Positions 1-64,000 of a stretch of DNA of 64,000 nt are shown piece after piece; position 1 is the stretch's first letter, and every line of letters starts with the position of its first letter. Both the position numbers and the translations under genes were made by a program. The notes beneath the pieces were generated by a model, which was given only the letters and a program-made list of their open reading frames with translations, ran no database searches and was not told the DNA's origin. The stretch is from an uncultured Chthonomonadaceae bacterium (GTDB taxonomy: Bacteria > Armatimonadota > Chthonomonadetes > Chthonomonadales > Chthonomonadaceae), in assembly GCA_963835065.1 (NCBI GenBank), contig CAWIEK010000060.1:1-64000 (forward strand), given 5' to 3'.

Positions 1-162
1 ATGTTCCAGCCCCTCGCCACCACAAGTACAGGGAATGTCTTCGAGCCGCTTCATTACTCCGCCGCCCTTCTTCCCGTTCTCTCTGGCCGCGTCTGCTTTC
101 AACGTAGATGTTTTACTGCCCAAGTAGCGCGCATACGCTTGCCGCTGTTCTGCCGTGTACAT
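1..162 (-). CDS. Small basic protein, partial (runs off the left edge); not in the ORF track
   Basis: Manual translation MYTAEQRQAYARYLGSKTSTLKADAARENGKKGGGVMKRLEDIPCTCGGEGLEH...; GAAGGAGG upstream of the ATG and its own TTGACG-17-TATAAT promoter. Confidence 0.7.
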   Translation of the reverse strand, partial: MYTAEQRQAYARYLGSKTSTLKADAARENGKKGGGVMKRLEDIPCTCGGEGLEH

Positions 163-192
163 AAAACCGCTTCCCTCCTTCCGAATTCCTTC

Positions 193-221
193 ATTATAGC
201 CTAACCGCTTGATCCCGTCAA
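193..221 (-). promoter_or_regulatory. sigma70-type promoter for the leftward small ORF
   Basis: Minus strand TTGACG (221-216), 17 bp spacer, TATAAT (198-193). Confidence 0.7.
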
Positions 222-238
222 ATACTTTGCTTTCCCTA

Positions 239-268
239 TTGCATATCGCCTATCCGTTCGGCTATAAT
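239..268 (+). promoter_or_regulatory. sigma70-type promoter for the recombinase
   Basis: TTGCAT (239-244), 18 bp spacer, TATAAT (263-268). Confidence 0.55.
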
Positions 269-301
269 GGTACATCCTTCTACAAAATTGGAACCACCAA
301 C

Positions 302-2008
302 ATGCCCGAAATGCCTTTGCGCGTTGTCACGTACAGCCGCGTCAGTACGGAAGATCAAGCCGATTATGGAACCGGCTTGGACACGCAGGACATTGAGAAT
401 GTCCGCTTTGCCGAACGTATCGGCGCGGTTGTTGTCGGGCGTGAAAGCGATCCGGGCGTCAGTGGGACCATTTACCCACGCGCCGGTCTGGAACGCGCCC
501 TGCGGCTGCTGGAAAGCGGGCAGGCCGATGCGTTGATCGTGCATCGGGTTGACCGGCTAGGGCGCGAACAGTGGATACCGCCGTTTGTCCATAAGCGTAT
601 CAAAGTGGCGCAAGCGCGGCTGTTCACGGTTGAAGATGGGGAAGTTACCGATCAAAACATTCTGCTGTTTGCCCTGCGCGGCGGCATGGCGCAAGCCGAT
701 TACAGCCGCTTAATTCAGAACCTAAGAGCGGGGCAACGCCGTCTGGCCGAAAAGGGGCAGACGCCTTCGCGGGCGTGGTCGCCGTATGGCTATCATATCG
801 TGCAGAAAGTGGAACAGGGGCAGGTTCGAGAAAACGCGGGCGCGTTTGTCATTGTGGAAGCGGAAGCCGAAGTTGTTCGGCTGATTTACACCCGGTACGA
901 GGCCGGGGATAGTCTTTCCGCTATTTGCCGACTGCTGCACACGCAGGGCGTCCCCATTCCACGCCCGGAACGTCAGCAGGTGACGCGCAGCTTCTGGCAG
1001 GCGACAATGGTTTCCCGTATACTCAAAAACACAGCGTACAAGGGCTATATCATGTGGGGAAAAACCCGCGCGGTTTTCAAGGATAAGGCCGATCTGTCTT
1101 TTGAGGAACGCCTGAACTGCCGAACGCAGAACCCGCGCAAGCGCGTAGACACTCCCACGCCGGAAAGCGCCCAGGTGCGTATTCCCGTCCCGCCCCTCGT
1201 CAGCGTAGCCCTGTGGGAAGCCTGCCAGAAACGGCGGCAGGAGAACAAGGAAGCCGGGGGTGTCCGCAATGACCGGAAACACTTGTTTGCAAGTCTGGTA
1301 CGCTGCCCGTCGTGCAATCGCCGAATGAACTCCGGGCGTGTTCACTATAAGAAACGTGCAACTGAAGATAGGCCTGTATTCTATCGTTGCCACGACTACG
1401 CGCCGAGCCAGACCGCGCCGGACTTCGTTTGTCACCGAACGCACTACAAAGAGCAGGACATTCGCGCTGCCGTGCGCCGGTTCTTTGTCGCGCTGACCGA
1501 AACCCCGGAATTTGTAGCCGCCGCGTTTCAAGCCTATGCGGATTCCCGTCAGTCGAATTATTCTGCTGATGAACACGCGCAGGTTATCAACGACCTGCGC
1601 GAACTGGACGCAAAAGAAGCAGCAACGGCACAAGCCTATTCCAACAGCATCCGCATTGGAACGCGCCCGGAAGTGTTCGAGGCGCAGCTAACCGAGATCG
1701 TTCAGGAGCGCAGGCGGCTGGAAGCGCGAAAGGGCGCAATGGAAACCCTGCTCATGTCTCACAAAGACGAAGACGCGCAGGAAGTGGCGCAGATCGTTGC
1801 CGCGTATGCCCGCGACATACTGGAAGTGCTGGACTCCGACACGCTGGAAACCGTCGAGCAGAACCAAGCTTTGCGCCGTGTCCTGCACTCCATCAAGCCC
1901 ATTCCAGACGGCTTCCGCGTGGAAGCGTACCCGATAGCGACAACAAGCAGCGGTCAGGTAGACATCCAACTTCCACCTGTTACAAGCATCGTCACACCGG
2001 TTAAATAG
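302..2008 (+). CDS. Large serine recombinase (resolvase domain, recombinase domain, Zn ribbon, coiled coil)
   Basis: Catalytic YSRVST motif, DRLGR, PYGY, ILKNTAYKG, LVRCPSC...YRC...VC. Start at ATG 302 or 311 fits the promoter better than the track start at 209. Confidence 0.93.
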   Translation: MPEMPLRVVTYSRVSTEDQADYGTGLDTQDIENVRFAERIGAVVVGRESDPGVSGTIYPRAGLERALRLLESGQADALIVHRVDRLGREQWIPPFVHKRIKVAQARLFTVEDGEVTDQNILLFALRGGMAQADYSRLIQNLRAGQRRLAEKGQTPSRAWSPYGYHIVQKVEQGQVRENAGAFVIVEAEAEVVRLIYTRYEAGDSLSAICRLLHTQGVPIPRPERQQVTRSFWQATMVSRILKNTAYKGYIMWGKTRAVFKDKADLSFEERLNCRTQNPRKRVDTPTPESAQVRIPVPPLVSVALWEACQKRRQENKEAGGVRNDRKHLFASLVRCPSCNRRMNSGRVHYKKRATEDRPVFYRCHDYAPSQTAPDFVCHRTHYKEQDIRAAVRRFFVALTETPEFVAAAFQAYADSRQSNYSADEHAQVINDLRELDAKEAATAQAYSNSIRIGTRPEVFEAQLTEIVQERRRLEARKGAMETLLMSHKDEDAQEVAQIVAAYARDILEVLDSDTLETVEQNQALRRVLHSIKPIPDGFRVEAYPIATTSSGQVDIQLPPVTSIVTPVK

Positions 2009-2730
2009 TTGGCAGCATCGGATGCGAAAAACACAGCGACACCCGCCACGTCCTCTACGCTGGCGATACGTCCGAGCGGAATCTGGGAGAGTATGTCTGC
2101 CGCCATCGTTGCCATGCCTTCGCGCGCCATTGCCGTTTCCACCCAGCCGGGCGCGATGCAGTAAGACAGGATGTTGTTATGCGCTTCCGCGCGGGCGAGG
2201 CAGCGCGTCAGGTTCACCATGCCGGCTTTGCTCACGGCATACGCGGGCGCGTCGGTTTCGGCCCGAAACGCGGAGCGGGACGCGATATTGATGACCTTGC
2301 CCCCGCCCTGCCGCTTCATCTGCGGCAGGGCGCAAAACGTGGCGTTGACCGCGCTCATCAGGTTCGTGTCCAGCGTCCGCTTCCAGCCGGCCTGCCAATC
2401 GCTGTAATCGGGCGTATCAAAGGGAACCGCCTCGAAAATGCCCGCGTTGTTGACCAGCACATCCAGCCTTCCGAACGCGGCGAGAGTTTCCTCCACCATG
2501 CGGCGCGTGTCTTCGGGATCGCTCACATCCGCCTGTACCAGCAGGTGCGGCCCCGCCTTACACGGCGGCAATTGCGCCAGAACCGACCGGGCCGCTTCCG
2601 CATTGGCATTATAATGTAGCGCGACTCTCATTCCCCGACGAGCGTATTGCCGCGCAATGGCGCTCCCGATACCGCGCGAAGCGCCCGTTACCAGCGCTGT
2701 CCGCCCCTGCAACTCTTCCATAAATTCCAT
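1954..2730 (-). CDS. SDR family oxidoreductase (FabG-like)
   Basis: TGASRGIG, NNAG, YAVSK catalytic motif; 3' end overlaps the recombinase by 55 bp. Confidence 0.92.
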   Translation of the reverse strand: MEFMEELQGRTALVTGASRGIGSAIARQYARRGMRVALHYNANAEAARSVLAQLPPCKAGPHLLVQADVSDPEDTRRMVEETLAAFGRLDVLVNNAGIFEAVPFDTPDYSDWQAGWKRTLDTNLMSAVNATFCALPQMKRQGGGKVINIASRSAFRAETDAPAYAVSKAGMVNLTRCLARAEAHNNILSYCIAPGWVETAMAREGMATMAADILSQIPLGRIASVEDVAGVAVFFASDAANYLTGVTMLVTGGSWMST

Positions 2731-2876
2731 TCTCCTGCCGCCGCAATACTGTTAATTGCGGATTGTGATACGGTATAATAGCATAAAGAACAGGTTAGTT
2801 TCGCAGACGAAAACACAAACGATCAAGACTATAGAAGAAACGACAAAGGATACGAAGACAAACTATTTAAAGGAAA

Positions 2877-3110
2877 ATGTCGTATATGGCAAGCGCGGCG
2901 GTGCGGCGGGCGTTGTGGCGGGCGGCGCAAGACCCGGATTTTCGGCGACGCAGCCTGGCAAATTTAGGGATGGCGCTGGCGGAAGACGGCTTCATTTTGA
3001 CCGATGCGGAAATGGCTGATTTGCGCAACTGGTGGGAATTGCTGCGCGGGCTTTCGGAGCGCGCGTCGTATGAGCGTATCAGCGCCCTCGCGCGCTCCAA
3101 CCCACGCTGA
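2877..3110 (+). CDS. Small helical protein resembling NHLP/Nif11-type leader domains
   Basis: RAAQDPDFRRR...LAEDGFILTDAE pattern; AAGGA upstream. Confidence 0.5.
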   Translation: MSYMASAAVRRALWRAAQDPDFRRRSLANLGMALAEDGFILTDAEMADLRNWWELLRGLSERASYERISALARSNPR

Positions 3111-3174
3111 ACCCTTTGCATCCGGGTACTTTCAGCATCCGGGCAATCGGCATAACCGCTAAGGAATTTTCCTG

Positions 3175-4327
3175 ATGGACTCGATAGTTCTTCCCACGCC
3201 CTGGCAGGAACGCTTTACCCGCGAACGTCAACGCCTGCTGGATGCCCTGGGCGCGTTGACGGACGGCGGCATTGTGGAAGCCTTGCAGCCTATCGGTTCC
3301 CTGAGTTTCAACGTCACCGCAGGGAATGCAGAGGACAGCCCCGAACAAGGAAAAGCGACAGGCGAAGCCACCGGGGAACCGCAGCCGCGGCTGGACATCG
3401 GGCTTGCCGTGTGGCCGTTTCCTTTGCAGGCGAGCGAACGGACTGCGTTGGAAGCGATTGGCTACGCCCCGGTTCCCGACATACGAAATAGCGCCGGAGC
3501 AGCGTTTTCAGCATGGTTCCGCCCCGTTCCAACTGTTTGTCGTGGAAGCGGGCGGGGAGCAATGGACGGACTGGCTGGTTTGGCGCGATTATCTGCGCGC
3601 GACTTACGCCGCAACCCGCAACCCGCAGCCTTCAACTGTTGCGGACTCGCCGGTTTTGCGCGATACCCTGCGCGTCGGCCCCGAAGCGCAGGTTGATTGC
3701 GCGACAACGCTTGCAAACGCGCGGCAGTGGTGGATGGAAACAAAGGGGTTTTCTCCCCTGGAAGAAGTGTCTCGCGAGTTGGCGGGGTTTGACGGCGTGT
3801 GGCACATTGCGGGCGGGTGGGCTATTGACTGCTTTTTGGGCCGGGTGACGCGCGTTCACCATGACATTGACATTCTCATTGCCCGCGCCGATCAGCTTGC
3901 GTTTCAAGAATATATGCGCGCGCGGAACTGGAAATGGGTCGCGCCCAACGAGGGGAAACTGGAACCCTGGCAGCCGGGCGTGTTTCTGGAACTGCCGCGC
4001 CATCAGGCTCACGCGCACCGCAACGGGCAGATGCTGGATTTTCTGTTCGGGGAGATAAGCGGTGGCGTATGGCGGTTCCGGCGCGACCCCAACATACTGC
4101 GAACAACGGAGCGTATCTTTTTGCGAACGGCTTCGGGCTTGCCCTGCATTGCGCCGGAAATCGCCCTGCTGTACAAAAGCCGTGCCGGAAGCGCGGGACT
4201 GCGCGACAGGGATCAGGCCGATTTCGACAACGCCCACCCTCACCTGAACCCCGAACAGCGCGCCTGGCTGCGCTGGGCCTTGACCGTCACCAATCCGCAG
4301 CATCCCTGGCTTCCCATCCTGTTGTAG
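3175..4327 (+). CDS. GrpB-like domain fused to an ANT(2'')-like nucleotidyltransferase domain; frameshift near 3477
   Basis: WQERFTRER, IGS, LDI and WRDYLR in the N-terminal half, spread over two frames; IAGGWAIDCFLGRVTRVHHDIDI and APEIALLYK in the C-terminal half. Confidence 0.72.
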
Positions 4328-4388
4328 TCGCTTCCCGCGTTGAGCCTGTTCGCGCTCCTCAATACGGAACGTCGGCGTGTTTGGCATA

Positions 4389-4480
4389 GAGCCTATCCCG
4401 ATAGGGGTTGTCCTTGCGTTCGTAGGACGCTTGCACTTTCCTGCCGGGTATTTTCAATACCCGGCCAATTGGGATAGGCC
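4389..4480. mobile_element. MITE copy 1 (92 bp)
   Basis: Ends GAGCCTATCCC / GGGATAGGCC flanked by ATA on both sides; near-exact reverse complement of 17650-17742. Confidence 0.8.
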
Positions 4481-4487
4481 ATAGATT

Positions 4488-5895
4488 TCAGTCGGCATCT
4501 TCGATGGATGTTTTGCGCTTACGTAACACAGTGAGCGTGAGCAGCAAGGGAAAGACTACTCCCATGATGATGAAAAGATAGCCCGATCTTACGTCGGCCT
4601 CGGCTTTTTTACGCCCGACCGATTGTTCCAGGCGGCTGACGTCCCTGCGCCCCGGAACATAAATCACTTGCGCGGACGTACCGGCTTGCGTTTGCGCGTA
4701 ATCTTCACGCGAAACGGGACTGAGCGACTCGATACGCTGTCCGTTCGAATCGTTGAAGGCATACCGGAGCAGGTAGGTCGTATGCTTGCTCCCGCTTTCA
4801 ATGGATTTGCCCGTAATCTGCCCGGTTGTGGTACGCCCCTGCGCGTCCATCAGGCGGTAGTGTTCCATGTGTTCATTGCCATCGCGCAGGATTTTCAAGC
4901 CCACGCCGCACAGGAACACCATATAGATGCCCGCAAGTATAGGGAGTAATACCCGCGTCTGCTTATCGTTCTTGCGCTTTAGCTCTTTGGCCTGCGCCAC
5001 GCCCTCCTGTTTGGCGGCGGTGTCGCTGTGGGCGCGAATGTAGTCCAGCAGCAGGTCATAATCCTTCATTTTGGCGGTCAGCGCGATCTTTACGCCATTG
5101 CCCTGAATGGTGGTTACTTCCCACGAGTCGCTTTTGCTCTGCACGGTGCGCGACATCAGGGAAGTCACCTCGCCAAAGCGGATTTCCCGCGTCTTAAACA
5201 GGTCTTTTTCCACCAGCCCGAACGCCGTTACCGTGAGCGTATCCGTGTACGCATGGACGGTGGCGTAAAGAAATAGCAGTTCCATGCTTCCCAAAAATAG
5301 ATAGACCAGCGCCGCCGCCCAGTAATCCGAGGCTTTGAGGGGTTGCATGGCGATGAACAGCAGCATCAGGCCGACAATCAGCGACATGAATACGCCTGCC
5401 CACGCCATATCCTTCTTGGGCCGGTACACGTTGTCCAGAACGCCGATGTCCCGTTTTTGACGTTCGCGCAGAACCGCCAGATGCGGTTCCAGCAATACAT
5501 TCAGTTCCCCAACCTGTTTTGCGCCGAGCAGGCCGCGCTGTATGCTGATTTTGCTTCCCGCCGCGTCCACAAAGGTCAGTTCGCTGTCGTCCTGTCCGTT
5601 CGCTTCAAAGCGCGCGATTTCCGGCCAGAACAGCGTACGCGCCCCGTTCCAGCCCCGCCGGGTGACGCCCTGAGCGTCCACTTCATAAACGGTGAACGAT
5701 TCCAGCAGCCCGTACACGCACAGGAAGCCGACAAAACCGCCCATTGCCAGAAACAGCCCACTCCCGGCCAGCGTGTCCCGGCTCCAATGGTTCGTGTACG
5801 GAATGAGTAATCCCGAAATACAGGACGCCGGCAGAGATGGCAAGCCAAAAGCACATCATCAGCCGAAATCCTACATTGCCTGTAAATCTCTGCAT
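4488..5895 (-). CDS. Multi-pass membrane protein with two bacterial PH-like domains and a DUF3592-like domain; frameshift near 5815
   Basis: Alternating TM pairs and beta-rich segments; likely start MQRFTGNVGF lies in another frame; paralog of 6023-7474. Confidence 0.65.
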
Positions 5896-5911
5896 AAAAC
5901 TTCTCCAAAGC

Positions 5912-6020
5912 CGGTGTTCAGGTGTTTGGTGTTCAGGTGTTCGGTGTTCAGGTGTTCGGGTATTCAGGGGAAGACGCGGCATTGTCCTGAACACCTGAAT
6001 ACCTGAATACCCGAACACCG
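5912..6020. repeat. Inverted pair of 7-8-mer tandem arrays (GGTGTTCA / TGAAYACC)
   Basis: Visible directly; the same unit recurs at 63914-63947. Confidence 0.85.
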
Positions 6021-6022
6021 TT

Positions 6023-7474
6023 TCAAGGCGACTGCATCCGTTCCAGGCGGCGCATGACGGCGGAAGACGTGTACTTGCGGTGGTAAGCGATGGCCGCTCC
6101 TAATCCAAGCAGGAACGGCAGGCAGGCGGCAATGCCGAACATAATATGCCCGACGCGGATCATTTCTTCGCCTTGCGCTTTGCCGAGCGAGGCCATCGCG
6201 TGTTTAATATCGGGATTGCTCGGCAGGTACACCACCGGAATGTTCCCTGTGCTGCGCGCCTGCTCGTAATCCCGCAGGGGAACATAGCCGCTGCCCTCGT
6301 AAGATTTGCCGCCAACGTCAAGCGTGTAATCTACCCGGTAGCGTGGGTCGGAGCGGCCTTTCACCTGTGTATCCGTGACGCGGGCGATTGTGGTTTTTCC
6401 CTGCGCGGCCAGCAGGCGATAATGCTCCAATTTCTCCTGGCCGGTTTGCGTGAACAGCAGCCCCATCAGTCCCAACAGAAACGCCAGTATCAGGCCCACA
6501 ATGGGCATCTGCCACGCCATAGAACGGGCGTCCCGGCGTTCCATTTCGGCTTTCGCGCTTGGCTGCGCGTTCAGGGTTTCGGCGGGAACGCGGGCGCGTA
6601 CGAACTCCAGCAGCAGGGCGTAGTTGGGCAGAGTGGAGTTGAAGGCGATGGTTTTGCCGTCGCCTTGCAGCGTCACCCGCTCCATGTCTTTGTTTTTGCC
6701 GACAGTCTGCGCCGCAAAAACGTGGAGATGCGCAAACGGAATCGTGACCGTTCGCCAGGGCAGGCGGAGCGAAATATCCGTATCGGTCACGGTGTAAACC
6801 GACAGCAGCAGGGGCAGGCCACCCGCAAGCAGGAACAAGGCTCCAAACACGAAAAATCCGCTCAGGCCGAGGCTGGCGTTGTTATCTGACGGGGAAGTGG
6901 TCTTCAGCATCGGCGCGAACCGGATGAACGCGGCCATAAGCAGGGAAACGATGGGCATGGCGATCCCCAACAAGCCTGCCGGGGAGCGCAGGCCATAGCG
7001 AAACGTTTGGCCCTGTACAGCCTGCCGCTGCATCTGCGCCGTCAGGGGCGCGAGGCGTTGGTTGAGCGCGTCCGCCAACAGCATCCCGGAAGCGTCCCGG
7101 AAACGGTAGTGGGTGACATGCGAATCTAACACGACATTCATCTGTTGTCCGTTGGTATCCGTCAGCGTCAGCACATGCTTGGTGCTGCTGAGTTCATACC
7201 CGCTCAACTCCCGCCAGCGCAGGCGCGTTTCGCCCCGCAGCCCGCGCTTTGTAATACCGTCCTCGTCCATTTCATATACGGAACTGGCGTCAATCAGCCC
7301 GATCAGGCTGTAGATGACGGGCAGGAGAAACACGCCCAGGATAACGGCATCTCCCCAGCGCAAGCGCCCGGAAAGCAGGGGCAACAGAAAGAAGTAGCAC
7401 GGAAAGCCGACATACGCGGCCATCACCCCGATAAGTTTCAATTTCACGCTGAACGGACTGGCAAACGTCTGCAT
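6023..7474 (-). CDS. Multi-pass membrane protein with PH-like and DUF3592-like domains (tandem paralog)
   Basis: Shares YEMDEDGITKRG / YEVDAQGVTRRG and EHYRLLAAQGKTT / EHYRLMDAQGRTT with its neighbour. Confidence 0.7.
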   Translation of the reverse strand: MQTFASPFSVKLKLIGVMAAYVGFPCYFFLLPLLSGRLRWGDAVILGVFLLPVIYSLIGLIDASSVYEMDEDGITKRGLRGETRLRWRELSGYELSSTKHVLTLTDTNGQQMNVVLDSHVTHYRFRDASGMLLADALNQRLAPLTAQMQRQAVQGQTFRYGLRSPAGLLGIAMPIVSLLMAAFIRFAPMLKTTSPSDNNASLGLSGFFVFGALFLLAGGLPLLLSVYTVTDTDISLRLPWRTVTIPFAHLHVFAAQTVGKNKDMERVTLQGDGKTIAFNSTLPNYALLLEFVRARVPAETLNAQPSAKAEMERRDARSMAWQMPIVGLILAFLLGLMGLLFTQTGQEKLEHYRLLAAQGKTTIARVTDTQVKGRSDPRYRVDYTLDVGGKSYEGSGYVPLRDYEQARSTGNIPVVYLPSNPDIKHAMASLGKAQGEEMIRVGHIMFGIAACLPFLLGLGAAIAYHRKYTSSAVMRRLERMQSP

Positions 7475-7624
7475 GGCTCCTCCCGAAAAAGGGTATTCGG
7501 TATTGGGTGTTGGGTGTTTGGGAATACAATAGTATAAAATTTTCCCAGTATAACAGTTTACCCTGTGTTGTTCGCCAGTGACGCCGAACCGAACGTTTTG
7601 GGACGGTCAACAGAACGGTTGCCG

Positions 7625-8116
7625 TTAAGAAGCAGCCTTTTTGCGGCGCAGGTAGGCGACGACAGCGGACGCGACAATGGCTCCGACGACGACCCGCGTC
7701 ACCATCTTTTCCCGGTTGTATTTCCACTCCGCTTTCAAGCCCATTTCTCCGAAGATGTTGGGAATGTGGCCGCGCGAAAGGTCAACCAGAACGCCTTCCA
7801 CCATGCCCACCTGATCCGCCAGTATCAAGGGAACCCAATGCCCGTAGCTGGATTCGCTGTATTTGAACGCCGTACGGCGAAGCATGCCGCTCAGTCCCAT
7901 GGGCGGCGTTGACGTTCCGAATACGGTGGTGATGAAGGGTCGCTCGTTGGATTGTAAAATTTCAACGGTGAGCGGCTGCTGCGGCGGGCGCTCCCAGGTA
8001 TAGCCCGCGTGTTCCCCGTTGTTGCGCGTCTTTATCGGATACGTCGGGTCGTTTTTCGGGTTGGCGTCCACGCCCCACCCCTTGACCTGCGCGGGATCTA
8101 TAAGAGTATTTTCCAT
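7625..8116 (-). CDS. Hypothetical protein with a C-terminal TM helix
   Basis: GWGVDANPKNDPTYP motif; GGAAGGA RBS before MENTL; co-oriented with the ADH and SDR genes. Confidence 0.7.
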   Translation of the reverse strand: MENTLIDPAQVKGWGVDANPKNDPTYPIKTRNNGEHAGYTWERPPQQPLTVEILQSNERPFITTVFGTSTPPMGLSGMLRRTAFKYSESSYGHWVPLILADQVGMVEGVLVDLSRGHIPNIFGEMGLKAEWKYNREKMVTRVVVGAIVASAVVAYLRRKKAAS

Positions 8117-8145
8117 GTCGGTTCCTTCCTGATTAGTTTCTTCAG

Positions 8146-8263
8146 GTAGGGGCGCTGCTTGCTGCGCCCGCCTTTGCGTTGCGCCCGCGTTGGCATTGGT
8201 GTTTACGCCCACGTTGGCGTTTGCGCCTGCGTTTGCGGAGGGTTCAGCAAGCAGAACCCCTAC
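8146..8263. repeat. GTAG-type REP doublet (REPIN-like)
   Basis: GTAGGGGCGCTGCTTGCTGCGCCC and inverted GGGTTCAGCAAGCAGAACCCCTAC. Confidence 0.75.
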
Positions 8264-8292
8264 GATGTACCTTACCGTTTCTTGACGGCGTA

Positions 8293-9447
8293 TTAGCTTC
8301 GGACGGAGGGCGGGATCAGCACCGGCTTGATGCAGTTGTCGAGCTTCCCGGAAAAAATCCGGTAGGCATCCGACACGTATTCCAGCGGGATGCGGTGAGT
8401 GATGAGCGCTTTCGGATCGAGGACGCCATTCTGTACATGCTCAATCAGGCGCGGCAGCAGCCGCTTCACCGAGGCTTGGTTTGCCCGGATGGTAATGCCT
8501 TTATTGACCACATTGCCGATGGGAACGAGCGCGCCAATCGGGCCATAAACGCCAACGATGGAGACAATCCCGCCCTTTTTCACGGAGTTGATCGCCCAAT
8601 GCAGCGCGGTTGCCGCCCCGCCTACCGCCTTCAATCCTCTGCCGAAGAGCGTCTGCATCGGGGCGCCGGCGGCTTCCGCGCCCACCGCGTCAATACACAC
8701 ATCCGCGCCCAGCCAATCCGTCGTTTTCTTCATGAACAGCACCGGGTCTCCGATGGACTTGAAGTTATAGGCTTCGCAGGGCGCGTACTTTCTCACAAAA
8801 TCAAGACGGTACTCTTCCTGGTCAATGACAATGACACGTCCCGCCCCGAAAAGCCAGGCGCACCGCGCCGCCATAATTCCCACGGGGCCGGCCCCGAATA
8901 CAACAACGGTATCCCCCGGCTGAATTCCGCCCATTTCCGCGGCCTGGTAGCCGGTAGGCACGACATCGGTGAGCAGTACGGCATCGTCCGGGTCCATGCC
9001 GGCGGGAATCACCGTAGGACTCACATCCGCATACGGGACGCGGGCATATTCCGCCTGCCCGCCGTCGAAGCCGCCTGCCGTATGCGAGTAGCCGAAAATA
9101 CCGCCCACTGCCGTAGCCTGGGGATTGGATTCATGGCAATTCCCGTAGAGTTCCTGCTGGCAGAAGACGCACTTTCCGCAGGCAATGTTGAAGGGAACCA
9201 GAACGTGGTCGCCTACTTTCAATTTCTGCACTTCGGGGCCGACCTGCTCCACGACGCCGGTAAACTCGTGCCCGAACGTCATTCCCACGCGGGTATCCGG
9301 CACGGAGCCGTTATATAGATGCAGATCGGAGCCACAGATACAGGAGCGTGTGACCCGGACAATGGCGTCCTGGGGATGCAGTATCTCCGGCATGGGTTTA
9401 TGGTCAATGCGGACCCGCAGCGGCCCCCGATAATTCATAGCAAGCAT
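8293..9447 (-). CDS. Zinc-dependent alcohol/formaldehyde dehydrogenase family protein
   Basis: CICGSDLH, GHEFTG, CGKCVFC...C, GAGPVG. Confidence 0.93.
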   Translation of the reverse strand: MLAMNYRGPLRVRIDHKPMPEILHPQDAIVRVTRSCICGSDLHLYNGSVPDTRVGMTFGHEFTGVVEQVGPEVQKLKVGDHVLVPFNIACGKCVFCQQELYGNCHESNPQATAVGGIFGYSHTAGGFDGGQAEYARVPYADVSPTVIPAGMDPDDAVLLTDVVPTGYQAAEMGGIQPGDTVVVFGAGPVGIMAARCAWLFGAGRVIVIDQEEYRLDFVRKYAPCEAYNFKSIGDPVLFMKKTTDWLGADVCIDAVGAEAAGAPMQTLFGRGLKAVGGAATALHWAINSVKKGGIVSIVGVYGPIGALVPIGNVVNKGITIRANQASVKRLLPRLIEHVQNGVLDPKALITHRIPLEYVSDAYRIFSGKLDNCIKPVLIPPSVRS

Positions 9448-9467
9448 GGAACTGACTTCCTTTCTGG

Positions 9468-10358
9468 CTAAATCAGCGGATCGCCGCCCGTTACGCCGTA
9501 AATCTGGCCGGTGATGTAACTGCCCGCGTTGGAAGCCAGCAGCACATACACCGGGGCGAGTTCGGCAGGCTGCCCCGCGCGTCCAAGCGGCGTGTCCTGC
9601 CCGAAGGTTTTCACTTTTTCCGGCGGCATGGTGGAAGGGATCAGCGGCGTCCAGATCGGGCCGGGCGCAACCGCGTTGACGCGAATACCCTGTTTCGCCA
9701 CGTCCTGAGCCAGCGCCTTTGTAAAGTTGGTGACAGCCCCTTTCGTCGTCGCGTAGGCCAGCAGCATGGCGTCCGGCTGATAAGATTGAATGGACGTGGT
9801 GTTGATGATGGCTCCTCCCGGCTGCATGTGCGGCAGGGCGGCTTTGCTCAAATGGAACATGGCGTAGATGTTGGTGCGGAAAGTGTAGTCCCACTCTTCG
9901 GAAGGTATTTCCTGAATGCTCTTGTAAGTGCGCTGGAAAGCCGCGTTATTGACGAGAACGTCAATGCGTCCGAACGCCTGCACCGCCTGCTGCACGATTG
10001 CCCGACAGTGCGCTTCGTCACTGATGTCTCCGGCAATCGTGAGCGCCTTGCGCCCCGCTTCCCGCACCAGGCGGGCCGTCTCCTGCGCGTCCTGCTCCTC
10101 ATTGAGATAGGAGAGTACCACGTCTGCGCCCTCGCGGGCAAAGGCAATGGCAACCGCGCGCCCGATGCCGCTGTCCGCGCCGGTGATGAGGGCGATACGA
10201 TCCCGCAATTGATCGTTGCCCACATACGTTTGTTCGCCGTGATCGGCTTTGGGCGTCATTTCAGTTTCGGACCCCGGCGCGGCAATCGGCTGCTGCGGGT
10301 ACTCCGGTTTTGGCTCCAGCTCTTGTGGGTCTTGAGGCTCTATCTGCGTGGTACTCAT
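9468..10358 (-). CDS. SDR oxidoreductase of the YghA/general stress type
   Basis: ITGADSGIGRA, NNAA, YATTK, APGPIWTPLIP. Confidence 0.92.
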   Translation of the reverse strand: MSTTQIEPQDPQELEPKPEYPQQPIAAPGSETEMTPKADHGEQTYVGNDQLRDRIALITGADSGIGRAVAIAFAREGADVVLSYLNEEQDAQETARLVREAGRKALTIAGDISDEAHCRAIVQQAVQAFGRIDVLVNNAAFQRTYKSIQEIPSEEWDYTFRTNIYAMFHLSKAALPHMQPGGAIINTTSIQSYQPDAMLLAYATTKGAVTNFTKALAQDVAKQGIRVNAVAPGPIWTPLIPSTMPPEKVKTFGQDTPLGRAGQPAELAPVYVLLASNAGSYITGQIYGVTGGDPLI

Positions 10359-10645
10359 GCGTGGTATCTCCCTTGCTGTGTTATTTCGGCTCTTTCCTGC
10401 CCCTGGAGGATGAGCGCTTTGCGTAAGACGCAGCAAGCCGGGAGAAGCGCCTCCTACCTCCGGCCTATTTTTAACACCACTTTTTATCGTATGCTGCCGA
10501 CATGGCGGGATATTTGCGGCGGCAACTCTTGCCACTGCCTATGCGTCTTAAAACATAGTGCTGAATGAGCGATGCTGCCGCTAATCTCTATTCCGAACCT
10601 GTTCCGAACACCCATACGCGCAGTCACTTTTAGAAAAGATTTATT

Positions 10646-11647
10646 ATGAGCGTACCTCTTTCCGTTTTGGACCTGATTCCATTGGCTGATGGCTCCAACA
10701 GCCGGCAAGCCCTGCGCAACAGCCTGGAACTTGCCCGACGCGCCGACCAACTTGGCTATACGCGCTACTGGTTTGCCGAACACCACAACATGCCGACAGT
10801 GGTGAGTACCACGCCCGAAATCATGATTGCGATGGCGGCGGAGCAGACGGAACATATTCGCGTCGGTTCGGGGGGCATCATGCTGCCCAACCACACTCCG
10901 CTCAAAGTGGCTGAGTCCTTCAAAATGCTGGAATCCTTGCATCCGGGGCGCATTGATCTGGGACTTGGACGCGCGCCTGGAACCGATCCGGCCACGGCGC
11001 TGGCCCTGCGCGGTTCCCGCGAGGCGCTGTACGCCGAAGACTTCCCTGACCGACTGGCCGAACTGGTGGCCTTCGGCAAGGGCAGCCTTGCCAATCGCAA
11101 TGCGACTGCCGCCGTGACCGCTATGCCGCCGGATGTGTCCCTGCCCCCATTATATCTGCTTGGGTCGAGTGATTTCAGCGCGCGGCTTGCGGCGCGGCTT
11201 GGCATGGGCTTTGCGTTCGCCGCGCACTTCAGCGACTTTCCGCCGGAATTGCCCCTGCGCGGATACCGCGAACAGTTTACGCCGGGCGCTTTGCAGCAGC
11301 CTCACGCTATCCTGACCGTTTCCGTTGTGTGCGCCGACACGGATGCGGAAGCCGAGCGCCTGGCTGCCAGCCTGATGGTCGCGTTTGCCCGGCTGCGCAC
11401 GGGGCAGAAATCCCTGCTGCTCCGTCCCGAAGACGCGCTGGCGTATCCGTTCACACCGCAGGAACTCGCGGTTGTGGAAGCCATGCGCCCCCTGCACATC
11501 ATCGGCTCCCCCGCAGCCGTTCGCCGGCGCATTGAGGCGATGGTTGCGCGAACGCAGGCCGATGAAGTGATGGTCACGACCTTTACGCATGGGCAGCAGG
11601 AGCGCCTGCGCTCCTATGAACTGCTCGCCGCAGTGTTTACCCTGTAA
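10646..11647 (+). CDS. LLM-class (luciferase-like) flavin-dependent oxidoreductase
   Basis: LSVLDL, YWFAEHHN, GSGGIMLPNH, GRIDLGLGRAPG. Confidence 0.92.
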   Translation: MSVPLSVLDLIPLADGSNSRQALRNSLELARRADQLGYTRYWFAEHHNMPTVVSTTPEIMIAMAAEQTEHIRVGSGGIMLPNHTPLKVAESFKMLESLHPGRIDLGLGRAPGTDPATALALRGSREALYAEDFPDRLAELVAFGKGSLANRNATAAVTAMPPDVSLPPLYLLGSSDFSARLAARLGMGFAFAAHFSDFPPELPLRGYREQFTPGALQQPHAILTVSVVCADTDAEAERLAASLMVAFARLRTGQKSLLLRPEDALAYPFTPQELAVVEAMRPLHIIGSPAAVRRRIEAMVARTQADEVMVTTFTHGQQERLRSYELLAAVFTL

Positions 11648-11670
11648 ATCATTCCTTCTCTTAGCCATTG

Positions 11671-12135
11671 TTACGCCAGAAGGAACCGGCTCACCTGCGG
11701 CTTGTGGCTGCGGTCTACTTCGCGGCGCTTGCCCTGCGCTTCGCGTTCACCTCCCAAAAACAGCGTCCACGTATAGGCCATACACACCCCCATGACCAGG
11801 GCTTCCACGCGCTTCTTGTGTTGCAGATGGGTTTTGTCCAGCCGAAAGCCTGGCTCCTTGAAGTCCCGAAACCTCTCTTCAATCCAGAAGCGTCGCCCAC
11901 AGCGGTTGAGATTGTCCTTGCCGACAGGCAAGTTCGAGAGCAAGTAGCAGGGTTCCTCTTTTGATCAAGACGGCTCCCCCGCAGTTAGACGCAAACGCCC
12001 CGATAGGGTATCATAATTCGTACAAGGCTGTTTCATGGTTGACCTCGGTGAGCATGTGGGTTGGCGCTTACATTCTACCAACTTTGTCACCGAAACAGTC
12101 TTGTTCTCCTATCGCAAAATCTGAAGGTTCGTCAG
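11671..12135 (-). mobile_element. Internally deleted IS4-family element remnant
   Basis: Transposase C-terminal fragment (RFWIEERFRDFK-GFRL) joined to a ~150 bp left end starting CTGACGAACCTTCAG that matches 56255-56405. Confidence 0.78.
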
Positions 12136-12185
12136 ACCGAATTGTCAAACTTAAATGACGTTCGCAGCTTTACAGGGACGGTTGA

Positions 12186-12644
12186 ATGACAATAGACGAG
12201 AATATCATTTCCGCTTTGAACCCGCTTGTTATGCCAATACAAGTTCGATATAGCGATACGGACGCGATGGGGCATATCAACAACGCCGTGTACCACGTCT
12301 ATCTGGAGTGTTGCCGGATCGGCTTTATGGACGCGCTGAACCTGCCGAAACACGGCGACGACAGCCGCCCGCCGATCATCATGGCGCGTACTGAAATTGA
12401 CTTTCTCAAACCCGGCTTTGTGGGCGATACGATTGCGGTATCCGGCTGGCTGACGGCAGTGGGCAACAAGAGTTTTACCATGCGGTTCAGCATAGATGCG
12501 GAAGAACGGGGTTGTTTGGCGCGGGCGGTGGGCGTACAGGTCTGGTACGACTATGCGGTGGATCGCAGCGTACCGATTCCCGATGAAGTGCGTACTCTGT
12601 TTGAACGATTGCTGCAAGCCGGTCAGGACGGCAGGCAGGCGTAA
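12186..12644 (+). CDS. Acyl-CoA thioesterase (hotdog fold, YbgC/4HBT family)
   Basis: VRYSDTDAMGHINNAVY. Confidence 0.9.
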   Translation: MTIDENIISALNPLVMPIQVRYSDTDAMGHINNAVYHVYLECCRIGFMDALNLPKHGDDSRPPIIMARTEIDFLKPGFVGDTIAVSGWLTAVGNKSFTMRFSIDAEERGCLARAVGVQVWYDYAVDRSVPIPDEVRTLFERLLQAGQDGRQA

Positions 12645-12679
12645 CGGCATTTGGTTTTGCTTTCCAAAAGGAGAAACCG

Positions 12680-13042
12680 ATGAACACGTCAGAACAGGCG
12701 AACACAACATTGATCGCAGGCAGCAGCCTTCGGGCGCAGGCGAACTCCAGAGAAGCGGCCATGCAGCTTGCCGCGCAGGGAAAGCTGGAAAGGCTGCTGT
12801 TGATGCCTGTGGAGTTCGGCGGCGTGGACGCGACAGTGAATGTCGTGTACGTTCCCTCGGGCGTCGTGCAGGAGAAAAGCCAATTCGACGCGCTGGTGAC
12901 AAAACTCGTCGCGCAGGGCGAAGTCAGCTATCAGGCCACGCCGGAGTACGACGACGACAGCTTCATTCCATCCCGCATCGAACTGCAAGCCTCCGGTCCC
13001 GAATGGCTGATGCATGTGATTGATGTAGACGCCTACCTGTAA
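12680..13042 (+). CDS. Hypothetical protein
   Basis: AAGGAG RBS; PVEFGG and YDDDSFIP motifs. Confidence 0.65.
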   Translation: MNTSEQANTTLIAGSSLRAQANSREAAMQLAAQGKLERLLLMPVEFGGVDATVNVVYVPSGVVQEKSQFDALVTKLVAQGEVSYQATPEYDDDSFIPSRIELQASGPEWLMHVIDVDAYL

Positions 13043-13158
13043 ACCTATGCCGCGCCCTGATGCCGCCGCTTTGAACATGTTCAAGACAATTGCCTGCATC
13101 TATTTGCGTATATTCGCGTGTATTTGCGGCTACTTTCATAGATCAAGGAAGCAAAACC

Positions 13159-14211
13159 ATGCCGACAGATATTGCTGACGAGGAAATCATGCTTGCGGTT
13201 AGAGATTTGCGCCTGAAAGTCTCGCCTTATGGCGCGTCGCTGCGCGGGCTGTGGCGCGAAACGGCGGACGGGCAGAAGCACGACATTATCACGGGCTACA
13301 CGGGCGCGAAGGGCAAAGTGGGGGGGCAGGGCGACGCGCTGATCCCGTTTCCGGGGCGCGTTCGGGACGGGAAATACACCTTTGACGGCCAAACCTACGA
13401 AATGAACCGCAACGACAAGGACGGACCGAACGCCATTCACGGTTTTCTGCGGCTTGTCGCGTGGGAAACGGAAGCGCAAACCGAAAATTGGGTTCGGTTC
13501 GCCGTCTCGCTTGATCCCACCGCGCATCCCGGCTATCCCTTCGCGCTGCGGGCAAGCGTTTTGTACATGCTGGACCAAAACCGCTTTTCCTGCCGGTACA
13601 CGCTGGAAAATACAGGACGGCAGGCCGCGCCCGTTGCGGTCGGGTTTCATCCGTACTTTACGGTCGGCTCGGAATCCATCAACGCGGATACGCTGCATCT
13701 GCCGTTCGCGGATACGCTGGAAATGGCGAACCTGTTGCCGACAGGACAGATTGTGCCGGTAGAGGGAACATCGTTCGACTTTCGGCAGCCGCGACAGATT
13801 GGCGAGACGGTTTTCAACACCTGTTTTCTCAACCCCCTTCGTGACGCGGACGGTTTGCTGCGTATATGCCTTGCCGACGCAAACAACGAACGCGCGCTTA
13901 CGGTCTGGATGGACGATACCTTTCGTTACGTCGTGCTGTATTCCGGCGATCCGTTGCCCGAACCCCACCGCCGCCGTTCGCTTGCCATTGAACCCATGAC
14001 CTGCGCATCCGATGCTTTCAACCATCCCGAATGGGGCTTGGTACGCCTGGAACCGGGGCAGACATTTGCCGGCGCGTGGGGCGTCAACTTCTTGAGGCAC
14101 AAAAGAGTCGCCATAGCGAAAGCCGCTGATGTTCAAACGTATCCGCGAGTATTGGGAGGCGCGACTGCGCGACAAGAATGGACTGACGCCCGCACAGAAC
14201 CGCGCTGTTAA
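13159..14211 (+). CDS. Aldose 1-epimerase family protein
   Basis: LIPFPGRVRDG, AIHG, GFHPYF, LAIEPMT; the last ~35 aa overlap the next gene and may be an artefact. Confidence 0.88.
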   Translation: MPTDIADEEIMLAVRDLRLKVSPYGASLRGLWRETADGQKHDIITGYTGAKGKVGGQGDALIPFPGRVRDGKYTFDGQTYEMNRNDKDGPNAIHGFLRLVAWETEAQTENWVRFAVSLDPTAHPGYPFALRASVLYMLDQNRFSCRYTLENTGRQAAPVAVGFHPYFTVGSESINADTLHLPFADTLEMANLLPTGQIVPVEGTSFDFRQPRQIGETVFNTCFLNPLRDADGLLRICLADANNERALTVWMDDTFRYVVLYSGDPLPEPHRRRSLAIEPMTCASDAFNHPEWGLVRLEPGQTFAGAWGVNFLRHKRVAIAKAADVQTYPRVLGGATARQEWTDARTEPRC

Positions 14212-14698
14212 GGAATGGCTGCAAAAGCCGCGCCCCGGCATCCAGGACTATCGGCGCAAATTTAGAGCGGCTCCCCTGGGAACATGGAGACACGCGGAAG
14301 GCACGTTTTCTATCGTTATGGATGAGCGCTGGCAGTTCAGCCCCGATCACACGGGCATAAGAACGGAGTATGGCCCCTTTGGTCACGAGCGCGGGCAAAT
14401 GCTATTTATTTGGAAAGAAGTGGCGGATTTTACCATTGCCTGTTGGCCCGAAATGGAACGGGAAGCCGACAAAACGTTGGATGCGGACGGGGATGAAGAA
14501 GAACCGGAGGAAAGTGGGCGGAACGAATGGGAAATTATTCGCTATGACTTCCGAACCGTGCTTGTGGAAGGCGCGGAAATCATCGCCATGAGCCGCGTCA
14601 CGCAGGAAGGCGAATGGCAATCCGGTTTCTGGCATAGTATGACGCCGCTGGCTTATAGCGGCGAGTGGCAGCCTTCCGAAATAGGAGACACCGCGTAA
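14129..14698 (+). CDS. Hypothetical protein
   Basis: Open frame with plausible composition between co-oriented genes. Confidence 0.55.
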   Translation: MFKRIREYWEARLRDKNGLTPAQNRAVKEWLQKPRPGIQDYRRKFRAAPLGTWRHAEGTFSIVMDERWQFSPDHTGIRTEYGPFGHERGQMLFIWKEVADFTIACWPEMEREADKTLDADGDEEEPEESGRNEWEIIRYDFRTVLVEGAEIIAMSRVTQEGEWQSGFWHSMTPLAYSGEWQPSEIGDTA

Positions 14699-14717
14699 AA
14701 CAGGAGGCGCAGCAAGC

Positions 14718-15674
14718 ATGGACTTTCTCAAACTGCCGTTCTTCCGGGAATTGGACAAAGCGCAAACCATTCTGCTGGCCGGGTGCGGCGGCGGGTACGA
14801 CATTTACTGCGGCCTGCCGCTGTACTTTGGGCTTGCGGGCAATGGGCAAAACCGTGCATCTTGCCAATCTGTCGTTTTCGCCCCTCCATGCCTCGACGGG
14901 GCGCAAATTGCCGGGCGGCATGGTGGCAGTCAACAAAAAGACGGAAGGTTCCGAGCGCTACTTTCCCGAAATATACCTGGCGCAGTGGCTCGCGTCCGAG
15001 GGCATGGAGGTTCCAATCTACTGCCTGGGACGCGCGGGCGTGAAGCCGCTCACAACCGCTTATAACTGGATGGTGGAAAACCTGAACGTAGACTCGATTC
15101 TGCTCATTGACGGTGGCACGGACAGCCTGATGCGCGGCGACGAAATCGGGTTGGGAACGCCCGAAGAGGACTGCGTCAGTATCGCGGCTGTCCATCAAAT
15201 GAATGTTGCCAATAAGTGGCTTGTCTGCCTGGGGTTCGGCGTGGATACGTTTCACGGCGTCTGCCATGCGCAGTTTTTGGAAGCGGTTGCCGACCTGAAC
15301 CGAACGGGCGGGTTTTTGGGCGCGTGGACGCTGACGCCGGACATGCCCGAAGTGCAGCAGTACGCTTCCGCCTGCAACTATACGCACAAGCGCATGTTCA
15401 ACAATCCAAGTATCGTGTCGTCTTCGATTCTGTCCGCCGTTGCCGGGCATTTCGGCGATTATCATGCCACACCCGCACGGAAGGCAGCGAACTGTTTATC
15501 AACCCGCTAATGACGCTGTATTGGGCGTTCCAACTGGACGCGGTTGCAAACCGAAACCTGTACCTGGACGAACTGCGCGACACGGAAAACTACCAGGACG
15601 TCATCAACGTGATTCACGCCTTCCGCGCCCGTAATCTGGCGAATATCAAGGACTGGCAGAGTTTGCCGATGTGA
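14718..15674 (+). CDS. DUF1152 family protein; two frameshifts (~14836, ~15473)
   Basis: LAGCGGGYD, IDGGTDSLMRGDE, GFGVDTFHG and LFINPLM distributed over three frames. Confidence 0.8.
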
Positions 15675-15746
15675 AGTTGGTGGCTGGTGGCTGGTGGTTA
15701 ATTTTTGTTACTCCGGTTTGTCTGCTGACGGAATGGGTGAAGGATT

Positions 15747-16826
15747 TTGGGAGATGGAGGAACGGGTTTGAAACGAATACGGACTGCGAGGGTTTGGTTT
15801 GGCGCGTTGATGGCTTTGTTGTTTCTGGCGCATGGGCGGGCGTGGGCGATGGATGAGGATTATAAGGAAAAGATCAACGGCACGATGCTGCACTTTCGGG
15901 TGCGCGGAACCGATAAAGCCAATCCTTACCTCGTTATTCTGCACGGCGGGCCGGGGTTTTCTTCGCACATGTTTTATGGGTGGGGAACCTCGCTGGAAAC
16001 CGCGCTTAATGTCGTGTACCTGGATCAGCGCGGAAGCGGCGAGTCGGAACATCTCAAAATCGCTAATCTTGCGTCCGTCAAACCCGGTGAAATCAAGGAC
16101 TACACAGTTGCCAACCTGCTCAAAGACATTGAGGGAGTGCGCGAATTTCTGAAGGTGGACAAGTGGTACGTGCTGGGGCACTCATGGGGCGGTATGCTCG
16201 GACTTGAGTACGTCACGACGCGCCCGGAGCATGTCCTGGGCTACATCCATATAGACGGCCTGATTTCGCAGCCGATGGCGCAGGATGCCATTCTCGACAG
16301 GGCGCAGGCGAAGTGGCAACCGGCAGCCGACAGCCCCGACAACGCGAAAAAGCAGGAAGCCCAAAAACAACTAAAATCCATTGCCACCATCCGAACGATG
16401 AAACCGGGTGAGGAGCGGCTGCGATTAACCTTCGGATTCATTTATGCCATGTTCGGCGAGTTGTACTATGCCAAACCCGAAGCTATGGCGCAGGGCAACA
16501 GGCAGATCGCGGAAGCAATCAAGGCGTACCATGTTCCCTTCGCGGCATTGATGGCAAACGAGCCGGCAGTCGCGTTGGTCGCCAATGACCACTACGCTTC
16601 GCGCGATGATACGCCCCTGCTGTCCAAAGTCGCCGTGCCGACCCTGATTATCAACGGCAAACAGGACGGCCTGATTACGCCCAAAATGGCGGAACTGGCA
16701 CACGCCAACATCAAAGCCTCGCGCCTTGAAATTTTTGACGACTGCGGGCACTTTCCGTTTATCGAACAGCCGAAGAAGACAACAGAAGCGATTTTACAGT
16801 TCACCACGAAAACGACTAAAGAGTGA
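15747..16826 (+). CDS. Secreted alpha/beta hydrolase (proline iminopeptidase-like)
   Basis: Signal peptide; LHGGPG, DQRGSG, GHSWGG, D and H catalytic residues. Confidence 0.9.
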   Translation: MGDGGTGLKRIRTARVWFGALMALLFLAHGRAWAMDEDYKEKINGTMLHFRVRGTDKANPYLVILHGGPGFSSHMFYGWGTSLETALNVVYLDQRGSGESEHLKIANLASVKPGEIKDYTVANLLKDIEGVREFLKVDKWYVLGHSWGGMLGLEYVTTRPEHVLGYIHIDGLISQPMAQDAILDRAQAKWQPAADSPDNAKKQEAQKQLKSIATIRTMKPGEERLRLTFGFIYAMFGELYYAKPEAMAQGNRQIAEAIKAYHVPFAALMANEPAVALVANDHYASRDDTPLLSKVAVPTLIINGKQDGLITPKMAELAHANIKASRLEIFDDCGHFPFIEQPKKTTEAILQFTTKTTKE

Positions 16827-16841
16827 GAACGGAGTAAGCGG

Positions 16842-17621
16842 ATGCTTTATGCGGAGCGCATCTGGACGCAGATACCGGAGCAGGCACACAAGGTTGTGGT
16901 GCTGACATTAGGCTCTCTGGAACAGCACGGACACCATTTGCCGATGCTGACGGATACCATGATCGGCACGGAAATCGCCAGACGGGCGGAAGCGGAATTG
17001 GGCGAGGAAGCGTTGTTTTTGCCGCCGCTGTGGGTGGGTGCGTCGGATCATCACCGGAAGTTTCCCGGCACGGTCAGCATCAGCAACGAGGTCTATGTGC
17101 GCGTCCTGGTGGATATGCTGGAAAGTCTGATCGGCAGCGGGTTCCGGCGCATCTTTCTGCTCAACGCGCACGGCGGCAACATCACGCCGGGACGCATGGC
17201 GATTTATGACGTACAACTGCGGCATCGGGACAAGCCGGAATTGTGGCTGGCTTTCAGCAGTTGGTGGACGATTGCGGCCGGCCAGATTGCGGCCATCCCC
17301 GCCTTGGAGCAGAAAATCGTCACCCACGCCTGCGAGTTGGAATCCAGCATGATTTTGCGCCTGCGCCCGGAATTGGTACGGATGGAAGCGGCGCGGGGCG
17401 CGACAATCCCCTTTGAGTCGGCGTTTTACACGCCGGATTTTCATGCCGAAAGCCGCATAGATATTCCGCGCAGCTTCGATCAGTTGAGTGAAACCGGCGC
17501 GTTCGGGCATCCCGAAATCTCCACGCCGGAAAAGGGCGAAAGCCTGTTTGCGGCGGCAACGCAGGAAGTCGTGTCTTTCGTCCGCGAATTTTCTACCTGG
17601 CAGCCGTTTGCCCCACATTAG
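16842..17621 (+). CDS. Creatininase/creatinine amidohydrolase family protein
   Basis: GSLEQHGHHLP-TD, NAHGGN, HACELES. Confidence 0.92.
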   Translation: MLYAERIWTQIPEQAHKVVVLTLGSLEQHGHHLPMLTDTMIGTEIARRAEAELGEEALFLPPLWVGASDHHRKFPGTVSISNEVYVRVLVDMLESLIGSGFRRIFLLNAHGGNITPGRMAIYDVQLRHRDKPELWLAFSSWWTIAAGQIAAIPALEQKIVTHACELESSMILRLRPELVRMEAARGATIPFESAFYTPDFHAESRIDIPRSFDQLSETGAFGHPEISTPEKGESLFAAATQEVVSFVREFSTWQPFAPH

Positions 17622-17649
17622 AACAGACACCCTGGTTCTATCGGTCTAA

Positions 17650-17742
17650 GAGCCTATCCCGGTTGGCCGGGTATTGAAAATACCCGGCAGGAAAGTGCAA
17701 GCGTCCTACGGACGCAAGGACAAGCCCTATCGGGATAGGCTC
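17650..17742. mobile_element. MITE copy 2 (93 bp), inverted relative to copy 1
   Basis: Perfect 11 bp TIR GAGCCTATCCC / GGGATAGGCTC flanked by TAA on both sides. Confidence 0.82.
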
Positions 17743-17801
17743 TAAGCCAATCACCAGCCACCAACCACCAACCACCAATCACCTATGGAAAAGAGCGTGC
17801 C

Positions 17802-18128
17802 ATGCCGAGCGAGGATGCTGTTTACGAACAAGAGGTTTTGGACGCGCAAGAGGAATTGCCACCCGCGCTTGCGCGCTACCGCCATGCGCGCGTCACCATT
17901 CATTACACCAATGCCGTAAGCGATACCGGGACGCTGACGTATCTGGATCGCAGTTGGGCGGAATTGCTCAAAGACAGTGGCGAGCGCCTGCTGATTCCTT
18001 TGCAGGCCATTCGTATACTGAAATTGGTGAAAGCAGCGGAAACTTCCGAAGACGCGAACATGCTGCTGCGCGCCGCGGATGCGCGCCCGTTACCGCCTGA
18101 CACGACAAAGCAGATAGGATCCAAGTGA
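17802..18128 (+). CDS. Hypothetical protein (possible Sm-like small beta fold)
   Basis: GTLTYLD...ERLLIPLQAI pattern; stop overlaps the next start. Confidence 0.6.
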   Translation: MPSEDAVYEQEVLDAQEELPPALARYRHARVTIHYTNAVSDTGTLTYLDRSWAELLKDSGERLLIPLQAIRILKLVKAAETSEDANMLLRAADARPLPPDTTKQIGSK

Positions 18129-18805
18129 ACCGACCATCCAATAAACCTTCCGGCGCATCGTCTGGTGGCAGCCGCGCCGGCAAAAAGCGCAACATCGGCC
18201 ACAAGCGCGACGAGAAAGGCCGAACCGTTTACAAGCGCCCGCGCCCCTCCGCGCGCTCCGCGTCACGCCAGAAAAACGCCGGTACAGGCGGTTTCCAAAT
18301 CATCGAGCGAACGGCAGGAGGCACGCCCAACACCCAACACCCAACACCCAACACCGGCGTCTTCCGCGTCCTGATCGCCGTGCATCGCCCCCGTTTTCGC
18401 GGGCGTTCGCAGCGCGCGGCGGCATTGGAAGGCTGGGAAGTGACGGCCTTGCTCAACAAGCAGGACCCGGTGGGAATGTGCGCCAAGCCGCCGCGCCCGC
18501 CCGACTTGCTGATCCTGTCGGAAGATTTCGGGCGGCAGAAAGACCTGGCAATTTTCCGCGCCGTGCAAAAGTACCGCGAACAGGGCATGGTGATTGTCGG
18601 ATTGGTGGAGGATTGCCAGACCGCGCCCGAAGGTTTCCCCGATTCGGTTCCCGCCGACTTGTGCGACGTGTGCCTGGAACCGCCGTACAAAACCGCCGAT
18701 TTACGCGCCCTGTTTATGGAAGTGTACGAGGAGTTGCGCGGCCAACCTGCGCCTCCGCCCCTTGCCAAAGGCGCCATCGAAGCGGACGAAGACGAAGACG
18801 GCTGA
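18125..18805 (+). CDS. Hypothetical protein: basic disordered N-terminus and a degenerate receiver-like domain
   Basis: RVLIAV...PPDLLILS...CLEPPYKTADL resembles a CheY-like fold without the Asp; in-frame (CCCAACA)n. Confidence 0.55.
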   Translation: MNRPSNKPSGASSGGSRAGKKRNIGHKRDEKGRTVYKRPRPSARSASRQKNAGTGGFQIIERTAGGTPNTQHPTPNTGVFRVLIAVHRPRFRGRSQRAAALEGWEVTALLNKQDPVGMCAKPPRPPDLLILSEDFGRQKDLAIFRAVQKYREQGMVIVGLVEDCQTAPEGFPDSVPADLCDVCLEPPYKTADLRALFMEVYEELRGQPAPPPLAKGAIEADEDEDG

Positions 18806-18999
18806 GGCTTTGGAATATGATGGTATAATAGACGAACAACAAAACTTTTTCAACTGATTTCGGTTGCCGGCGCGAAGAGCCGCGAGAGAAACTCGCTGTT
18901 TGTCGCAAGGGAGGCCGGAAGGGAGCCGCAGACACCGTACGCATCTGGCGTACCGGTCAAGCGCGCCCCTTCCGGCCTCCCTTTGCTTTGGAACAATCT

Positions 19000-19722
19000 A
19001 TGCAAAATTCACCTGCACAAAATTTACAAACTACAGAACCGGCTTTGCGCGCTGTGGGGGAAGCGTCTCCTGCCGCGCTGCTGGACCCTATCAGCCAGAA
19101 CATCGCTACGGTTGCGGAATTGCGGGCGCGGGCGGAGCATGAGGTGGATCGCCATCAGCGCACTGCAGAACGGATTACGGCCTGGCTGGGCCGTCCGCGC
19201 TTCCTGTATTTGCTGATGTTTGTGATGAGCGCGTGGGTAGCGGTCAATGTCCTCGCGCCGCATTTCCATGCCGCGCCCTTTGACCCCTCCCCGTTCAACC
19301 TGCTGATCAGCGTAGTCAATGTGGGCGCGCTCCTGATGGCAACCCTTGTTTTGATTACCCAGAACCGCCAGGGCAAACTCGCCGAGCGGCGCGAACAACT
19401 GGACCTGCAAATCAACATGCTCAACGATCAGCGCACCGCAAAGATCATCGCCCTTCTGGAAGAACTGCGCCGGGATATGCCGACTGTCCACAACCGAACC
19501 GATCCCGAAGCCGACGCCCTTTCCGAAACCATCAATCCCAAAGAAGTGCTGGCGGCTCTGGAAACCCGCTTGGAAGAGGCCATGGAAAGCGCTGCAGACA
19601 TGCAGGCGGCTGCCGAAGAGGTGGAGCAGGAAGTGGAAAGCGCGCTTCACGAGGCGGCGGCTTTGCAGCGGCAAGGTGTCGGGGCTACGTTCGCGCCGCC
19701 GAAAACGCCGCAACAACTATAG
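19000..19722 (+). CDS. DUF1003 family membrane protein
   Basis: FDPSPFNLL, VLITQNRQ, LDLQINML. Confidence 0.85.
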   Translation: MQNSPAQNLQTTEPALRAVGEASPAALLDPISQNIATVAELRARAEHEVDRHQRTAERITAWLGRPRFLYLLMFVMSAWVAVNVLAPHFHAAPFDPSPFNLLISVVNVGALLMATLVLITQNRQGKLAERREQLDLQINMLNDQRTAKIIALLEELRRDMPTVHNRTDPEADALSETINPKEVLAALETRLEEAMESAADMQAAAEEVEQEVESALHEAAALQRQGVGATFAPPKTPQQL

Positions 19723-19755
19723 TACGGACCAATTTAGAACCTATCCCCATCGGTT

Positions 19756-19797
19756 CCCCTTCTCCCAACTTTGGGAGAAGGGGTTAAGGGTTGAGGG
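19756..19797. repeat. CCCCT(T)CTCC...GGAGA(A)GGGG hairpin repeat family
   Basis: Related copies at 34150-34215, 36092-36138, 53421-53454 and 61559-61611. Confidence 0.75.
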
Positions 19798-19825
19798 CCA
19801 TTTAATATAAAAAGGAAGCCGCATT

Positions 19826-20926
19826 ATGTCTGCCCAATTGTCCACGATCAAGCGCCTGCCGCGCCGCCGTCGCCATTTTGCTTCCCTGTCGGAAGCCGAT
19901 TTGCGCTCCGTTGTGTCCCATACCATTGGCGCGCAGGCGGACAGCGCCGAAATCATCATGCCCCATCAAGGCATTAACAACATGACCTACTTCGCGCGCA
20001 ATCGCGGGGGAGATAATTTTGTCATTAAGGTGCGGCCAGGGCTGAAACGAGAACCCGATGCCCCGCCACCGCCCAAACGCCGCGTCAACAGTCCGCAGTG
20101 GCCCCGTTACACGCAGGAATTACTCGGTCCCTATCCCAACGGCGATCTCGATACTCTGCCCGGCATTGCGGCGTTATTGCGGCAACATGGCAGGGTGCGA
20201 CTGCCTCGTATTTTCCGCGTAGATGACACGCTGGAATTAATTCCTGCCGCTTACATCGTCACCGAATGGCTGGAAGGAACCTCCTTCGACTGGCATGATT
20301 TCACGCCCCAGGCGGCGCGGCAACTTGGCGAACATCTTGGGGGCGTTCACGCGGCGACCGGAAACAAAGGCGGATTTGGTATTTTTGCCAGCAACGCAGA
20401 ATTCCCCGCCGAACACTGGTGGCTGCGTTTCGCTAAAGCCTATCGCATTCTCGCGGCGGAATTGGCGCGCGGGTCGGAAACCATGCGCTCGTTGGGCGAC
20501 ACTCTGGAAAGGGCGCTGACGCAGGCTGTTGCGACAGGGACGCCGCAGCGGTGCGGCCTGATTTGCATTGACCAGAATCCGCAGCACTATCTGCGCGGCG
20601 AAGAGGGAACCATTGCCGCGATGGTTGACATCGAAGGCCATTTGTGGGCGCCCATAGAGTACGAACTGGCAATGGTAGAAATGTGGGTGCAGCACCCGGC
20701 AAATTTACGCGCAGGTTACGAACAGGTCACGGCATGGCCTGCCGCGCTGGAGCAAGCGCGTCCCGCCTACCAGTTTATGACCTTTATGGAGTGGATTTAT
20801 TGCGTGTACACGCTGCTGCACAAACCCGAAGAAGCGGCGGAGTTGGAGCAGGTACTGGCGCAGCAGTGCGCAAATTGGAGCCGCGTGGTGCATCCGGTGG
20901 CGGCAAACGCGGCAGGCCAGGAATAG
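19826..20926 (+). CDS. Aminoglycoside phosphotransferase (APH)/kinase-like family protein
   Basis: FVIK, YIVTEWLEG, ICIDQNPQH (variant Brenner motif), MVDIE. Confidence 0.75.
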   Translation: MSAQLSTIKRLPRRRRHFASLSEADLRSVVSHTIGAQADSAEIIMPHQGINNMTYFARNRGGDNFVIKVRPGLKREPDAPPPPKRRVNSPQWPRYTQELLGPYPNGDLDTLPGIAALLRQHGRVRLPRIFRVDDTLELIPAAYIVTEWLEGTSFDWHDFTPQAARQLGEHLGGVHAATGNKGGFGIFASNAEFPAEHWWLRFAKAYRILAAELARGSETMRSLGDTLERALTQAVATGTPQRCGLICIDQNPQHYLRGEEGTIAAMVDIEGHLWAPIEYELAMVEMWVQHPANLRAGYEQVTAWPAALEQARPAYQFMTFMEWIYCVYTLLHKPEEAAELEQVLAQQCANWSRVVHPVAANAAGQE

Positions 20927-20965
20927 AGGCAGAGATGTTGACGCCTGCAAAGAAGGAGGGTTAAA

Positions 20966-21823
20966 TTGTCTCGATTTACGCGACGAAGCGCTTACGAGTT
21001 GTATGCCTGCCTGGGAAGCGACAATGGGCGCAGTCTCCGGCGCGCTGTCGCCATCCTGGATACGAAGGGAGTGCCTGCCACCGAGTTCCTGACAAACCTA
21101 TTGGCGCATGACCTTCAGGACTTTCGACGGGGCCGCAGGCAACAGGCATGGCTGTTGCTTGCGACGCTGGCGCTGTTTATGCTTGCGCATAGCCGGCTCA
21201 TTCTGGGGTGGCCTATCCACAATGAGTTCAGCCTGCTGTGCTTTCTGCTGTTTATGCTGATGACGCAGTTCCTGACATTGCGCTGCGACGCGCATTGCAG
21301 GAAAAAGAGGCGGATCAGGAACCTGTTGTTTTTGCTGCAAGAGGCCCCGCCTGTGGAGCGGACAGGTGTTTTCGTGGACGTCATGCGGTATGGGGATAGC
21401 GATGCGTCCTGTCTCGCCCAGGTTATTCTCGTGGCGACGCTGCCGCAAGTGAAAGACAAGAATCTGCTGTCGCAGGAGCAGCACGCGGCTTTATGCCAAA
21501 TCCTGCGAGGAACCAATACCAATCTGATTCTGGCGATTTTAGCCGCGTTTGAACAAATCGGAATTTCCCGCTCTCGTCGCGCCGTTCGACGTCTGGTATC
21601 GTGTCCCCTCTGGCTGGCAGACGCGAAACGCATTGAACGCGCCGCCAGCGCCTGCCTGCTGGCAATGCAGGAACGGGGCAAGCAGCAGGCGGTGGCCGAA
21701 ACGTCGCTGCGGGCGGCAACGCCTGCCGTTTCTACGGCGCGCGCGCTTTTGCGGCCTGTGGAAGCGTATAATTCCAGTCAAGACGCGGAACAGTTGATGC
21801 GTCTTTCTTCCCTTTCTGAGTAA
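20966..21823 (+). CDS. Hypothetical membrane protein with a HEAT-like helical C-terminus
   Basis: Two TM segments; LILAILAAFEQIG...AVRRL...AASACL. Confidence 0.6.
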   Translation: MSRFTRRSAYELYACLGSDNGRSLRRAVAILDTKGVPATEFLTNLLAHDLQDFRRGRRQQAWLLLATLALFMLAHSRLILGWPIHNEFSLLCFLLFMLMTQFLTLRCDAHCRKKRRIRNLLFLLQEAPPVERTGVFVDVMRYGDSDASCLAQVILVATLPQVKDKNLLSQEQHAALCQILRGTNTNLILAILAAFEQIGISRSRRAVRRLVSCPLWLADAKRIERAASACLLAMQERGKQQAVAETSLRAATPAVSTARALLRPVEAYNSSQDAEQLMRLSSLSE

Positions 21824-21896
21824 CTCTCCCTGTATTGAGCGCATCCTTTCGTATAGAAATGCTCACCCGGTTTCCAAAATTGGAAGCAGGGCTGTT

Positions 21897-23348
21897 TCAG
21901 TAGTATTCGCGGATGCGCTGATGGAGGCCGTACCCGGCAGCAAATGGAATCAGCAGCGACAGGAAAGCCGCGCTCAACGGCGTCCATTGGAGAATTTGAA
22001 AGGCGGCTTTTACGTCCTTGTCAAACTCCTTCTGGTTGATGTCCAGGACGGCTCCGAGCGCGCCGTCGAATTGATCGAACGCATAGTTGGATTGTCCGGG
22101 GTGCGTTCCCGTGCAGAGAATGACCGCCGCGTCATGCTGACCGGACTCTTCCATCTGGCGGATTTTGGCGTCCACTTGCAGGTAGGCGCCGAACGCGCGC
22201 AGCATGGCAATGGCGGCGTCCTGTTCGCCCGCAAAGGTGATGTTGCGCAGTTCGTCGCCGATATAGCCTTTGAACGTGGGCGGCTGGCTTTGCGCGGCGG
22301 CGATAACCGCGTCCGTAACCGGGGTGTCGGCGAGCAGCGCGGCCTTTTCCCGGAACTGCCGCGCGTATCGCTGCTGATCTTTATAAAGCAAATACAGGCT
22401 TTCATCCCCGTTCGCGTCGAACGCGACGGCGCGGGCCATCCACAGCGCATGAATGGAGTCGAAACAATCCTGCTTTGTCTGCTTCAACAGGGTTTGTTCC
22501 TGTCCGAGCGTATGCAGCGTTTGGGCCAAAAACACCAGCAACAGGAGTGTGGCAGCGGCCAGGGGTATGTTCAGCAGACGGTGGGCGCGCTGAAAAAGAA
22601 AGAACTGCGCTCCGGCGAGAACCGCCAGCAGCAGCAGGCCCATACCGGAAACCCGCAGGCGCAGCCAGCCCCCATTCTGCCGCGCCGTCGCATAAGCCGC
22701 GTTGAGATGGTCAAAGTTGGCGGCATCCAGGGCGACGGCGGAAGGCAGCAAGGTCTTGTGCATCCTATCCGAAGCCTGAAACAAAAGCGGCAAGCCTGCC
22801 GGGTAGCCTTTGGAGCGCGCCACTTCCACCAACCCCACGTACTGCTGCAAGGTGGCGGTCATAGCGAGAATAGGAACGCGCTCCTCGTCGCCGAAAGTGA
22901 TGTTTTGCGCGGCGGAAATCAGCGCGTCCGTAACCTGTTGGCGGTCTGTCTCATACTGCTTGCTGGCGGCTGTGGTCTGCTGGCTGAAAAAGCCGTTGGC
23001 GGCGTTGGCGTCCATGTCGGCAAGGTACGCGCGGATTTTTTCCGCCGCCACAATGCTCGGCACGGCGTCTTTGCCGATCACCTGAATCGCGCTGCGCGTG
23101 TCGGTCAAACTGCCCTGAACAATGAACCAGAGCAGGAAGGAGCCGAGCGCAATGAAAAGCGCGGCGGCCTGCATCCTTCCCGGCGTCGTTGCGGCGTGTT
23201 GGCGCAGGCGCGACAGCGCGGCAATGTAAGCAGGCGCAGGCGCAGGAGCCACAGGAACAGCAGCCGGGGCGGGAGAACCGGCGGCAGCAGGCGAAGCGGA
23301 AGTGGAAGCAGCGCCGGCAGGAGCCGGCGCGCGGGGCGCTATGGTCAT
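21897..23348 (-). CDS. GlnX-like 4-TM protein with two extracytoplasmic four-helix bundles
   Basis: LADMDANAANGF, HRLLNIPLAAAT loop and C-terminal GLHQRIREY resemble actinobacterial GlnX; ATGA-coupled to the FHA gene. Confidence 0.72.
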   Translation of the reverse strand: MTIAPRAPAPAGAASTSASPAAAGSPAPAAVPVAPAPAPAYIAALSRLRQHAATTPGRMQAAALFIALGSFLLWFIVQGSLTDTRSAIQVIGKDAVPSIVAAEKIRAYLADMDANAANGFFSQQTTAASKQYETDRQQVTDALISAAQNITFGDEERVPILAMTATLQQYVGLVEVARSKGYPAGLPLLFQASDRMHKTLLPSAVALDAANFDHLNAAYATARQNGGWLRLRVSGMGLLLLAVLAGAQFFLFQRAHRLLNIPLAAATLLLLVFLAQTLHTLGQEQTLLKQTKQDCFDSIHALWMARAVAFDANGDESLYLLYKDQQRYARQFREKAALLADTPVTDAVIAAAQSQPPTFKGYIGDELRNITFAGEQDAAIAMLRAFGAYLQVDAKIRQMEESGQHDAAVILCTGTHPGQSNYAFDQFDGALGAVLDINQKEFDKDVKAAFQILQWTPLSAAFLSLLIPFAAGYGLHQRIREYY

Positions 23349-24253
23349 GTACGGGCCTGTCTCTCGTGTACGGTGATGCGGGTCCAGCAGCCTAATGTGA
23401 TTTCATCGCCATCGTGCAGGGGCGCGCGGACACCGGGCTGTATGTCTACGCCGTTGAGCTGCGTTCCATTAGTGGAGCCAACATCCAGAAGCAGAAAACT
23501 GCCGTCCATTTGCCGCTGCAGTTTGGCGTGGCGATGCGAAACGCCGGGATCGTTGAGCGGGATTTCCGGGCGTATGTCCTTGCGCTCGCTGCGCCGCCCG
23601 ATCAGCATTTCGGCCACATCCAGCGGGAACACGCGCTCCGCTTCCCCCACCGGGGCCGGCACGTTGGGGTCAGGATCGGCATACAGCGAAGCGTCCACAA
23701 CGGCGCGAATTTCCCAACCGGGCGGCAGGGCGGAGGTGTCCGGCAAAGCGGCCTGCGTCAGTCCATTCGCCATGTCCCCATTCATAGCCGGAGGAAAGGG
23801 CGTTTCCGGTTGTGGCGATAGGGGAATGGCGGACGTTATTGGCGGAACAGGCGTTGTCGGCTGTGGCGGGCCAGGCGTTTCCGCGAAAGCCATTGGAGCC
23901 GCTGCTGGAATAGAGGGAACAAGAATGGGCGCCGGCGCCGCTTCCGCGGATGGCAGGGAAACGAGCAATGGCAGCGTGGAAACAACAATGGGCGGAACCG
24001 TCGCGGACGCTCCGCTTGCAAAGTTGTAACGGCACACTTCGCAAAACCGCGCCCCGTCGTGACGCGGCGTGCCACAATCCGGGCACACTTCCATGCCCGC
24101 GACTGCGCCGGTTCCCGTTGAGGATACGGGCGCATTAGGGGAGGCCGGCGCGTTCAAGCCGTCGCCCACGCCCTGAATTTTCGCGCCGCATACGGAGCAG
24201 TAATCGCTGTCGGCAGATTGGTGCGTTGGGTCTTTCGGACAGGCGTAAGTCAT
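23345..24253 (-). CDS. Double zinc-ribbon, Pro-rich linker, FHA domain protein
   Basis: YCSVCG, CPDCG...FCEVC; IGRR, GVSHRHA, GSTNGT. Confidence 0.9.
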   Translation of the reverse strand: MTYACPKDPTHQSADSDYCSVCGAKIQGVGDGLNAPASPNAPVSSTGTGAVAGMEVCPDCGTPRHDGARFCEVCRYNFASGASATVPPIVVSTLPLLVSLPSAEAAPAPILVPSIPAAAPMAFAETPGPPQPTTPVPPITSAIPLSPQPETPFPPAMNGDMANGLTQAALPDTSALPPGWEIRAVVDASLYADPDPNVPAPVGEAERVFPLDVAEMLIGRRSERKDIRPEIPLNDPGVSHRHAKLQRQMDGSFLLLDVGSTNGTQLNGVDIQPGVRAPLHDGDEITLGCWTRITVHERQART

Positions 24254-24255
24254 GG

Positions 24256-25533
24256 TCAGGCTCCTTGCGCGGGCTTGCGAACCGCGCGGGCGGTGCGCGT
24301 ACTGCCCAAATCCAAATCTATCTCATCGGCCTTGTTGACGGCGGATTTCAGGCGCACGGTTCCCTCATGCGCGTCCACGATTTCCACCACTTTCGCCAGC
24401 CGTCGGGTCGTATCTTCATTGCCGGAAGCCGCCGCCAGCTTCGCCGCCCGGCCTAAAAAGCGCGTGGCCGTGTCCATATCGCCCCGTTCCCGCGCTTCCA
24501 ATCCTTCCTGAATGGCGGACGCGAGTTCCTCCTGCCCGGTGTAGTGCGCCACCTGCGCGTTGATGCGCGAGGAAAGGCGCTCGTCGTCCGTCCACGTCGC
24601 CACCACAGGCTTGCCCGCTACTTTGGTTTCCTGCCCGCCCTGCTGATACACGATGGCGGGACGGCAGGCCAGCATCTCATCCCCAATATCACCCTGCATT
24701 ACCTGAATGGTAATCTGGTAGTCCCGCGATTCCGCGCCCCACGCGCCCGTCGGGAAATCGAATGTTTGCGGGTCCAGCCGGGTGGCGCGGGTCGTCAAGT
24801 CAACGATTTCAGGACTCATTTGCTTGCAGGCGAGGATGGTGGCGCTTTTGGGAGTCCACAGGCGCAGGCGCACATCCCCGATTGCCCGACCCATCGCGCC
24901 CTGAATGGCGGCGCGGAAATCGGCTTCCATGCCCCTCGGATTGGCAATAATCTGCGCCGTGCCGAGCAGTTTCTGCGCGATTTTTTGAAGCTGCTTTGTC
25001 TGCCAGTCCGTTCCCACGCCCCGGCAGTCGCACTGGAACACGCCCTCACACGCCTGCAATTCCTGCTCCAGCGTTCCTTCATCGTTGGGAGTGTTTTTGC
25101 CGTCGGTCAGGAACAGGGCGTAGGGAATAGCGTTGGGAAAGCGGGCAAATTCGAGCCGCGCCTGCCGCAGCGCCTGCGACATTACAGTTCCGCCGCCCGC
25201 GTCCAAGCGCTGTACGGCAGCCTGCGCGACGGCTTTATTTTGAGGCGTGGCAAGCGCGGGAGGCGAAATCAGCCGTACATGATCCGAAAAGCCAAGCACG
25301 AAGAATTGCGCGCTTGCATCCAGCAGATCAATGGCCTTGCGCGTGGCTTCCCGCGCATATTGGATTCGCTCGCCCTGCATGGAACCGGAAAGGTCAATAA
25401 TCAGGCCAATCACCGTGTTGGAACGAACAACCGCTTCCTCCCGGCCGGTTGCGCCAACGGTGACAATGGCGTCCACGCGATTGGTTCCCACCGGAAGGTA
25501 GGGATTCAAATAGGTATCCAGTGTAAACTGCAT
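24256..25533 (-). CDS. vWA domain protein
   Basis: MIDAS motif DLSGS, GGGT, LFLTDG. Confidence 0.9.
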   Translation of the reverse strand: MQFTLDTYLNPYLPVGTNRVDAIVTVGATGREEAVVRSNTVIGLIIDLSGSMQGERIQYAREATRKAIDLLDASAQFFVLGFSDHVRLISPPALATPQNKAVAQAAVQRLDAGGGTVMSQALRQARLEFARFPNAIPYALFLTDGKNTPNDEGTLEQELQACEGVFQCDCRGVGTDWQTKQLQKIAQKLLGTAQIIANPRGMEADFRAAIQGAMGRAIGDVRLRLWTPKSATILACKQMSPEIVDLTTRATRLDPQTFDFPTGAWGAESRDYQITIQVMQGDIGDEMLACRPAIVYQQGGQETKVAGKPVVATWTDDERLSSRINAQVAHYTGQEELASAIQEGLEARERGDMDTATRFLGRAAKLAAASGNEDTTRRLAKVVEIVDAHEGTVRLKSAVNKADEIDLDLGSTRTARAVRKPAQGA

Positions 25534-25642
25534 CGAGTTTCTCCTTGCCCATGCGGACATAATATTTTGCTAATACAAACACAACATTGTCCATGCGGAC
25601 ACAACATGTTGTGCCCCTACGGATTATTTCATTATGTTTATG

Positions 25643-26650
25643 TTAAAACGTTAATATGGCGACAGTGATGTTATCCCGCCCGCCCTGCAAATTGGCATAA
25701 GCGGCCAGACGCCGCGCCAGTTCCAGCGCGGTTTCCGGCGCGTCCGCTTCCGCGACAAGCGCGCCAAGCATTTCGGGCGTGGGCGCGTAGTTCCAAAGCC
25801 CGTCCGTACACAGCAGCAGACGGCTGCCCGGCAGCAAGCGAAGGGTGACAAGGCCGGGGGGTGGCGAGGTTTCGGGCTTGTCATCCTCCCACGGGCCGAG
25901 GCAAAGCGTGATCGCGTGGGCCTGCGGATCCCGCTCGGCTTCCTCCATGCTCATGGCTCCGGCGTCTACGATGTCGTTGACCCACGAATGGTCGCGGGTC
26001 AGAGGGCGCGTTTCGTTGGGCGTGAGCAGGTACGCGCGGCTGTCGCCGACCCATCCTATGGTGGCGGTTCCCTCGTAAACGAGCGCGGCCACAAGGGTCG
26101 TGAGCGGGGGCGTTTTGCCATTCCCTGCGTTGTGCGGCACGGCGCAAACAGCAAGATGGGCGGCGGCAATAGCCTGCTGCATCGCGCCAATCGCATCCAG
26201 CGCGTCGGTTCGCAGAGCGTCGGTCAGCGCCGTTTTTGCGGCCTGCGCCGCCGCTTCCGACGCCTGATCCGCTTCCTGAGAACTGCTGACGCCATCGCAT
26301 ACGACCAGAATGTAGGCTTCCCGCCCGCCCACAGTCCCGGTTCCGAGCGCCAGCGCGTCCTCGTTGCGCGCATGTTTGCGGCCCCGATCCGTCACCCCGC
26401 CGAACCCGGACGCGATTTCCACTTCCTGATGATCGCGGGGCTGTGGCGTTCGCGCCAGGGGCGTAACCCGCCTGCCGCATTGCAGGCAAAAGCCCTGCGC
26501 ATCCACCTGATCGGCTTCCGCCCCGCACCGACAGCGAACAGCGGCGTCACCTGTCGCTGTAACCCCCTGTACTGACGATAAAGCCGTTCCACACGCTTCA
26601 CAAAACCGCGCGTCTGCTGCCGCTTCCGCGCCGCATTTCGGACACTGCAT
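25643..26650 (-). CDS. Double zinc-ribbon PP2C (PPM) protein phosphatase
   Basis: CPKCG...FCEACG; RNEDA, CDGVS, VGDSRAY, CTDGLW, GGRDNIT. Confidence 0.92.
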   Translation of the reverse strand: MQCPKCGAEAAADARFCEACGTALSSVQGVTATGDAAVRCRCGAEADQVDAQGFCLQCGRRVTPLARTPQPRDHQEVEIASGFGGVTDRGRKHARNEDALALGTGTVGGREAYILVVCDGVSSSQEADQASEAAAQAAKTALTDALRTDALDAIGAMQQAIAAAHLAVCAVPHNAGNGKTPPLTTLVAALVYEGTATIGWVGDSRAYLLTPNETRPLTRDHSWVNDIVDAGAMSMEEAERDPQAHAITLCLGPWEDDKPETSPPPGLVTLRLLPGSRLLLCTDGLWNYAPTPEMLGALVAEADAPETALELARRLAAYANLQGGRDNITVAILTF

Positions 26651-26688
26651 CCGGTTCTTTCCTTAACTTTCCATTTCATGTATGCTGC

Positions 26689-28872
26689 TCAAAGCAGCGT
26701 GTGAGGCCGTATGTTGTTGGCCTGGTCTATGAAGGCGAAACGCTCCTGCTGCGTTTTGGCGTAGCGGGCGCAGGCGCGCAGTTCTCGTTCCGCGCCGATA
26801 CGCAGGGAGCGCGCGGCCATTTCCTGCCCTAACAACCGATTGGCGCTGTTGGCGGGAACCGCTTTGGCTTCCACTTGCGCCACCGCCGTGAGATACAGTT
26901 CCGCCGACAGACGGTGCAGCGCGAAGCCTTCCAGCGACAGGGCGGCAATGGCTTTAGCCGCCTGTATCAATTCATTCTCGCCGGGGGCAGTGGGCTGCGC
27001 GTGCAGCAGGGCGCGGGCCAGCGACATTTGCGCTTCCGTAAAGAAACTGGACGTGGCGGGAACGCGCCCATACGCGGCGACGGCTCCGCTCTTATCGGCA
27101 GTCGCCGCAAGACACCGCGCCAGTCCGAAGGACGCGCTGACATAGTTCGGCTCCGTGCGCGAAACCCGGTCGTAGTAACTTTCCGCCGTTTTCCAGTCCT
27201 GCGCCAATTCCGCCGACAGCGCAAGGGCCAGTTTGGGCGCGAGTTCGCCCGGCAGTTCGCTGTACACCTTGTCGAAAGCGGCCTGCGCATCGCGGGGCTT
27301 GCCCTGCGCCAGCAGCAGGCGTCCCCGGTACCACCATACGCGCCAGTCGAACGGGTCCTGCTCCAGCACATGCGCGAGATAGCCTTCTGCAGCCGCGTAC
27401 TGCGCCGTTCCAATCGCCTCATCCGCAAGGCGCAGGGGCGCTTCCACCGAGTCAGGAAACTTTTTGGCGGCGCTTTCCAGCAAATCCCGGCGCGCTTTGC
27501 CGGCCAGGGAACCGGAGGAAAGCAGCAGGGGCGCGGCGGGGTCGAGCGCGTCCAATTTCAGCATCGGCAACGCGCGCCAGTTGGGGCCAATCGCCGCGCC
27601 TTCCGCCTCGCTTTTGTCCAGCAGCGTGTCGCCCGTAAACAAGGGGCTTTCAAACGAGCGCGTGACGCCCGATTCTGCCATCACTTCGCGCAGAACGCCG
27701 AGCAGTTGTTCCGCCATCTCATCGGCGGATTGGAACCGCATATCAGGGTCGTTGTGCGTGGCGCGCAGCAGGAAGCGGTACAGCGAATCGTAATGCGCGA
27801 AAAGCGGCTGTTCGGCGGGCGTGGGCAGGGACGTCAGATAGGTTCCCTGAAACTTGAAGTCCATCAGCAGGACGGCCAATGTGCGGGCAACGGTGTACAA
27901 ATCGGAAGAAAACGAGGGACTCTGGTTGGCTTCCGGGGCGGTGTAGCCGACCGTGCCGTACACATCGCCATCGGTATCGTCTATCCGGCGCACGCCGCCC
28001 ATGTCTATCAATTTAACATCATCGTCTTCGAGCATGATGTTGTCGGGCTTGAAGTCACAATACACAAGGTTCTGGCGTTCCAGGTACGCGAAGGCGGGCA
28101 GAATGGCGTGGATGTAGGCGATGGCTTCCGCAACGGGCAACGGCCCGCGCTCCTGCCGAATGGCTTTGAGCGTTTTGCCGCCCACATACTCCATCACGAT
28201 GTAACCTTCGGTTCCCCGCGTGACAAAATTGTAAATGCCCACGATTTTGGGATTTTTCACTGCCGCCAAAAACTGCCGTTCGGCCACCGCAGCGGCAGCG
28301 CTTGCCGCGTCTTTGGAGTTCAGCAGGCCCTTGAGAACGACCCAGCGCGACAGCGTGGCATCCCATCCTAAATAAATCCAGCCCAGTCCGCCAAACGCGA
28401 TGGGGCCTTTTACTTCAAATTGCCCCGCAACCACATCCCCGGCTTTGAGCGTGGGAACAAACGAATACTCCTGCCCGCACATAGGGCAAAAGCCTTTTTC
28501 GTGATTGAGTTTGGCGTTGCAGTTGTTGCAGTAGCGCTTGCGGTCCGGCACAACGGGATCGGGCATGATGGACAGCAGCGGGTCCTGCGAGGGCAGCAGG
28601 GGCAGGGAGACCAGCCCCGCTCCAAGCTGGCGGCGCGTACTGACTCGGCCCCTGCCGCTCGCCTTGCCGTTTCGTCCCGACCCCGCGCGCCCCGAAAACG
28701 ACGCGCTCGCGCTTGACATGCTTTGCGAGGACAGGGCTGACGACCCGGTTCTGCCGCTGGCGGTATTCAGCGCGTCCAGTATTTTCTGACCGGCGGGCGG
28801 GCGTCCACAGGTATCGCAAAACCCGTCCACAATAACGCCGGCGCACCCGGCGCGTTGGCAGCGTACTTCCAC
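26689..28872 (-). CDS. pknG: PknG-like Ser/Thr kinase (rubredoxin-like domain, non-RD kinase, TPR)
   Basis: YCNNC...FCPMCG, IAFGGLGWIYL, VVLKGL, YCDFKPDN, IDMG, YGTVGYTAPE, TPR repeats and C-terminal DQANNIRP all parallel PknG. Confidence 0.88.
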   Translation of the reverse strand: MEVRCQRAGCAGVIVDGFCDTCGRPPAGQKILDALNTASGRTGSSALSSQSMSSASASFSGRAGSGRNGKASGRGRVSTRRQLGAGLVSLPLLPSQDPLLSIMPDPVVPDRKRYCNNCNAKLNHEKGFCPMCGQEYSFVPTLKAGDVVAGQFEVKGPIAFGGLGWIYLGWDATLSRWVVLKGLLNSKDAASAAAAVAERQFLAAVKNPKIVGIYNFVTRGTEGYIVMEYVGGKTLKAIRQERGPLPVAEAIAYIHAILPAFAYLERQNLVYCDFKPDNIMLEDDDVKLIDMGGVRRIDDTDGDVYGTVGYTAPEANQSPSFSSDLYTVARTLAVLLMDFKFQGTYLTSLPTPAEQPLFAHYDSLYRFLLRATHNDPDMRFQSADEMAEQLLGVLREVMAESGVTRSFESPLFTGDTLLDKSEAEGAAIGPNWRALPMLKLDALDPAAPLLLSSGSLAGKARRDLLESAAKKFPDSVEAPLRLADEAIGTAQYAAAEGYLAHVLEQDPFDWRVWWYRGRLLLAQGKPRDAQAAFDKVYSELPGELAPKLALALSAELAQDWKTAESYYDRVSRTEPNYVSASFGLARCLAATADKSGAVAAYGRVPATSSFFTEAQMSLARALLHAQPTAPGENELIQAAKAIAALSLEGFALHRLSAELYLTAVAQVEAKAVPANSANRLLGQEMAARSLRIGAERELRACARYAKTQQERFAFIDQANNIRPHTLL

Positions 28873-28891
28873 GATTATTTGTTCCTGCTTT

Positions 28892-30130
28892 CTACTTGCG
28901 ATTTAATCGCTTCTCATATTCCCCTACAAGGCGGGCTGCTTCCGCCACAACGACGGGGTACGCATGCAGGCAGGCTTCCGCCTGTCCTGCAATATCCGGC
29001 AGGGCGGCATCCAGAATTTGGCCGCGCGCCTGTAGGGATTGCGCTTTGGCCTGAAACGCGGCCAGTCTGCCCCGCAGGTCTAAGATCGCATCCAGGGGAA
29101 ATTGGTTGGCGGCAAGGGCGGCGCGTTCGGCGTCCAGATACGCATTGGCGGCGGGCAGCCAATGGCTGAGTCCCACGCCTACTGCTTTCCAGTGCCCCTG
29201 CTCGGCGGTTGCGTTCAGCGTGGCAAGCCAGCGTTCGAGGTCAATAATCGCGCTTTCCTCCAAAGGCGCGCGTAATGCCTGCGTCCCCGCTATCTTTTGC
29301 CGACATTGCGTAAGCGCGGCCCTGCATTGTTCATGCGCTTCCCGCAGACTTTGCAGCAGGAGGGGCGCGCGGTTCAGGTCGGCCTGTGTTTGCGCGCGCT
29401 GACGCGCCAACTCCTCCAAACGTTGGCGGGTTCGCTGGAGAAGCGGCGACACTTCCCGGTCGAAACCGGCGTCCGCGCCCAGCGGGTCATTGGCAATCGT
29501 CCGACTTAGTTCCGCAACGCGCTGCCGGACAGCAGTGAGTTCGTTTAATTCCGGTTCTCCCATTGAAGCGGCCAGTTCCTGCAAGCGGCCCACTTCCTGA
29601 TGGGCGTCGGCAAGGGCGGGTTCCAGCCGGTTCCAGGCCGTGTCTACGGCCAGAATGGTATTCTTGACACCGGCAAACACGCGCGTCATGGCTGTCAGCA
29701 GCAGGTCGGGCGTAGTGGTTTGTGGGATTTGCGCGGCTCCCAGCAAATCACGTTGCGCAAGCGGCGTTTCCAGGGGCGGCAACACGACGCTCGGCCCCTG
29801 CAAAAGCTGCGCAATCTCTAAAAGCGCCACATCCGTTCGCCGTACGCGCGGCAGGGAACCGCGCAGTTCGGACGCCCGCTTGACCACGTCGCTGAGAAGC
29901 TGCAAATACTGCCAGAGCGTACGCGCCGAGGCAAGCGCGGGAACCACTTGCGCCTGCGTGGTTCCGATAAGCGCGGGGGGCGCGTCGAGTTCGCCTTTGA
30001 GTCGCCGGTACGTAAAAAAATCATCCAGTTCGATCAGATTGCGGCTGACAACGTTGAGTTTTTGCTGCCAGGCCGCGAGTTCGCGGTCTATCTGCGCGAT
30101 GGTAATTTCTGGTTGCTGTGGGTGTGGCAT
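28892..30130 (-). CDS. All-helical/coiled-coil hypothetical protein, first gene of the kinase operon
   Basis: 412 aa heptad-rich soluble protein ending 19 bp before the kinase start. Confidence 0.8.
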   Translation of the reverse strand: MPHPQQPEITIAQIDRELAAWQQKLNVVSRNLIELDDFFTYRRLKGELDAPPALIGTTQAQVVPALASARTLWQYLQLLSDVVKRASELRGSLPRVRRTDVALLEIAQLLQGPSVVLPPLETPLAQRDLLGAAQIPQTTTPDLLLTAMTRVFAGVKNTILAVDTAWNRLEPALADAHQEVGRLQELAASMGEPELNELTAVRQRVAELSRTIANDPLGADAGFDREVSPLLQRTRQRLEELARQRAQTQADLNRAPLLLQSLREAHEQCRAALTQCRQKIAGTQALRAPLEESAIIDLERWLATLNATAEQGHWKAVGVGLSHWLPAANAYLDAERAALAANQFPLDAILDLRGRLAAFQAKAQSLQARGQILDAALPDIAGQAEACLHAYPVVVAEAARLVGEYEKRLNRK

Positions 30131-30202
30131 CTTACAATTGATTTTCGCGTTCTCACACCAGGTTTACTTTTTAGAAGCAGGCCAATAAGAAGCAGGCCTA
30201 AC

Positions 30203-30275
30203 GAAACAAAGGCCAGAGATACGCGCAATTCACGGAACCGTTCGTCCCGCTTTTGCAGCGCATCTCTGGCCTCTC
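30203..30275 (-). terminator. Long hairpin with a U-rich tail inside the 5' leader of the kinase operon (attenuator candidate)
   Basis: Minus strand AGGCCAGAGAT...ATCTCTGGCCT followed by TTGTTTC. Confidence 0.6.
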
Positions 30276-30447
30276 ATGCGACAATCAGCGCTTATTTGTG
30301 AGCGCAAACCTTCGCAACGGCAACCAGAAAAGTTTGAAATTATTTGCTACTAAGAGCGATAGCCCGGCTCCCGGTCGAAAAGAACATGTACAAGTACAAA
30401 TGCGCTATTTCGTCAGGAACCCTGAAGCCTTGCTCCACCTATACTTC

Positions 30448-30476
30448 ATTATCGCATAATTCGGCGCGGGTGTCAA
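30448..30476 (-). promoter_or_regulatory. sigma70-type promoter for the kinase operon
   Basis: TTGACA, 17 bp spacer, GATAAT with an extended -10 TG. Confidence 0.75.
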
Positions 30477-30494
30477 CGGCAAAACCGTCCGTAT

Positions 30495-30923
30495 TTACCG
30501 GTTTGTCTTGATTGCGTTGCTCACGGCTTCGCGGTTGATGATGACCGCTTCTTCCGGGGTCAGGTGATAGCGGGCGCGCGTCTGGGCTTGAAACTGCCTG
30601 TTCAGGCGCATGCTCAGGCGGCTTTGCTGGTTCTGCTGCTTGTTGGCGGCAGGCGTACCCGCTGTGGCCGTGACGGGAACGCGCTGCCTGGCGGCGTCGG
30701 CGGCACGGCCTTCCGATTTCGCCAGTTCCCCGGCAATGCGCGTTCTCTGCTCCGCTGTGAACCGCTTATGCACACTGGCTTTTGCCCGATTGTAGCGGGA
30801 AAGGTACGCTTTGTCTTTGTGCCCGTTGAAGGGCCGATAGTCCTTTTGCGCGCCGCTCAACATCGGCACGGACGTCATTAGCACGGACAGCGCAAGGATC
30901 GTTTGGAATCGTCGCCTACTCAT
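30495..30923 (-). CDS. Secreted basic hypothetical protein
   Basis: GAGGAG RBS; signal peptide MSRRRFQTILALSVLM. Confidence 0.7.
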   Translation of the reverse strand: MSRRRFQTILALSVLMTSVPMLSGAQKDYRPFNGHKDKAYLSRYNRAKASVHKRFTAEQRTRIAGELAKSEGRAADAARQRVPVTATAGTPAANKQQNQQSRLSMRLNRQFQAQTRARYHLTPEEAVIINREAVSNAIKTNR

Positions 30924-31214
30924 CTTCTTATTCTCCTCTGAATGGTACTGCTTTGAATGATACTGCAAGGATGCTGCAGAAACACTACAGTCGTGAGACA
31001 CACGGCGTCAGTGAACAAAAGATTACCGCCGCATAGCCTGTCAGAGTATACAACTTTTCACCCCCTTTTACGACTGCCTTGCTGTCGCATATCATCGTTT
31101 TTCCTGAAATTCCAAAATATGCCATACTATAGCGGCAGACATGCTTTTGCGCCTCCGTCAGCTTTGCCAACAGGAGTAAGAGAGGGTTGTCAGCGCCGGT
31201 TTGATCTCCCGAAG

Positions 31215-31228
31215 TTGAAACGTTTCAA
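31215..31228. promoter_or_regulatory. Perfect palindrome TTGAAACGTTTCAA, LacI-family-like operator
   Basis: 14 bp perfect palindrome with central CG, 150 bp upstream of the SBP-OmpA gene. Confidence 0.5.
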
Positions 31229-31377
31229 TGCGCCTTTACGTCAACTATTGCATCATCAGGCTTGTATTGCCATCTCGCGCAAAGGAACTACTCTGCGCCT
31301 GTATTGGCGATAGGATGCAGGCCGTTGCAAAGGCGCGACAATGATCACAAAGGTGTTGTCCAAAGGAGAATGTACTG

Positions 31378-33192
31378 ATGAAGCTTAAGCCGACCGGGAA
31401 ACTTGTAGTTCTGATACTGGCTGTTGGGTTGGCGTTTGGATTGTGGCGGTTTTGGAAGCGGTTCGGGAGCGCGATTGCGCCGGAAGCCCAAACCACAAGC
31501 GCCGTTGTGCCGAAATCGGCAAACTTGCCGAACGTGGACCCGGCGCAGCCGGCCAATAACAACGGGGGCGGCAATGTGGTCCTGCCCGGCGACGCGCCCG
31601 GCGTGCCCGACAAACCCGAAGTGCGCTTTTTGGGCTATGCCTGGAACGCGCAAATGGGACTGCTTTTTGCCAATGGCGGCCCGCAGGCCACAGCCGGCAG
31701 CCTGATGGCAAAACATGGCGTCAACCTCAAATTCGCCCGCCAGGACGATAACAACAAATTGCAGGAAGCGCTCACGGCCTTTGCCACCGAACTGAGTCAA
31801 GGCAACGCCAACCCGCAAAAGGGCGCGCACTTCGTCACCATCATGGGCGACGGCAGCGCGGCGTTTTTGAAGCCGCTCAACGACACGCTGCGCCGATTGG
31901 GACCGGAGTATCAGGCCAAAGTGGTCGGATCGTGCGGCTACTCTCATGGCGAAGACAAGTTCATGGGGCCGGCGGCGTGGAAAGCCAATCCTCCGTCGAG
32001 CCGGGGCGGGTTTGTGGCCGGCGTTTTGCGCGACGGCGACTGGAACATCGCGCAAAAGTGGTTAGGCGACAACGGCCTGCGCACCAATCCCGATGAAAAA
32101 ACGTATGATCCTGATGCGCTCAACTGGGTCAATGCTTCCGATTACCTGGATGCCGCGCAAAAGTACATCGCGGGCTACGCCGAAGACCGCCCCGTCGTGC
32201 GCAACGGCAAGCGAACGGGCGAGACAAAGCATGTGGTTGTAGATGGCGTGGTGACATGGACGCCGGGTGACGTGAACGTGGCCGAAAAGAAGGGCGGGCT
32301 GGTATCTATCGTTTCCACGAAGGAATACAGTTCGCAGATGCCGTGCATCATCATCGGCATTGACAAGTGGATGAAGAACAATCGCCCCACCGTAGATGGC
32401 ATGCTGATGGCGATTGCCGAAGGTGGCGACGCGGTAAAGTCCAATCCGTCCGCCCTGCAAAAAGCCGCAGCGGTCAGCGCGCAGGTCTACCATGAGTCCG
32501 ACCCCGCGTATTGGGAGCGCTACTACAAGGGCGCTTCGGAGCCGGACAAAACGGGAGTGCCAATTGATCTGGGCGGGTCGAGCGCGAGTAACCTGGCCGA
32601 AATGCTGCTGACGTTCGGACTGGTGAGTGGGTCGGCAAACCTGTACGAAGCCACGTACCGCGTGTTCGGTGATATTGTGGTCGCGCAGTACCCGCAGCTT
32701 CTGCCGAACTACCAGCCGATAAGCGAGGTTATGGATACGACGTACCTTCAGGATATCGTGAAAAAAGCCGCGCCGACAACCGCAACCGTCGCTTCCGCCA
32801 AGCCGAAGTACCAGAACACCAAAAAAGTAACCAGCGTGGTCAGCCGCCGCGCCTGGAACATCCACTTCGAAACAGGCAAAGCCGCGCTCGCGCCCGACTC
32901 AAAGCGCATGGTGGAGCAACTGGGACGTGAGGCGCTGGTTGCCAGTGGAACCGTCGTTGAAATTCACGGCCATACCGACAATCAGGGAACGCCGTCCGCG
33001 AATATGGCCCTGTCGGAATCCCGCGCCTTTGCTGTGAAGAAGCGATTGGAGCAGGCGTACCCGGTCAACTTCCCGCCGGGGCGTATTCGCGTCTTCGCGC
33101 ACGGTTCCGAAAATCCCATTTCGGAAAACGCCACGCCGCAGGGCCGCGCCCAAAACCGCCGCGTAGAAATCATATTAGGAACAGGCGGGTAA
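31378..33192 (+). CDS. Membrane-anchored periplasmic-binding-protein-like domain fused to an OmpA-like peptidoglycan-binding domain
   Basis: N-terminal TM helix; C-terminal IHFETG, IHGHTD, LSESRA, NRRVEI; SBP role inferred from the adjacent ABC genes and the VTWTPGD motif. Confidence 0.82.
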   Translation: MKLKPTGKLVVLILAVGLAFGLWRFWKRFGSAIAPEAQTTSAVVPKSANLPNVDPAQPANNNGGGNVVLPGDAPGVPDKPEVRFLGYAWNAQMGLLFANGGPQATAGSLMAKHGVNLKFARQDDNNKLQEALTAFATELSQGNANPQKGAHFVTIMGDGSAAFLKPLNDTLRRLGPEYQAKVVGSCGYSHGEDKFMGPAAWKANPPSSRGGFVAGVLRDGDWNIAQKWLGDNGLRTNPDEKTYDPDALNWVNASDYLDAAQKYIAGYAEDRPVVRNGKRTGETKHVVVDGVVTWTPGDVNVAEKKGGLVSIVSTKEYSSQMPCIIIGIDKWMKNNRPTVDGMLMAIAEGGDAVKSNPSALQKAAAVSAQVYHESDPAYWERYYKGASEPDKTGVPIDLGGSSASNLAEMLLTFGLVSGSANLYEATYRVFGDIVVAQYPQLLPNYQPISEVMDTTYLQDIVKKAAPTTATVASAKPKYQNTKKVTSVVSRRAWNIHFETGKAALAPDSKRMVEQLGREALVASGTVVEIHGHTDNQGTPSANMALSESRAFAVKKRLEQAYPVNFPPGRIRVFAHGSENPISENATPQGRAQNRRVEIILGTGG

Positions 33193-33203
33193 ACGTCTAA
33201 ACT

Positions 33204-34143
33204 ATGAACGAAACCGGCAAAATAAAGACTTCTCCGATTGTGGCGGAAACGGCAGGGGCGCCGACAGCCGACAAAGTGATTGTGGCGGGCGCGCATGGCA
33301 ATGCCGCGCTGAAAGTGGGCGATCTTACGCCCGGTGAGCGCGGGCATGGCGCGGCAGGAAGATGGATTGACATCTTCCTGCCCAATCGCGCCGTGTCGCC
33401 CATGACGATGCGCCTGATCGTGCTGGCGGAAGTGGCGATTGCGCTGCTGATTTGGATACGCTCACCGTTCAAGGTGCTTCCCCTGCCCGGCGAAGTGCTG
33501 ACGGCGCTGCGCTCCCTGTGGTTCACACAGGGGTTGGGGCCGGAACTGTATACCAGTTTCCTGCTCAACGTTCGCGCCCTGGCGTGGTCTTCGGTATCTG
33601 TCATTGGGACTGGCCTATTTAACCGTGATTCCGATTTTTCGCCCGCTTGCCGCAGCAGTATCAAAAGGGCGCTTTCTCAGTCTGGCAGGCTTTACGTTCG
33701 TGTTTACGCTGATGTTTGCGGGCGGCGCGGCGCTGAAAACGTCCCTGCTTGTCTTTGCCGTGACCGTGTTTTATGTCACTTCTATGGCGGCAGTGATCGC
33801 CGCGATTCCTAAAGGCAACTTCGATTATGCCCGGACGCTGCGCATGAGCGAGTGGCAGATTGTGTGGGAAGTGGTGATTTTGGGAACGGCGGACAAGGCG
33901 TTTGAAGTGCTGCGCCAGAACGCCGCTATTGGCTGGATGATGCTGACGATGGTGGAAGGCATTTCGCGCTCCGAAGGCGGCGTGGGGGCCGTGCTGCTCA
34001 ACCAGACCAAGTATCTCCGCCTCCCCGAAGTGTTCGCCATTCAAATCGTGATTTTAATTGTCGGCTTGTTTCAGGATTACGCTATTGGCGCGGCGCGACG
34101 CCTCGTTTGTCCCTACGCCGACCTGACACTGGAAAGAAAGTAG
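33204..34143 (+). CDS. ABC transporter permease (NitT/TauT-like); frameshift near 33603
   Basis: LPLPGEVL, EAA-like FDYARTLRMS loop, GWMMLTMVE. Confidence 0.85.
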
Positions 34144-34216
34144 AAATAGCTTCTCCTCGCAGGAGAGGAGCAACAAAATAGCCCCTCTCCTCGCAGGAGA
34201 GGGGTTGGGGTGAGGT

Positions 34217-35038
34217 ATGGCCGCCGTTCAATACGAATATGGAGAAACGCTGCTCAAAGTCTCCGGCGTCAACAAGAAACTTGGCGGCGAAACGATTTTG
34301 CGCGACGTTGATCTGGAAGTGAAAGACATTCTGCGCAAAGGGTTCACGCAGGGGCAGGTTATCGGCCTGCTTGGGCCGTCCGGGGTGGGCAAAACCACGC
34401 TGTTTCGCTTGCTGGCGGGGCTGGACATGCCGGACAGCGGCTCTATTATAGTTGAAAACAAGCCCGTTCACCGGGGAATGGTCGGCGTTGTGGCGCAAAA
34501 CTATCCCCTGTTTGAACATCGGACGGTGCTGTCGAATTTGCGGGTGGCGGGCAGATTGGGGCATCTGCCACAAGCGCAGGCGACAGCGCTGGCACAATCC
34601 CTGCTGGCGCGGTTCGGACTGGAAGCGCAGGCCAACAAGTACCCGGTTCAGCTTTCGGGCGGGCAGCGTCAGCGCGTGGCGATTGCGCAGCAGTTCATGT
34701 GCAGCGAGCATTTGCTGCTGATGGACGAGCCGTTTTCCGGCCTGGATCTGGTGGCGCAGGAAAGCGTCTGCGCCTTAATCCGCGAAATGGCGCAAACCGA
34801 TGAACTGAAAACGTTTGTGATCGTCACCCACGACATTGCCGCCGCGCTGGCCGTCGTGGATACCATCTGGCTTTTGGGCCGGGACCGGGACGCGCAGGGA
34901 CGAATCGTGCCCGGCGCGCGTATTCAAGCCGTATACAATTGCGTGGAACGCGGCGTCGCCTGGCGCGAAGACGGCCCCTCCTCGCCGGAATTTTTGGAAC
35001 TGCTGCGCGAAATCCGAACGGTGTTTGTCAATTTGTAG
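34217..35038 (+). CDS. ABC transporter ATP-binding protein (NitT/TauT-like)
   Basis: GPSGVGKT, LSGGQRQR, LMDEPFSGLD, VTHD. Confidence 0.93.
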   Translation: MAAVQYEYGETLLKVSGVNKKLGGETILRDVDLEVKDILRKGFTQGQVIGLLGPSGVGKTTLFRLLAGLDMPDSGSIIVENKPVHRGMVGVVAQNYPLFEHRTVLSNLRVAGRLGHLPQAQATALAQSLLARFGLEAQANKYPVQLSGGQRQRVAIAQQFMCSEHLLLMDEPFSGLDLVAQESVCALIREMAQTDELKTFVIVTHDIAAALAVVDTIWLLGRDRDAQGRIVPGARIQAVYNCVERGVAWREDGPSSPEFLELLREIRTVFVNL

Positions 35039-35122
35039 GGAACAGGGAACAGCAAATACATAAAACATGAGTTTTAGGTAAGCGCTCATTCCCTGTTCCC
35101 TGTTCCCTGTTCCCTGTTCCCT
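35038..35122. repeat. Inverted heptamer arrays (GGGAACA)n / (TGTTCCC)n
   Basis: Visible directly between the ATPase gene and the next gene. Confidence 0.85.
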
Positions 35123-36091
35123 ATGCCAATGCCTAAACATAACCGTATCCTCGAAGCCATGAAGGAAAGCTACAACGCGGTCGGCCTTGCCGGGGCGGTG
35201 GCGCTTTCTGCCGCCCTGCTCAATCCCCTGCCGCTGCTGGCCGCCCTTGTCGCCGAGGCTGCGTATCTCCTGTTTGTGCCGGATTCCAAATGGTACGCGG
35301 ATCGGCTGGCAAAGCGTTACGATGCCGAAATCGAGCAGCAACGCCAACTGATGAAGGCGCAAACGCTGACCCTGCTGCGGCCTGAAATGCAGGAGCGGTT
35401 CGCGCATCTGGAAGATATGCGTCGGCAGATAGACGCGCAATCGGCGGAAGACAAGGCGTGGTTTCGGGAAGTGCTGCGGAAACTGGATTACCTGCTGGAT
35501 AAGTTTCTGCTGTTCGCGGGCAAGGAAGTACAGTTTCGCGCTTATCTGGAACAGCTTCAAAACGAAATTCATCCCTCCGGCGGCACGGGCTACGCGCAGA
35601 ATTGGAATGTGGAGCGTGACCGCAATGCGTCGCGCGCCCATTCCCGTGACGCAGAGCGCGATACGCCCCACGCCAAGCGCAGGCTGGTGTCGGATATAGC
35701 GGGAGTTGGCAATTCGTATTCCACAGACGAGTGGACGCAGAAGGTTGTGGGCGAGATACAGGCGCATTACGCGCAGGAAGCCGACAAATTAGGCCAATCG
35801 CTGTCAGCCGAAACGGATGACGCGACCCGTTCCATACTGCAAAAGCGAACCGACATTTTGCAGCGCCGTAATGAATTTGTCGGCAAAATCGGCAGAATAC
35901 TCGTCAACCTGAACCATCAGCTTCAACTGGTCGAAGATACCTTCGGACTAATCAATGATGAAATCCGCGCCCGCTCCCCCGAACAAATACTGGCCGATGT
36001 GGAAGAAGTGGTTGTCGCAACGGATACGATGGCGTCGTCGCTTCAGGAATTGGCTTCCGTCGAGCAGATGATGGCGCGGCTGGCGTCGTAG
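35123..36091 (+). CDS. N-terminally membrane-anchored coiled-coil protein
   Basis: Hydrophobic hairpin in the first ~50 aa followed by long amphipathic helices. Confidence 0.78.
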   Translation: MPMPKHNRILEAMKESYNAVGLAGAVALSAALLNPLPLLAALVAEAAYLLFVPDSKWYADRLAKRYDAEIEQQRQLMKAQTLTLLRPEMQERFAHLEDMRRQIDAQSAEDKAWFREVLRKLDYLLDKFLLFAGKEVQFRAYLEQLQNEIHPSGGTGYAQNWNVERDRNASRAHSRDAERDTPHAKRRLVSDIAGVGNSYSTDEWTQKVVGEIQAHYAQEADKLGQSLSAETDDATRSILQKRTDILQRRNEFVGKIGRILVNLNHQLQLVEDTFGLINDEIRARSPEQILADVEEVVVATDTMASSLQELASVEQMMARLAS

Positions 36092-36166
36092 CCCTCAACC
36101 CCCGGCCCCTTCTCCCAAAAAGCCTGGGAGAAGGGGAGCCATGAACATTTAAGGAAAACGCTTGCT

Positions 36167-36955
36167 ATGAGCCTTCGGAATACATTGCGTAAAGCGGCGG
36201 GACTTTTGGTGGAGTTGCCGCCGGATGAGGAAGAAGCCACGCCCCATGCGCAGGGGAACACGGGCGGTACGAGTGGCGGAAGTGGCGCGACGGATCAGAT
36301 GTGGGCGGAATTGGAAAAGGCCGCGCAGAAGCCGCAGGCATCCACATCCGGCGGGGTTCCGTTCGCGTCGCCAGCCGCTTCCAAGACCGTCGAGCAGATC
36401 GCGCGCGAGGAGCATGGGCCGAATTTAGACCAGATTCAGGTCACGTCGCAGGCCGTACACCCGGACGCGCATTTGAGCGGTACACTGGATTTCAACAGCA
36501 TTTACGAGGCGGCGCATTTGCCTGCCGCGCCGTTCAGCGCCGAGCAGGTGCTTGCCATGTTTGCCGAATTGCCTGCCGAAGTGCCGATGCAAACCAAGCG
36601 GCAGATGATGAAAGTCTCCATCAATGCGATGGGCAAAGCGATTGGCGCATCCCCCGAAAGCATTGTGGCGGACGCTTCGCGCAAACTGGCGGCGCTGACG
36701 GCGTATACGGAACATCTCACCCAAACCACGCAGGAATACACGAACGTTTCGGCGCAAAAAATCGCCGAACTGGAAGCCGAAATAGATAAAATTCGCGTAG
36801 CGGTTGCCACTGCGCAGCAGCGGCAGTTCCGCGAAACGCAGATTTGTACCGAAGAATCGCACCGACTGGACGACGTGCTGGAATTTTTTAGCCTGGACGT
36901 TCCGCCCTCCAAATATGCGGACACGAATCCCAACGGCCTGACAACATCCTCCTGA
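36167..36955 (+). CDS. Soluble coiled-coil hypothetical protein
   Basis: Amphipathic N-terminus, low-complexity linker, DFNSIYEAA helical domain, C-terminal heptads. Confidence 0.78.
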   Translation: MSLRNTLRKAAGLLVELPPDEEEATPHAQGNTGGTSGGSGATDQMWAELEKAAQKPQASTSGGVPFASPAASKTVEQIAREEHGPNLDQIQVTSQAVHPDAHLSGTLDFNSIYEAAHLPAAPFSAEQVLAMFAELPAEVPMQTKRQMMKVSINAMGKAIGASPESIVADASRKLAALTAYTEHLTQTTQEYTNVSAQKIAELEAEIDKIRVAVATAQQRQFRETQICTEESHRLDDVLEFFSLDVPPSKYADTNPNGLTTSS

Positions 36956-37002
36956 ATTTGATACCGATGCAATGAGCGTTTTGCTTCACAAACAACACCA
37001 TC

Positions 37003-37112
37003 GTAGGGGCGCAATTTATTGTGCCCGCATTGCTGGCGATTGCGATGGGGATGGGGCAATGTCAGGAGCGGGCGCTTGTGCCGAGAGCGGGCGCAATAAA
37101 TTGCGCCCCTGC
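37003..37112. repeat. GTAG-type REP doublet (REPIN-like)
   Basis: GTAGGGGCGCAATTTATTGTGCCC and inverted GGGCGCAATAAATTGCGCCCCTGC. Confidence 0.75.
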
Positions 37113-37135
37113 GAAGGTTTATCACAGAGGGCAGC

Positions 37136-37747
37136 ATGTGGGGACAAGGATTTAAGAACAGCAAAGCCGAAGTATGGAAACAGCTTTCCGATAAGATCGG
37201 GGCGCGATTTGTGGCCGGTGATTTGCTGCATGAGGATCGCGTTGAGGCGCACGTTGACGGCTGGACATTGACCTTAGATACGCGCCGGGAACCGGTCGGC
37301 AGGGCAACGGTGACGTATACTCGGCTTCGCGCCCCGTTCGTCAACAAGCAGGGGTTCCGTTTTTGCATCTACACCCAAACCCTGTTTAGCGGCGTGGGAA
37401 AGTTTTTGGGGATGCAGGATGTTGAAATCGGCGACCCGGCTTTCGACGCGCAGTACATCATCAAAGGCAATGACGAAGCCAGAGTACGCGCCCTGCTTGC
37501 CGATAAGCGCCTGCGCGAACTGATTGCCGGTCAGCCTGCTTTGTATCTGGAAGTAAAAGATGATGAAGGCTGGTTCGGCGCGCGCTTTCCACAGGGCGTA
37601 GACGAGTTGTATTTTCAAACACACGGCGTCATTACGGACGCAAGCCAACTCGAATCGCTCTACGAACTGTTCGCGGAAGCCCTGCATCAACTCTGCCATA
37701 TCGGTTCCGCGTCACCCGACGATCCCCATGTTCCGCATCTCGCGTGA
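37136..37747 (+). CDS. DUF3137-like protein
   Basis: YTRLRAPF, LGMQDVEIGDPAFDAQYIIKG. Confidence 0.65.
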   Translation: MWGQGFKNSKAEVWKQLSDKIGARFVAGDLLHEDRVEAHVDGWTLTLDTRREPVGRATVTYTRLRAPFVNKQGFRFCIYTQTLFSGVGKFLGMQDVEIGDPAFDAQYIIKGNDEARVRALLADKRLRELIAGQPALYLEVKDDEGWFGARFPQGVDELYFQTHGVITDASQLESLYELFAEALHQLCHIGSASPDDPHVPHLA

Positions 37748-37790
37748 ACATTCGATGTTCTGTCTCAGCAGACGAAATTAGGGATTAAAA

Positions 37791-38018
37791 ATGTCCTTTC
37801 CGCTTTTGGATGCCTGGCGCAAGTGGCGAAATCGGAGCCGCTACGATTTGAACAAATTGCGCATCGTGGACGAACGGCAAAAAGCGCGCCCGGAAGAGCC
37901 GGAAGCAGACGCGCCCACCGCCGCGCCCCGCAATCACGCCTACTGCCGCCACTGCGATTCGTCCATGTCGCAGGCGTACTCCATTTGTCCTCATTGCGGG
38001 ATTCCGCTTGGGAGTTAA
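37791..38018 (+). CDS. Small zinc-ribbon protein
   Basis: YCRHC...ICPHCG. Confidence 0.7.
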   Translation: MSFPLLDAWRKWRNRSRYDLNKLRIVDERQKARPEEPEADAPTAAPRNHAYCRHCDSSMSQAYSICPHCGIPLGS

Positions 38019-38050
38019 ATTATTTCAGGTTGAGCAAAGGAGTTGAACTC

Positions 38051-40777
38051 ATGCCGATTCGCAATTCTGCCGCATGGCTTTTCGGGGCGGGCATTGCCGC
38101 GTTCGGACTGGGCGCGGCGGCGACCCTGCCCCGCTTGCTGGACGCCCACATTACGCACCCGCACACCGGGCAGCCGCTCACGGTTCCGGGCAAGGATAAC
38201 GACGCGACCCTGCTTTTCAACGGCTGGAAAATTACGCCCGCAGGCCGTCCGGCAATTCCTACAGGAGATATGCTGCTCGGCGGAGCCATCAGCCCTGACG
38301 GCAAGCTGCTTGCCATTTGCAACGCGGGCTATGCCAAACACGCGCTGCACATCGTGGACATTGCGGCGGAAAAAGAGGTTGCCAACCTGCCCATTCCGCA
38401 CACGTGGAACGGAATCGCGTGGTCGGCGGACGGCAGTAAAATCTATGTCGGCGGCGGCGTTTCCACTGCGGGAAACGACATTTACACGTTTGAAAAGGGT
38501 GACGCGCAAACCGGCAAGTGGGGCGAAGGCAAAATCCTCAAATTGACCGGAAACGACGCGAAAACTACCTGCGTTGCCGGCCTTGCCCTTTCCCCGGACG
38601 GCAAAACCTTGTACGCGCTCAACAACTCCGACAACAAATTGTACATTCTGGACGCCATTGCGGGCGCTGCAATAGCCACTGTTGAGGTCGGCGATCATCC
38701 TTATGCCTGTCAGTTGGTGGCAAACGGAACCATCCTGTCGGTTTCCTGTCTGGGGGGCAAATCGGGCGTGGCGGTAGATGTTCACGATCCGCAAAACCCG
38801 CGCATCGCCGGCAAAGTGGAAACCGGCGAGCATCCCAATGAGTTCGCGTTTTCCAACGATGGGCGCATCTTCGTGTCGTGCGGCAATGCCGATGCCGTTT
38901 ACGCCTTCAGCCTTACAGACGGCAAGCTGTCGGAGAAGATCCGCACGACCCTTCTGCCCAACGATCCCACCGGCAGCACACCCGTCGCCGTCGCGCTTGC
39001 CCCGGACAGCAAAATCCTGTACGTCGCCAACGCCGACAACAACGACGTGTGCGTGATTGACGTGTCCAAACCCGGCGCAAGCCATGTCAAGGGCTTTATT
39101 CCGACCGGCTGGTATCCCACGTCCCTGCACATCAGCCCGGACGGCAAGAAACTCATCGTCGGCAGCGGCAAGGGCGTCGGCTCCCATCCCAACCCCGGCA
39201 CGGTCAAGCCCGCCGACCCGGTTGCGCCCGCCGATTACAAGTTCCAGTACATCGGGGCGCAGTTGAACGGCTTCCTCAGTTTCGTGGACGTGCCCGATGA
39301 CGCCCAACTCGCCAAATACTCGCAGCAGGTGTACGCGAATACGCCCGGCGTGGTTCAAAAGTCGGCGGCGGCGCAACTCATGGAAACAACCGCCGTGCCT
39401 CTGACAGTGGGCCAGCCTTCCCCCATCAAGCACATCCTGTACATCATCAAGGAAAACCGCACCTACGACCAAGTGTTCGGCGACATTGCCAAAGGCAACG
39501 GCGACCCCAATTTAACCCTGTTCGGGCGCGACGTGACGCCCAACCACCACGCCCTTGCCGAGCAGTTCGTTTTGCTGGACAATTTCTATTGCAACGGCGA
39601 AGTATCGGTAGACGGCCATCAATGGTGCGACGCGGGGATCGTGACGGAGTTTGTGCAGCGGGCGTGGGTGTATTCCTATTCCGGCAAGGGTACGCTGCGC
39701 GAATCGCCGAGCGTCAGCGAACCGCAATCGGGCTATTTGTGGGACGCCTGCAAAAAGAAGGGCTTGACGTACCGCTCGTATGGCGAGTCGTTCAACGCGC
39801 ACAGCAGCGAGGCCGCGCCGGAACCCGTAGAAGCGGCGACCACAAGCCTGATCGGACACGGCAGCGCGAAGTTTGTGGGCGTCGGCTGGCCGAAAGGCAA
39901 ACCGTTTCGAGACACCGACAAGGCCGATATTTTCCTGTCGGAATGGAAGGACTTCGAGCAGAAGAACGCCCTTCCTAACTTCATGGTAATGTCGCTTGGC
40001 GAAGACCATACGCGCGGCACGACACCGGGCGCGTTCACGCCCAAAGCGGCAGTGGCGTCCAACGATCAGGCGTTGGGCAAAATCGTGGACGGCATTTCCC
40101 ATTCCGCCTCGTGGAAGGACACGGCGATCTTCGTCGTGGAAGACGACGCGCAAAACGGCCCGGATCACGTTGACTCGCACCGGACGGTTGCCCTCGTTAT
40201 CAGCCCCTACACCAAGCGCGGCATTGTGGACAGCACGATGTACTCGCAAGCCTCCATGCTGCGCACGATGGAACTGATACTCGGCCTGAACCCGCTCACG
40301 CAGTACGATGCGTCCGCCCCGCCCATGTTCGCCAGTTTCACCCGCAAAGCCGACATGAAGTCATACACGCTGATTGGCCCGCGCATTGACCTTGCCGCCA
40401 AAAACGGCAACAACGCCATCGGCGCGGCCACGTCCCGCACACTGGACTTTTCCGACTATGACCGCGCGGATGAGAACAAACTGAACCGCGTCCTGTGGGC
40501 CAGCATCAAGGGCGAACACGTTCCGTATCCCGCAACAGTAAGGTCGGTTGTCGGAGTCAGCAAGCGCAGGGAAACGCCTCCAAGTCCAGTGATACGGACT
40601 GAATCACGCGCCGCAATACGCTCTCTGCGATTGCGGCTTTTCTCTCGGGTGTTTTTACCCCGATACCCATCACTTCTCTCTGGCTCCCTGCATAAAATAC
40701 TGTTTTTAAGGCAAAAGGGAGCGAAAGTGGCAGTTTGGCCTAAATCTTGCGCTACTATAAATCTTGACGGCTCTTGA
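38051..40777 (+). CDS. Secreted YVTN/YncE beta-propeller fused to a phosphoesterase (alkaline phosphatase superfamily) domain
   Basis: SPDGK propeller repeats, GFIPTGWYP, IIKENRTYDQVFGD, EDDAQNGPDHVDSHR; true stop probably near 40600. Confidence 0.9.
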   Translation: MPIRNSAAWLFGAGIAAFGLGAAATLPRLLDAHITHPHTGQPLTVPGKDNDATLLFNGWKITPAGRPAIPTGDMLLGGAISPDGKLLAICNAGYAKHALHIVDIAAEKEVANLPIPHTWNGIAWSADGSKIYVGGGVSTAGNDIYTFEKGDAQTGKWGEGKILKLTGNDAKTTCVAGLALSPDGKTLYALNNSDNKLYILDAIAGAAIATVEVGDHPYACQLVANGTILSVSCLGGKSGVAVDVHDPQNPRIAGKVETGEHPNEFAFSNDGRIFVSCGNADAVYAFSLTDGKLSEKIRTTLLPNDPTGSTPVAVALAPDSKILYVANADNNDVCVIDVSKPGASHVKGFIPTGWYPTSLHISPDGKKLIVGSGKGVGSHPNPGTVKPADPVAPADYKFQYIGAQLNGFLSFVDVPDDAQLAKYSQQVYANTPGVVQKSAAAQLMETTAVPLTVGQPSPIKHILYIIKENRTYDQVFGDIAKGNGDPNLTLFGRDVTPNHHALAEQFVLLDNFYCNGEVSVDGHQWCDAGIVTEFVQRAWVYSYSGKGTLRESPSVSEPQSGYLWDACKKKGLTYRSYGESFNAHSSEAAPEPVEAATTSLIGHGSAKFVGVGWPKGKPFRDTDKADIFLSEWKDFEQKNALPNFMVMSLGEDHTRGTTPGAFTPKAAVASNDQALGKIVDGISHSASWKDTAIFVVEDDAQNGPDHVDSHRTVALVISPYTKRGIVDSTMYSQASMLRTMELILGLNPLTQYDASAPPMFASFTRKADMKSYTLIGPRIDLAAKNGNNAIGAATSRTLDFSDYDRADENKLNRVLWASIKGEHVPYPATVRSVVGVSKRRETPPSPVIRTESRAAIRSLRLRLFSRVFLPRYPSLLSGSLHKILFLRQKGAKVAVWPKSCATINLDGS
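40609..40641 (+). terminator. Intrinsic terminator candidate
   Basis: GCCGCAAT...ATTGCGGC followed by TTTT. Confidence 0.55.
40736..40750 (+). promoter_or_regulatory. sigma54 (-24/-12) promoter candidate for the PEP-CTERM gene
   Basis: TGGC-N7-TTGC (GG-N10-GC); PEP-CTERM genes are often preceded by sigma54 sites. Confidence 0.45.
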
Positions 40778-40859
40778 GAACAGCTCCGCTTCGGCTGATA
40801 GCCTCATTGTATCAGCGTTGCCTGCTTAGTCGTAATCCCGACACGATAAAGGAATATAC

Positions 40860-41555
40860 ATGCACAACGCGCGAAAAACGGCTTTCCCCTTCGCCTTACT
40901 AATCGCCGGCACATTGGCAGTAAAGCCTTGCGCCCACGCCCAATCCGTACAACTGTTTAGTCCGTTCCCTGGCGCAACCACGCTAACCTTTCCCTTCCCC
41001 TACACGAATACTTCCTACGCGGCAACAGCAGGAGGCGTCACGCTGACGTTCACCACGCCGGGTATGTACGTCTTCACGGATAACAGGGATTTCGTGAATC
41101 AGATAGATGGCACGGCCTTTGTTTTTTACGATTACTTCAACGGACAAGGACAGATTGATTTCAGCCAGGGGGTAAACGCGGTCGGTTTTACGGCTAAACT
41201 TGACCTTACTGGCGGCGGCGGGTTGGTTCCTGAACACTTTATCTTTACAGCTTTCGATGGCGCGACAGCGCTGGGAACATACACTGTTACTGCTGACAAC
41301 AATCAGGGACCTGGGGCGTTTCTGGGAGTGCAGGCAATCAATGGTAACACCATCACGCGGCTTAACATTACCGGATACAACAACGAATCAGGCCCATTAA
41401 ACGGAAATCCGCCTGGCCCCTTCCCCTTTGTAATTGGCCCCGTCGCCTTCCTTGCCCCCGTTCCTGAACCCGGCAGCATTGCCCTCCTCGCAAGCGCTGG
41501 CACAATCGGAGCCGCCTTCCTGCGCCGCCGGAAACAGGCCGGCAAAGCGGTCTAA
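40860..41555 (+). CDS. PEP-CTERM sorting domain surface protein
   Basis: Signal peptide; C-terminal VPEPGS, TM helix, RRRK. Confidence 0.92.
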   Translation: MHNARKTAFPFALLIAGTLAVKPCAHAQSVQLFSPFPGATTLTFPFPYTNTSYAATAGGVTLTFTTPGMYVFTDNRDFVNQIDGTAFVFYDYFNGQGQIDFSQGVNAVGFTAKLDLTGGGGLVPEHFIFTAFDGATALGTYTVTADNNQGPGAFLGVQAINGNTITRLNITGYNNESGPLNGNPPGPFPFVIGPVAFLAPVPEPGSIALLASAGTIGAAFLRRRKQAGKAV

Positions 41556-41717
41556 TCACCACGCGCTGCGCGTTCATACCTCCACATCAGCCACAATCCG
41601 TATGTGCAGGATTGTGGCTGTTTTGCCTCCCGTTCCCTTTTATTTCCTTTTCTCCCCTTTTCGTTTACTTCGTATGTTTCGCGGTTCCTAATCTTCTCTT
41701 CTTCTCTTCTTCTTTTC

Positions 41718-44442
41718 TTACCTTCGGATGGTGAGCAGGACAGGCGGCGCGGCATTAGAGATGCCGCCTTCGGCCTGCGCTTGCAGGAGCAGGGGGCGGG
41801 TTTGGGGCTGCACCCAGGGTTCGCAGTGCAGCACGATCTGGCGCGTGGTTTCCGCTTCGGGCACGAGGATTCCGTTCAGGCCGATGTTTTGAACGCGGAC
41901 GCCGAAGGGCAGGTTGCGGATGTCAATCGGGACGCGCTTGTTGTAGCCGTTCTGCCGCGTGACGGTCAGTTCCAACGTGGCGTCGCTGCCCGGGTGCAGA
42001 ACCAACTCGCGGACATTGGAAACAACGCGCAGGCTTGGGTTGGGAACGAGGGTAATCCGGCGCGCGGGGTCGGGTTCCAGGGCGCGGGTCACGGTTTTGC
42101 CGCCGATTTGCGCTTCGGCCACAAGGCGAATCAGATTGCGGCGCGGTTGAAACGGCTGCGCCGGGGGAAGCGGAAATCAGCAGGGAAGCGCTTGTTTCTC
42201 CCGCTTCAATGGTCGTGCTTGTCGCGCTGAAACCGGGCGGCAAGCCTTCCAGCCGCATGGTAATCGGGCCGTCGAAACCGTCGTAACGCTCGCACTCCAC
42301 ATTAACGGGAAGCGCCCCCTCGTGGGGCACGGCAAAGGCGGGCGGGCTGAGGCTGAGTTTGAAGTCGGGGCGGGGCGCGTGGAGCGTCAGGCGGTATTTG
42401 TAATCCGGCCCGGCCTGACCTCGCGCATCCGATACGCGAACGAGGTAATCCCCGGTGGCGGGCGGGGTAAATTCCAGATAGCTGTCCTTGCCGTACAAAG
42501 GCCCGCCGTCATCGTTTTCATAAAACACGCGCATGACGGGCAGGCCGTTGGACGTGAACCGGGTTCCCGCCGGGTACGCCTGCACCTTGTACACCGATGC
42601 GCCGATGCTGTGAAATTCCGGCGTCGTGCCGAAATACGCAAGCCGCTGGCCGCGAAAAGCGCGCAATTGCGTATCATCATCGGGGCCTTTGGGCATGGCG
42701 ACAATGCGGGTCACTTCGCGGCCAATCAGCAGATAATCGTTCAAGCCGATTTCGTTGAAGGTCAGCAGGCGCAGGGCGGGAATGGCCGAGTCCCGTTCCG
42801 CCAGCGTCAGTTCCATTTGCGCGGTTGCCCGCAGCACCGCCCGCTCGACAGGCTTGCCCTGCGCGTCCAGAACCTCAATCTGCGAGTCTAAGGGCGATTT
42901 CATCCGCCGCGCGTTTACTTCCAGGCAAAGCGTTTGCCCCTTATCGGCATGAAAGCGGAACGTATGCGCGGGCGTACTTGTCGTTGCGCCCGCTTTGTCC
43001 AATATTCCCGCAATGGCGCAGGGAACCGGAACGCGCTGCTGTCCCGTTACAGCTTCGGGCGTCTGCGTTACACTGGTATCTACGGACGCAACGCTCATAT
43101 TGGCTGGCGCGACGGTTCCGGCCTGCCCCTGTTTCAACGCCGTATCTACTTCCGGGTTGATGAAATAGATGGCGGCGGATACGGGCGGCTGTGACGAGTT
43201 CAAAGCGTTGAGCGTTGAGCGTTGAGCGTTAAGAATGAAATTGATGGACGTGGACAGGGGCGCTTTACGCAAGACTCGAAGGATTTTGCCCGTGTTCGTG
43301 TCGTAAAGCGTGAGCGCGCCATCGTGGCAGGCAACTGCAAGCGTGTGGTCATCCGGGCTGATTGCCAATCCCTGCGGCCAATCGGTTTGCGCTGGAAACA
43401 TGCGCTGTTCCGCAAGCGTGTTTGCGTCCCACTGCTTGACGGTTTTATCCTCGCTCGCCGTGTACAACTTCTTGCCGTCCCGGCTGTAAACCACGCGCAA
43501 AACCGCCCCGTTGTGCGCAATCGCCGCACGCGCCAACGTGCCCCCACTTGCGGTCACATTCCACACGCGCAGGCTCTTGTCCGCGCCCGCCGCCGCAATC
43601 TGCCGCCCGCCCGGATGAAACGCAACGCTGTATAATTCCGCCGTTGAATCGTTGAGCGTGTACAGCCGCCTGCCCGTAAGCGCGTCCCACACCTTTACGG
43701 TACGGTCGCCCGCCGCGGAAGCCAGCCATTTCCCGTCTGGGCTGAACGCCACGCCATACACCGCGTCGGTATGGTCGCGGAGGAAGGAGGGGGAAGACAA
43801 GGATGAAGGATGAAGGATGAAGGATGAATCCTCTCCTTTTCTCCTTTTCTCCTTTTCTCCTTTTCTTCCTTCTGTTCCCTTCCCGACGTTCCACAGAATG
43901 ACGCTGTGATTGTAACAGGCTCCTGCAATCTGAGTGCCGTTGGGACTGTAGGCAAGGCTATACAGCGCGTCGCCCGCTCCCGAAATCGTGGAAATGGCAG
44001 GTGAATCGTGTTGTTTTGCTCCGGCAGGCTGTGCATTGCCACGTATTCGTTCCACCACGCTGCTGATACCGGCGTTGCCATGCGCAATCGCGTACTCCTG
44101 ACCGTTGGGAGAATACGCCAGTGCGGAGCAGACTTGCCCGCCGGACAAGGCGCGCGTTTGCAGCCGAACCCCGGTATGCGCGTCGAACGTTTGCGCCCCG
44201 CCCGCGCCACACGCCACAACACGTCTTCCATCCGGGCTGAACGCAACCGTCGTCAGTGACGCTGACGCGCGTATGGGAGCCGGAACGCCACTCCGCGCCA
44301 ATTCCCGCGTTTTCACTTTCCCTGCGCCCTGTTGTCCCATCGTTGCGGAACAAAGCGACATTGCAAGCGCTGTCCAACTCAGTACGCGAACGGGTACACT
44401 CTTATACAAGCCGGTACATTCCATCAATTTTTTTCCTGCCAC
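41718..44442 (-). CDS. WD40-repeat protein with PPC/Ig-like domains; frameshift near 42150; start uncertain
   Basis: HTDAVYGVAFSPDG...DRTVKVWD repeats; LDSQIEVLD, DSYLEFTPPATGDYLVRVSD; in-frame repeat inserts. Confidence 0.82.
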
Positions 44443-44453
44443 GAGGTTCTAAA

Positions 44454-46241
44454 ATGCGTTTTCAACGACAATCCTGCATATTCATTTTGTTTGCCTGCTT
44501 TGGCGTGCTGTTGAGTTCCTGTCCGGGGCGAGCGGACGTGATGATGCAAGGCTTCTATTGGGATGTGCCCTCGCCGCAGACCGGACAGGCCAATGCGCCC
44601 TGGTGGTGGGACCATCTGGCGGAACAGGCGCGGGATTTGCGGATGGCGGGCTTCACGTCGCTGTGGATTCCGCCTGTTATCAAGGGCGCGAACGCGCGCT
44701 ACTCCGTCGGCTACGACCCGTTTGATGATTATGACATTGGGAGTAAAAATCAACACGGGTATGTCTCCTCGCGCTATGGAACGCGGGAACAGTTGGAGCG
44801 CTGCATGGCCGTGCTGCGCGCCAATGGCCTGAGCGTAATCGTAGACCTTGTGGAAAACCACCGCGACGGCGACACCAACCTGTTCTTCCACTACAAAAAC
44901 GCATTGGGACAGCCGGACGGCGGGCGCTTCGCCAAAACGCCGGATGATTTTCATCACGAAGGCATTGCGCAGGACCCCGATGTACCCGAAGAAACCGGCA
45001 AGCAGATCGGCATGTTCGGCCCCGACATCGCCCACGTCAACGGCAAGAACAAGCATATGTTCAACGGCCTGATTGACGCGGGGGACTGGCTGACGCGCGC
45101 TCTGGACGCGCAGGGTTATCGGCTGGATTACGTGAAAGGTATTTCTACGGATTGGCTATTGCCGTTCCTCAACGCCAAAGCCATGCGCGGCAAATTCGCG
45201 GTAGGCGAGTTTTACGACGGCAATCTGGACAAAGTGACGCATTGGGTCAGTGACAGCATGAAGGGACGGGCAAGCGCGTTCGATTTTCCATTGCGCGGCC
45301 TGCTCAAGCAAATGTGCGACCAGAATGGCGCGTTCGATATGCGCCGATTGGATCACGCCGGGCTTGCCGGACGAGACGCGCCCCACGCCGTTACCTTTGT
45401 GGAAAACCACGACACCGACCACGAGCAGGGCAATCAAATCATTCGCGGCAAAATGCTGGCCTACGCTTACATTCTGACAAGCGAGGGACTGCCCACCGTA
45501 TTCTACCGCGATTACAGCATGGATGCAGGCTGCTACCGCCTCAAGCCCCTGCTCGACAAACTGATTGCCGTCCATGAAACATTCGCGTCCGGCGTAACGC
45601 AGCAGCGCTGGAAAGATGAGGATGTGTTTGCTTACGAGCGCATGGGCGGATCGCACCTGCTGACCGCGCTCAACGACAATCCCAACGCGCCGCGCAAGAT
45701 TACCGTAGATACGGGCTTCGCTCCCAATCAATTACTGCATGATTATGCCGATCACGCGCCCGACGTTCGCGCCGATGCGCGGGGCAAAGTGACGCTTACA
45801 GTTCCCGCCAATCAGGATGGAAGCGGCTACGTCTGCTACGCCCCCGCTGTCCGCTACCGCCGCTCTGCTCCCCGTTCCTACAGCGTGACGCAGGATTACG
45901 AGGGCGCGATGGATTTAGATATTCCTCCCGCAGACACAGCCCACGCCGTCACCATCTGCCGTATCTGGGCCGCGAAGGGCAAGCCTATTCGCGCCGCCCT
46001 GTCCTTCGATACAACAGGAAGCGCGTCTGAAACGCGCCTGTCCCTGCAAGTGCAAGGCCCCGACAACGCCCTGCCCCTTGTATGCAGCTACACCCCCGCC
46101 ACATCGGGAACCGCGTGGAATGTGGTTGCCGCGTCAACCGGCTGGCACACGTTCACCGTTTCCGCATCCGACACCGCTCCTGCCAATCCCCACCCCTCCT
46201 ACCGCCTCCGCGTCACCTACACCGCGCCGCCGACGCTTTAG
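44454..46241 (+). CDS. Secreted alpha-amylase (GH13)
   Basis: MMQGFYWD, GYDPFDDYD, DLVENH, GYRLDYVKG, VGEF, FVENHDTD. Confidence 0.92.
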   Translation: MRFQRQSCIFILFACFGVLLSSCPGRADVMMQGFYWDVPSPQTGQANAPWWWDHLAEQARDLRMAGFTSLWIPPVIKGANARYSVGYDPFDDYDIGSKNQHGYVSSRYGTREQLERCMAVLRANGLSVIVDLVENHRDGDTNLFFHYKNALGQPDGGRFAKTPDDFHHEGIAQDPDVPEETGKQIGMFGPDIAHVNGKNKHMFNGLIDAGDWLTRALDAQGYRLDYVKGISTDWLLPFLNAKAMRGKFAVGEFYDGNLDKVTHWVSDSMKGRASAFDFPLRGLLKQMCDQNGAFDMRRLDHAGLAGRDAPHAVTFVENHDTDHEQGNQIIRGKMLAYAYILTSEGLPTVFYRDYSMDAGCYRLKPLLDKLIAVHETFASGVTQQRWKDEDVFAYERMGGSHLLTALNDNPNAPRKITVDTGFAPNQLLHDYADHAPDVRADARGKVTLTVPANQDGSGYVCYAPAVRYRRSAPRSYSVTQDYEGAMDLDIPPADTAHAVTICRIWAAKGKPIRAALSFDTTGSASETRLSLQVQGPDNALPLVCSYTPATSGTAWNVVAASTGWHTFTVSASDTAPANPHPSYRLRVTYTAPPTL

Positions 46242-46393
46242 GGAAGACAGGGAGAGGAGGAGAAGAGGAGAGAGGGAGACAACAACGCGAAGACACACAA
46301 AAACGGCAGGGAAAGGAGCAGAAAGGCATGACAGAAAAACCACAGGAAGCCGTTGCCTCTTTTTGAGAAGTGTACAACATTGCGCTGCTGATT

Positions 46394-46433
46394 TGCAAGG
46401 GGAGGGCGTCAAGGCATTGACGCCCTCCCCTGC
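46394..46433. terminator. Strong hairpin between convergent genes
   Basis: GGGGAGGGCGTCAA-GGCA-TTGACGCCCTCCCC. Confidence 0.6.
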
Positions 46434-46461
46434 TTTGTTACCGTTCTGCCTTGACAGGGTA

Positions 46462-48213
46462 CTAAATCCCCTTGACAATCACGGGTTTTTGGCCCCAGTA
46501 CACATCTATCCAGCCGTAGATCGGGAAGGGCTGGCTGTTGTCAAGCGAGCCGATGGATACGCCGGGATGAAGCGCCGACAACTCGGACGTGGTGATGTGG
46601 CTGTCCGTAGCGCTTTGCGGATGCGGCGGGTCGTAACTGTCCGTCAGCATCGAGCGCAAGAGCGCAATATCCGCGCCGGGGTCCACAATCGCTGCCAGGC
46701 CTCTGATGGCATCCACTTCCCAGGGGGATATTCCCCCCTGCGCCGCTAAATCCGTGATATTGAGTTCCCTGTCATGGCGCGGCGGCAGCGGCGGCGGCTG
46801 ATACGCGCCGCCATCCAGGGTGATCGTGACCTGAACAGCGTTATTGCCCACCGGACTCAAGGAAATGGAAACGCCGGTTCGGACAGTGAAGTGATACTGC
46901 ACGAACACTTCCGAGAGCGCCGTTATTCCGCCAAGGGGTCCCGATTGAGCCGGGGGGCGCAGCACGTAGGTCATCGTGTGGATGCCCGCGCTGAAAGGCC
47001 GGGGCATGATGTTCGGATGCGCTTCAATCCGAAGGGAGCCAAGAAACGGAATGGGAATTGCCGCCTTTTCGAGTTCGTTTTTCAGGTGCTTACGGAGGGG
47101 GTATTGATCCACCGTGAATGTCTGGGCGACCAGATACGGGCGTCCAATTAGAGTCGAGTGCGTCTTCTTGTCCGGCGTAATCGCCGCTCTTGCCAGCAGC
47201 AGCGGCGGGTGAATTTCCGCGTGGAAATCCTCGTGGCCGCAGTCTATAATCCAGCGCCCCAGAACCGCGATGCGGTCGCCGTCGGCAGGCTGATAAGCGG
47301 GAGGAATGAACGCGGCATCCCATTCGATTCCCATCACGCCCGCAGGAACAGCAAGATGTAAATCATTGCTGGCGTGGATGGCCGCTGCGCCATAATCCTC
47401 CGCGCCGGAACCGCCCTTATTGGACGGAGCCAGCAGGGATTGGTATGGCGGGTCGGGGGCGACGTAACACTCCCAATCATTGCCGAACGGATGCGAAAAC
47501 GGCAGGTCGTTCCCGGATAATTGCGGCAGCAGCGTCGTGCCTGTCAGTCCCACAAGCGGGCTGTCAAAATCCACCATGCGCGCAGCCGAGGTATCCGTCA
47601 CCTGCGTCCATTCGTAGGGTGGCGAGTCATTTGCCAGAAACCGATTGTTCAGGCAGACGTTGTTGGCCCACTCCGGCGAATTGGAATGGGTGGGATTGGC
47701 AAAGCTGGCCGTCAGGATGTATTCCGGCGCGACCACAACGGCGGGAGCGTTTGGCGAAACCACCGACAGGCTGACCCAGGCGGCTCCCTGTCCCTTGCAC
47801 TGGTCGCCCGTGCCATCGTCGTGCGCCGTGTAACCGTTGTCGCCGTAGCCATCATCCTCGTAGCCAAGGGCCAGGGTAAGGTTCGCGGGGTTAGCGTTGG
47901 TTGGAATCGTTACCGTGTGGTTGATGACGGTGTTGATCCGCACCAGGCTGGAATGGACGCCGGGAATTTGTATCAATCCGTGATACAGCCGATCCGCGTT
48001 CGGCCCCTGCGGATCAACGTAGCGCTTCCATGTTTTGCCGTGCCCGCCGGTCTGAACGCATCCGCCCGCCGTAATCGTGATCTGGTCGCCGGGCAGAAAA
48101 CGGATGGAGGGATACTCCGTTCGCGCCTGCTTGACGTTCGGGCTGTCAATGCGCCACACTTTTGTATGGGGAGGGATTATTTGATCTGAAATTATGTCGA
48201 ATGTTTCCGCCAT
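46462..48213 (-). CDS. Uncharacterised 583 aa beta-rich protein
   Basis: AAGGAG RBS; possible lectin-like N-terminal domain (GDQITITAGG...YGDN); GRWIIDCGH..EIHPP motif. Confidence 0.75.
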   Translation of the reverse strand: MAETFDIISDQIIPPHTKVWRIDSPNVKQARTEYPSIRFLPGDQITITAGGCVQTGGHGKTWKRYVDPQGPNADRLYHGLIQIPGVHSSLVRINTVINHTVTIPTNANPANLTLALGYEDDGYGDNGYTAHDDGTGDQCKGQGAAWVSLSVVSPNAPAVVVAPEYILTASFANPTHSNSPEWANNVCLNNRFLANDSPPYEWTQVTDTSAARMVDFDSPLVGLTGTTLLPQLSGNDLPFSHPFGNDWECYVAPDPPYQSLLAPSNKGGSGAEDYGAAAIHASNDLHLAVPAGVMGIEWDAAFIPPAYQPADGDRIAVLGRWIIDCGHEDFHAEIHPPLLLARAAITPDKKTHSTLIGRPYLVAQTFTVDQYPLRKHLKNELEKAAIPIPFLGSLRIEAHPNIMPRPFSAGIHTMTYVLRPPAQSGPLGGITALSEVFVQYHFTVRTGVSISLSPVGNNAVQVTITLDGGAYQPPPLPPRHDRELNITDLAAQGGISPWEVDAIRGLAAIVDPGADIALLRSMLTDSYDPPHPQSATDSHITTSELSALHPGVSIGSLDNSQPFPIYGWIDVYWGQKPVIVKGI

Positions 48214-48321
48214 GTCACTTCTCCTTTTCCTTCTTCAATAAACGCCAAAGGCGACGGGTCGAATTGACCGAAACCGGCTTTGCGCTGCGCCACAACTCTC
48301 ATAGATGCTGCACTGCTGCCG

Positions 48322-49287
48322 TTATTGCCGGGATGGGTGCGCGTTTGCTTCAACGACGCGAAAACTTTCCAGCGGCGTCGCTTCCTCTGCCCGGCAGTTC
48401 TGCCGAAAACTGCGCTCCGGGCGCGTTTCATGGCAGACCGTAAGGGTGTGCCGTAACCCGCGCTCCGTTTCCTCGAATTCTACGCGGCTTACCTCCTCTC
48501 CACTTCGCTCCATGCCAACCAGCGTCAGCGCGTCGAGTTGGTTTTCCCGCAATCGCCGCCGCAGAAACGCTTCCGCCGCCTGAACCGCTTTCGGATAGCA
48601 GGTTCGCCCGCGCAATCGTTCCGTCAGAATCTCGTTTCGCCGGTACGCTTCTATGAGGCCGCGCCCCTCGCCGCTTTGAAGGCGTCCGTAACAAAGGCCA
48701 TGCGGGAAACAAAGCGCGTTGGGCGCGAAGCGGTCGCCGCCGATGTGCGAACATTGCCAGACTTCTGCGGGCGCAAACGCCGCCATCTCTTTGTAGATGG
48801 GAAAGCCGAACTTGGCGCAGCATAAATCGCGCTTGCCGTTCAAACACACCAGGAACAGTCGTTCATGCGTTCTGAACTCGTGGCAGGCCGCGCTGTCGCC
48901 GACAAGAGCAGGCAGGTCGAGCGGCAGCAGGTCTTCGTAACCGTCAAGGTGAAAAACGTACATGCGCGGATGCTGCGCGTGATTGATAACCACATAAACG
49001 CGGCGCGTACCGGAGTGACGTTTGTTCTGCTTGATGAACTGCAGGCGAAAGCGCGGCAGACACGCGCTCTGCTCTTGCAGCCACGCATTGACCGCAGCCG
49101 ACAGCAGATTGTCCGCCTGTATTTTGGCGCTCCAGGGCTGAGTGTATTCCAGAAGCAGCCAGACATCCACGCGATTGGCCGTGCCTGCCAGCGGTTCTCC
49201 CTGCGCCAATGAGAGCAGGGAACAAAAGCGGGTGTCTGTTGGCAATGAATTTGCGTCCGAAAAGGAATTTGCGTCCGAATGTGTCAC
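48322..49287 (-). CDS. Sucrase/ferredoxin-like (thioredoxin-like 2Fe-2S) protein
   Basis: WLLLEY..PW, VCLNGKRDLCCAKFG, WQCSHIGGDRFAPN, YGRL. Confidence 0.88.
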   Translation of the reverse strand: MTHSDANSFSDANSLPTDTRFCSLLSLAQGEPLAGTANRVDVWLLLEYTQPWSAKIQADNLLSAAVNAWLQEQSACLPRFRLQFIKQNKRHSGTRRVYVVINHAQHPRMYVFHLDGYEDLLPLDLPALVGDSAACHEFRTHERLFLVCLNGKRDLCCAKFGFPIYKEMAAFAPAEVWQCSHIGGDRFAPNALCFPHGLCYGRLQSGEGRGLIEAYRRNEILTERLRGRTCYPKAVQAAEAFLRRRLRENQLDALTLVGMERSGEEVSRVEFEETERGLRHTLTVCHETRPERSFRQNCRAEEATPLESFRVVEANAHPSRQ

Positions 49288-49332
49288 GACAACTCCCCGC
49301 CAGGGCGTTTTTACACAGTGGCATAAGGCTAA

Positions 49333-49905
49333 TCAGTCAATACGAAATGCTGCCAGGCAGCCCAGAAGCAGACACATAGCGATGGCGGCATAGCGCAGGC
49401 CCCGGCGCGGCAAACGCCGTCCCAGCGTTAAGCCGAGCGTGAGCGCCAGCGCTCCTTTTGTCGTCATGGCAAGCGTCGCGCCACACCAGACGGTGAGAGG
49501 CGCATGATACCGGGCGGCCAGCGTCGCCGCCGCGATTTGTCCCGCGTCTCCCCATTCGGTGAAAAAGATGGCGGAAAAGGCCGCCAATGCCGCCGTTCCC
49601 CAATGTCGGGGCGCTTCCCTGACTTCTTCTTCCTCTTTCTCCCGGCGCAGCCACAAGACCAGCGCCATCAGAAAGAACGTGGCCGCGCTGATACCGGCGA
49701 CTAGCGGCGCGGGCAGATGCGCGATCAAATCGCCGAAGCCCACGGCAACGCCCATTTTAATCATGAACGCCACCAGTAATCCCAGGAAAACCGGCGCGGC
49801 GCGATAACGGGTCGCCAGGACGCAGACGGAGCAAAGAGTCTTGTCGCCAAGCATTTCCGTAGCGAAAATGATGCTGTATGCGGTAACAAACAGCGAAAAG
49901 TTCAT
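49333..49905 (-). CDS. TMEM165/GDT1 (UPF0016) cation transporter
   Basis: Two motif copies, EMLGDKT and EWGDAGQ; hydrophobic throughout. Confidence 0.85.
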   Translation of the reverse strand: MNFSLFVTAYSIIFATEMLGDKTLCSVCVLATRYRAAPVFLGLLVAFMIKMGVAVGFGDLIAHLPAPLVAGISAATFFLMALVLWLRREKEEEEVREAPRHWGTAALAAFSAIFFTEWGDAGQIAAATLAARYHAPLTVWCGATLAMTTKGALALTLGLTLGRRLPRRGLRYAAIAMCLLLGCLAAFRID

Positions 49906-49978
49906 GCCATTCCTATCTCATGTTGAATGTTTGCTGAGTGTTCTCAGAGTTCGTAAAAGAACAAGTTCCCGCATACCG

Positions 49979-50052
49979 GTAGGGGCGCTGCTTGCCGCGC
50001 CCAAAATGCTTGCCACGCCCAAATTGGCCGGTAGGGGCGCTGCTTGCGCGGC
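49979..50052. repeat. GTAG-type REP copies in direct orientation
   Basis: GTAGGGGCGCTGCTTGC twice; same family as 8146. Confidence 0.7.
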
Positions 50053-50183
50053 ATCTGCGTGGCTGTCCGTCCCGCAGCAGAGGACACGGGGAGAGTATCG
50101 CCGCTTGCCGTGTACAAAAACGTGTACAAAAGGAAGGAAAAGCGCGTACGGGGCGGGAATTGGAGCGTGTGGAAAACGAAAAC

Positions 50184-53100
50184 ATGGAAAACGAGAACGG
50201 CGACGCGTCTGAGTGCAGGCTGCAAGCGCAATTGTTTGGTTCCTTTGACGCGCGGATCAATGGCGTACCCATCCCTCCGCTGCGCTCCCGGAAAGTGCAA
50301 TGGCTACTGGCTTTGCTCCTCCTGCGTCACGGCCAGGCTCTGGATCGGGTCTGGCTGGCGGGCACGCTCTGGCCGGAAAGCGCGCCCGGCCAGGCTTTGT
50401 ACAACTTGCGCCAGAGCCTGAGCAACTTACGTCGCGCGTTCGGCAAGGCCGGGCAATGTTTTCATGCCCCGATGGTAAACGCCCTGGCTCTGGACATCCC
50501 CGAGGCGACGGTAGATGTCATTTCCTTCGATGCTGCCATCGCAGCCGGGAAAAAGGCCGATCTGGAACGCGCCATCGCGCTGTATCGCGGCCCCCTGCTC
50601 GAAGGCTGCGCGGAAGAATGGGTGACGGGGGAGCGGCGCGTCCGCGAGGAGAATTACCTGAGCGCCTTGCATAAACTGGGGGAGATGGCTTCTGTCGGTG
50701 GCGACGGCAGCGCGGCTATAAAGTATTTTCGGATGGCGGTTCAGGCCGACCCTTTCCGCGAAACCGCGCAGCGCGCTTTGATACAAGCCCTGGCTTCTGT
50801 CGGCGATTACGGCGCGGCGGCGCAAGCCTATCGAGATCTGCGGCTCCTGCTGCGCCGTGAACTGAACACCGATCCCGACCCCGAAACGATAGCCTTGTTT
50901 CAGCGCCTGCGCAGCCAGGCGCGGCATCAGACACAACCTCGTCCTCCCCTGCCGGACGTTCCCCGCCCCTCTTCCCCGCGCCGTCTGCCCTCGCCGTTGA
51001 CAACGCTGGTAGGCAGAAAATCGGAAATGGAGCAGGCTGTTGCGATGCTGCGAATCGCGCGCCTGCTCACCCTGACGGGGCCGGGCGGCGTCGGCAAAAC
51101 CCGCCTGGCGATTGCAGCCGCCAATGAGATAGCGGAAGAGTACCCGGAGGGCGTCTGCTTTGTGGACCTCGCGCCGCTTTCCAATCCCGATTTGATCGCC
51201 CGAACCGTCGGAGTGGCGCTGCAAGTACGCGAAGAGCCGGGCCGCTCGCCCTGGGCAACGCTGCTGGACTATCTGCAATCGAAAACGCTGCTGCTGCTGA
51301 TGGACAACTGTGAGCATCTTCTGGAGGATTGCGCGCGCCTTGTGGACGACCTGCTGAAAAACTGTCCCGGAGTAAGCGTCCTTGCTACCAGTCGGCAAGC
51401 CCTGGGACTGACGGGCGAGACAGGATGGGCCGTGCCGCCGCTAACCCTGCCGATGCTCACTCGTTTTGCCCCGGCCGGCAAGCCTGCGTACAAAGATTGG
51501 CTGTCGCTGTTGAGCGAATATGAAGCCATTCAGCTTTTTGTGATACGGGCGCAGCAGGCGCTGCCCACCTTCCAAATGTCGGCGCACAATGCCGGAGACG
51601 GTCGCGCAAATCTGCGTTCATCTCGACGGAATACCCCTTGCCCTCGAACTTGCCGCCGCCCGCGTGGTCTCGCTTTCCGTCGAGGAAATCAACAGCAGAC
51701 TCAACAACCGCTTTCGCCTGCTGACCCGAGGCAGCCGCGCCGCTCTGCCCCGTCAGCAGACGCTTCGCGCCCTGATGGACTGGTCTTACGATCTGCTTAA
51801 CGACGAGGAAAAGGCGTTGCTGTGCCGTCTTTCGGTGTTCGCGGACGGCTGGACGCTGCAAGCCGCTGCAGAGGTTTGTACGGAGGAAAGCCTTGCAGGA
51901 GGCGAAGCCTTTGTAGCCTGGGAAACGCTGGACCTGCTGACCTCCCTGGCAGATAAAAGCCTGGTCATGGCTGCGTCGGAAGCCAGTCAGACGCGCTATC
52001 GGCTGCTGGAAACTGTGCGGCAGTATGCGCGCGACCGGCTGGCGGAAAGTGGGAACGACGGCAGGTGGCGCGCGGCGCATTGTCATTACTTCCTGCGTAT
52101 GGCGGAGGAGGCAGCCGGGAAACTCAAGGGGCCGGATCAAGTTCTTTGGCTGCAGCGTCTGGAAACCGAACATGACAACCTGCGCGCGGCCCTGGACTTT
52201 TGTTTGAACGCCTCAGAGGGCGCGACAATCGGGATTGCAGTTGGCCGGGAATTTGCAGCAGTTCTGGTGGATACGCGGACATTGGAGCGAAGGCCGAAAC
52301 CGCCTGGAAGCAGCGTTGAACCGGCCGGAAGCGCAGGAAGCGACAGAAGCGCGCGCCCGCGCGTTGCTTGGGGCGGGATCGTTAGCCTGGATGCAGGGCG
52401 ACTATGCTTCCGCGCGTTCTTTTTATGAAGCCGCCCTGACTCTGGGGCGAAAACTGGAAAACAGGAACGTCATTGCCGGTTCCCTGGGCAATCTGGGCAC
52501 TGTGGCGACTCTGCAAAGCGACTATGCCGTCGCGCGTTCTTGCTTTGAGGAGAGCCTGGCAATCAAACGCGAGTTGGGAGACAGGCGGGACATTTCTAAT
52601 ACCCTGGTCGGTTTGGGCACGGTGGCTATGGAGCAAGGCGATTATGAGTCCGCGCGCTTGCTCGGTAAGGAAAGCCTGGCGTTGGGGCGGGAACTGGAAG
52701 ATAAGGAGAGGATTGCCAGGTCTTTGATTAACCTGGCAAATGTGGCGATGCTGCAAAGCGACTATGCCACCGCGCGGTTGCTTTTTGAGGAAAGCCTGGC
52801 AATCAAACGCGAGCTAGGAGACAAGCGGGGTATTGCCAATGTGCTGAACGGTTTGGGAAACGTGGCGAAGGAGCAGGGAAGTCACGGCGTGGCGCGTTCT
52901 CTCTATGAAGAGAGTCTGGCGCTGCAAAGAGAATTAGGAGACAGGGAAGGGTTGTCCGTCTCGCTGTGCAGCCTGGGGTTTTTGCTGGGCAGGCAGGAGG
53001 ATTATTCTGCCGCGCAGGAGTGTCTGAAAGAGTGTCTTGGCATCTGTCGAGAATTAGACAAAAAACGCATGACAGCCTACGCCCTGGAAGGCTGTGCGGA

Positions 53101-53353
53101 ACTGGCGTACCGGCAGCAGCAGACGGCGCGGGCTGCCCGTTGCTACGGAGCGGCAAACGCTTTGCGCAAAACTATCGGCGCTTCGCTGCTGCCCAACGAG
53201 CGTCAGGAGCAGGAGCGCTATGTGGCTGCGTTGCGGGAAGCGGCAGGGGAGGACATATTTTCGGCGGCATGGGCAGAAGGACAAGCCATGACGCTGGAAC
53301 AGGCAATGGCCTGCGCATTATCAGAATGCAGCGCCGGGTTCGACCCTCTTTGA
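50184..53353 (+). CDS. SARP/BTAD-STAND ATPase-TPR transcriptional regulator; frameshifts near 51592 and 52230
   Basis: LYRGPLL (BTAD), GPGGVGKT, LLMDNCEH, LDGIPLALELAA, tandem TPR repeats. Confidence 0.9.
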
Positions 53354-53487
53354 ACTGCCGTTCCCCAACCCGGCAGTAGGCGCTGCTCATCAGTATCCGT
53401 GTTAGCCGTACCGGATTCCCGCCCCTCTCCTGCCAGGTTGGCAAAGAGGGGCGAGAGCCGCCATCCTTTTGTCGGACGCGCCTCCTA

Positions 53488-55210
53488 TCAGCGCGCCATC
53501 TGGAAGTGTTCCACGATTGGCCCCAGGGCAAGGGCCGGGAAGAAGCTCAGGCCACCCACAATCAGGGCCGTGACAACCAGCACCGCCCCGAATAAAAGGC
53601 CGTCCGTTGGCAGCGTACCGATTGTTTCTGCGCGCCGTCCCTGCCGCGCCAGGTGTCCCGCCAGCGCCAGAGCAGGGATGGCAAGAAAGAACCGCCCCGC
53701 TATCATTGCAATGGCCGTCGTGATATTGTAGAACGGCGAGTTGGCGGACAGCCCGGCGAAACTCTGGCCGTTGTTGGCGAAACTGGAGGTGTAGGCGTAG
53801 AAAATCTCGGTGAAACCGTGCGCCCCACCGTTTGTTGTCAGGCCCTCCAGCCCCTTCGGAGCGATCACGGCCACTGCCGACAGCAGCAGGACCGCGCACG
53901 GCAGCGCCAGAGTGTACAAAACAATCAGCTTCATTTCCGGGGGACCGATTTGTTTGCCAAGATATTCCGGCGTCCGTCCAATCATTAAGCCCGCGATGAA
54001 GACGCCGATCAAAGCCGTGAACACAATGCTGTAGATTCCCGTGCCCAGGCCCCCGAAGACGATCTCGCCCGACAGCATATTCACCAGAGGAACCATGCCG
54101 CCGATGGGCGTGTAGCTGTCGTGCATGGAATTGGTTGAGCCGGTGGCGGTGTTGGAGGTTGTAATCGCCGTCAGCACGGAAGCGCCCACGCCGAAGCGGG
54201 TTTCTTTACCCTCCATGTTGCCGCCGGACTGTCCATTCGTGGACGCGGCGGCAGCGCCTGACGCGCTGACTTGCGGTATACCGCTCTGCTCGGCATGGTG
54301 ACAGAAGGCGAGGCCGGCGACAAACAGAAAGGTCATCACGCCGAGCAGCATCCAGCCCTGCCGCAAGCGCTCGGTCATGCGTCCAAAGGTGTAGGTGAAT
54401 GCGGCGGGCAGGGCCGTGATCGCAAGCAGTTATAACAGGTTCGTGAGCGGGGTCGGGTTTTCAAAAGGATGCGCGCCATTGACGTTGAAGAAGCCGCCAC
54501 CGTTCGTGCCCAGGTTCTTGATGATCTCCAGGGGCGCGACCGGGCCTTGCGCAATGGTCTGCTTCGCGCCCTCCAGCGTCGTTACCTCCGTATAGGGATG
54601 TAAGTTCGCGGGAACGCCCTGCCAGACCAGCAGCAAGGCTCCCAACAGGGACAGCGGCAGCAGTATCCAGAGGACCGCGCGCGTCATGTCTACCCAGAAG
54701 TTACCCAGTCGTGACGTTTTTTCCCGCGCCAGGCCGCGAATGAAGGCAACGCCGACGGCCAGGCCCGCAGCGGCGGCAAGGAAGTTTTGGGCGGTCAGGC
54801 CAACCATCTGGCTGAAGTAGCTCATGGTGCCTTCGCCGCCGTATGCCTGCCAGGTGGATGTCGTCGAAAAGCTGATGGTCGTATTGGCGGCAAGGTCGGG
54901 CGTCAGGGGCGTGGTGAGGTGCGCGGGATCGGAGAAGGGGAGATGGGTTTGCAGGCGCAGGAGGGCATAAAGCAGCAGGGTTCCCACGAGACTGAACAGA
55001 ATGAAGGCGCTTGCGTATTCGCTCCATGTCATATCCTGTTTGGGATTGATCGTCATCAGGCGGTAGAGTCCGCGTTCAAGCGGGCGCAGGATGGGGTCGC
55101 ACACCGTCGGCTCCCCGGAGAACACGCGCCATGTAGCCTCCCAGCGGCTTGACCAGCGCGAAAACAATCAGAAGGAAAAACACGTACTGACATAAATTTA
55201 CCAGGCTCAT
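53488..55210 (-). CDS. kdpA: Potassium-transporting ATPase subunit KdpA; frameshifts near 55123 and 54430
   Basis: KPLGGYMARV, WQAYGGE, IKNLGTNGGGFF, MEGKETRFG, GRTPEYLGK, ANNGQSFAGL, FFPALALGPIVEH. Confidence 0.93.
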
Positions 55211-55213
55211 CCT

Positions 55214-55395
55214 TGTAACCTCCAGTTACACAAATGACAAAAGGGAGGCCAAAGTCCTGCAAAGCCGCGAGAATGGGTTTAACCATCCTGGCGTTTCTGT
55301 GGACTTCGGCCTCCCGCACGACAAAGCGCCCCTTCCTGAGAGTGGACTCCTTCGTTCCGGCAGCCGGAGTTGACGCTCCGAACTTAAAGTTGTTT
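55214..55395 (-). promoter_or_regulatory. Structured 5' leader of kdpA (attenuator/riboswitch candidate)
   Basis: 73 nt hairpin GGGAGGCCGAAGTCC...GGACTTTGGCCTCCC plus TTTT; RBS within a TGTAAC/GTTACA stem. Confidence 0.55.
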
Positions 55396-55405
55396 CTACT
55401 GCGCT

Positions 55406-55434
55406 ATTCTACCACACCATGTTAGACGAATCAA
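55406..55434 (-). promoter_or_regulatory. sigma70-type promoter for kdpA
   Basis: TTGATT, 17 bp spacer, TAGAAT with an extended -10 TG. Confidence 0.65.
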
Positions 55435-55466
55435 CCTCTGGCGTAAATTGTTTTTGCTGGCAGTAT

Positions 55467-56192
55467 TCAGTTTGCGGGGCGGCTCTCGACGCCTGCCAGC
55501 TTACTCGCGCGCTTTACATCGCCGAAAACGAAGCGGGTGAGCAGTTCGTAGCCTGTCGCGTTCAGGTGCAGGTGATCCTCGCGGTACAGTTCCGGGCGGA
55601 TTTCGCCTTTTTTGGAAAGCAAAGCTCTCTCCGGGTTGAGAAAAGTCACCAGCCGATCCTGACGGACAAGGGCGTGAACCAGCCGCGCGGTTTCGTGGTA
55701 CTGTTCGCGCAATTCCTCGCGTATCGGCGCGGGAATAGGGCCGAGGTAGATAAGCCGGGCGTCGGGAAGGGCCGTATGCAGCTTTGTGATAAACTCCTGC
55801 AAATCGGAAGTGATCTGTGAGGGGGAGCGGCCCGCCGCCAGATCGTTGCCCCCGGCGTGGAGAACAACTAATTTGGGATGGAAGGGGGATACAAGGCGGT
55901 CAAAATAGAAAACGCTGTCGGAAAGCTGTGATCCGCCAAAGCCATGATTGACAACGGGCAGGCCGGGAAACGAAGTCGCAAGCGGCCACATGCGGATGTT
56001 GGAACTGCCGATAAACACGATGCCGTTGGAGGGCGGCGGCGTAGCGGCGTCCCGTTTTTCAAGCGCCGTGATTTCGGCGGCAAACCGCGCGGGATCGGCG
56101 GGCGGGTGGTCGGCCAGCAACGGCGCAGGCAGCAAACACAGCATGAGGGCTAAGAAACTTCTCATTCGAGCGGAACGGCCAATGTGCGGCAT
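55467..56192 (-). CDS. Secreted SGNH/GDSL hydrolase
   Basis: FIGSSN, NHGFGGS, AGGND, DHLH. Confidence 0.88.
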   Translation of the reverse strand: MPHIGRSARMRSFLALMLCLLPAPLLADHPPADPARFAAEITALEKRDAATPPPSNGIVFIGSSNIRMWPLATSFPGLPVVNHGFGGSQLSDSVFYFDRLVSPFHPKLVVLHAGGNDLAAGRSPSQITSDLQEFITKLHTALPDARLIYLGPIPAPIREELREQYHETARLVHALVRQDRLVTFLNPERALLSKKGEIRPELYREDHLHLNATGYELLTRFVFGDVKRASKLAGVESRPAN

Positions 56193-56254
56193 CTCAGTTC
56201 GTCCTTTTTCTTCTTCGGGTTATAACCGGATTATATCTATTTAATCTCTTGCCG

Positions 56255-56610
56255 CTGACGAACCTTCAGATTTTGCGATAGGAGAACAAGACTGTTTCGG
56301 TGACAAAGTTGGTAGAATGTAAGCGCCAACCCACATGCTCACCGAGTTCAACCATGAAACAGCCTTGTACGAATTATGATACCCTGTCAGCGCGTTTGCG
56401 TCTACGTGTGCCTGACGCCAGTGTGCCCCAACTCCACAATCTGGCGCTGTTCATCTCTGGCTTGGTGCTTGCCGGCCATGTCCATGTGCCCAAAATCGCG
56501 TTGTTCTTGCCTATTGCCGGTAACGCGCCCAACGCCTTCCTATTCCCGGTAACGCGCGCAACGCCTTGCAGCGCCTGGAACGCTTTCTCAAGAACAAGGC
56601 GAGTGCGCCT
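56255..56610 (+). mobile_element. IS4-family left end with a truncated transposase N-terminus
   Basis: Starts CTGACGAACCTTCAG and matches 12135-11985; MKQPCTNYDTL...QRLERFLKN interrupted by a 29 bp tandem duplication at 56510-56567. Confidence 0.75.
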
Positions 56611-56834
56611 TATTTGAGATAATTTCTAATCCCACCATGATAACAAAGCCGCTTACGTAGGCGAACAGCCCCGCTATCCCCCTTGAAGGTCCCAATCGGC
56701 AGTAGATTGGAAAGAGGCTGGCTGCGCTGAGTCCCCATATCAACAGTGCGATTAAGCATGTGTCAAATCGGCCTGATTGATAATGGTTCAGATACTTCAA
56801 GCTATTATGTCCTATGAAGTACAAAAAGGAGTAA

Positions 56835-58100
56835 TTAGCGTTGATCGCGCACAGGGTTAATCAGGACGCGATTGTACAGGTCCGTCCATTCTTTTGTGCC
56901 GTCGTCGGCGCGGACTTCCATTGTGACGCCGCGCTCCTGAACCGGGTTGTTGCCGACCCAGCAATCGTCCCAGCACTGGCGCAGACTGGCGTAATGCGCG
57001 ACGCGCCCGCCCGGCCACACAACGGACAGCAGCAGGCGCGGCTTGGGAAACTCGAACGGCGGCTCCATGCGATAGCGCGTCAGGGCGTCCTCGTCTATTT
57101 CAATGCCTAATCCCGGCGCGTCCGGCACATGGGCATAGCCGCCCTTGATTTCTAAGGGCGTGGTCAGCAAATCATCGGCGTAGTTGTTCAGGCAGTTGAC
57201 GCTCGGCCATTGCGCGAACGGCAGCACCGCGCCCAGATGCAGCGACAGGGTTGTGGTCAGTCCCGTTCCCACCATTTGCAGCCAGAAGGGTTTTTCAAAC
57301 GCAGCGGCAAGCGTTCCCTGCCGCATGATACTCGCCACGCCGCCGCCCACGACAAACCCGTCGCACACCTCGTCCCGAACCACAACCGGGAACGGCGGCT
57401 CGCCGAAGTGCAGGGCAATCGGGCGGGTGGTCTTTTGCCTGAGTTGCCGATGCCCTTCCACGTCGCGCTGCATGATGGGCAACTCGTAAATGGCGACCCG
57501 CTCTTCCTTGTCCAACTCCGTCAGCACGGGCGCGGCGTTGCCTGCGTTGAGCAGCATATTGTTCCAGTCCAGATCGAGCCGGAAATGGGGCGGCGTCACT
57601 TTGCTGATGGCGTCCACCTGCGCGTACACGTCCCACCAGGGCCGCGCCTTGATCTTGTACGACGTATAGCCTGCGGCAAGCGCGTCCTGCGCTTCCATTG
57701 CGAACGCTTCGGGCGGCATGTCAATGTTCCACCAACTGATGGGACACCACTCGCGGACGCGCGGCAGTCCCAACAGCCGATAGACCGGAACGCCCATCGC
57801 CTTGCCGACGACATCGTACAGCGCCATTTGCAGCCCCGCGCCCAAACTGTCGTCGCCCAAAAACTCCGCCGGGTTACGCCCCTTCACTTTGGCAATCGCC
57901 TCGTCCGACACGCGCCCCCACGTATAATGCAGAATGGTTTCGCCATAGCCGACTATGTCCGGCACGTCCGTCGTGACCCGTATCACTTCGCTGATGCGCC
58001 ACTGCCACACTTCCCGCGCATTCCACTCCTGACAGCGCGGCGTAAACGGCACGTCCACGACAATACGCTCAACCTCCACAACCCGCACCCCTGCCGCCAT
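56835..58100 (-). CDS. Mandelate racemase/muconate lactonizing enzyme (enolase superfamily)
   Basis: GYGE, MALYDVVGK, YKIK, LDWN, PDAPGLGIEID. Confidence 0.9.
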   Translation of the reverse strand: MAAGVRVVEVERIVVDVPFTPRCQEWNAREVWQWRISEVIRVTTDVPDIVGYGETILHYTWGRVSDEAIAKVKGRNPAEFLGDDSLGAGLQMALYDVVGKAMGVPVYRLLGLPRVREWCPISWWNIDMPPEAFAMEAQDALAAGYTSYKIKARPWWDVYAQVDAISKVTPPHFRLDLDWNNMLLNAGNAAPVLTELDKEERVAIYELPIMQRDVEGHRQLRQKTTRPIALHFGEPPFPVVVRDEVCDGFVVGGGVASIMRQGTLAAAFEKPFWLQMVGTGLTTTLSLHLGAVLPFAQWPSVNCLNNYADDLLTTPLEIKGGYAHVPDAPGLGIEIDEDALTRYRMEPPFEFPKPRLLLSVVWPGGRVAHYASLRQCWDDCWVGNNPVQERGVTMEVRADDGTKEWTDLYNRVLINPVRDQR

Positions 58101-58120
58101 AAGTTAGTCTCCAGAAGAGT

Positions 58121-58306
58121 TCACCACAGAGACACAGAGACACAGAGGTTTCACAGAGAAAAACGAAAAAGAGAAGATATAAGATTTAAGATACAAGATA
58201 CTAGCGGGAGGGATCGCAAGCGTGTTCTCTCCTTGAGTAATCCTGTCTATTTCTCCTCTTTTCCCTCCCTCTGTGAAACCTCTGTGTCTCTGTGCCTCTG
58301 TGGTGA
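58121..58306. repeat. Intergenic element with 38 bp inverted arms (TCACCACAGAG...CTCTGTGGTGA)
   Basis: Arms 58121-58158 and 58269-58306 differ at one base; AAGATA-like heptamers inside. Confidence 0.85.
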
Positions 58307-58313
58307 GGATAAA

Positions 58314-59255
58314 TCACTTCTTTGTATCAGACGGGATGCCCACGTCGCGGATGGTTTTGGCGAAGCGCTGCGTGGCGTCCAGGCATTCCTTGATTTGCGG
58401 CATGGGGTTGTCTTCGTGTTCCTCGTATTCCAGCATGATCGGCCCGCGATACTTGATGTCCACGAGAACGCGCATCAGGGCAATCGTGTCGAGCAGGCCG
58501 CCGGTTACGCCGATTTCCGTGAACTCTTTGGCGTTGTTCGCGCCGATTTTCACGTTTTTGAGGTGAATGTCGTGCAGGCGCGGCCCCATGTCTTTGGCGA
58601 CCTGAACCGGGTTGACGCCGCTGCGCAGATAGTGGCCGGTATCGTTGCACGACCCAATGCGCTCGCTATGCCCCTGCACCGCCTTTTGCAGCTTTTCTTC
58701 CGTGTCGTACAAGCCATCGCCCGGTCCGTGATTGTGGATGCCGATGTTGATTTTGTATTCCTCGGTCAGCTTGTCCAGCACGGCAAAGGCGTCGGGTTTG
58801 GGAGATGCCGAAATTACCTGAACGCCCATCGCTTTGGCAAACTCGAACTTCTTGCGCGCGTCCGCCTCGTCGCTGCTGAAGTCAATCACGCCATACCCGA
58901 CCAGCCGAACGTTGTGCGCCTTCAATTTGTCCTGATATTCGGCCAGGACTTTCGGATCGTCGGTCATGGGGAAGTGGGAAGGGAACGCTTCCAGACTGCG
59001 CAGACCCAACTCCTGCGTTTTGGCAAGCATTTCCTCGGTCTTGAAATGGCGCAGCGAGTAGGACTGAATGCCCACCCGAAACGGCGCGTAGGGATTATTG
59101 CGGCGGGGAGTGGCGTTGTTCTGCGCCGGCTGCTGCGCCGCATCCTGCGCTTGGGCCTTAAAGGCTTGCGCCAGAAGGGGCAAACTCAGCGTCGTCAGCA
59201 GTCCATTGCGCAGCAGCGCGCGACGGGACAGCCGTAAATCGTGTTCAAGCGTCAT
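58314..59255 (-). CDS. Tat-exported sugar phosphate isomerase/epimerase (xylose isomerase-like TIM barrel)
   Basis: SRRALL signal; GIQSYSLR, IHNH, DTGH, IHLK, MLEYE. Confidence 0.88.
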   Translation of the reverse strand: MTLEHDLRLSRRALLRNGLLTTLSLPLLAQAFKAQAQDAAQQPAQNNATPRRNNPYAPFRVGIQSYSLRHFKTEEMLAKTQELGLRSLEAFPSHFPMTDDPKVLAEYQDKLKAHNVRLVGYGVIDFSSDEADARKKFEFAKAMGVQVISASPKPDAFAVLDKLTEEYKINIGIHNHGPGDGLYDTEEKLQKAVQGHSERIGSCNDTGHYLRSGVNPVQVAKDMGPRLHDIHLKNVKIGANNAKEFTEIGVTGGLLDTIALMRVLVDIKYRGPIMLEYEEHEDNPMPQIKECLDATQRFAKTIRDVGIPSDTKK

Positions 59256-59497
59256 GGTGTCATTCTCCTTGAATTGGCTCCCATCGTTCCTCCGACAGAA
59301 GCCCTGAGCAGTTGAGAGTTGGAAGTTCGTAGTTGATAGAGATACCGGAACCGCGAACTTTCAACGACTACTCGTTTAGTGAAAAATCAGAGCGGATAAC
59401 GCTGTATTCACCACCAACAAGAAAACGTCCTGCACAACAGCGAACCACTCAGACACGAATTTCACTTATATCTCATATCTTATATCTTATATCTTCC

Positions 59498-60867
59498 TCA
59501 AATGCGTCGGGCGCGTTTGGAAAGGGCTTTTTGCGTGGTCGTGACGGGCTGGCCGGTGGCGACAAAGGCGCGCTGCATCATCTGGAAGAACGCGGCTTTT
59601 TCCGCGCCGCGCACAATCGCCTGCTCGTGCGCTTCGGCCAGCGCGACAGGGTAGCCATCCCCCTTACGCGCCTGATCCCAGCACAGCGTATGCGTGAGTT
59701 GCAGCAGTTCGGGATCGTCACTGACCCATGCGGGGATTTCCACGCGCGCCACTTCCCGCCCGGTGTGCAGGTAAAAGAAGCGGATGCGTTGGGTAGGCGC
59801 GTAAGCGTTGAGGATTTGCGAACGCGACCCGAAAACGGCGGAGCGCTCGCCCGGCTGCAAGCAGGCACGCGAACAAATCGGCATCGCGCACCATTTCGGT
59901 TCCCGCGCACGGCGGCGCGACGTACTCCGGCTTGGGCTTGCTGTGCTGCGGGCAAAATCTATCGCAATTGGACAACTCGTGCGGACACGCAAACACGCGC
60001 AGGGCGTTGACCACATCCCGGCTTTGCGGCGCGCTGATGTACCCCGCAATCGGAACCCGCATTGCTTGCGCCTGCTCCAGTAATCTCTCAAACGCCAGAA
60101 TGGAAGCCGCCCGAAACGCCTCCTGCTCCGTTTCCAGCGGCCATAAGATCAGGCTGCCGTCGAAGAGGGCGATAGTTGATAGTTGATAGTTGATAGTTGA
60201 TAGAGCAGGAAGTGATGAGTGATGAGTGATGAGTGATGAGTGTGCATCCAATTCATCATTCATCATTCCGCGTTCATCACTGTTTTTGCCTGTTCCCTGT
60301 TCCCTGTTCCCTGTTCCCTGTCCTGCTGTCTCCTTTTCTTCTTTTCTCCTTTTCTCCTTTTCTTCCCCTGCTCCCATCAACTCTACCAGCCCTTCCACTT
60401 CAGCGAGCAGGCGGCGGATGGCGAGGCGTTTGGGAACGATGGCGGCTTGTTCGCCTTGAAATTCGTCCAATAGTTCGTCTTCGGGCAGGGCGAGATAGGG
60501 GCGGGAGGTTAGGGTGGCGCGTTCGCCCGTGCCGTAGCGCAGAGCGATCAGGCCGATGTTGAGGAGGTAGCAGAGGGCAATGTCGTGGCGGTCGGAAACG
60601 ATCTGCGAACCATCGGCGGCAAACACGGTGCAGGGCAAAGGGCAAGCAGGAGGCGCGTAAACCACATCGGGCGGCTCGTGCCAGGAAGCGATCAGCCAGG
60701 AGGTTTTGGAGTCGCGGATTTTGCCCCGCGTGGCTTCCCACGTTGGCCCCGAACGCGGTCAAACGCCGCTGCGCTTCCCGCATCGCCGCTTCCAAACGCG
60801 GCAGCGAACTCGCCCGGTCGCTGGCGAAGGTTTGTATTTGCGTGAATACCTGGGTGAAGTCTAGCAT
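59498..60867 (-). CDS. nurA: NurA family nuclease; frameshifts near 60748 and 59865; in-frame repeat insertion
   Basis: FAADGSQI, LLNIG, FDGSLILW, ARVEIPAW, GYPVALAEAHEQAIV. Confidence 0.85.
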
Positions 60868-60985
60868 AGTTGATAGTTGATAGTTGATAGTTGATAGTTG
60901 ATGTACTAAGCACAGGCTGTTGCGAACAATTTGCAGCAACCTTGCAAATCAGATGCCTATCAACTATCAACTATCAACTATCAAC
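60866..60985. repeat. Inverted heptamer arrays (ATAGTTG)n / (CAACTAT)n
   Basis: Visible directly, immediately upstream of nurA. Confidence 0.88.
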
Positions 60986-60986
60986 T

Positions 60987-61556
60987 TTAGTGCAGTATCG
61001 GCCCCCGCAGCGGATCGGCGACGGGGCGGTCCATAATCAGGGTGCCGAGCAGGTGGTCCCAGAAGCGGTTGGCGCGGTCGGATTCTTCGGGCCAGAAGCC
61101 GAAGGTTAAGAAGCCGTATAAGGTGCGCGTTGGGCTGATGCTGTTGGCAAAGGCCATACGCCACACGGCTTCGCGGTTATGCTTTGTATCAATTTTGCGG
61201 TACTCGCCCCAAATGACTTCAATGTCCTCGCGGGGAACGCGCTTTATATCTTCCGCGTCCAGATAATGCCCGGTGTTCACCATCGCGTTTTGCAGCAGCA
61301 GCATGAGGGAAGGATGCCCAGATTTCAGGCCCGGATAGCGCAGAACGGACACGCGCAGGACGCAGTCGTCATTGGGCGGCGGCTTGTCCGTGACTTTAAT
61401 CGCGCTTTGCTCCGGGTCGGGTTCCACATGCCAGTGCTGCGGGTACTCGAACTGCAAATCACCCCGGTCTAAGACGCAGATTTTGTTACCTGGCGCGGCT
61501 TTCCAGCTATGATTGGCCGCCAGCTTATGCTCGCTTTTGTTCCATTTATTTGCCAT
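60987..61556 (-). CDS. Hypothetical protein (possible PsbP/Mog1-like fold)
   Basis: FEYPQHWHVE motif; compact 189 aa ORF in a co-oriented run. Confidence 0.65.
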   Translation of the reverse strand: MANKWNKSEHKLAANHSWKAAPGNKICVLDRGDLQFEYPQHWHVEPDPEQSAIKVTDKPPPNDDCVLRVSVLRYPGLKSGHPSLMLLLQNAMVNTGHYLDAEDIKRVPREDIEVIWGEYRKIDTKHNREAVWRMAFANSISPTRTLYGFLTFGFWPEESDRANRFWDHLLGTLIMDRPVADPLRGPILH

Positions 61557-61626
61557 GACCTCACCCCCGGCCCCTCTCCTGGACGCTCGTTCCTCGCTAG
61601 GAGAGGGGAGACCTCTAATACATGGG

Positions 61627-62772
61627 CTACTCTCGCATTGCGTCAGGATTAAGACCCATTTGTTCACAGAATTGGCGATAGGCTTGGGGCGCGATTTCGG
61701 AGGGTTTGATTTCGCTTCTGCCGCCCCAAAATACGTTGGTGTAGGAAACGGGAATACCCACGCTTTGCAGGTGCGCGTCTATGGACGCTTTATGCTCCAA
61801 AAGGAGGGCTTTGTCCATGCCGTGCGCCACGCCCATGATGTTGACGTTACGGAACTCGGCTCCGCCTTCGCGCCAGTACGCATGCGTCATGATCTCGAAA
61901 CGCCCGACCTGCTGCCCCGCTTCCAGTTCGCGTCCCGGCGGCACGGCCCAATGGAACAGGGCGTTGTAGCGCGTGACGCGCATGCCTTCCGCAGACGGCT
62001 TGACGTGTTCCAGAAACGTGGAAAAGCGCCCGATAACGCGGCGCTCGGACAGGGAACGGGCAACGGTTAAAAACGTCGGCAAGTCTACGCCCGCTTCGTC
62101 CGCCCGCGCCTGCCACAAATCGCGGCGAATTTCTTCCGGCTCAAATTCCCGCTTCAATGCCACCAGAACCTGCCAGTCCAATTCGCTCAATTCAACGATG
62201 TTGGTGTCCAGCACTTCTGCCGGTTCGTCCGACATGCTGCCAATCGGGGTTCCCTTGCGCCGGATGTGGCCGACGCCCAGCGCGAACAGGCGCTTGGCGG
62301 GCATCAGGCGATAGTGTTCCGCGCCCACTTTTGCGGCCAGAAAATCGGCGTGTTTGGTAAGCGAATAGCCCTGCGGCGCTTTCAGGGTCGTCCACAGCCG
62401 GTAATTGCTGCCGGGTGTGGCGGCGTCCGTCGAGCGCAAAACGACATGCCCGGAAAACGGGTCCCGCTCAAACATAAATTCAAAGGCGGCGTCCAATTTG
62501 TCGGCGGGAACCTGCCACGCGGCAAGCGCGCCCTGCGCCAGATTGGTCGCCATCAGGGTTTGCCGGACGCGCCGAATGGTTCCCGCTTCCAGCATCGCCT
62601 GGATACGCTCGATAACAACCGCAGCAGGCGTTTCGGAGCGCGCGGCGATTTCCCCTATCGGATCGGCCAAAAAGCCCTGTATCTGATCTTCCGAAACGGC
62701 CAAAATCGCCGCATTGGTCGGATCGTCAATTTGCGTGGGCAATGTTGTTGTGGTACTGGCTGTCTTGCTCAT
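61627..62772 (-). CDS. Fused two-repeat Lrp/AsnC-like protein, siroheme decarboxylase (AhbA/AhbB, NirDL-type) family
   Basis: Two HTH+AsnC repeats: GTIRRVR..LAAWQVP..GHVVLR and VIGRFS..NALFHWAVP..THAYWR. Confidence 0.75.
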   Translation of the reverse strand: MSKTASTTTTLPTQIDDPTNAAILAVSEDQIQGFLADPIGEIAARSETPAAVVIERIQAMLEAGTIRRVRQTLMATNLAQGALAAWQVPADKLDAAFEFMFERDPFSGHVVLRSTDAATPGSNYRLWTTLKAPQGYSLTKHADFLAAKVGAEHYRLMPAKRLFALGVGHIRRKGTPIGSMSDEPAEVLDTNIVELSELDWQVLVALKREFEPEEIRRDLWQARADEAGVDLPTFLTVARSLSERRVIGRFSTFLEHVKPSAEGMRVTRYNALFHWAVPPGRELEAGQQVGRFEIMTHAYWREGGAEFRNVNIMGVAHGMDKALLLEHKASIDAHLQSVGIPVSYTNVFWGGRSEIKPSEIAPQAYRQFCEQMGLNPDAMRE

Positions 62773-63100
62773 AAGTTTATTGTACCCCAACCGTGTCCGT
62801 AAATCCTCCAGGTAGTGTACACTTCTTTCTGTAAATAGGATCGGGCTGTCACGTGCAGCGAGGCCGCTTATGGTGTCTCCTTTTGGTTGCCACACCAACC
62901 AAGGAGATCAATAACATGGCGATCCTCATCGCGTGGGGCGCAGACAAAGCAGGCAAGCGCCTGTTGCATCAATAACAAGTTCTTTCGTTCGCAGTCAAAG
63001 AAAGAAGTGGAAACTGTCTTTCCGCTTCCTGAGTGTCCGAGAGAGTAGCAGGAGTGGATAATGGGGGATAGAATTTCGTTTGTGAGCAGAGGAGAACAAC

Positions 63101-63523
63101 ATGGAACGAGTGACCGGCATCGGTGGCATCTTCTTCAAGGCGCGCGATCCCAAACAGATGATGGCGTGGTACAGCAAGCATCTGGGTATCGGCGCAGGCG
63201 ACAACACGGAAGAAACCTATACAGAGTTTACCTGGCGCGATCCCGACAATCCTCAACTTCCGGGTTCCACTGTCTGGTCGCTGTTTCCCCACGACACGCG
63301 CTACTTCGATCCCAGCACATCACCCTTCATGGTCAACTACCGGGTGGCTGATCTGGATGCGTTGTTGGCGCAGTTGCGGGCAGAAGGCGTACAGGTAGAC
63401 GAGCGCATCGAAGAATACGAGTACGGACGTTTCGGCTGGATCACCGACCCGGAAGGCAACCGCATCGAACTCTGGGAACCGCCCAAAGGAACCGCAGGCA
63501 GACCTACAGAACAGGAGGAATGA
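63101..63523 (+). CDS. VOC/glyoxalase family protein
   Basis: RVTGIGGIFFK, NYRVADLD, DPEGNRIELWEP. Confidence 0.92.
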   Translation: MERVTGIGGIFFKARDPKQMMAWYSKHLGIGAGDNTEETYTEFTWRDPDNPQLPGSTVWSLFPHDTRYFDPSTSPFMVNYRVADLDALLAQLRAEGVQVDERIEEYEYGRFGWITDPEGNRIELWEPPKGTAGRPTEQEE

Positions 63524-63906
63524 TGTCAACGACACACAAAGATGCTGAAACAGATTTCGCGGCTGTATTTGCGGAATTGAAGAAGATACTTCAAGTCCAT
63601 GCGTCACATCTTGTCGTTGCTGCGGATGAACCAGGCAACTACTATCTCAACACCTCGCGCATTCAGAAGAACAAACAGCCACTTTTCTTCGGCGCAGCGC
63701 AGATCAAGAAGAACTACGTCAGTTTTCACCTGTTTCCCATTTATGTCCATCCTGAACTTCTCACAGACATTGCGCCGGAACTGAAAGCGCGGATGCAGGG
63801 TAAAGCGTGCTTCAACTTCAAGAAGGGTGATCCTGCCCTCTTTGCGGAACTCGCTCGACTCACGCAAGCGGGCTTTGCCGCGTTTGAGGTGAAAGACTGG
63901 ATATAA
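63520..63906 (+). CDS. DUF1801-like protein
   Basis: KKNYVSFHLFPIY, RMQGKACFNF. Confidence 0.75.
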   Translation: MMSTTHKDAETDFAAVFAELKKILQVHASHLVVAADEPGNYYLNTSRIQKNKQPLFFGAAQIKKNYVSFHLFPIYVHPELLTDIAPELKARMQGKACFNFKKGDPALFAELARLTQAGFAAFEVKDWI

Positions 63907-63946
63907 GGGATTGCCCGAATACCTGAACACCGAACACCTGAACACC

Positions 63947-64000
63947 TACTCGTCAATCGAAATCACCCGTGCCCACGAGAACGCGCCGGCCATCGTAAAG
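63947..64000 (-). CDS. Possible 3' end of a gene entering from the right edge
   Basis: Frame ...FTMAGAFSWARVISIDE* converges on the repeat at 63914-63947. Confidence 0.3.

Follow-up and report, generated by a model that had tools for sequence, protein, structure and literature searches.

PknG is generally viewed as a kinase of Actinobacteria that takes its single input from GlnH and has GarA/OdhI as its one main output. Stray PknG kinases outside Actinobacteria have already been published, and a triad of a TerY-type vWA protein, a PP2C phosphatase and a kinase (TerY-P), linked to ter genes, is also known. Established work on relatives showed that the C-terminus of GlnX is required for function, and action on PknG through the TPR domain was proposed; an E437/Y438 double mutant of GlnX did not complement in M. 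smegmatis (bioRxiv 10.64898/2026.07.02.735984). In Sulfolobus, ArnA binds the phosphorylated C-terminal threonines of ArnB (PMC6509490, PMC12852372). A vWA structure from Catenulispora, 4FX5, has been named as sharing the ArnB fold (PMC6509490), and according to PMC12852372 the majority of proteins that adopt it do not act as multi-phosphorylation switches.

We analysed a 64,000-nucleotide stretch of DNA, referred to as the window, carrying a six-gene cassette that is a version of the GlnX-PknG pathway without its usual binding partner and its usual metabolic target. Our preferred reading, to which we give a probability of roughly one half, is that the cassette is self-contained. GlnX would sense a signal directly, without a solute-binding partner, and would activate the PknG-type kinase. 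The kinase would then phosphorylate the threonine tail of the vWA protein, the zinc-ribbon-FHA protein would bind the phosphorylated tail, and the PP2C phosphatase is predicted to reset the switch.

Layout and distribution of the cassette

The minus strand from 21897 to 30130 carried all six open reading frames, as called from the sequence, in the order helical protein, PknG-type kinase, PP2C, vWA, zinc-ribbon-FHA and GlnX (Table 1), with intergenic spacings of 19, 38, 82, 2 and -4 nt. The true start of the vWA gene is probably at 25533, where AGGAGA precedes the ATG. The same six-gene set without GlnH was found at 43 of 80 genome loci, which span five phyla, and the six genes stood together at 23 of 80 metagenome loci from several phyla. 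The helical protein was missing from the cassettes L070, L076 and L083, and kinases without adjoining vWA and FHA genes were seen at L064-L072, L070 and L074. No ter genes were recognised among the recurring neighbours of the cassette. In the literature searched, which was mostly open-access, we found no description of this six-gene cassette or of the seven-gene operon discussed below.

Table 1. Features of the cassette and its surroundings (window coordinates)
Feature	Coordinates	Strand	Description or basis
Cassette as insertion/deletion unit, approximate extent	21715..30524		flank comparison with G002
GlnX-family membrane transducer, 483 aa	21897..23348	(-)	tandem four-helix-bundle sensor, GlnH-less clade
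Double zinc ribbon, Pro-rich linker, FHA protein, 302 aa	23345..24253	(-)	ArnA-like architecture
ArnB-type vWA protein	24256..25560	(-)	vWA, beta-sandwich and C-terminal helical bundle
PP2C-type phosphatase with N-terminal double zinc ribbon, 335 aa	25643..26650	(-)	Pfam
PknG-type Ser/Thr kinase, 727 aa	26689..28872	(-)	N-terminal Cys4 cluster, Ser-rich linker, rubredoxin, non-RD kinase, TPR
Soluble all-helical protein, 412 aa	28892..30130	(-)	predicted chain of three-helix bundles
Candidate sigma-70-like promoter	30448..30476	(-)	TTGACA-17-GATAAT, extended -10

The distribution among related genomes was patchy, with PknG_TPR and GlnX co-occurring in the same 5 of 61. In the same-genus genome G002 the site was empty, and about 160 nt joined the two flanks (window 30525-36945 and 20968-21714). 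The cassette ends were searched for repeats, and none were seen. The candidate promoter lies about 320 nt upstream of the first cassette gene, within the stretch missing from the empty site. As a consensus match alone, it agreed at 11 of 12 positions and was the best of 5 sites, 2.4 being expected in shuffles. The leader of about 320 nt gave no match in Rfam; one chance-level match (E 0.41) fell outside it.

The patchy presence, together with broken or partial copies at L052, L081, L083 and L064-L072, might suggest a decaying remnant that has been non-functional since the loss of GlnH. We consider this highly improbable. In the window the six frames are all intact with their catalytic motifs, the six genes have been kept together across phyla at the genome and metagenome loci counted above, and the clade-specific motifs are nearly invariant.

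GlnX and the search for GlnH

The last cassette gene, which the preliminary description had not named as GlnX, scored 277 bits on NF058618 (cut-off 250) and 82.7 bits on the equivalog NF041460, a kinase G-activating family (cut-off 780). The module has kept its membrane input in a remodelled form. In the structure model (pLDDT 91.9), domain 1 resembled the sensor of LytS (Z 17.4, rmsd 1.4, 116 aligned); domain 2 resembled MCP2201 (Z 15.7, rmsd 2.3, 133 aligned). A Foldseek search produced no hit with E of 0.001 or lower. A repeat spaced by 615 nt inside glnX is an internal duplication. At the C-terminus, R478, E481 and Y482 were kept in 99, 99 and 88% of 133 GlnX of the GlnH-less type, and E481/Y482 of the window GlnX correspond to the mycobacterial E437/Y438. 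The residue numbering was checked on L112/L113, where V164, S167, R298 and E302 all agreed.

In GlnX adjacent to GlnH, the domain-2 tip contained R299-G300 (9/9 and 8/9), whereas the window GlnX has K323-D324. Y322 takes the place of R298 and a gap that of E302, two positions that were poorly conserved even within GlnH-adjacent GlnX. At the domain-1 tip, three of four motif residues were retained in the window GlnX and in eight other GlnH-less GlnX. Both four-helix bundles contain a motif of the clade's own, NITxGxxE, which was highly conserved (N149 93%, T151 90%, E156 98%; N369 94%, T371 90%, E375 98%). Judged by these residues, GlnX is remodelled on its outer face and conserved on its output side. 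Among 52 further metagenome GlnX, 22 lay beside GlnH and had the tip without NIT, 25 had NIT without GlnH, and 5 had neither. Since GlnH loss and motif gain mapped to a single branch (98/98) in the tree built with the trait columns removed, the association between GlnH and NIT counts as one event and not as many independent ones. The kinase and GlnX each fell in clades separate from those of the GlnH-bearing actinobacterial operon.

The NIT loops sit at the end of the bundles nearest the membrane. A membrane-near ligand pocket is a feature of four-helix-bundle sensors such as MCP2201; the loops may be structural instead of forming such a pocket. The polar periplasmic residues of GlnX showed strong conservation, which is what one would expect if they formed a binding site. 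We discarded the notion of the domain-2 insert as a cap over the GlnH docking site, as the model puts the insert as a break within a bundle helix and the insert is short or missing in L039/L054.

A GlnH lipoprotein was not found in the operon, in the window genome (G000, 92% complete) or in 22 other cassette genomes. The sole SBP_bac_3 match in G000 was an SBP-permease fusion adjoining an ABC ATPase, which scored 94 bits on the GlnH profile compared with 368-442 for true GlnH. Over the 23 cassette-bearing genomes the maximum was 139 bits, and 10 of them had no hit at 1e-25. The same kinase-vWA-FHA switch might still operate with a GlnX that needs a solute-binding protein of another family, encoded elsewhere in the genome. 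A PstS-like protein abuts glnX in L186, an SsuA-type protein directly follows it in L006/L007, and further binding proteins lie near L037 and L039. The partly retained domain-1 tip is consistent with this reading, as is the nearest structural match, LytS, which works with a binding protein (PMC9769921). However, no binding-protein family was conserved beside the cassette (63 of the 74 flanking ORFs were scanned), and L186 falls in the clade of the GlnH type instead of the GlnH-less one. The divergent SBP-OmpA gene adjoining the window cassette was missing from all four other relatives that carry the cassette, and 15 relatives that lack the cassette have the gene. We regard a substitute binding protein as doubtful. 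The divergent SBP-OmpA/ABC operon (31378-36955) was itself rejected as a GlnH substitute because of this absence, because it had no match near related cassettes and because it was present at the G002 empty site.

Kinase, putative phospho-switch and output

The kinase belongs to the PknG family by its architecture and catalytic motifs. It matched PknG_rubred (E 1.8e-17, residues 78-142), Pkinase and PknG_TPR (E 3.5e-64), with PF16919, PF00069 and PF16918 all exceeding the cut-off, and its top PDB match was PknG 2PZI over residues 82-724 (E 1.4e-129). The P-loop GGLGWIYL (161-168), the non-RD catalytic loop YCDFKPDN (271-278) and the Rdx cysteines 115/118/129/132 were conserved. So were the Ser-rich linker and an extra N-terminal cluster formed by C5, C10, C19 and C22. 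The preliminary description had listed these hallmarks, the TPR tail and the two N-terminal additions, and all were borne out. The PP2C protein matched PP2C_2 (E 2.1e-14) and DZR (E 5.9e-08), and reached 137 bits on NF033484, under the cut-off of 230.

The vWA protein contained the Pfam domains VWA_2 and VWA_3_C and matched 4FX5 over residues 11-428 (E 5.5e-97); the next PDB match was 8S05 (E 6.9e-09). Its MIDAS was intact and conserved in 53/53, and the tail threonines T401, T421 and T423 were present in 53, 51 and 53 of the 53. A T-x-T sequence also occurred within the last 20 residues of 46 of 52 further vWA proteins. The earlier proposal that the vWA protein is a target thus gained good but indirect support from the ArnB-type fold and the conserved tail threonines. 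In the FHA protein, the pThr-binding residues R220, S239 and N262 were each conserved in 55/55. The domain scan, a score of 33 bits on the OdhI model (cut-off 200) and the absence of an ETTS-like, GarA-type motif confirmed its first description as a zinc-ribbon/Pro-linker FHA protein lacking that motif. No archaeal ArnA chain was among its 21 PDB hits, and the likeness to ArnA is one of architecture only.

The helical protein had also been proposed as a target, and this was not supported. Just two Ser/Thr were moderately conserved (T58 41/57, S114 44/57), the protein is a predicted chain of three-helix bundles, and it is missing from the three cassettes named above. It had no Pfam match, and although its model was confident (pLDDT 91.7), Foldseek returned nothing at or below E 0.001. 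The VIA fold search returned weak bundle or EzrA-like matches at background level (Z 11.6 or less). The comparison with EzrA 4UXV (Z 10.2, rmsd 10.1, 322 aligned) and the Atlas EzrA row (0.82) were likewise within the helical-bundle background. Its homologues adjoined PknG in 58 of 80 loci. A complex prediction of residues 9-409 with kinase residues 130-727, which cover the kinase and TPR domains, scored 0.00. The helical protein would likely act as a scaffold.

The host is non-actinobacterial and Armatimonadota-like, as had been suspected; no WhiB was found in G000, the control being positive solely in Corynebacterium. None of 11 FHA matches in G000 exceeded the OdhI cut-off, and scores were far below it in this genome and in five further cassette genomes. 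A stand-alone sucA (frameshifted in the assembly) is followed by a separate sucB, and the actinobacterial two-in-one OdhA/KGD was not found in G000. With separate sucA and sucB, no GlnH or GarA/OdhI found and a non-actinobacterial host, GarA-type control of the TCA cycle is therefore unlikely. This agrees with the preliminary description, which had claimed that both regulators were lacking and that the output lay elsewhere.

The cassette could still control nitrogen or carbon metabolism if the zinc-ribbon-FHA protein stood in for GarA, with phosphorylation of its linker and with metabolic enzymes as its targets. The kinase core is near PknG over its full length, in L006/L007 the cassette comes after an SsuA/urea-type ABC transporter and in L007 also after an apparent urea carboxylase cluster, and ArnAB deletions also alter nitrogen metabolism (PMC12852372). 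However, the linker has no conserved acceptor Thr except at position 80, just past the zinc ribbon (T in 40/55, Ser in the window). Together with the OdhI scores and the separate sucA and sucB genes, this makes metabolic control unlikely.

For the self-contained cassette, our best guess at the downstream effect, and the least certain part of the reading, is a response to cell-envelope or membrane stress rather than 2-oxoglutarate control. TelA lay directly upstream of the cassette at 5/80 genome and 9/80 metagenome loci, all 14 of them belonging to the GlnH-less type. PspA, an AAA ATPase or both preceded it at L049, L053, L081 and four metagenome loci. With the queries used, neither TelA nor PspA was found in G000, which weakens the stress reading for the window copy. 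A stronger version holds that GlnX answers a physical change of membrane or wall instead of a ligand, the cassette being the kinase arm of a PspA/TelA-type envelope-stress or anti-phage response. TelA is also directly upstream in the actinobacterial L077/L082, and PspA with an AAA ATPase is upstream in L053 and L134. The patchy distribution, the empty site in a congener and the weak EzrA-like resemblance of the helical protein point the same way. We find this version quite improbable, since most cassettes, including that of the window, have no TelA or PspA nearby, TelA accompanies GlnH-bearing operons too, and the conserved polar periplasmic residues argue for a binding site.

Comparison with known systems

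The GlnX-PknG core is conserved without GlnH and GarA in Armatimonadota, cyanobacteria, Acidobacteriota, Bacillota and Pseudomonadota. A natural GlnH-free GlnX with the essential Glu-Tyr separates input from output and eases the testing of PknG activation, and harmless culturable carriers include Nostoc, Calothrix and Undibacterium. The cassette is, moreover, a bacterial setting in which an ArnA/ArnB-like switch could be studied, with exact residues named for mutation.

The canonical GlnH-GlnX-PknG-GarA/OdhI pathway of Mycobacterium and Corynebacterium (PMC6069109, PMC9769921, PMC8546545, bioRxiv 10.64898/2026.07.02.735984) shares with the cassette the Rdx-kinase-TPR architecture of PknG, a tandem four-helix-bundle GlnX with the C-terminal Glu-Tyr, and glnX and pknG in one operon. 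In contrast, no GlnH, GarA/OdhI or two-in-one OdhA was found with the cassette, which has four extra genes, an extra Cys4 cluster in its kinase and a non-actinobacterial host. In its GlnX the domain-2 tip, the predicted docking point for GlnH, is missing; this GlnX carries the NITxGxxE motifs and has a longer domain 2 (median 88 versus 50-75 residues over the measured segment).

Closer in gene content is the actinobacterial seven-gene operon glnX-glnH-helical-pknG-PP2C-vWA-FHA (L077, L109-L111; vWA structure 4FX5), which bears out the earlier mention of a kinase-PP2C-vWA-FHA string with glnH. Six families are common to both, and the vWA tail and MIDAS are conserved in both; the cassette differs in having no GlnH and in placing GlnX at the operon end. 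A broader reading, which we hold only tentatively, is that one ancient loss of GlnH gave rise to a class of self-sufficient GlnX receptors with their own NITxGxxE ligand site, driving an ArnA/ArnB-type switch. The kinase-vWA-FHA module would be the original PknG output and the mycobacterial pathway a reduced derivative. Such receptors would be pseudo-symmetric tandem sensors that signal in trans here and as kinase or phosphatase fusions elsewhere; among 150 representatives there were two kinase-GlnX fusions and one GlnX-SpoIIE phosphatase fusion, which also speak for the preferred reading.

The putative switch resembles Sulfolobus ArnA-ArnB-ArnC-PP2A (PMC6509490, PMC12852372) in that a zinc-finger-linker-FHA protein adjoins a vWA/beta-sandwich/helical-bundle protein with a MIDAS and C-terminal threonines, the pThr pocket of the cassette FHA is intact, and a TPR-containing kinase and a phosphatase are present. 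The sequence similarity is only remote (E 6.9e-09, restricted to the vWA domain), and FHA-vWA binding in the cassette is a prediction. The cassette has a double rather than a single zinc ribbon, PP2C rather than PP2A, a PknG-type kinase with a membrane transducer, and no archaellum. The Deinococcus radiodurans operon DRA0331-0334 (bioRxiv 10.64898/2026.01.23.701218) unites the same four functions, vWA, kinase, FHA and PP2C. Its kinase is a transmembrane STPK and not PknG, its phosphatase bears a KI-FHA domain, and no GlnX or helical protein was described there; the cassette is likened to it by function.

Layout, host and absent partners

The six cassette genes lie on the minus strand, the first starting at 30130 and the last ending at 21897. 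From first to last they were separated by gaps of 19, 38, 82, 2 and -4 nt, and the GC3 of their frames was 0.66-0.74. All the PknG hallmark motifs listed in the preliminary description were present in the kinase, and both the PknG_rubred and PknG_TPR profiles matched it. Its residues 82-724 matched the PknG structure 2PZI in the PDB. In G002, a relative of the same genus, the genes flanking the cassette were neighbors, about 160 nt apart, indicating that roughly 21715-30524 is a single insertion/deletion unit. The true start of the vWA gene is probably 25533. The family of the 285-aa membrane protein convergent with the cassette counts at least seven paralogues in the window's genome, G000.

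Features of the cassette and its surroundings in the window
Feature	Location	Strand	Match or remark
Helical protein, 412 aa	first cassette gene	-	no Pfam match
Kinase, 727 aa	second cassette gene	-	PknG_rubred, Pkinase and PknG_TPR (Pfam)
Zinc-ribbon PP2C	third cassette gene	-	Pfam
vWA protein with VWA_3_C	fourth cassette gene	-	Pfam
Double-zinc-ribbon-FHA protein	fifth cassette gene	-	Pfam
Membrane protein, 483 aa	sixth cassette gene	-	GlnX family NF058618 (NCBIfam)
Candidate promoter	30476-30448	-	sigma-70-like, strong consensus match
Two imperfect 25-nt direct repeats, 42 nt apart	25545-25611		between PP2C and vWA genes; overlap annotated vWA ATG at 25560
Membrane protein, 285 aa	20966-21823	+	no Pfam match; convergent with cassette end
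Divergent operon	31378-36955	+	SBP-like domain fused to OmpA (604 aa), permease, ABC ATPase, two family-less proteins (322 and 262 aa)

The non-actinobacterial host proposed earlier was borne out. A genome-wide search of G000 found no WhiB, the cassette-flanking proteins reached best identities to G000 of 70-82% in named Armatimonadota loci against at most 61% in all others, and the window's kinase fell with Chthonomonadaceae in the kinase tree. The host was therefore read as Armatimonadota. Two SSU rRNA loci were seen in G000 (C51:119419-121114 and C37:25-1327); the match on contig C51 spans 1696 nt and the copy on C37 was matched in pieces, which insertions may explain.

The absence of GlnH and GarA/OdhI, also claimed earlier, held in genome-wide searches of G000. 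None of its 11 FHA matches came near the OdhI cut-off, with the same negative in five other cassette genomes, and its sole SBP_bac_3 match was a transporter fusion. A GlnH profile built from 19 GlnH-like proteins scored 368-442 bits on the GlnH of two control genomes, which had themselves contributed sequences, and at most 139 bits over 23 cassette genomes, 10 of which gave no match at 1e-25. Because G000 is 92% complete, the absence of these partners rests on repetition across genomes. The sucA and sucB genes are separate in G000; sucA (C68:139022-142048) is broken over several frames, probably by assembly indel errors. A second FHA/vWA/PP2C/kinase cluster, with five FHA-containing genes, lies at C44:29370-41398.

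Distribution of the cassette

Among the best 80 of 121 genome loci, 43 had the six genes without GlnH, and many of the others were truncated at contig ends. The 43 loci span five phyla (Armatimonadota, Cyanobacteriota, Acidobacteriota, Bacillota and Pseudomonadota), and Nostocales make up a disproportionate share. PknG_TPR and an above-cut-off GlnX co-occurred in the same 5 of 61 related genomes. Two forms were seen in Actinobacteria: seven genes including GlnH in L077 and L109-L111, and three genes in L112-L115. All six genes were found in 40 of the best 80 of 561 metagenome loci, and GlnH was present in 17 of these 40. Two of these, L146 and L157, had the window's gene order with GlnH added at the end, after glnX. 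In a kinase tree of 84 rows, built by a quick method and rooted only at the midpoint, their kinases were sister to 52 GlnH-less rows (support 91), and together these were separate from the actinobacterial side (support 100).

Other arrangements were also observed. A cyanobacterial two-gene form (L064, L066, L067, L069, L071, L072) consists of a shorter helical protein (~320 aa) and the kinase, near which no vWA, FHA or GlnX was found. In the relative G023, vWA-FHA-glnX lies about 325 kb from the kinase (C4:264697, C4:590595), with both retained. The relative G001 carries a second, stand-alone glnX (C2:4044692-4046011), and locus L129 has tandem copies.

The GlnX sensor and its possible signals

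The window GlnX scored 277 bits against NF058618 (cut-off 250), which makes it a family member, and 82.7 bits against the mycobacterial equivalog model, whose cut-off of 780 places it outside the equivalog. Its model (pLDDT 91.9) contained two four-helix bundles, of which one matched LytS (Z 17.4) and the other MCP2201 (Z 15.7); this is the architecture described for GlnX in the excerpt of PMC9769921. As stated in the excerpt of bioRxiv 10.64898/2026.07.02.735984, R298D, E302S and E437A/Y438F abolish complementation, and V164R and S167E still complement. Two 439-aa GlnX sequences have exactly the published residues at the published numbers, which fixes the mapping of the mutated residues. Across 133 sequences, comprising the window's and those 132 of 150 representatives that passed a length filter of 430-500 aa, the C-terminal E481 was kept in 99% and Y482 in 88%.

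The domain-2 tip of GlnH-adjacent GlnX had R299 in 9/9 and G300 in 8/9. This tip is not conserved in the window GlnX, which has Y322-K323-D324 and a gap at E302. GlnH-less GlnX instead share an NITxGxxE motif in each of the two bundles, and their domain 2 is longer. Of 52 metagenome GlnX, 22 beside GlnH had the domain-2 tip and no NIT, 25 without GlnH had NIT, and five had neither; four GlnH-less cases sit no more than 530 nt from the end of their contig. However, three observations speak against a simple reading. Three of four domain-1 tip residues are retained in the window GlnX and eight other GlnH-less GlnX, and R298/E302 vary among GlnH-adjacent ones. Moreover, in a carefully built tree of 54 chosen rows with trait columns removed, all 34 GlnH-less clade members fell on a single branch (98/98), so the association of GlnH loss with the motif counts as one event. 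Fusions of this GlnX type were also seen: two to a Ser/Thr kinase (P0110, P0140), one to a SpoIIE phosphatase (P0095) and one to a vWA fragment (P0068).

The adjacent divergent operon was considered as the source of a binding protein for GlnX and rejected, since it does not travel with the cassette: its SBP-OmpA gene occurred independently of the cassette in 16/61 relatives (63-87% identity). In a survey of 63 of 74 flanking ORFs, the binding proteins beside four GlnH-less-clade loci belonged to three unrelated families. At L006 and L007 (L007:5898-8665 and 16480-17658; L006:10561-11643) an SsuA/urea-type ABC transporter precedes the cassette, adjoining in L007 what looks like a urea carboxylase cluster. 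Immediately after glnX comes another SsuA-type binding protein in both loci. At L186 a PstS-like phosphate-binding protein (119-1243) abuts a GlnH-type glnX in GlnH's place; closely related GlnX occur in L197 and L199, both cut at contig ends. This type is possibly a phosphate-sensing PknG operon. For the cassette, sensing by GlnX without a binding protein seems slightly favored.

TelA lies directly ahead of the cassette in 14 loci, 5 from genomes and 9 from metagenomes; seven others have PspA and/or an AAA ATPase there. Searches of G000 with the queries used turned up neither TelA nor PspA, and the flanking binding proteins vary, so envelope stress is only a tentative, rather doubtful preference for the cassette's purpose.

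Output and relation to known systems

The vWA protein matched 4FX5 over its full length and the ArnB complex 8S05 in its vWA domain. Excerpts of PMC6509490 name 4FX5 as having the tripartite ArnB fold and map the ArnB phosphosites to the C-terminal bundle; that of PMC12852372 describes docking by the zinc finger followed by FHA-pThr locking. The MIDAS residues were conserved in 53/53 vWA homologues and the FHA pocket residues in 55/55. The vWA tail threonines T401, T421 and T423 were present in 53/53, 51/53 and 53/53, and T-x-T occurred in the tail of 46/52 further vWA proteins. No conserved Thr was found in the FHA linker except at position 80, which is Ser in the window protein. We consider a vWA-FHA switch the probable output of the cassette (probability about 0.65).

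The helical protein had been proposed as a further target. Its only conserved Ser/Thr were T58 (41/57) and S114 (44/57), both moderately so; its model shows three-helix bundles strung in a chain, for which structure searches gave no clear relative; and its gene always directly precedes the kinase gene, except in L150 and L167. The scarcity of conserved Ser/Thr, the bundle chain and the fixed position make a scaffold more likely than a kinase substrate.

PMC8546545 had already reported that Ktedonobacter and Calothrix have PknG homologues with a rubredoxin domain; its excerpt gives no gene neighbors for them. The excerpts of the WHOOPER preprint, PMC11032199, PMC9600765 and the Deinococcus preprint give no account of this cassette, and no description of it was found in the literature searched. 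The excerpt of PMC6069109 presents the three-gene operon as actinobacterial. The six-gene cassette is a real, conserved and apparently undescribed variant of the PknG pathway. By family, its kinase and GlnX belong there, but neither GlnH nor GarA was found, and the system is not the canonical pathway.
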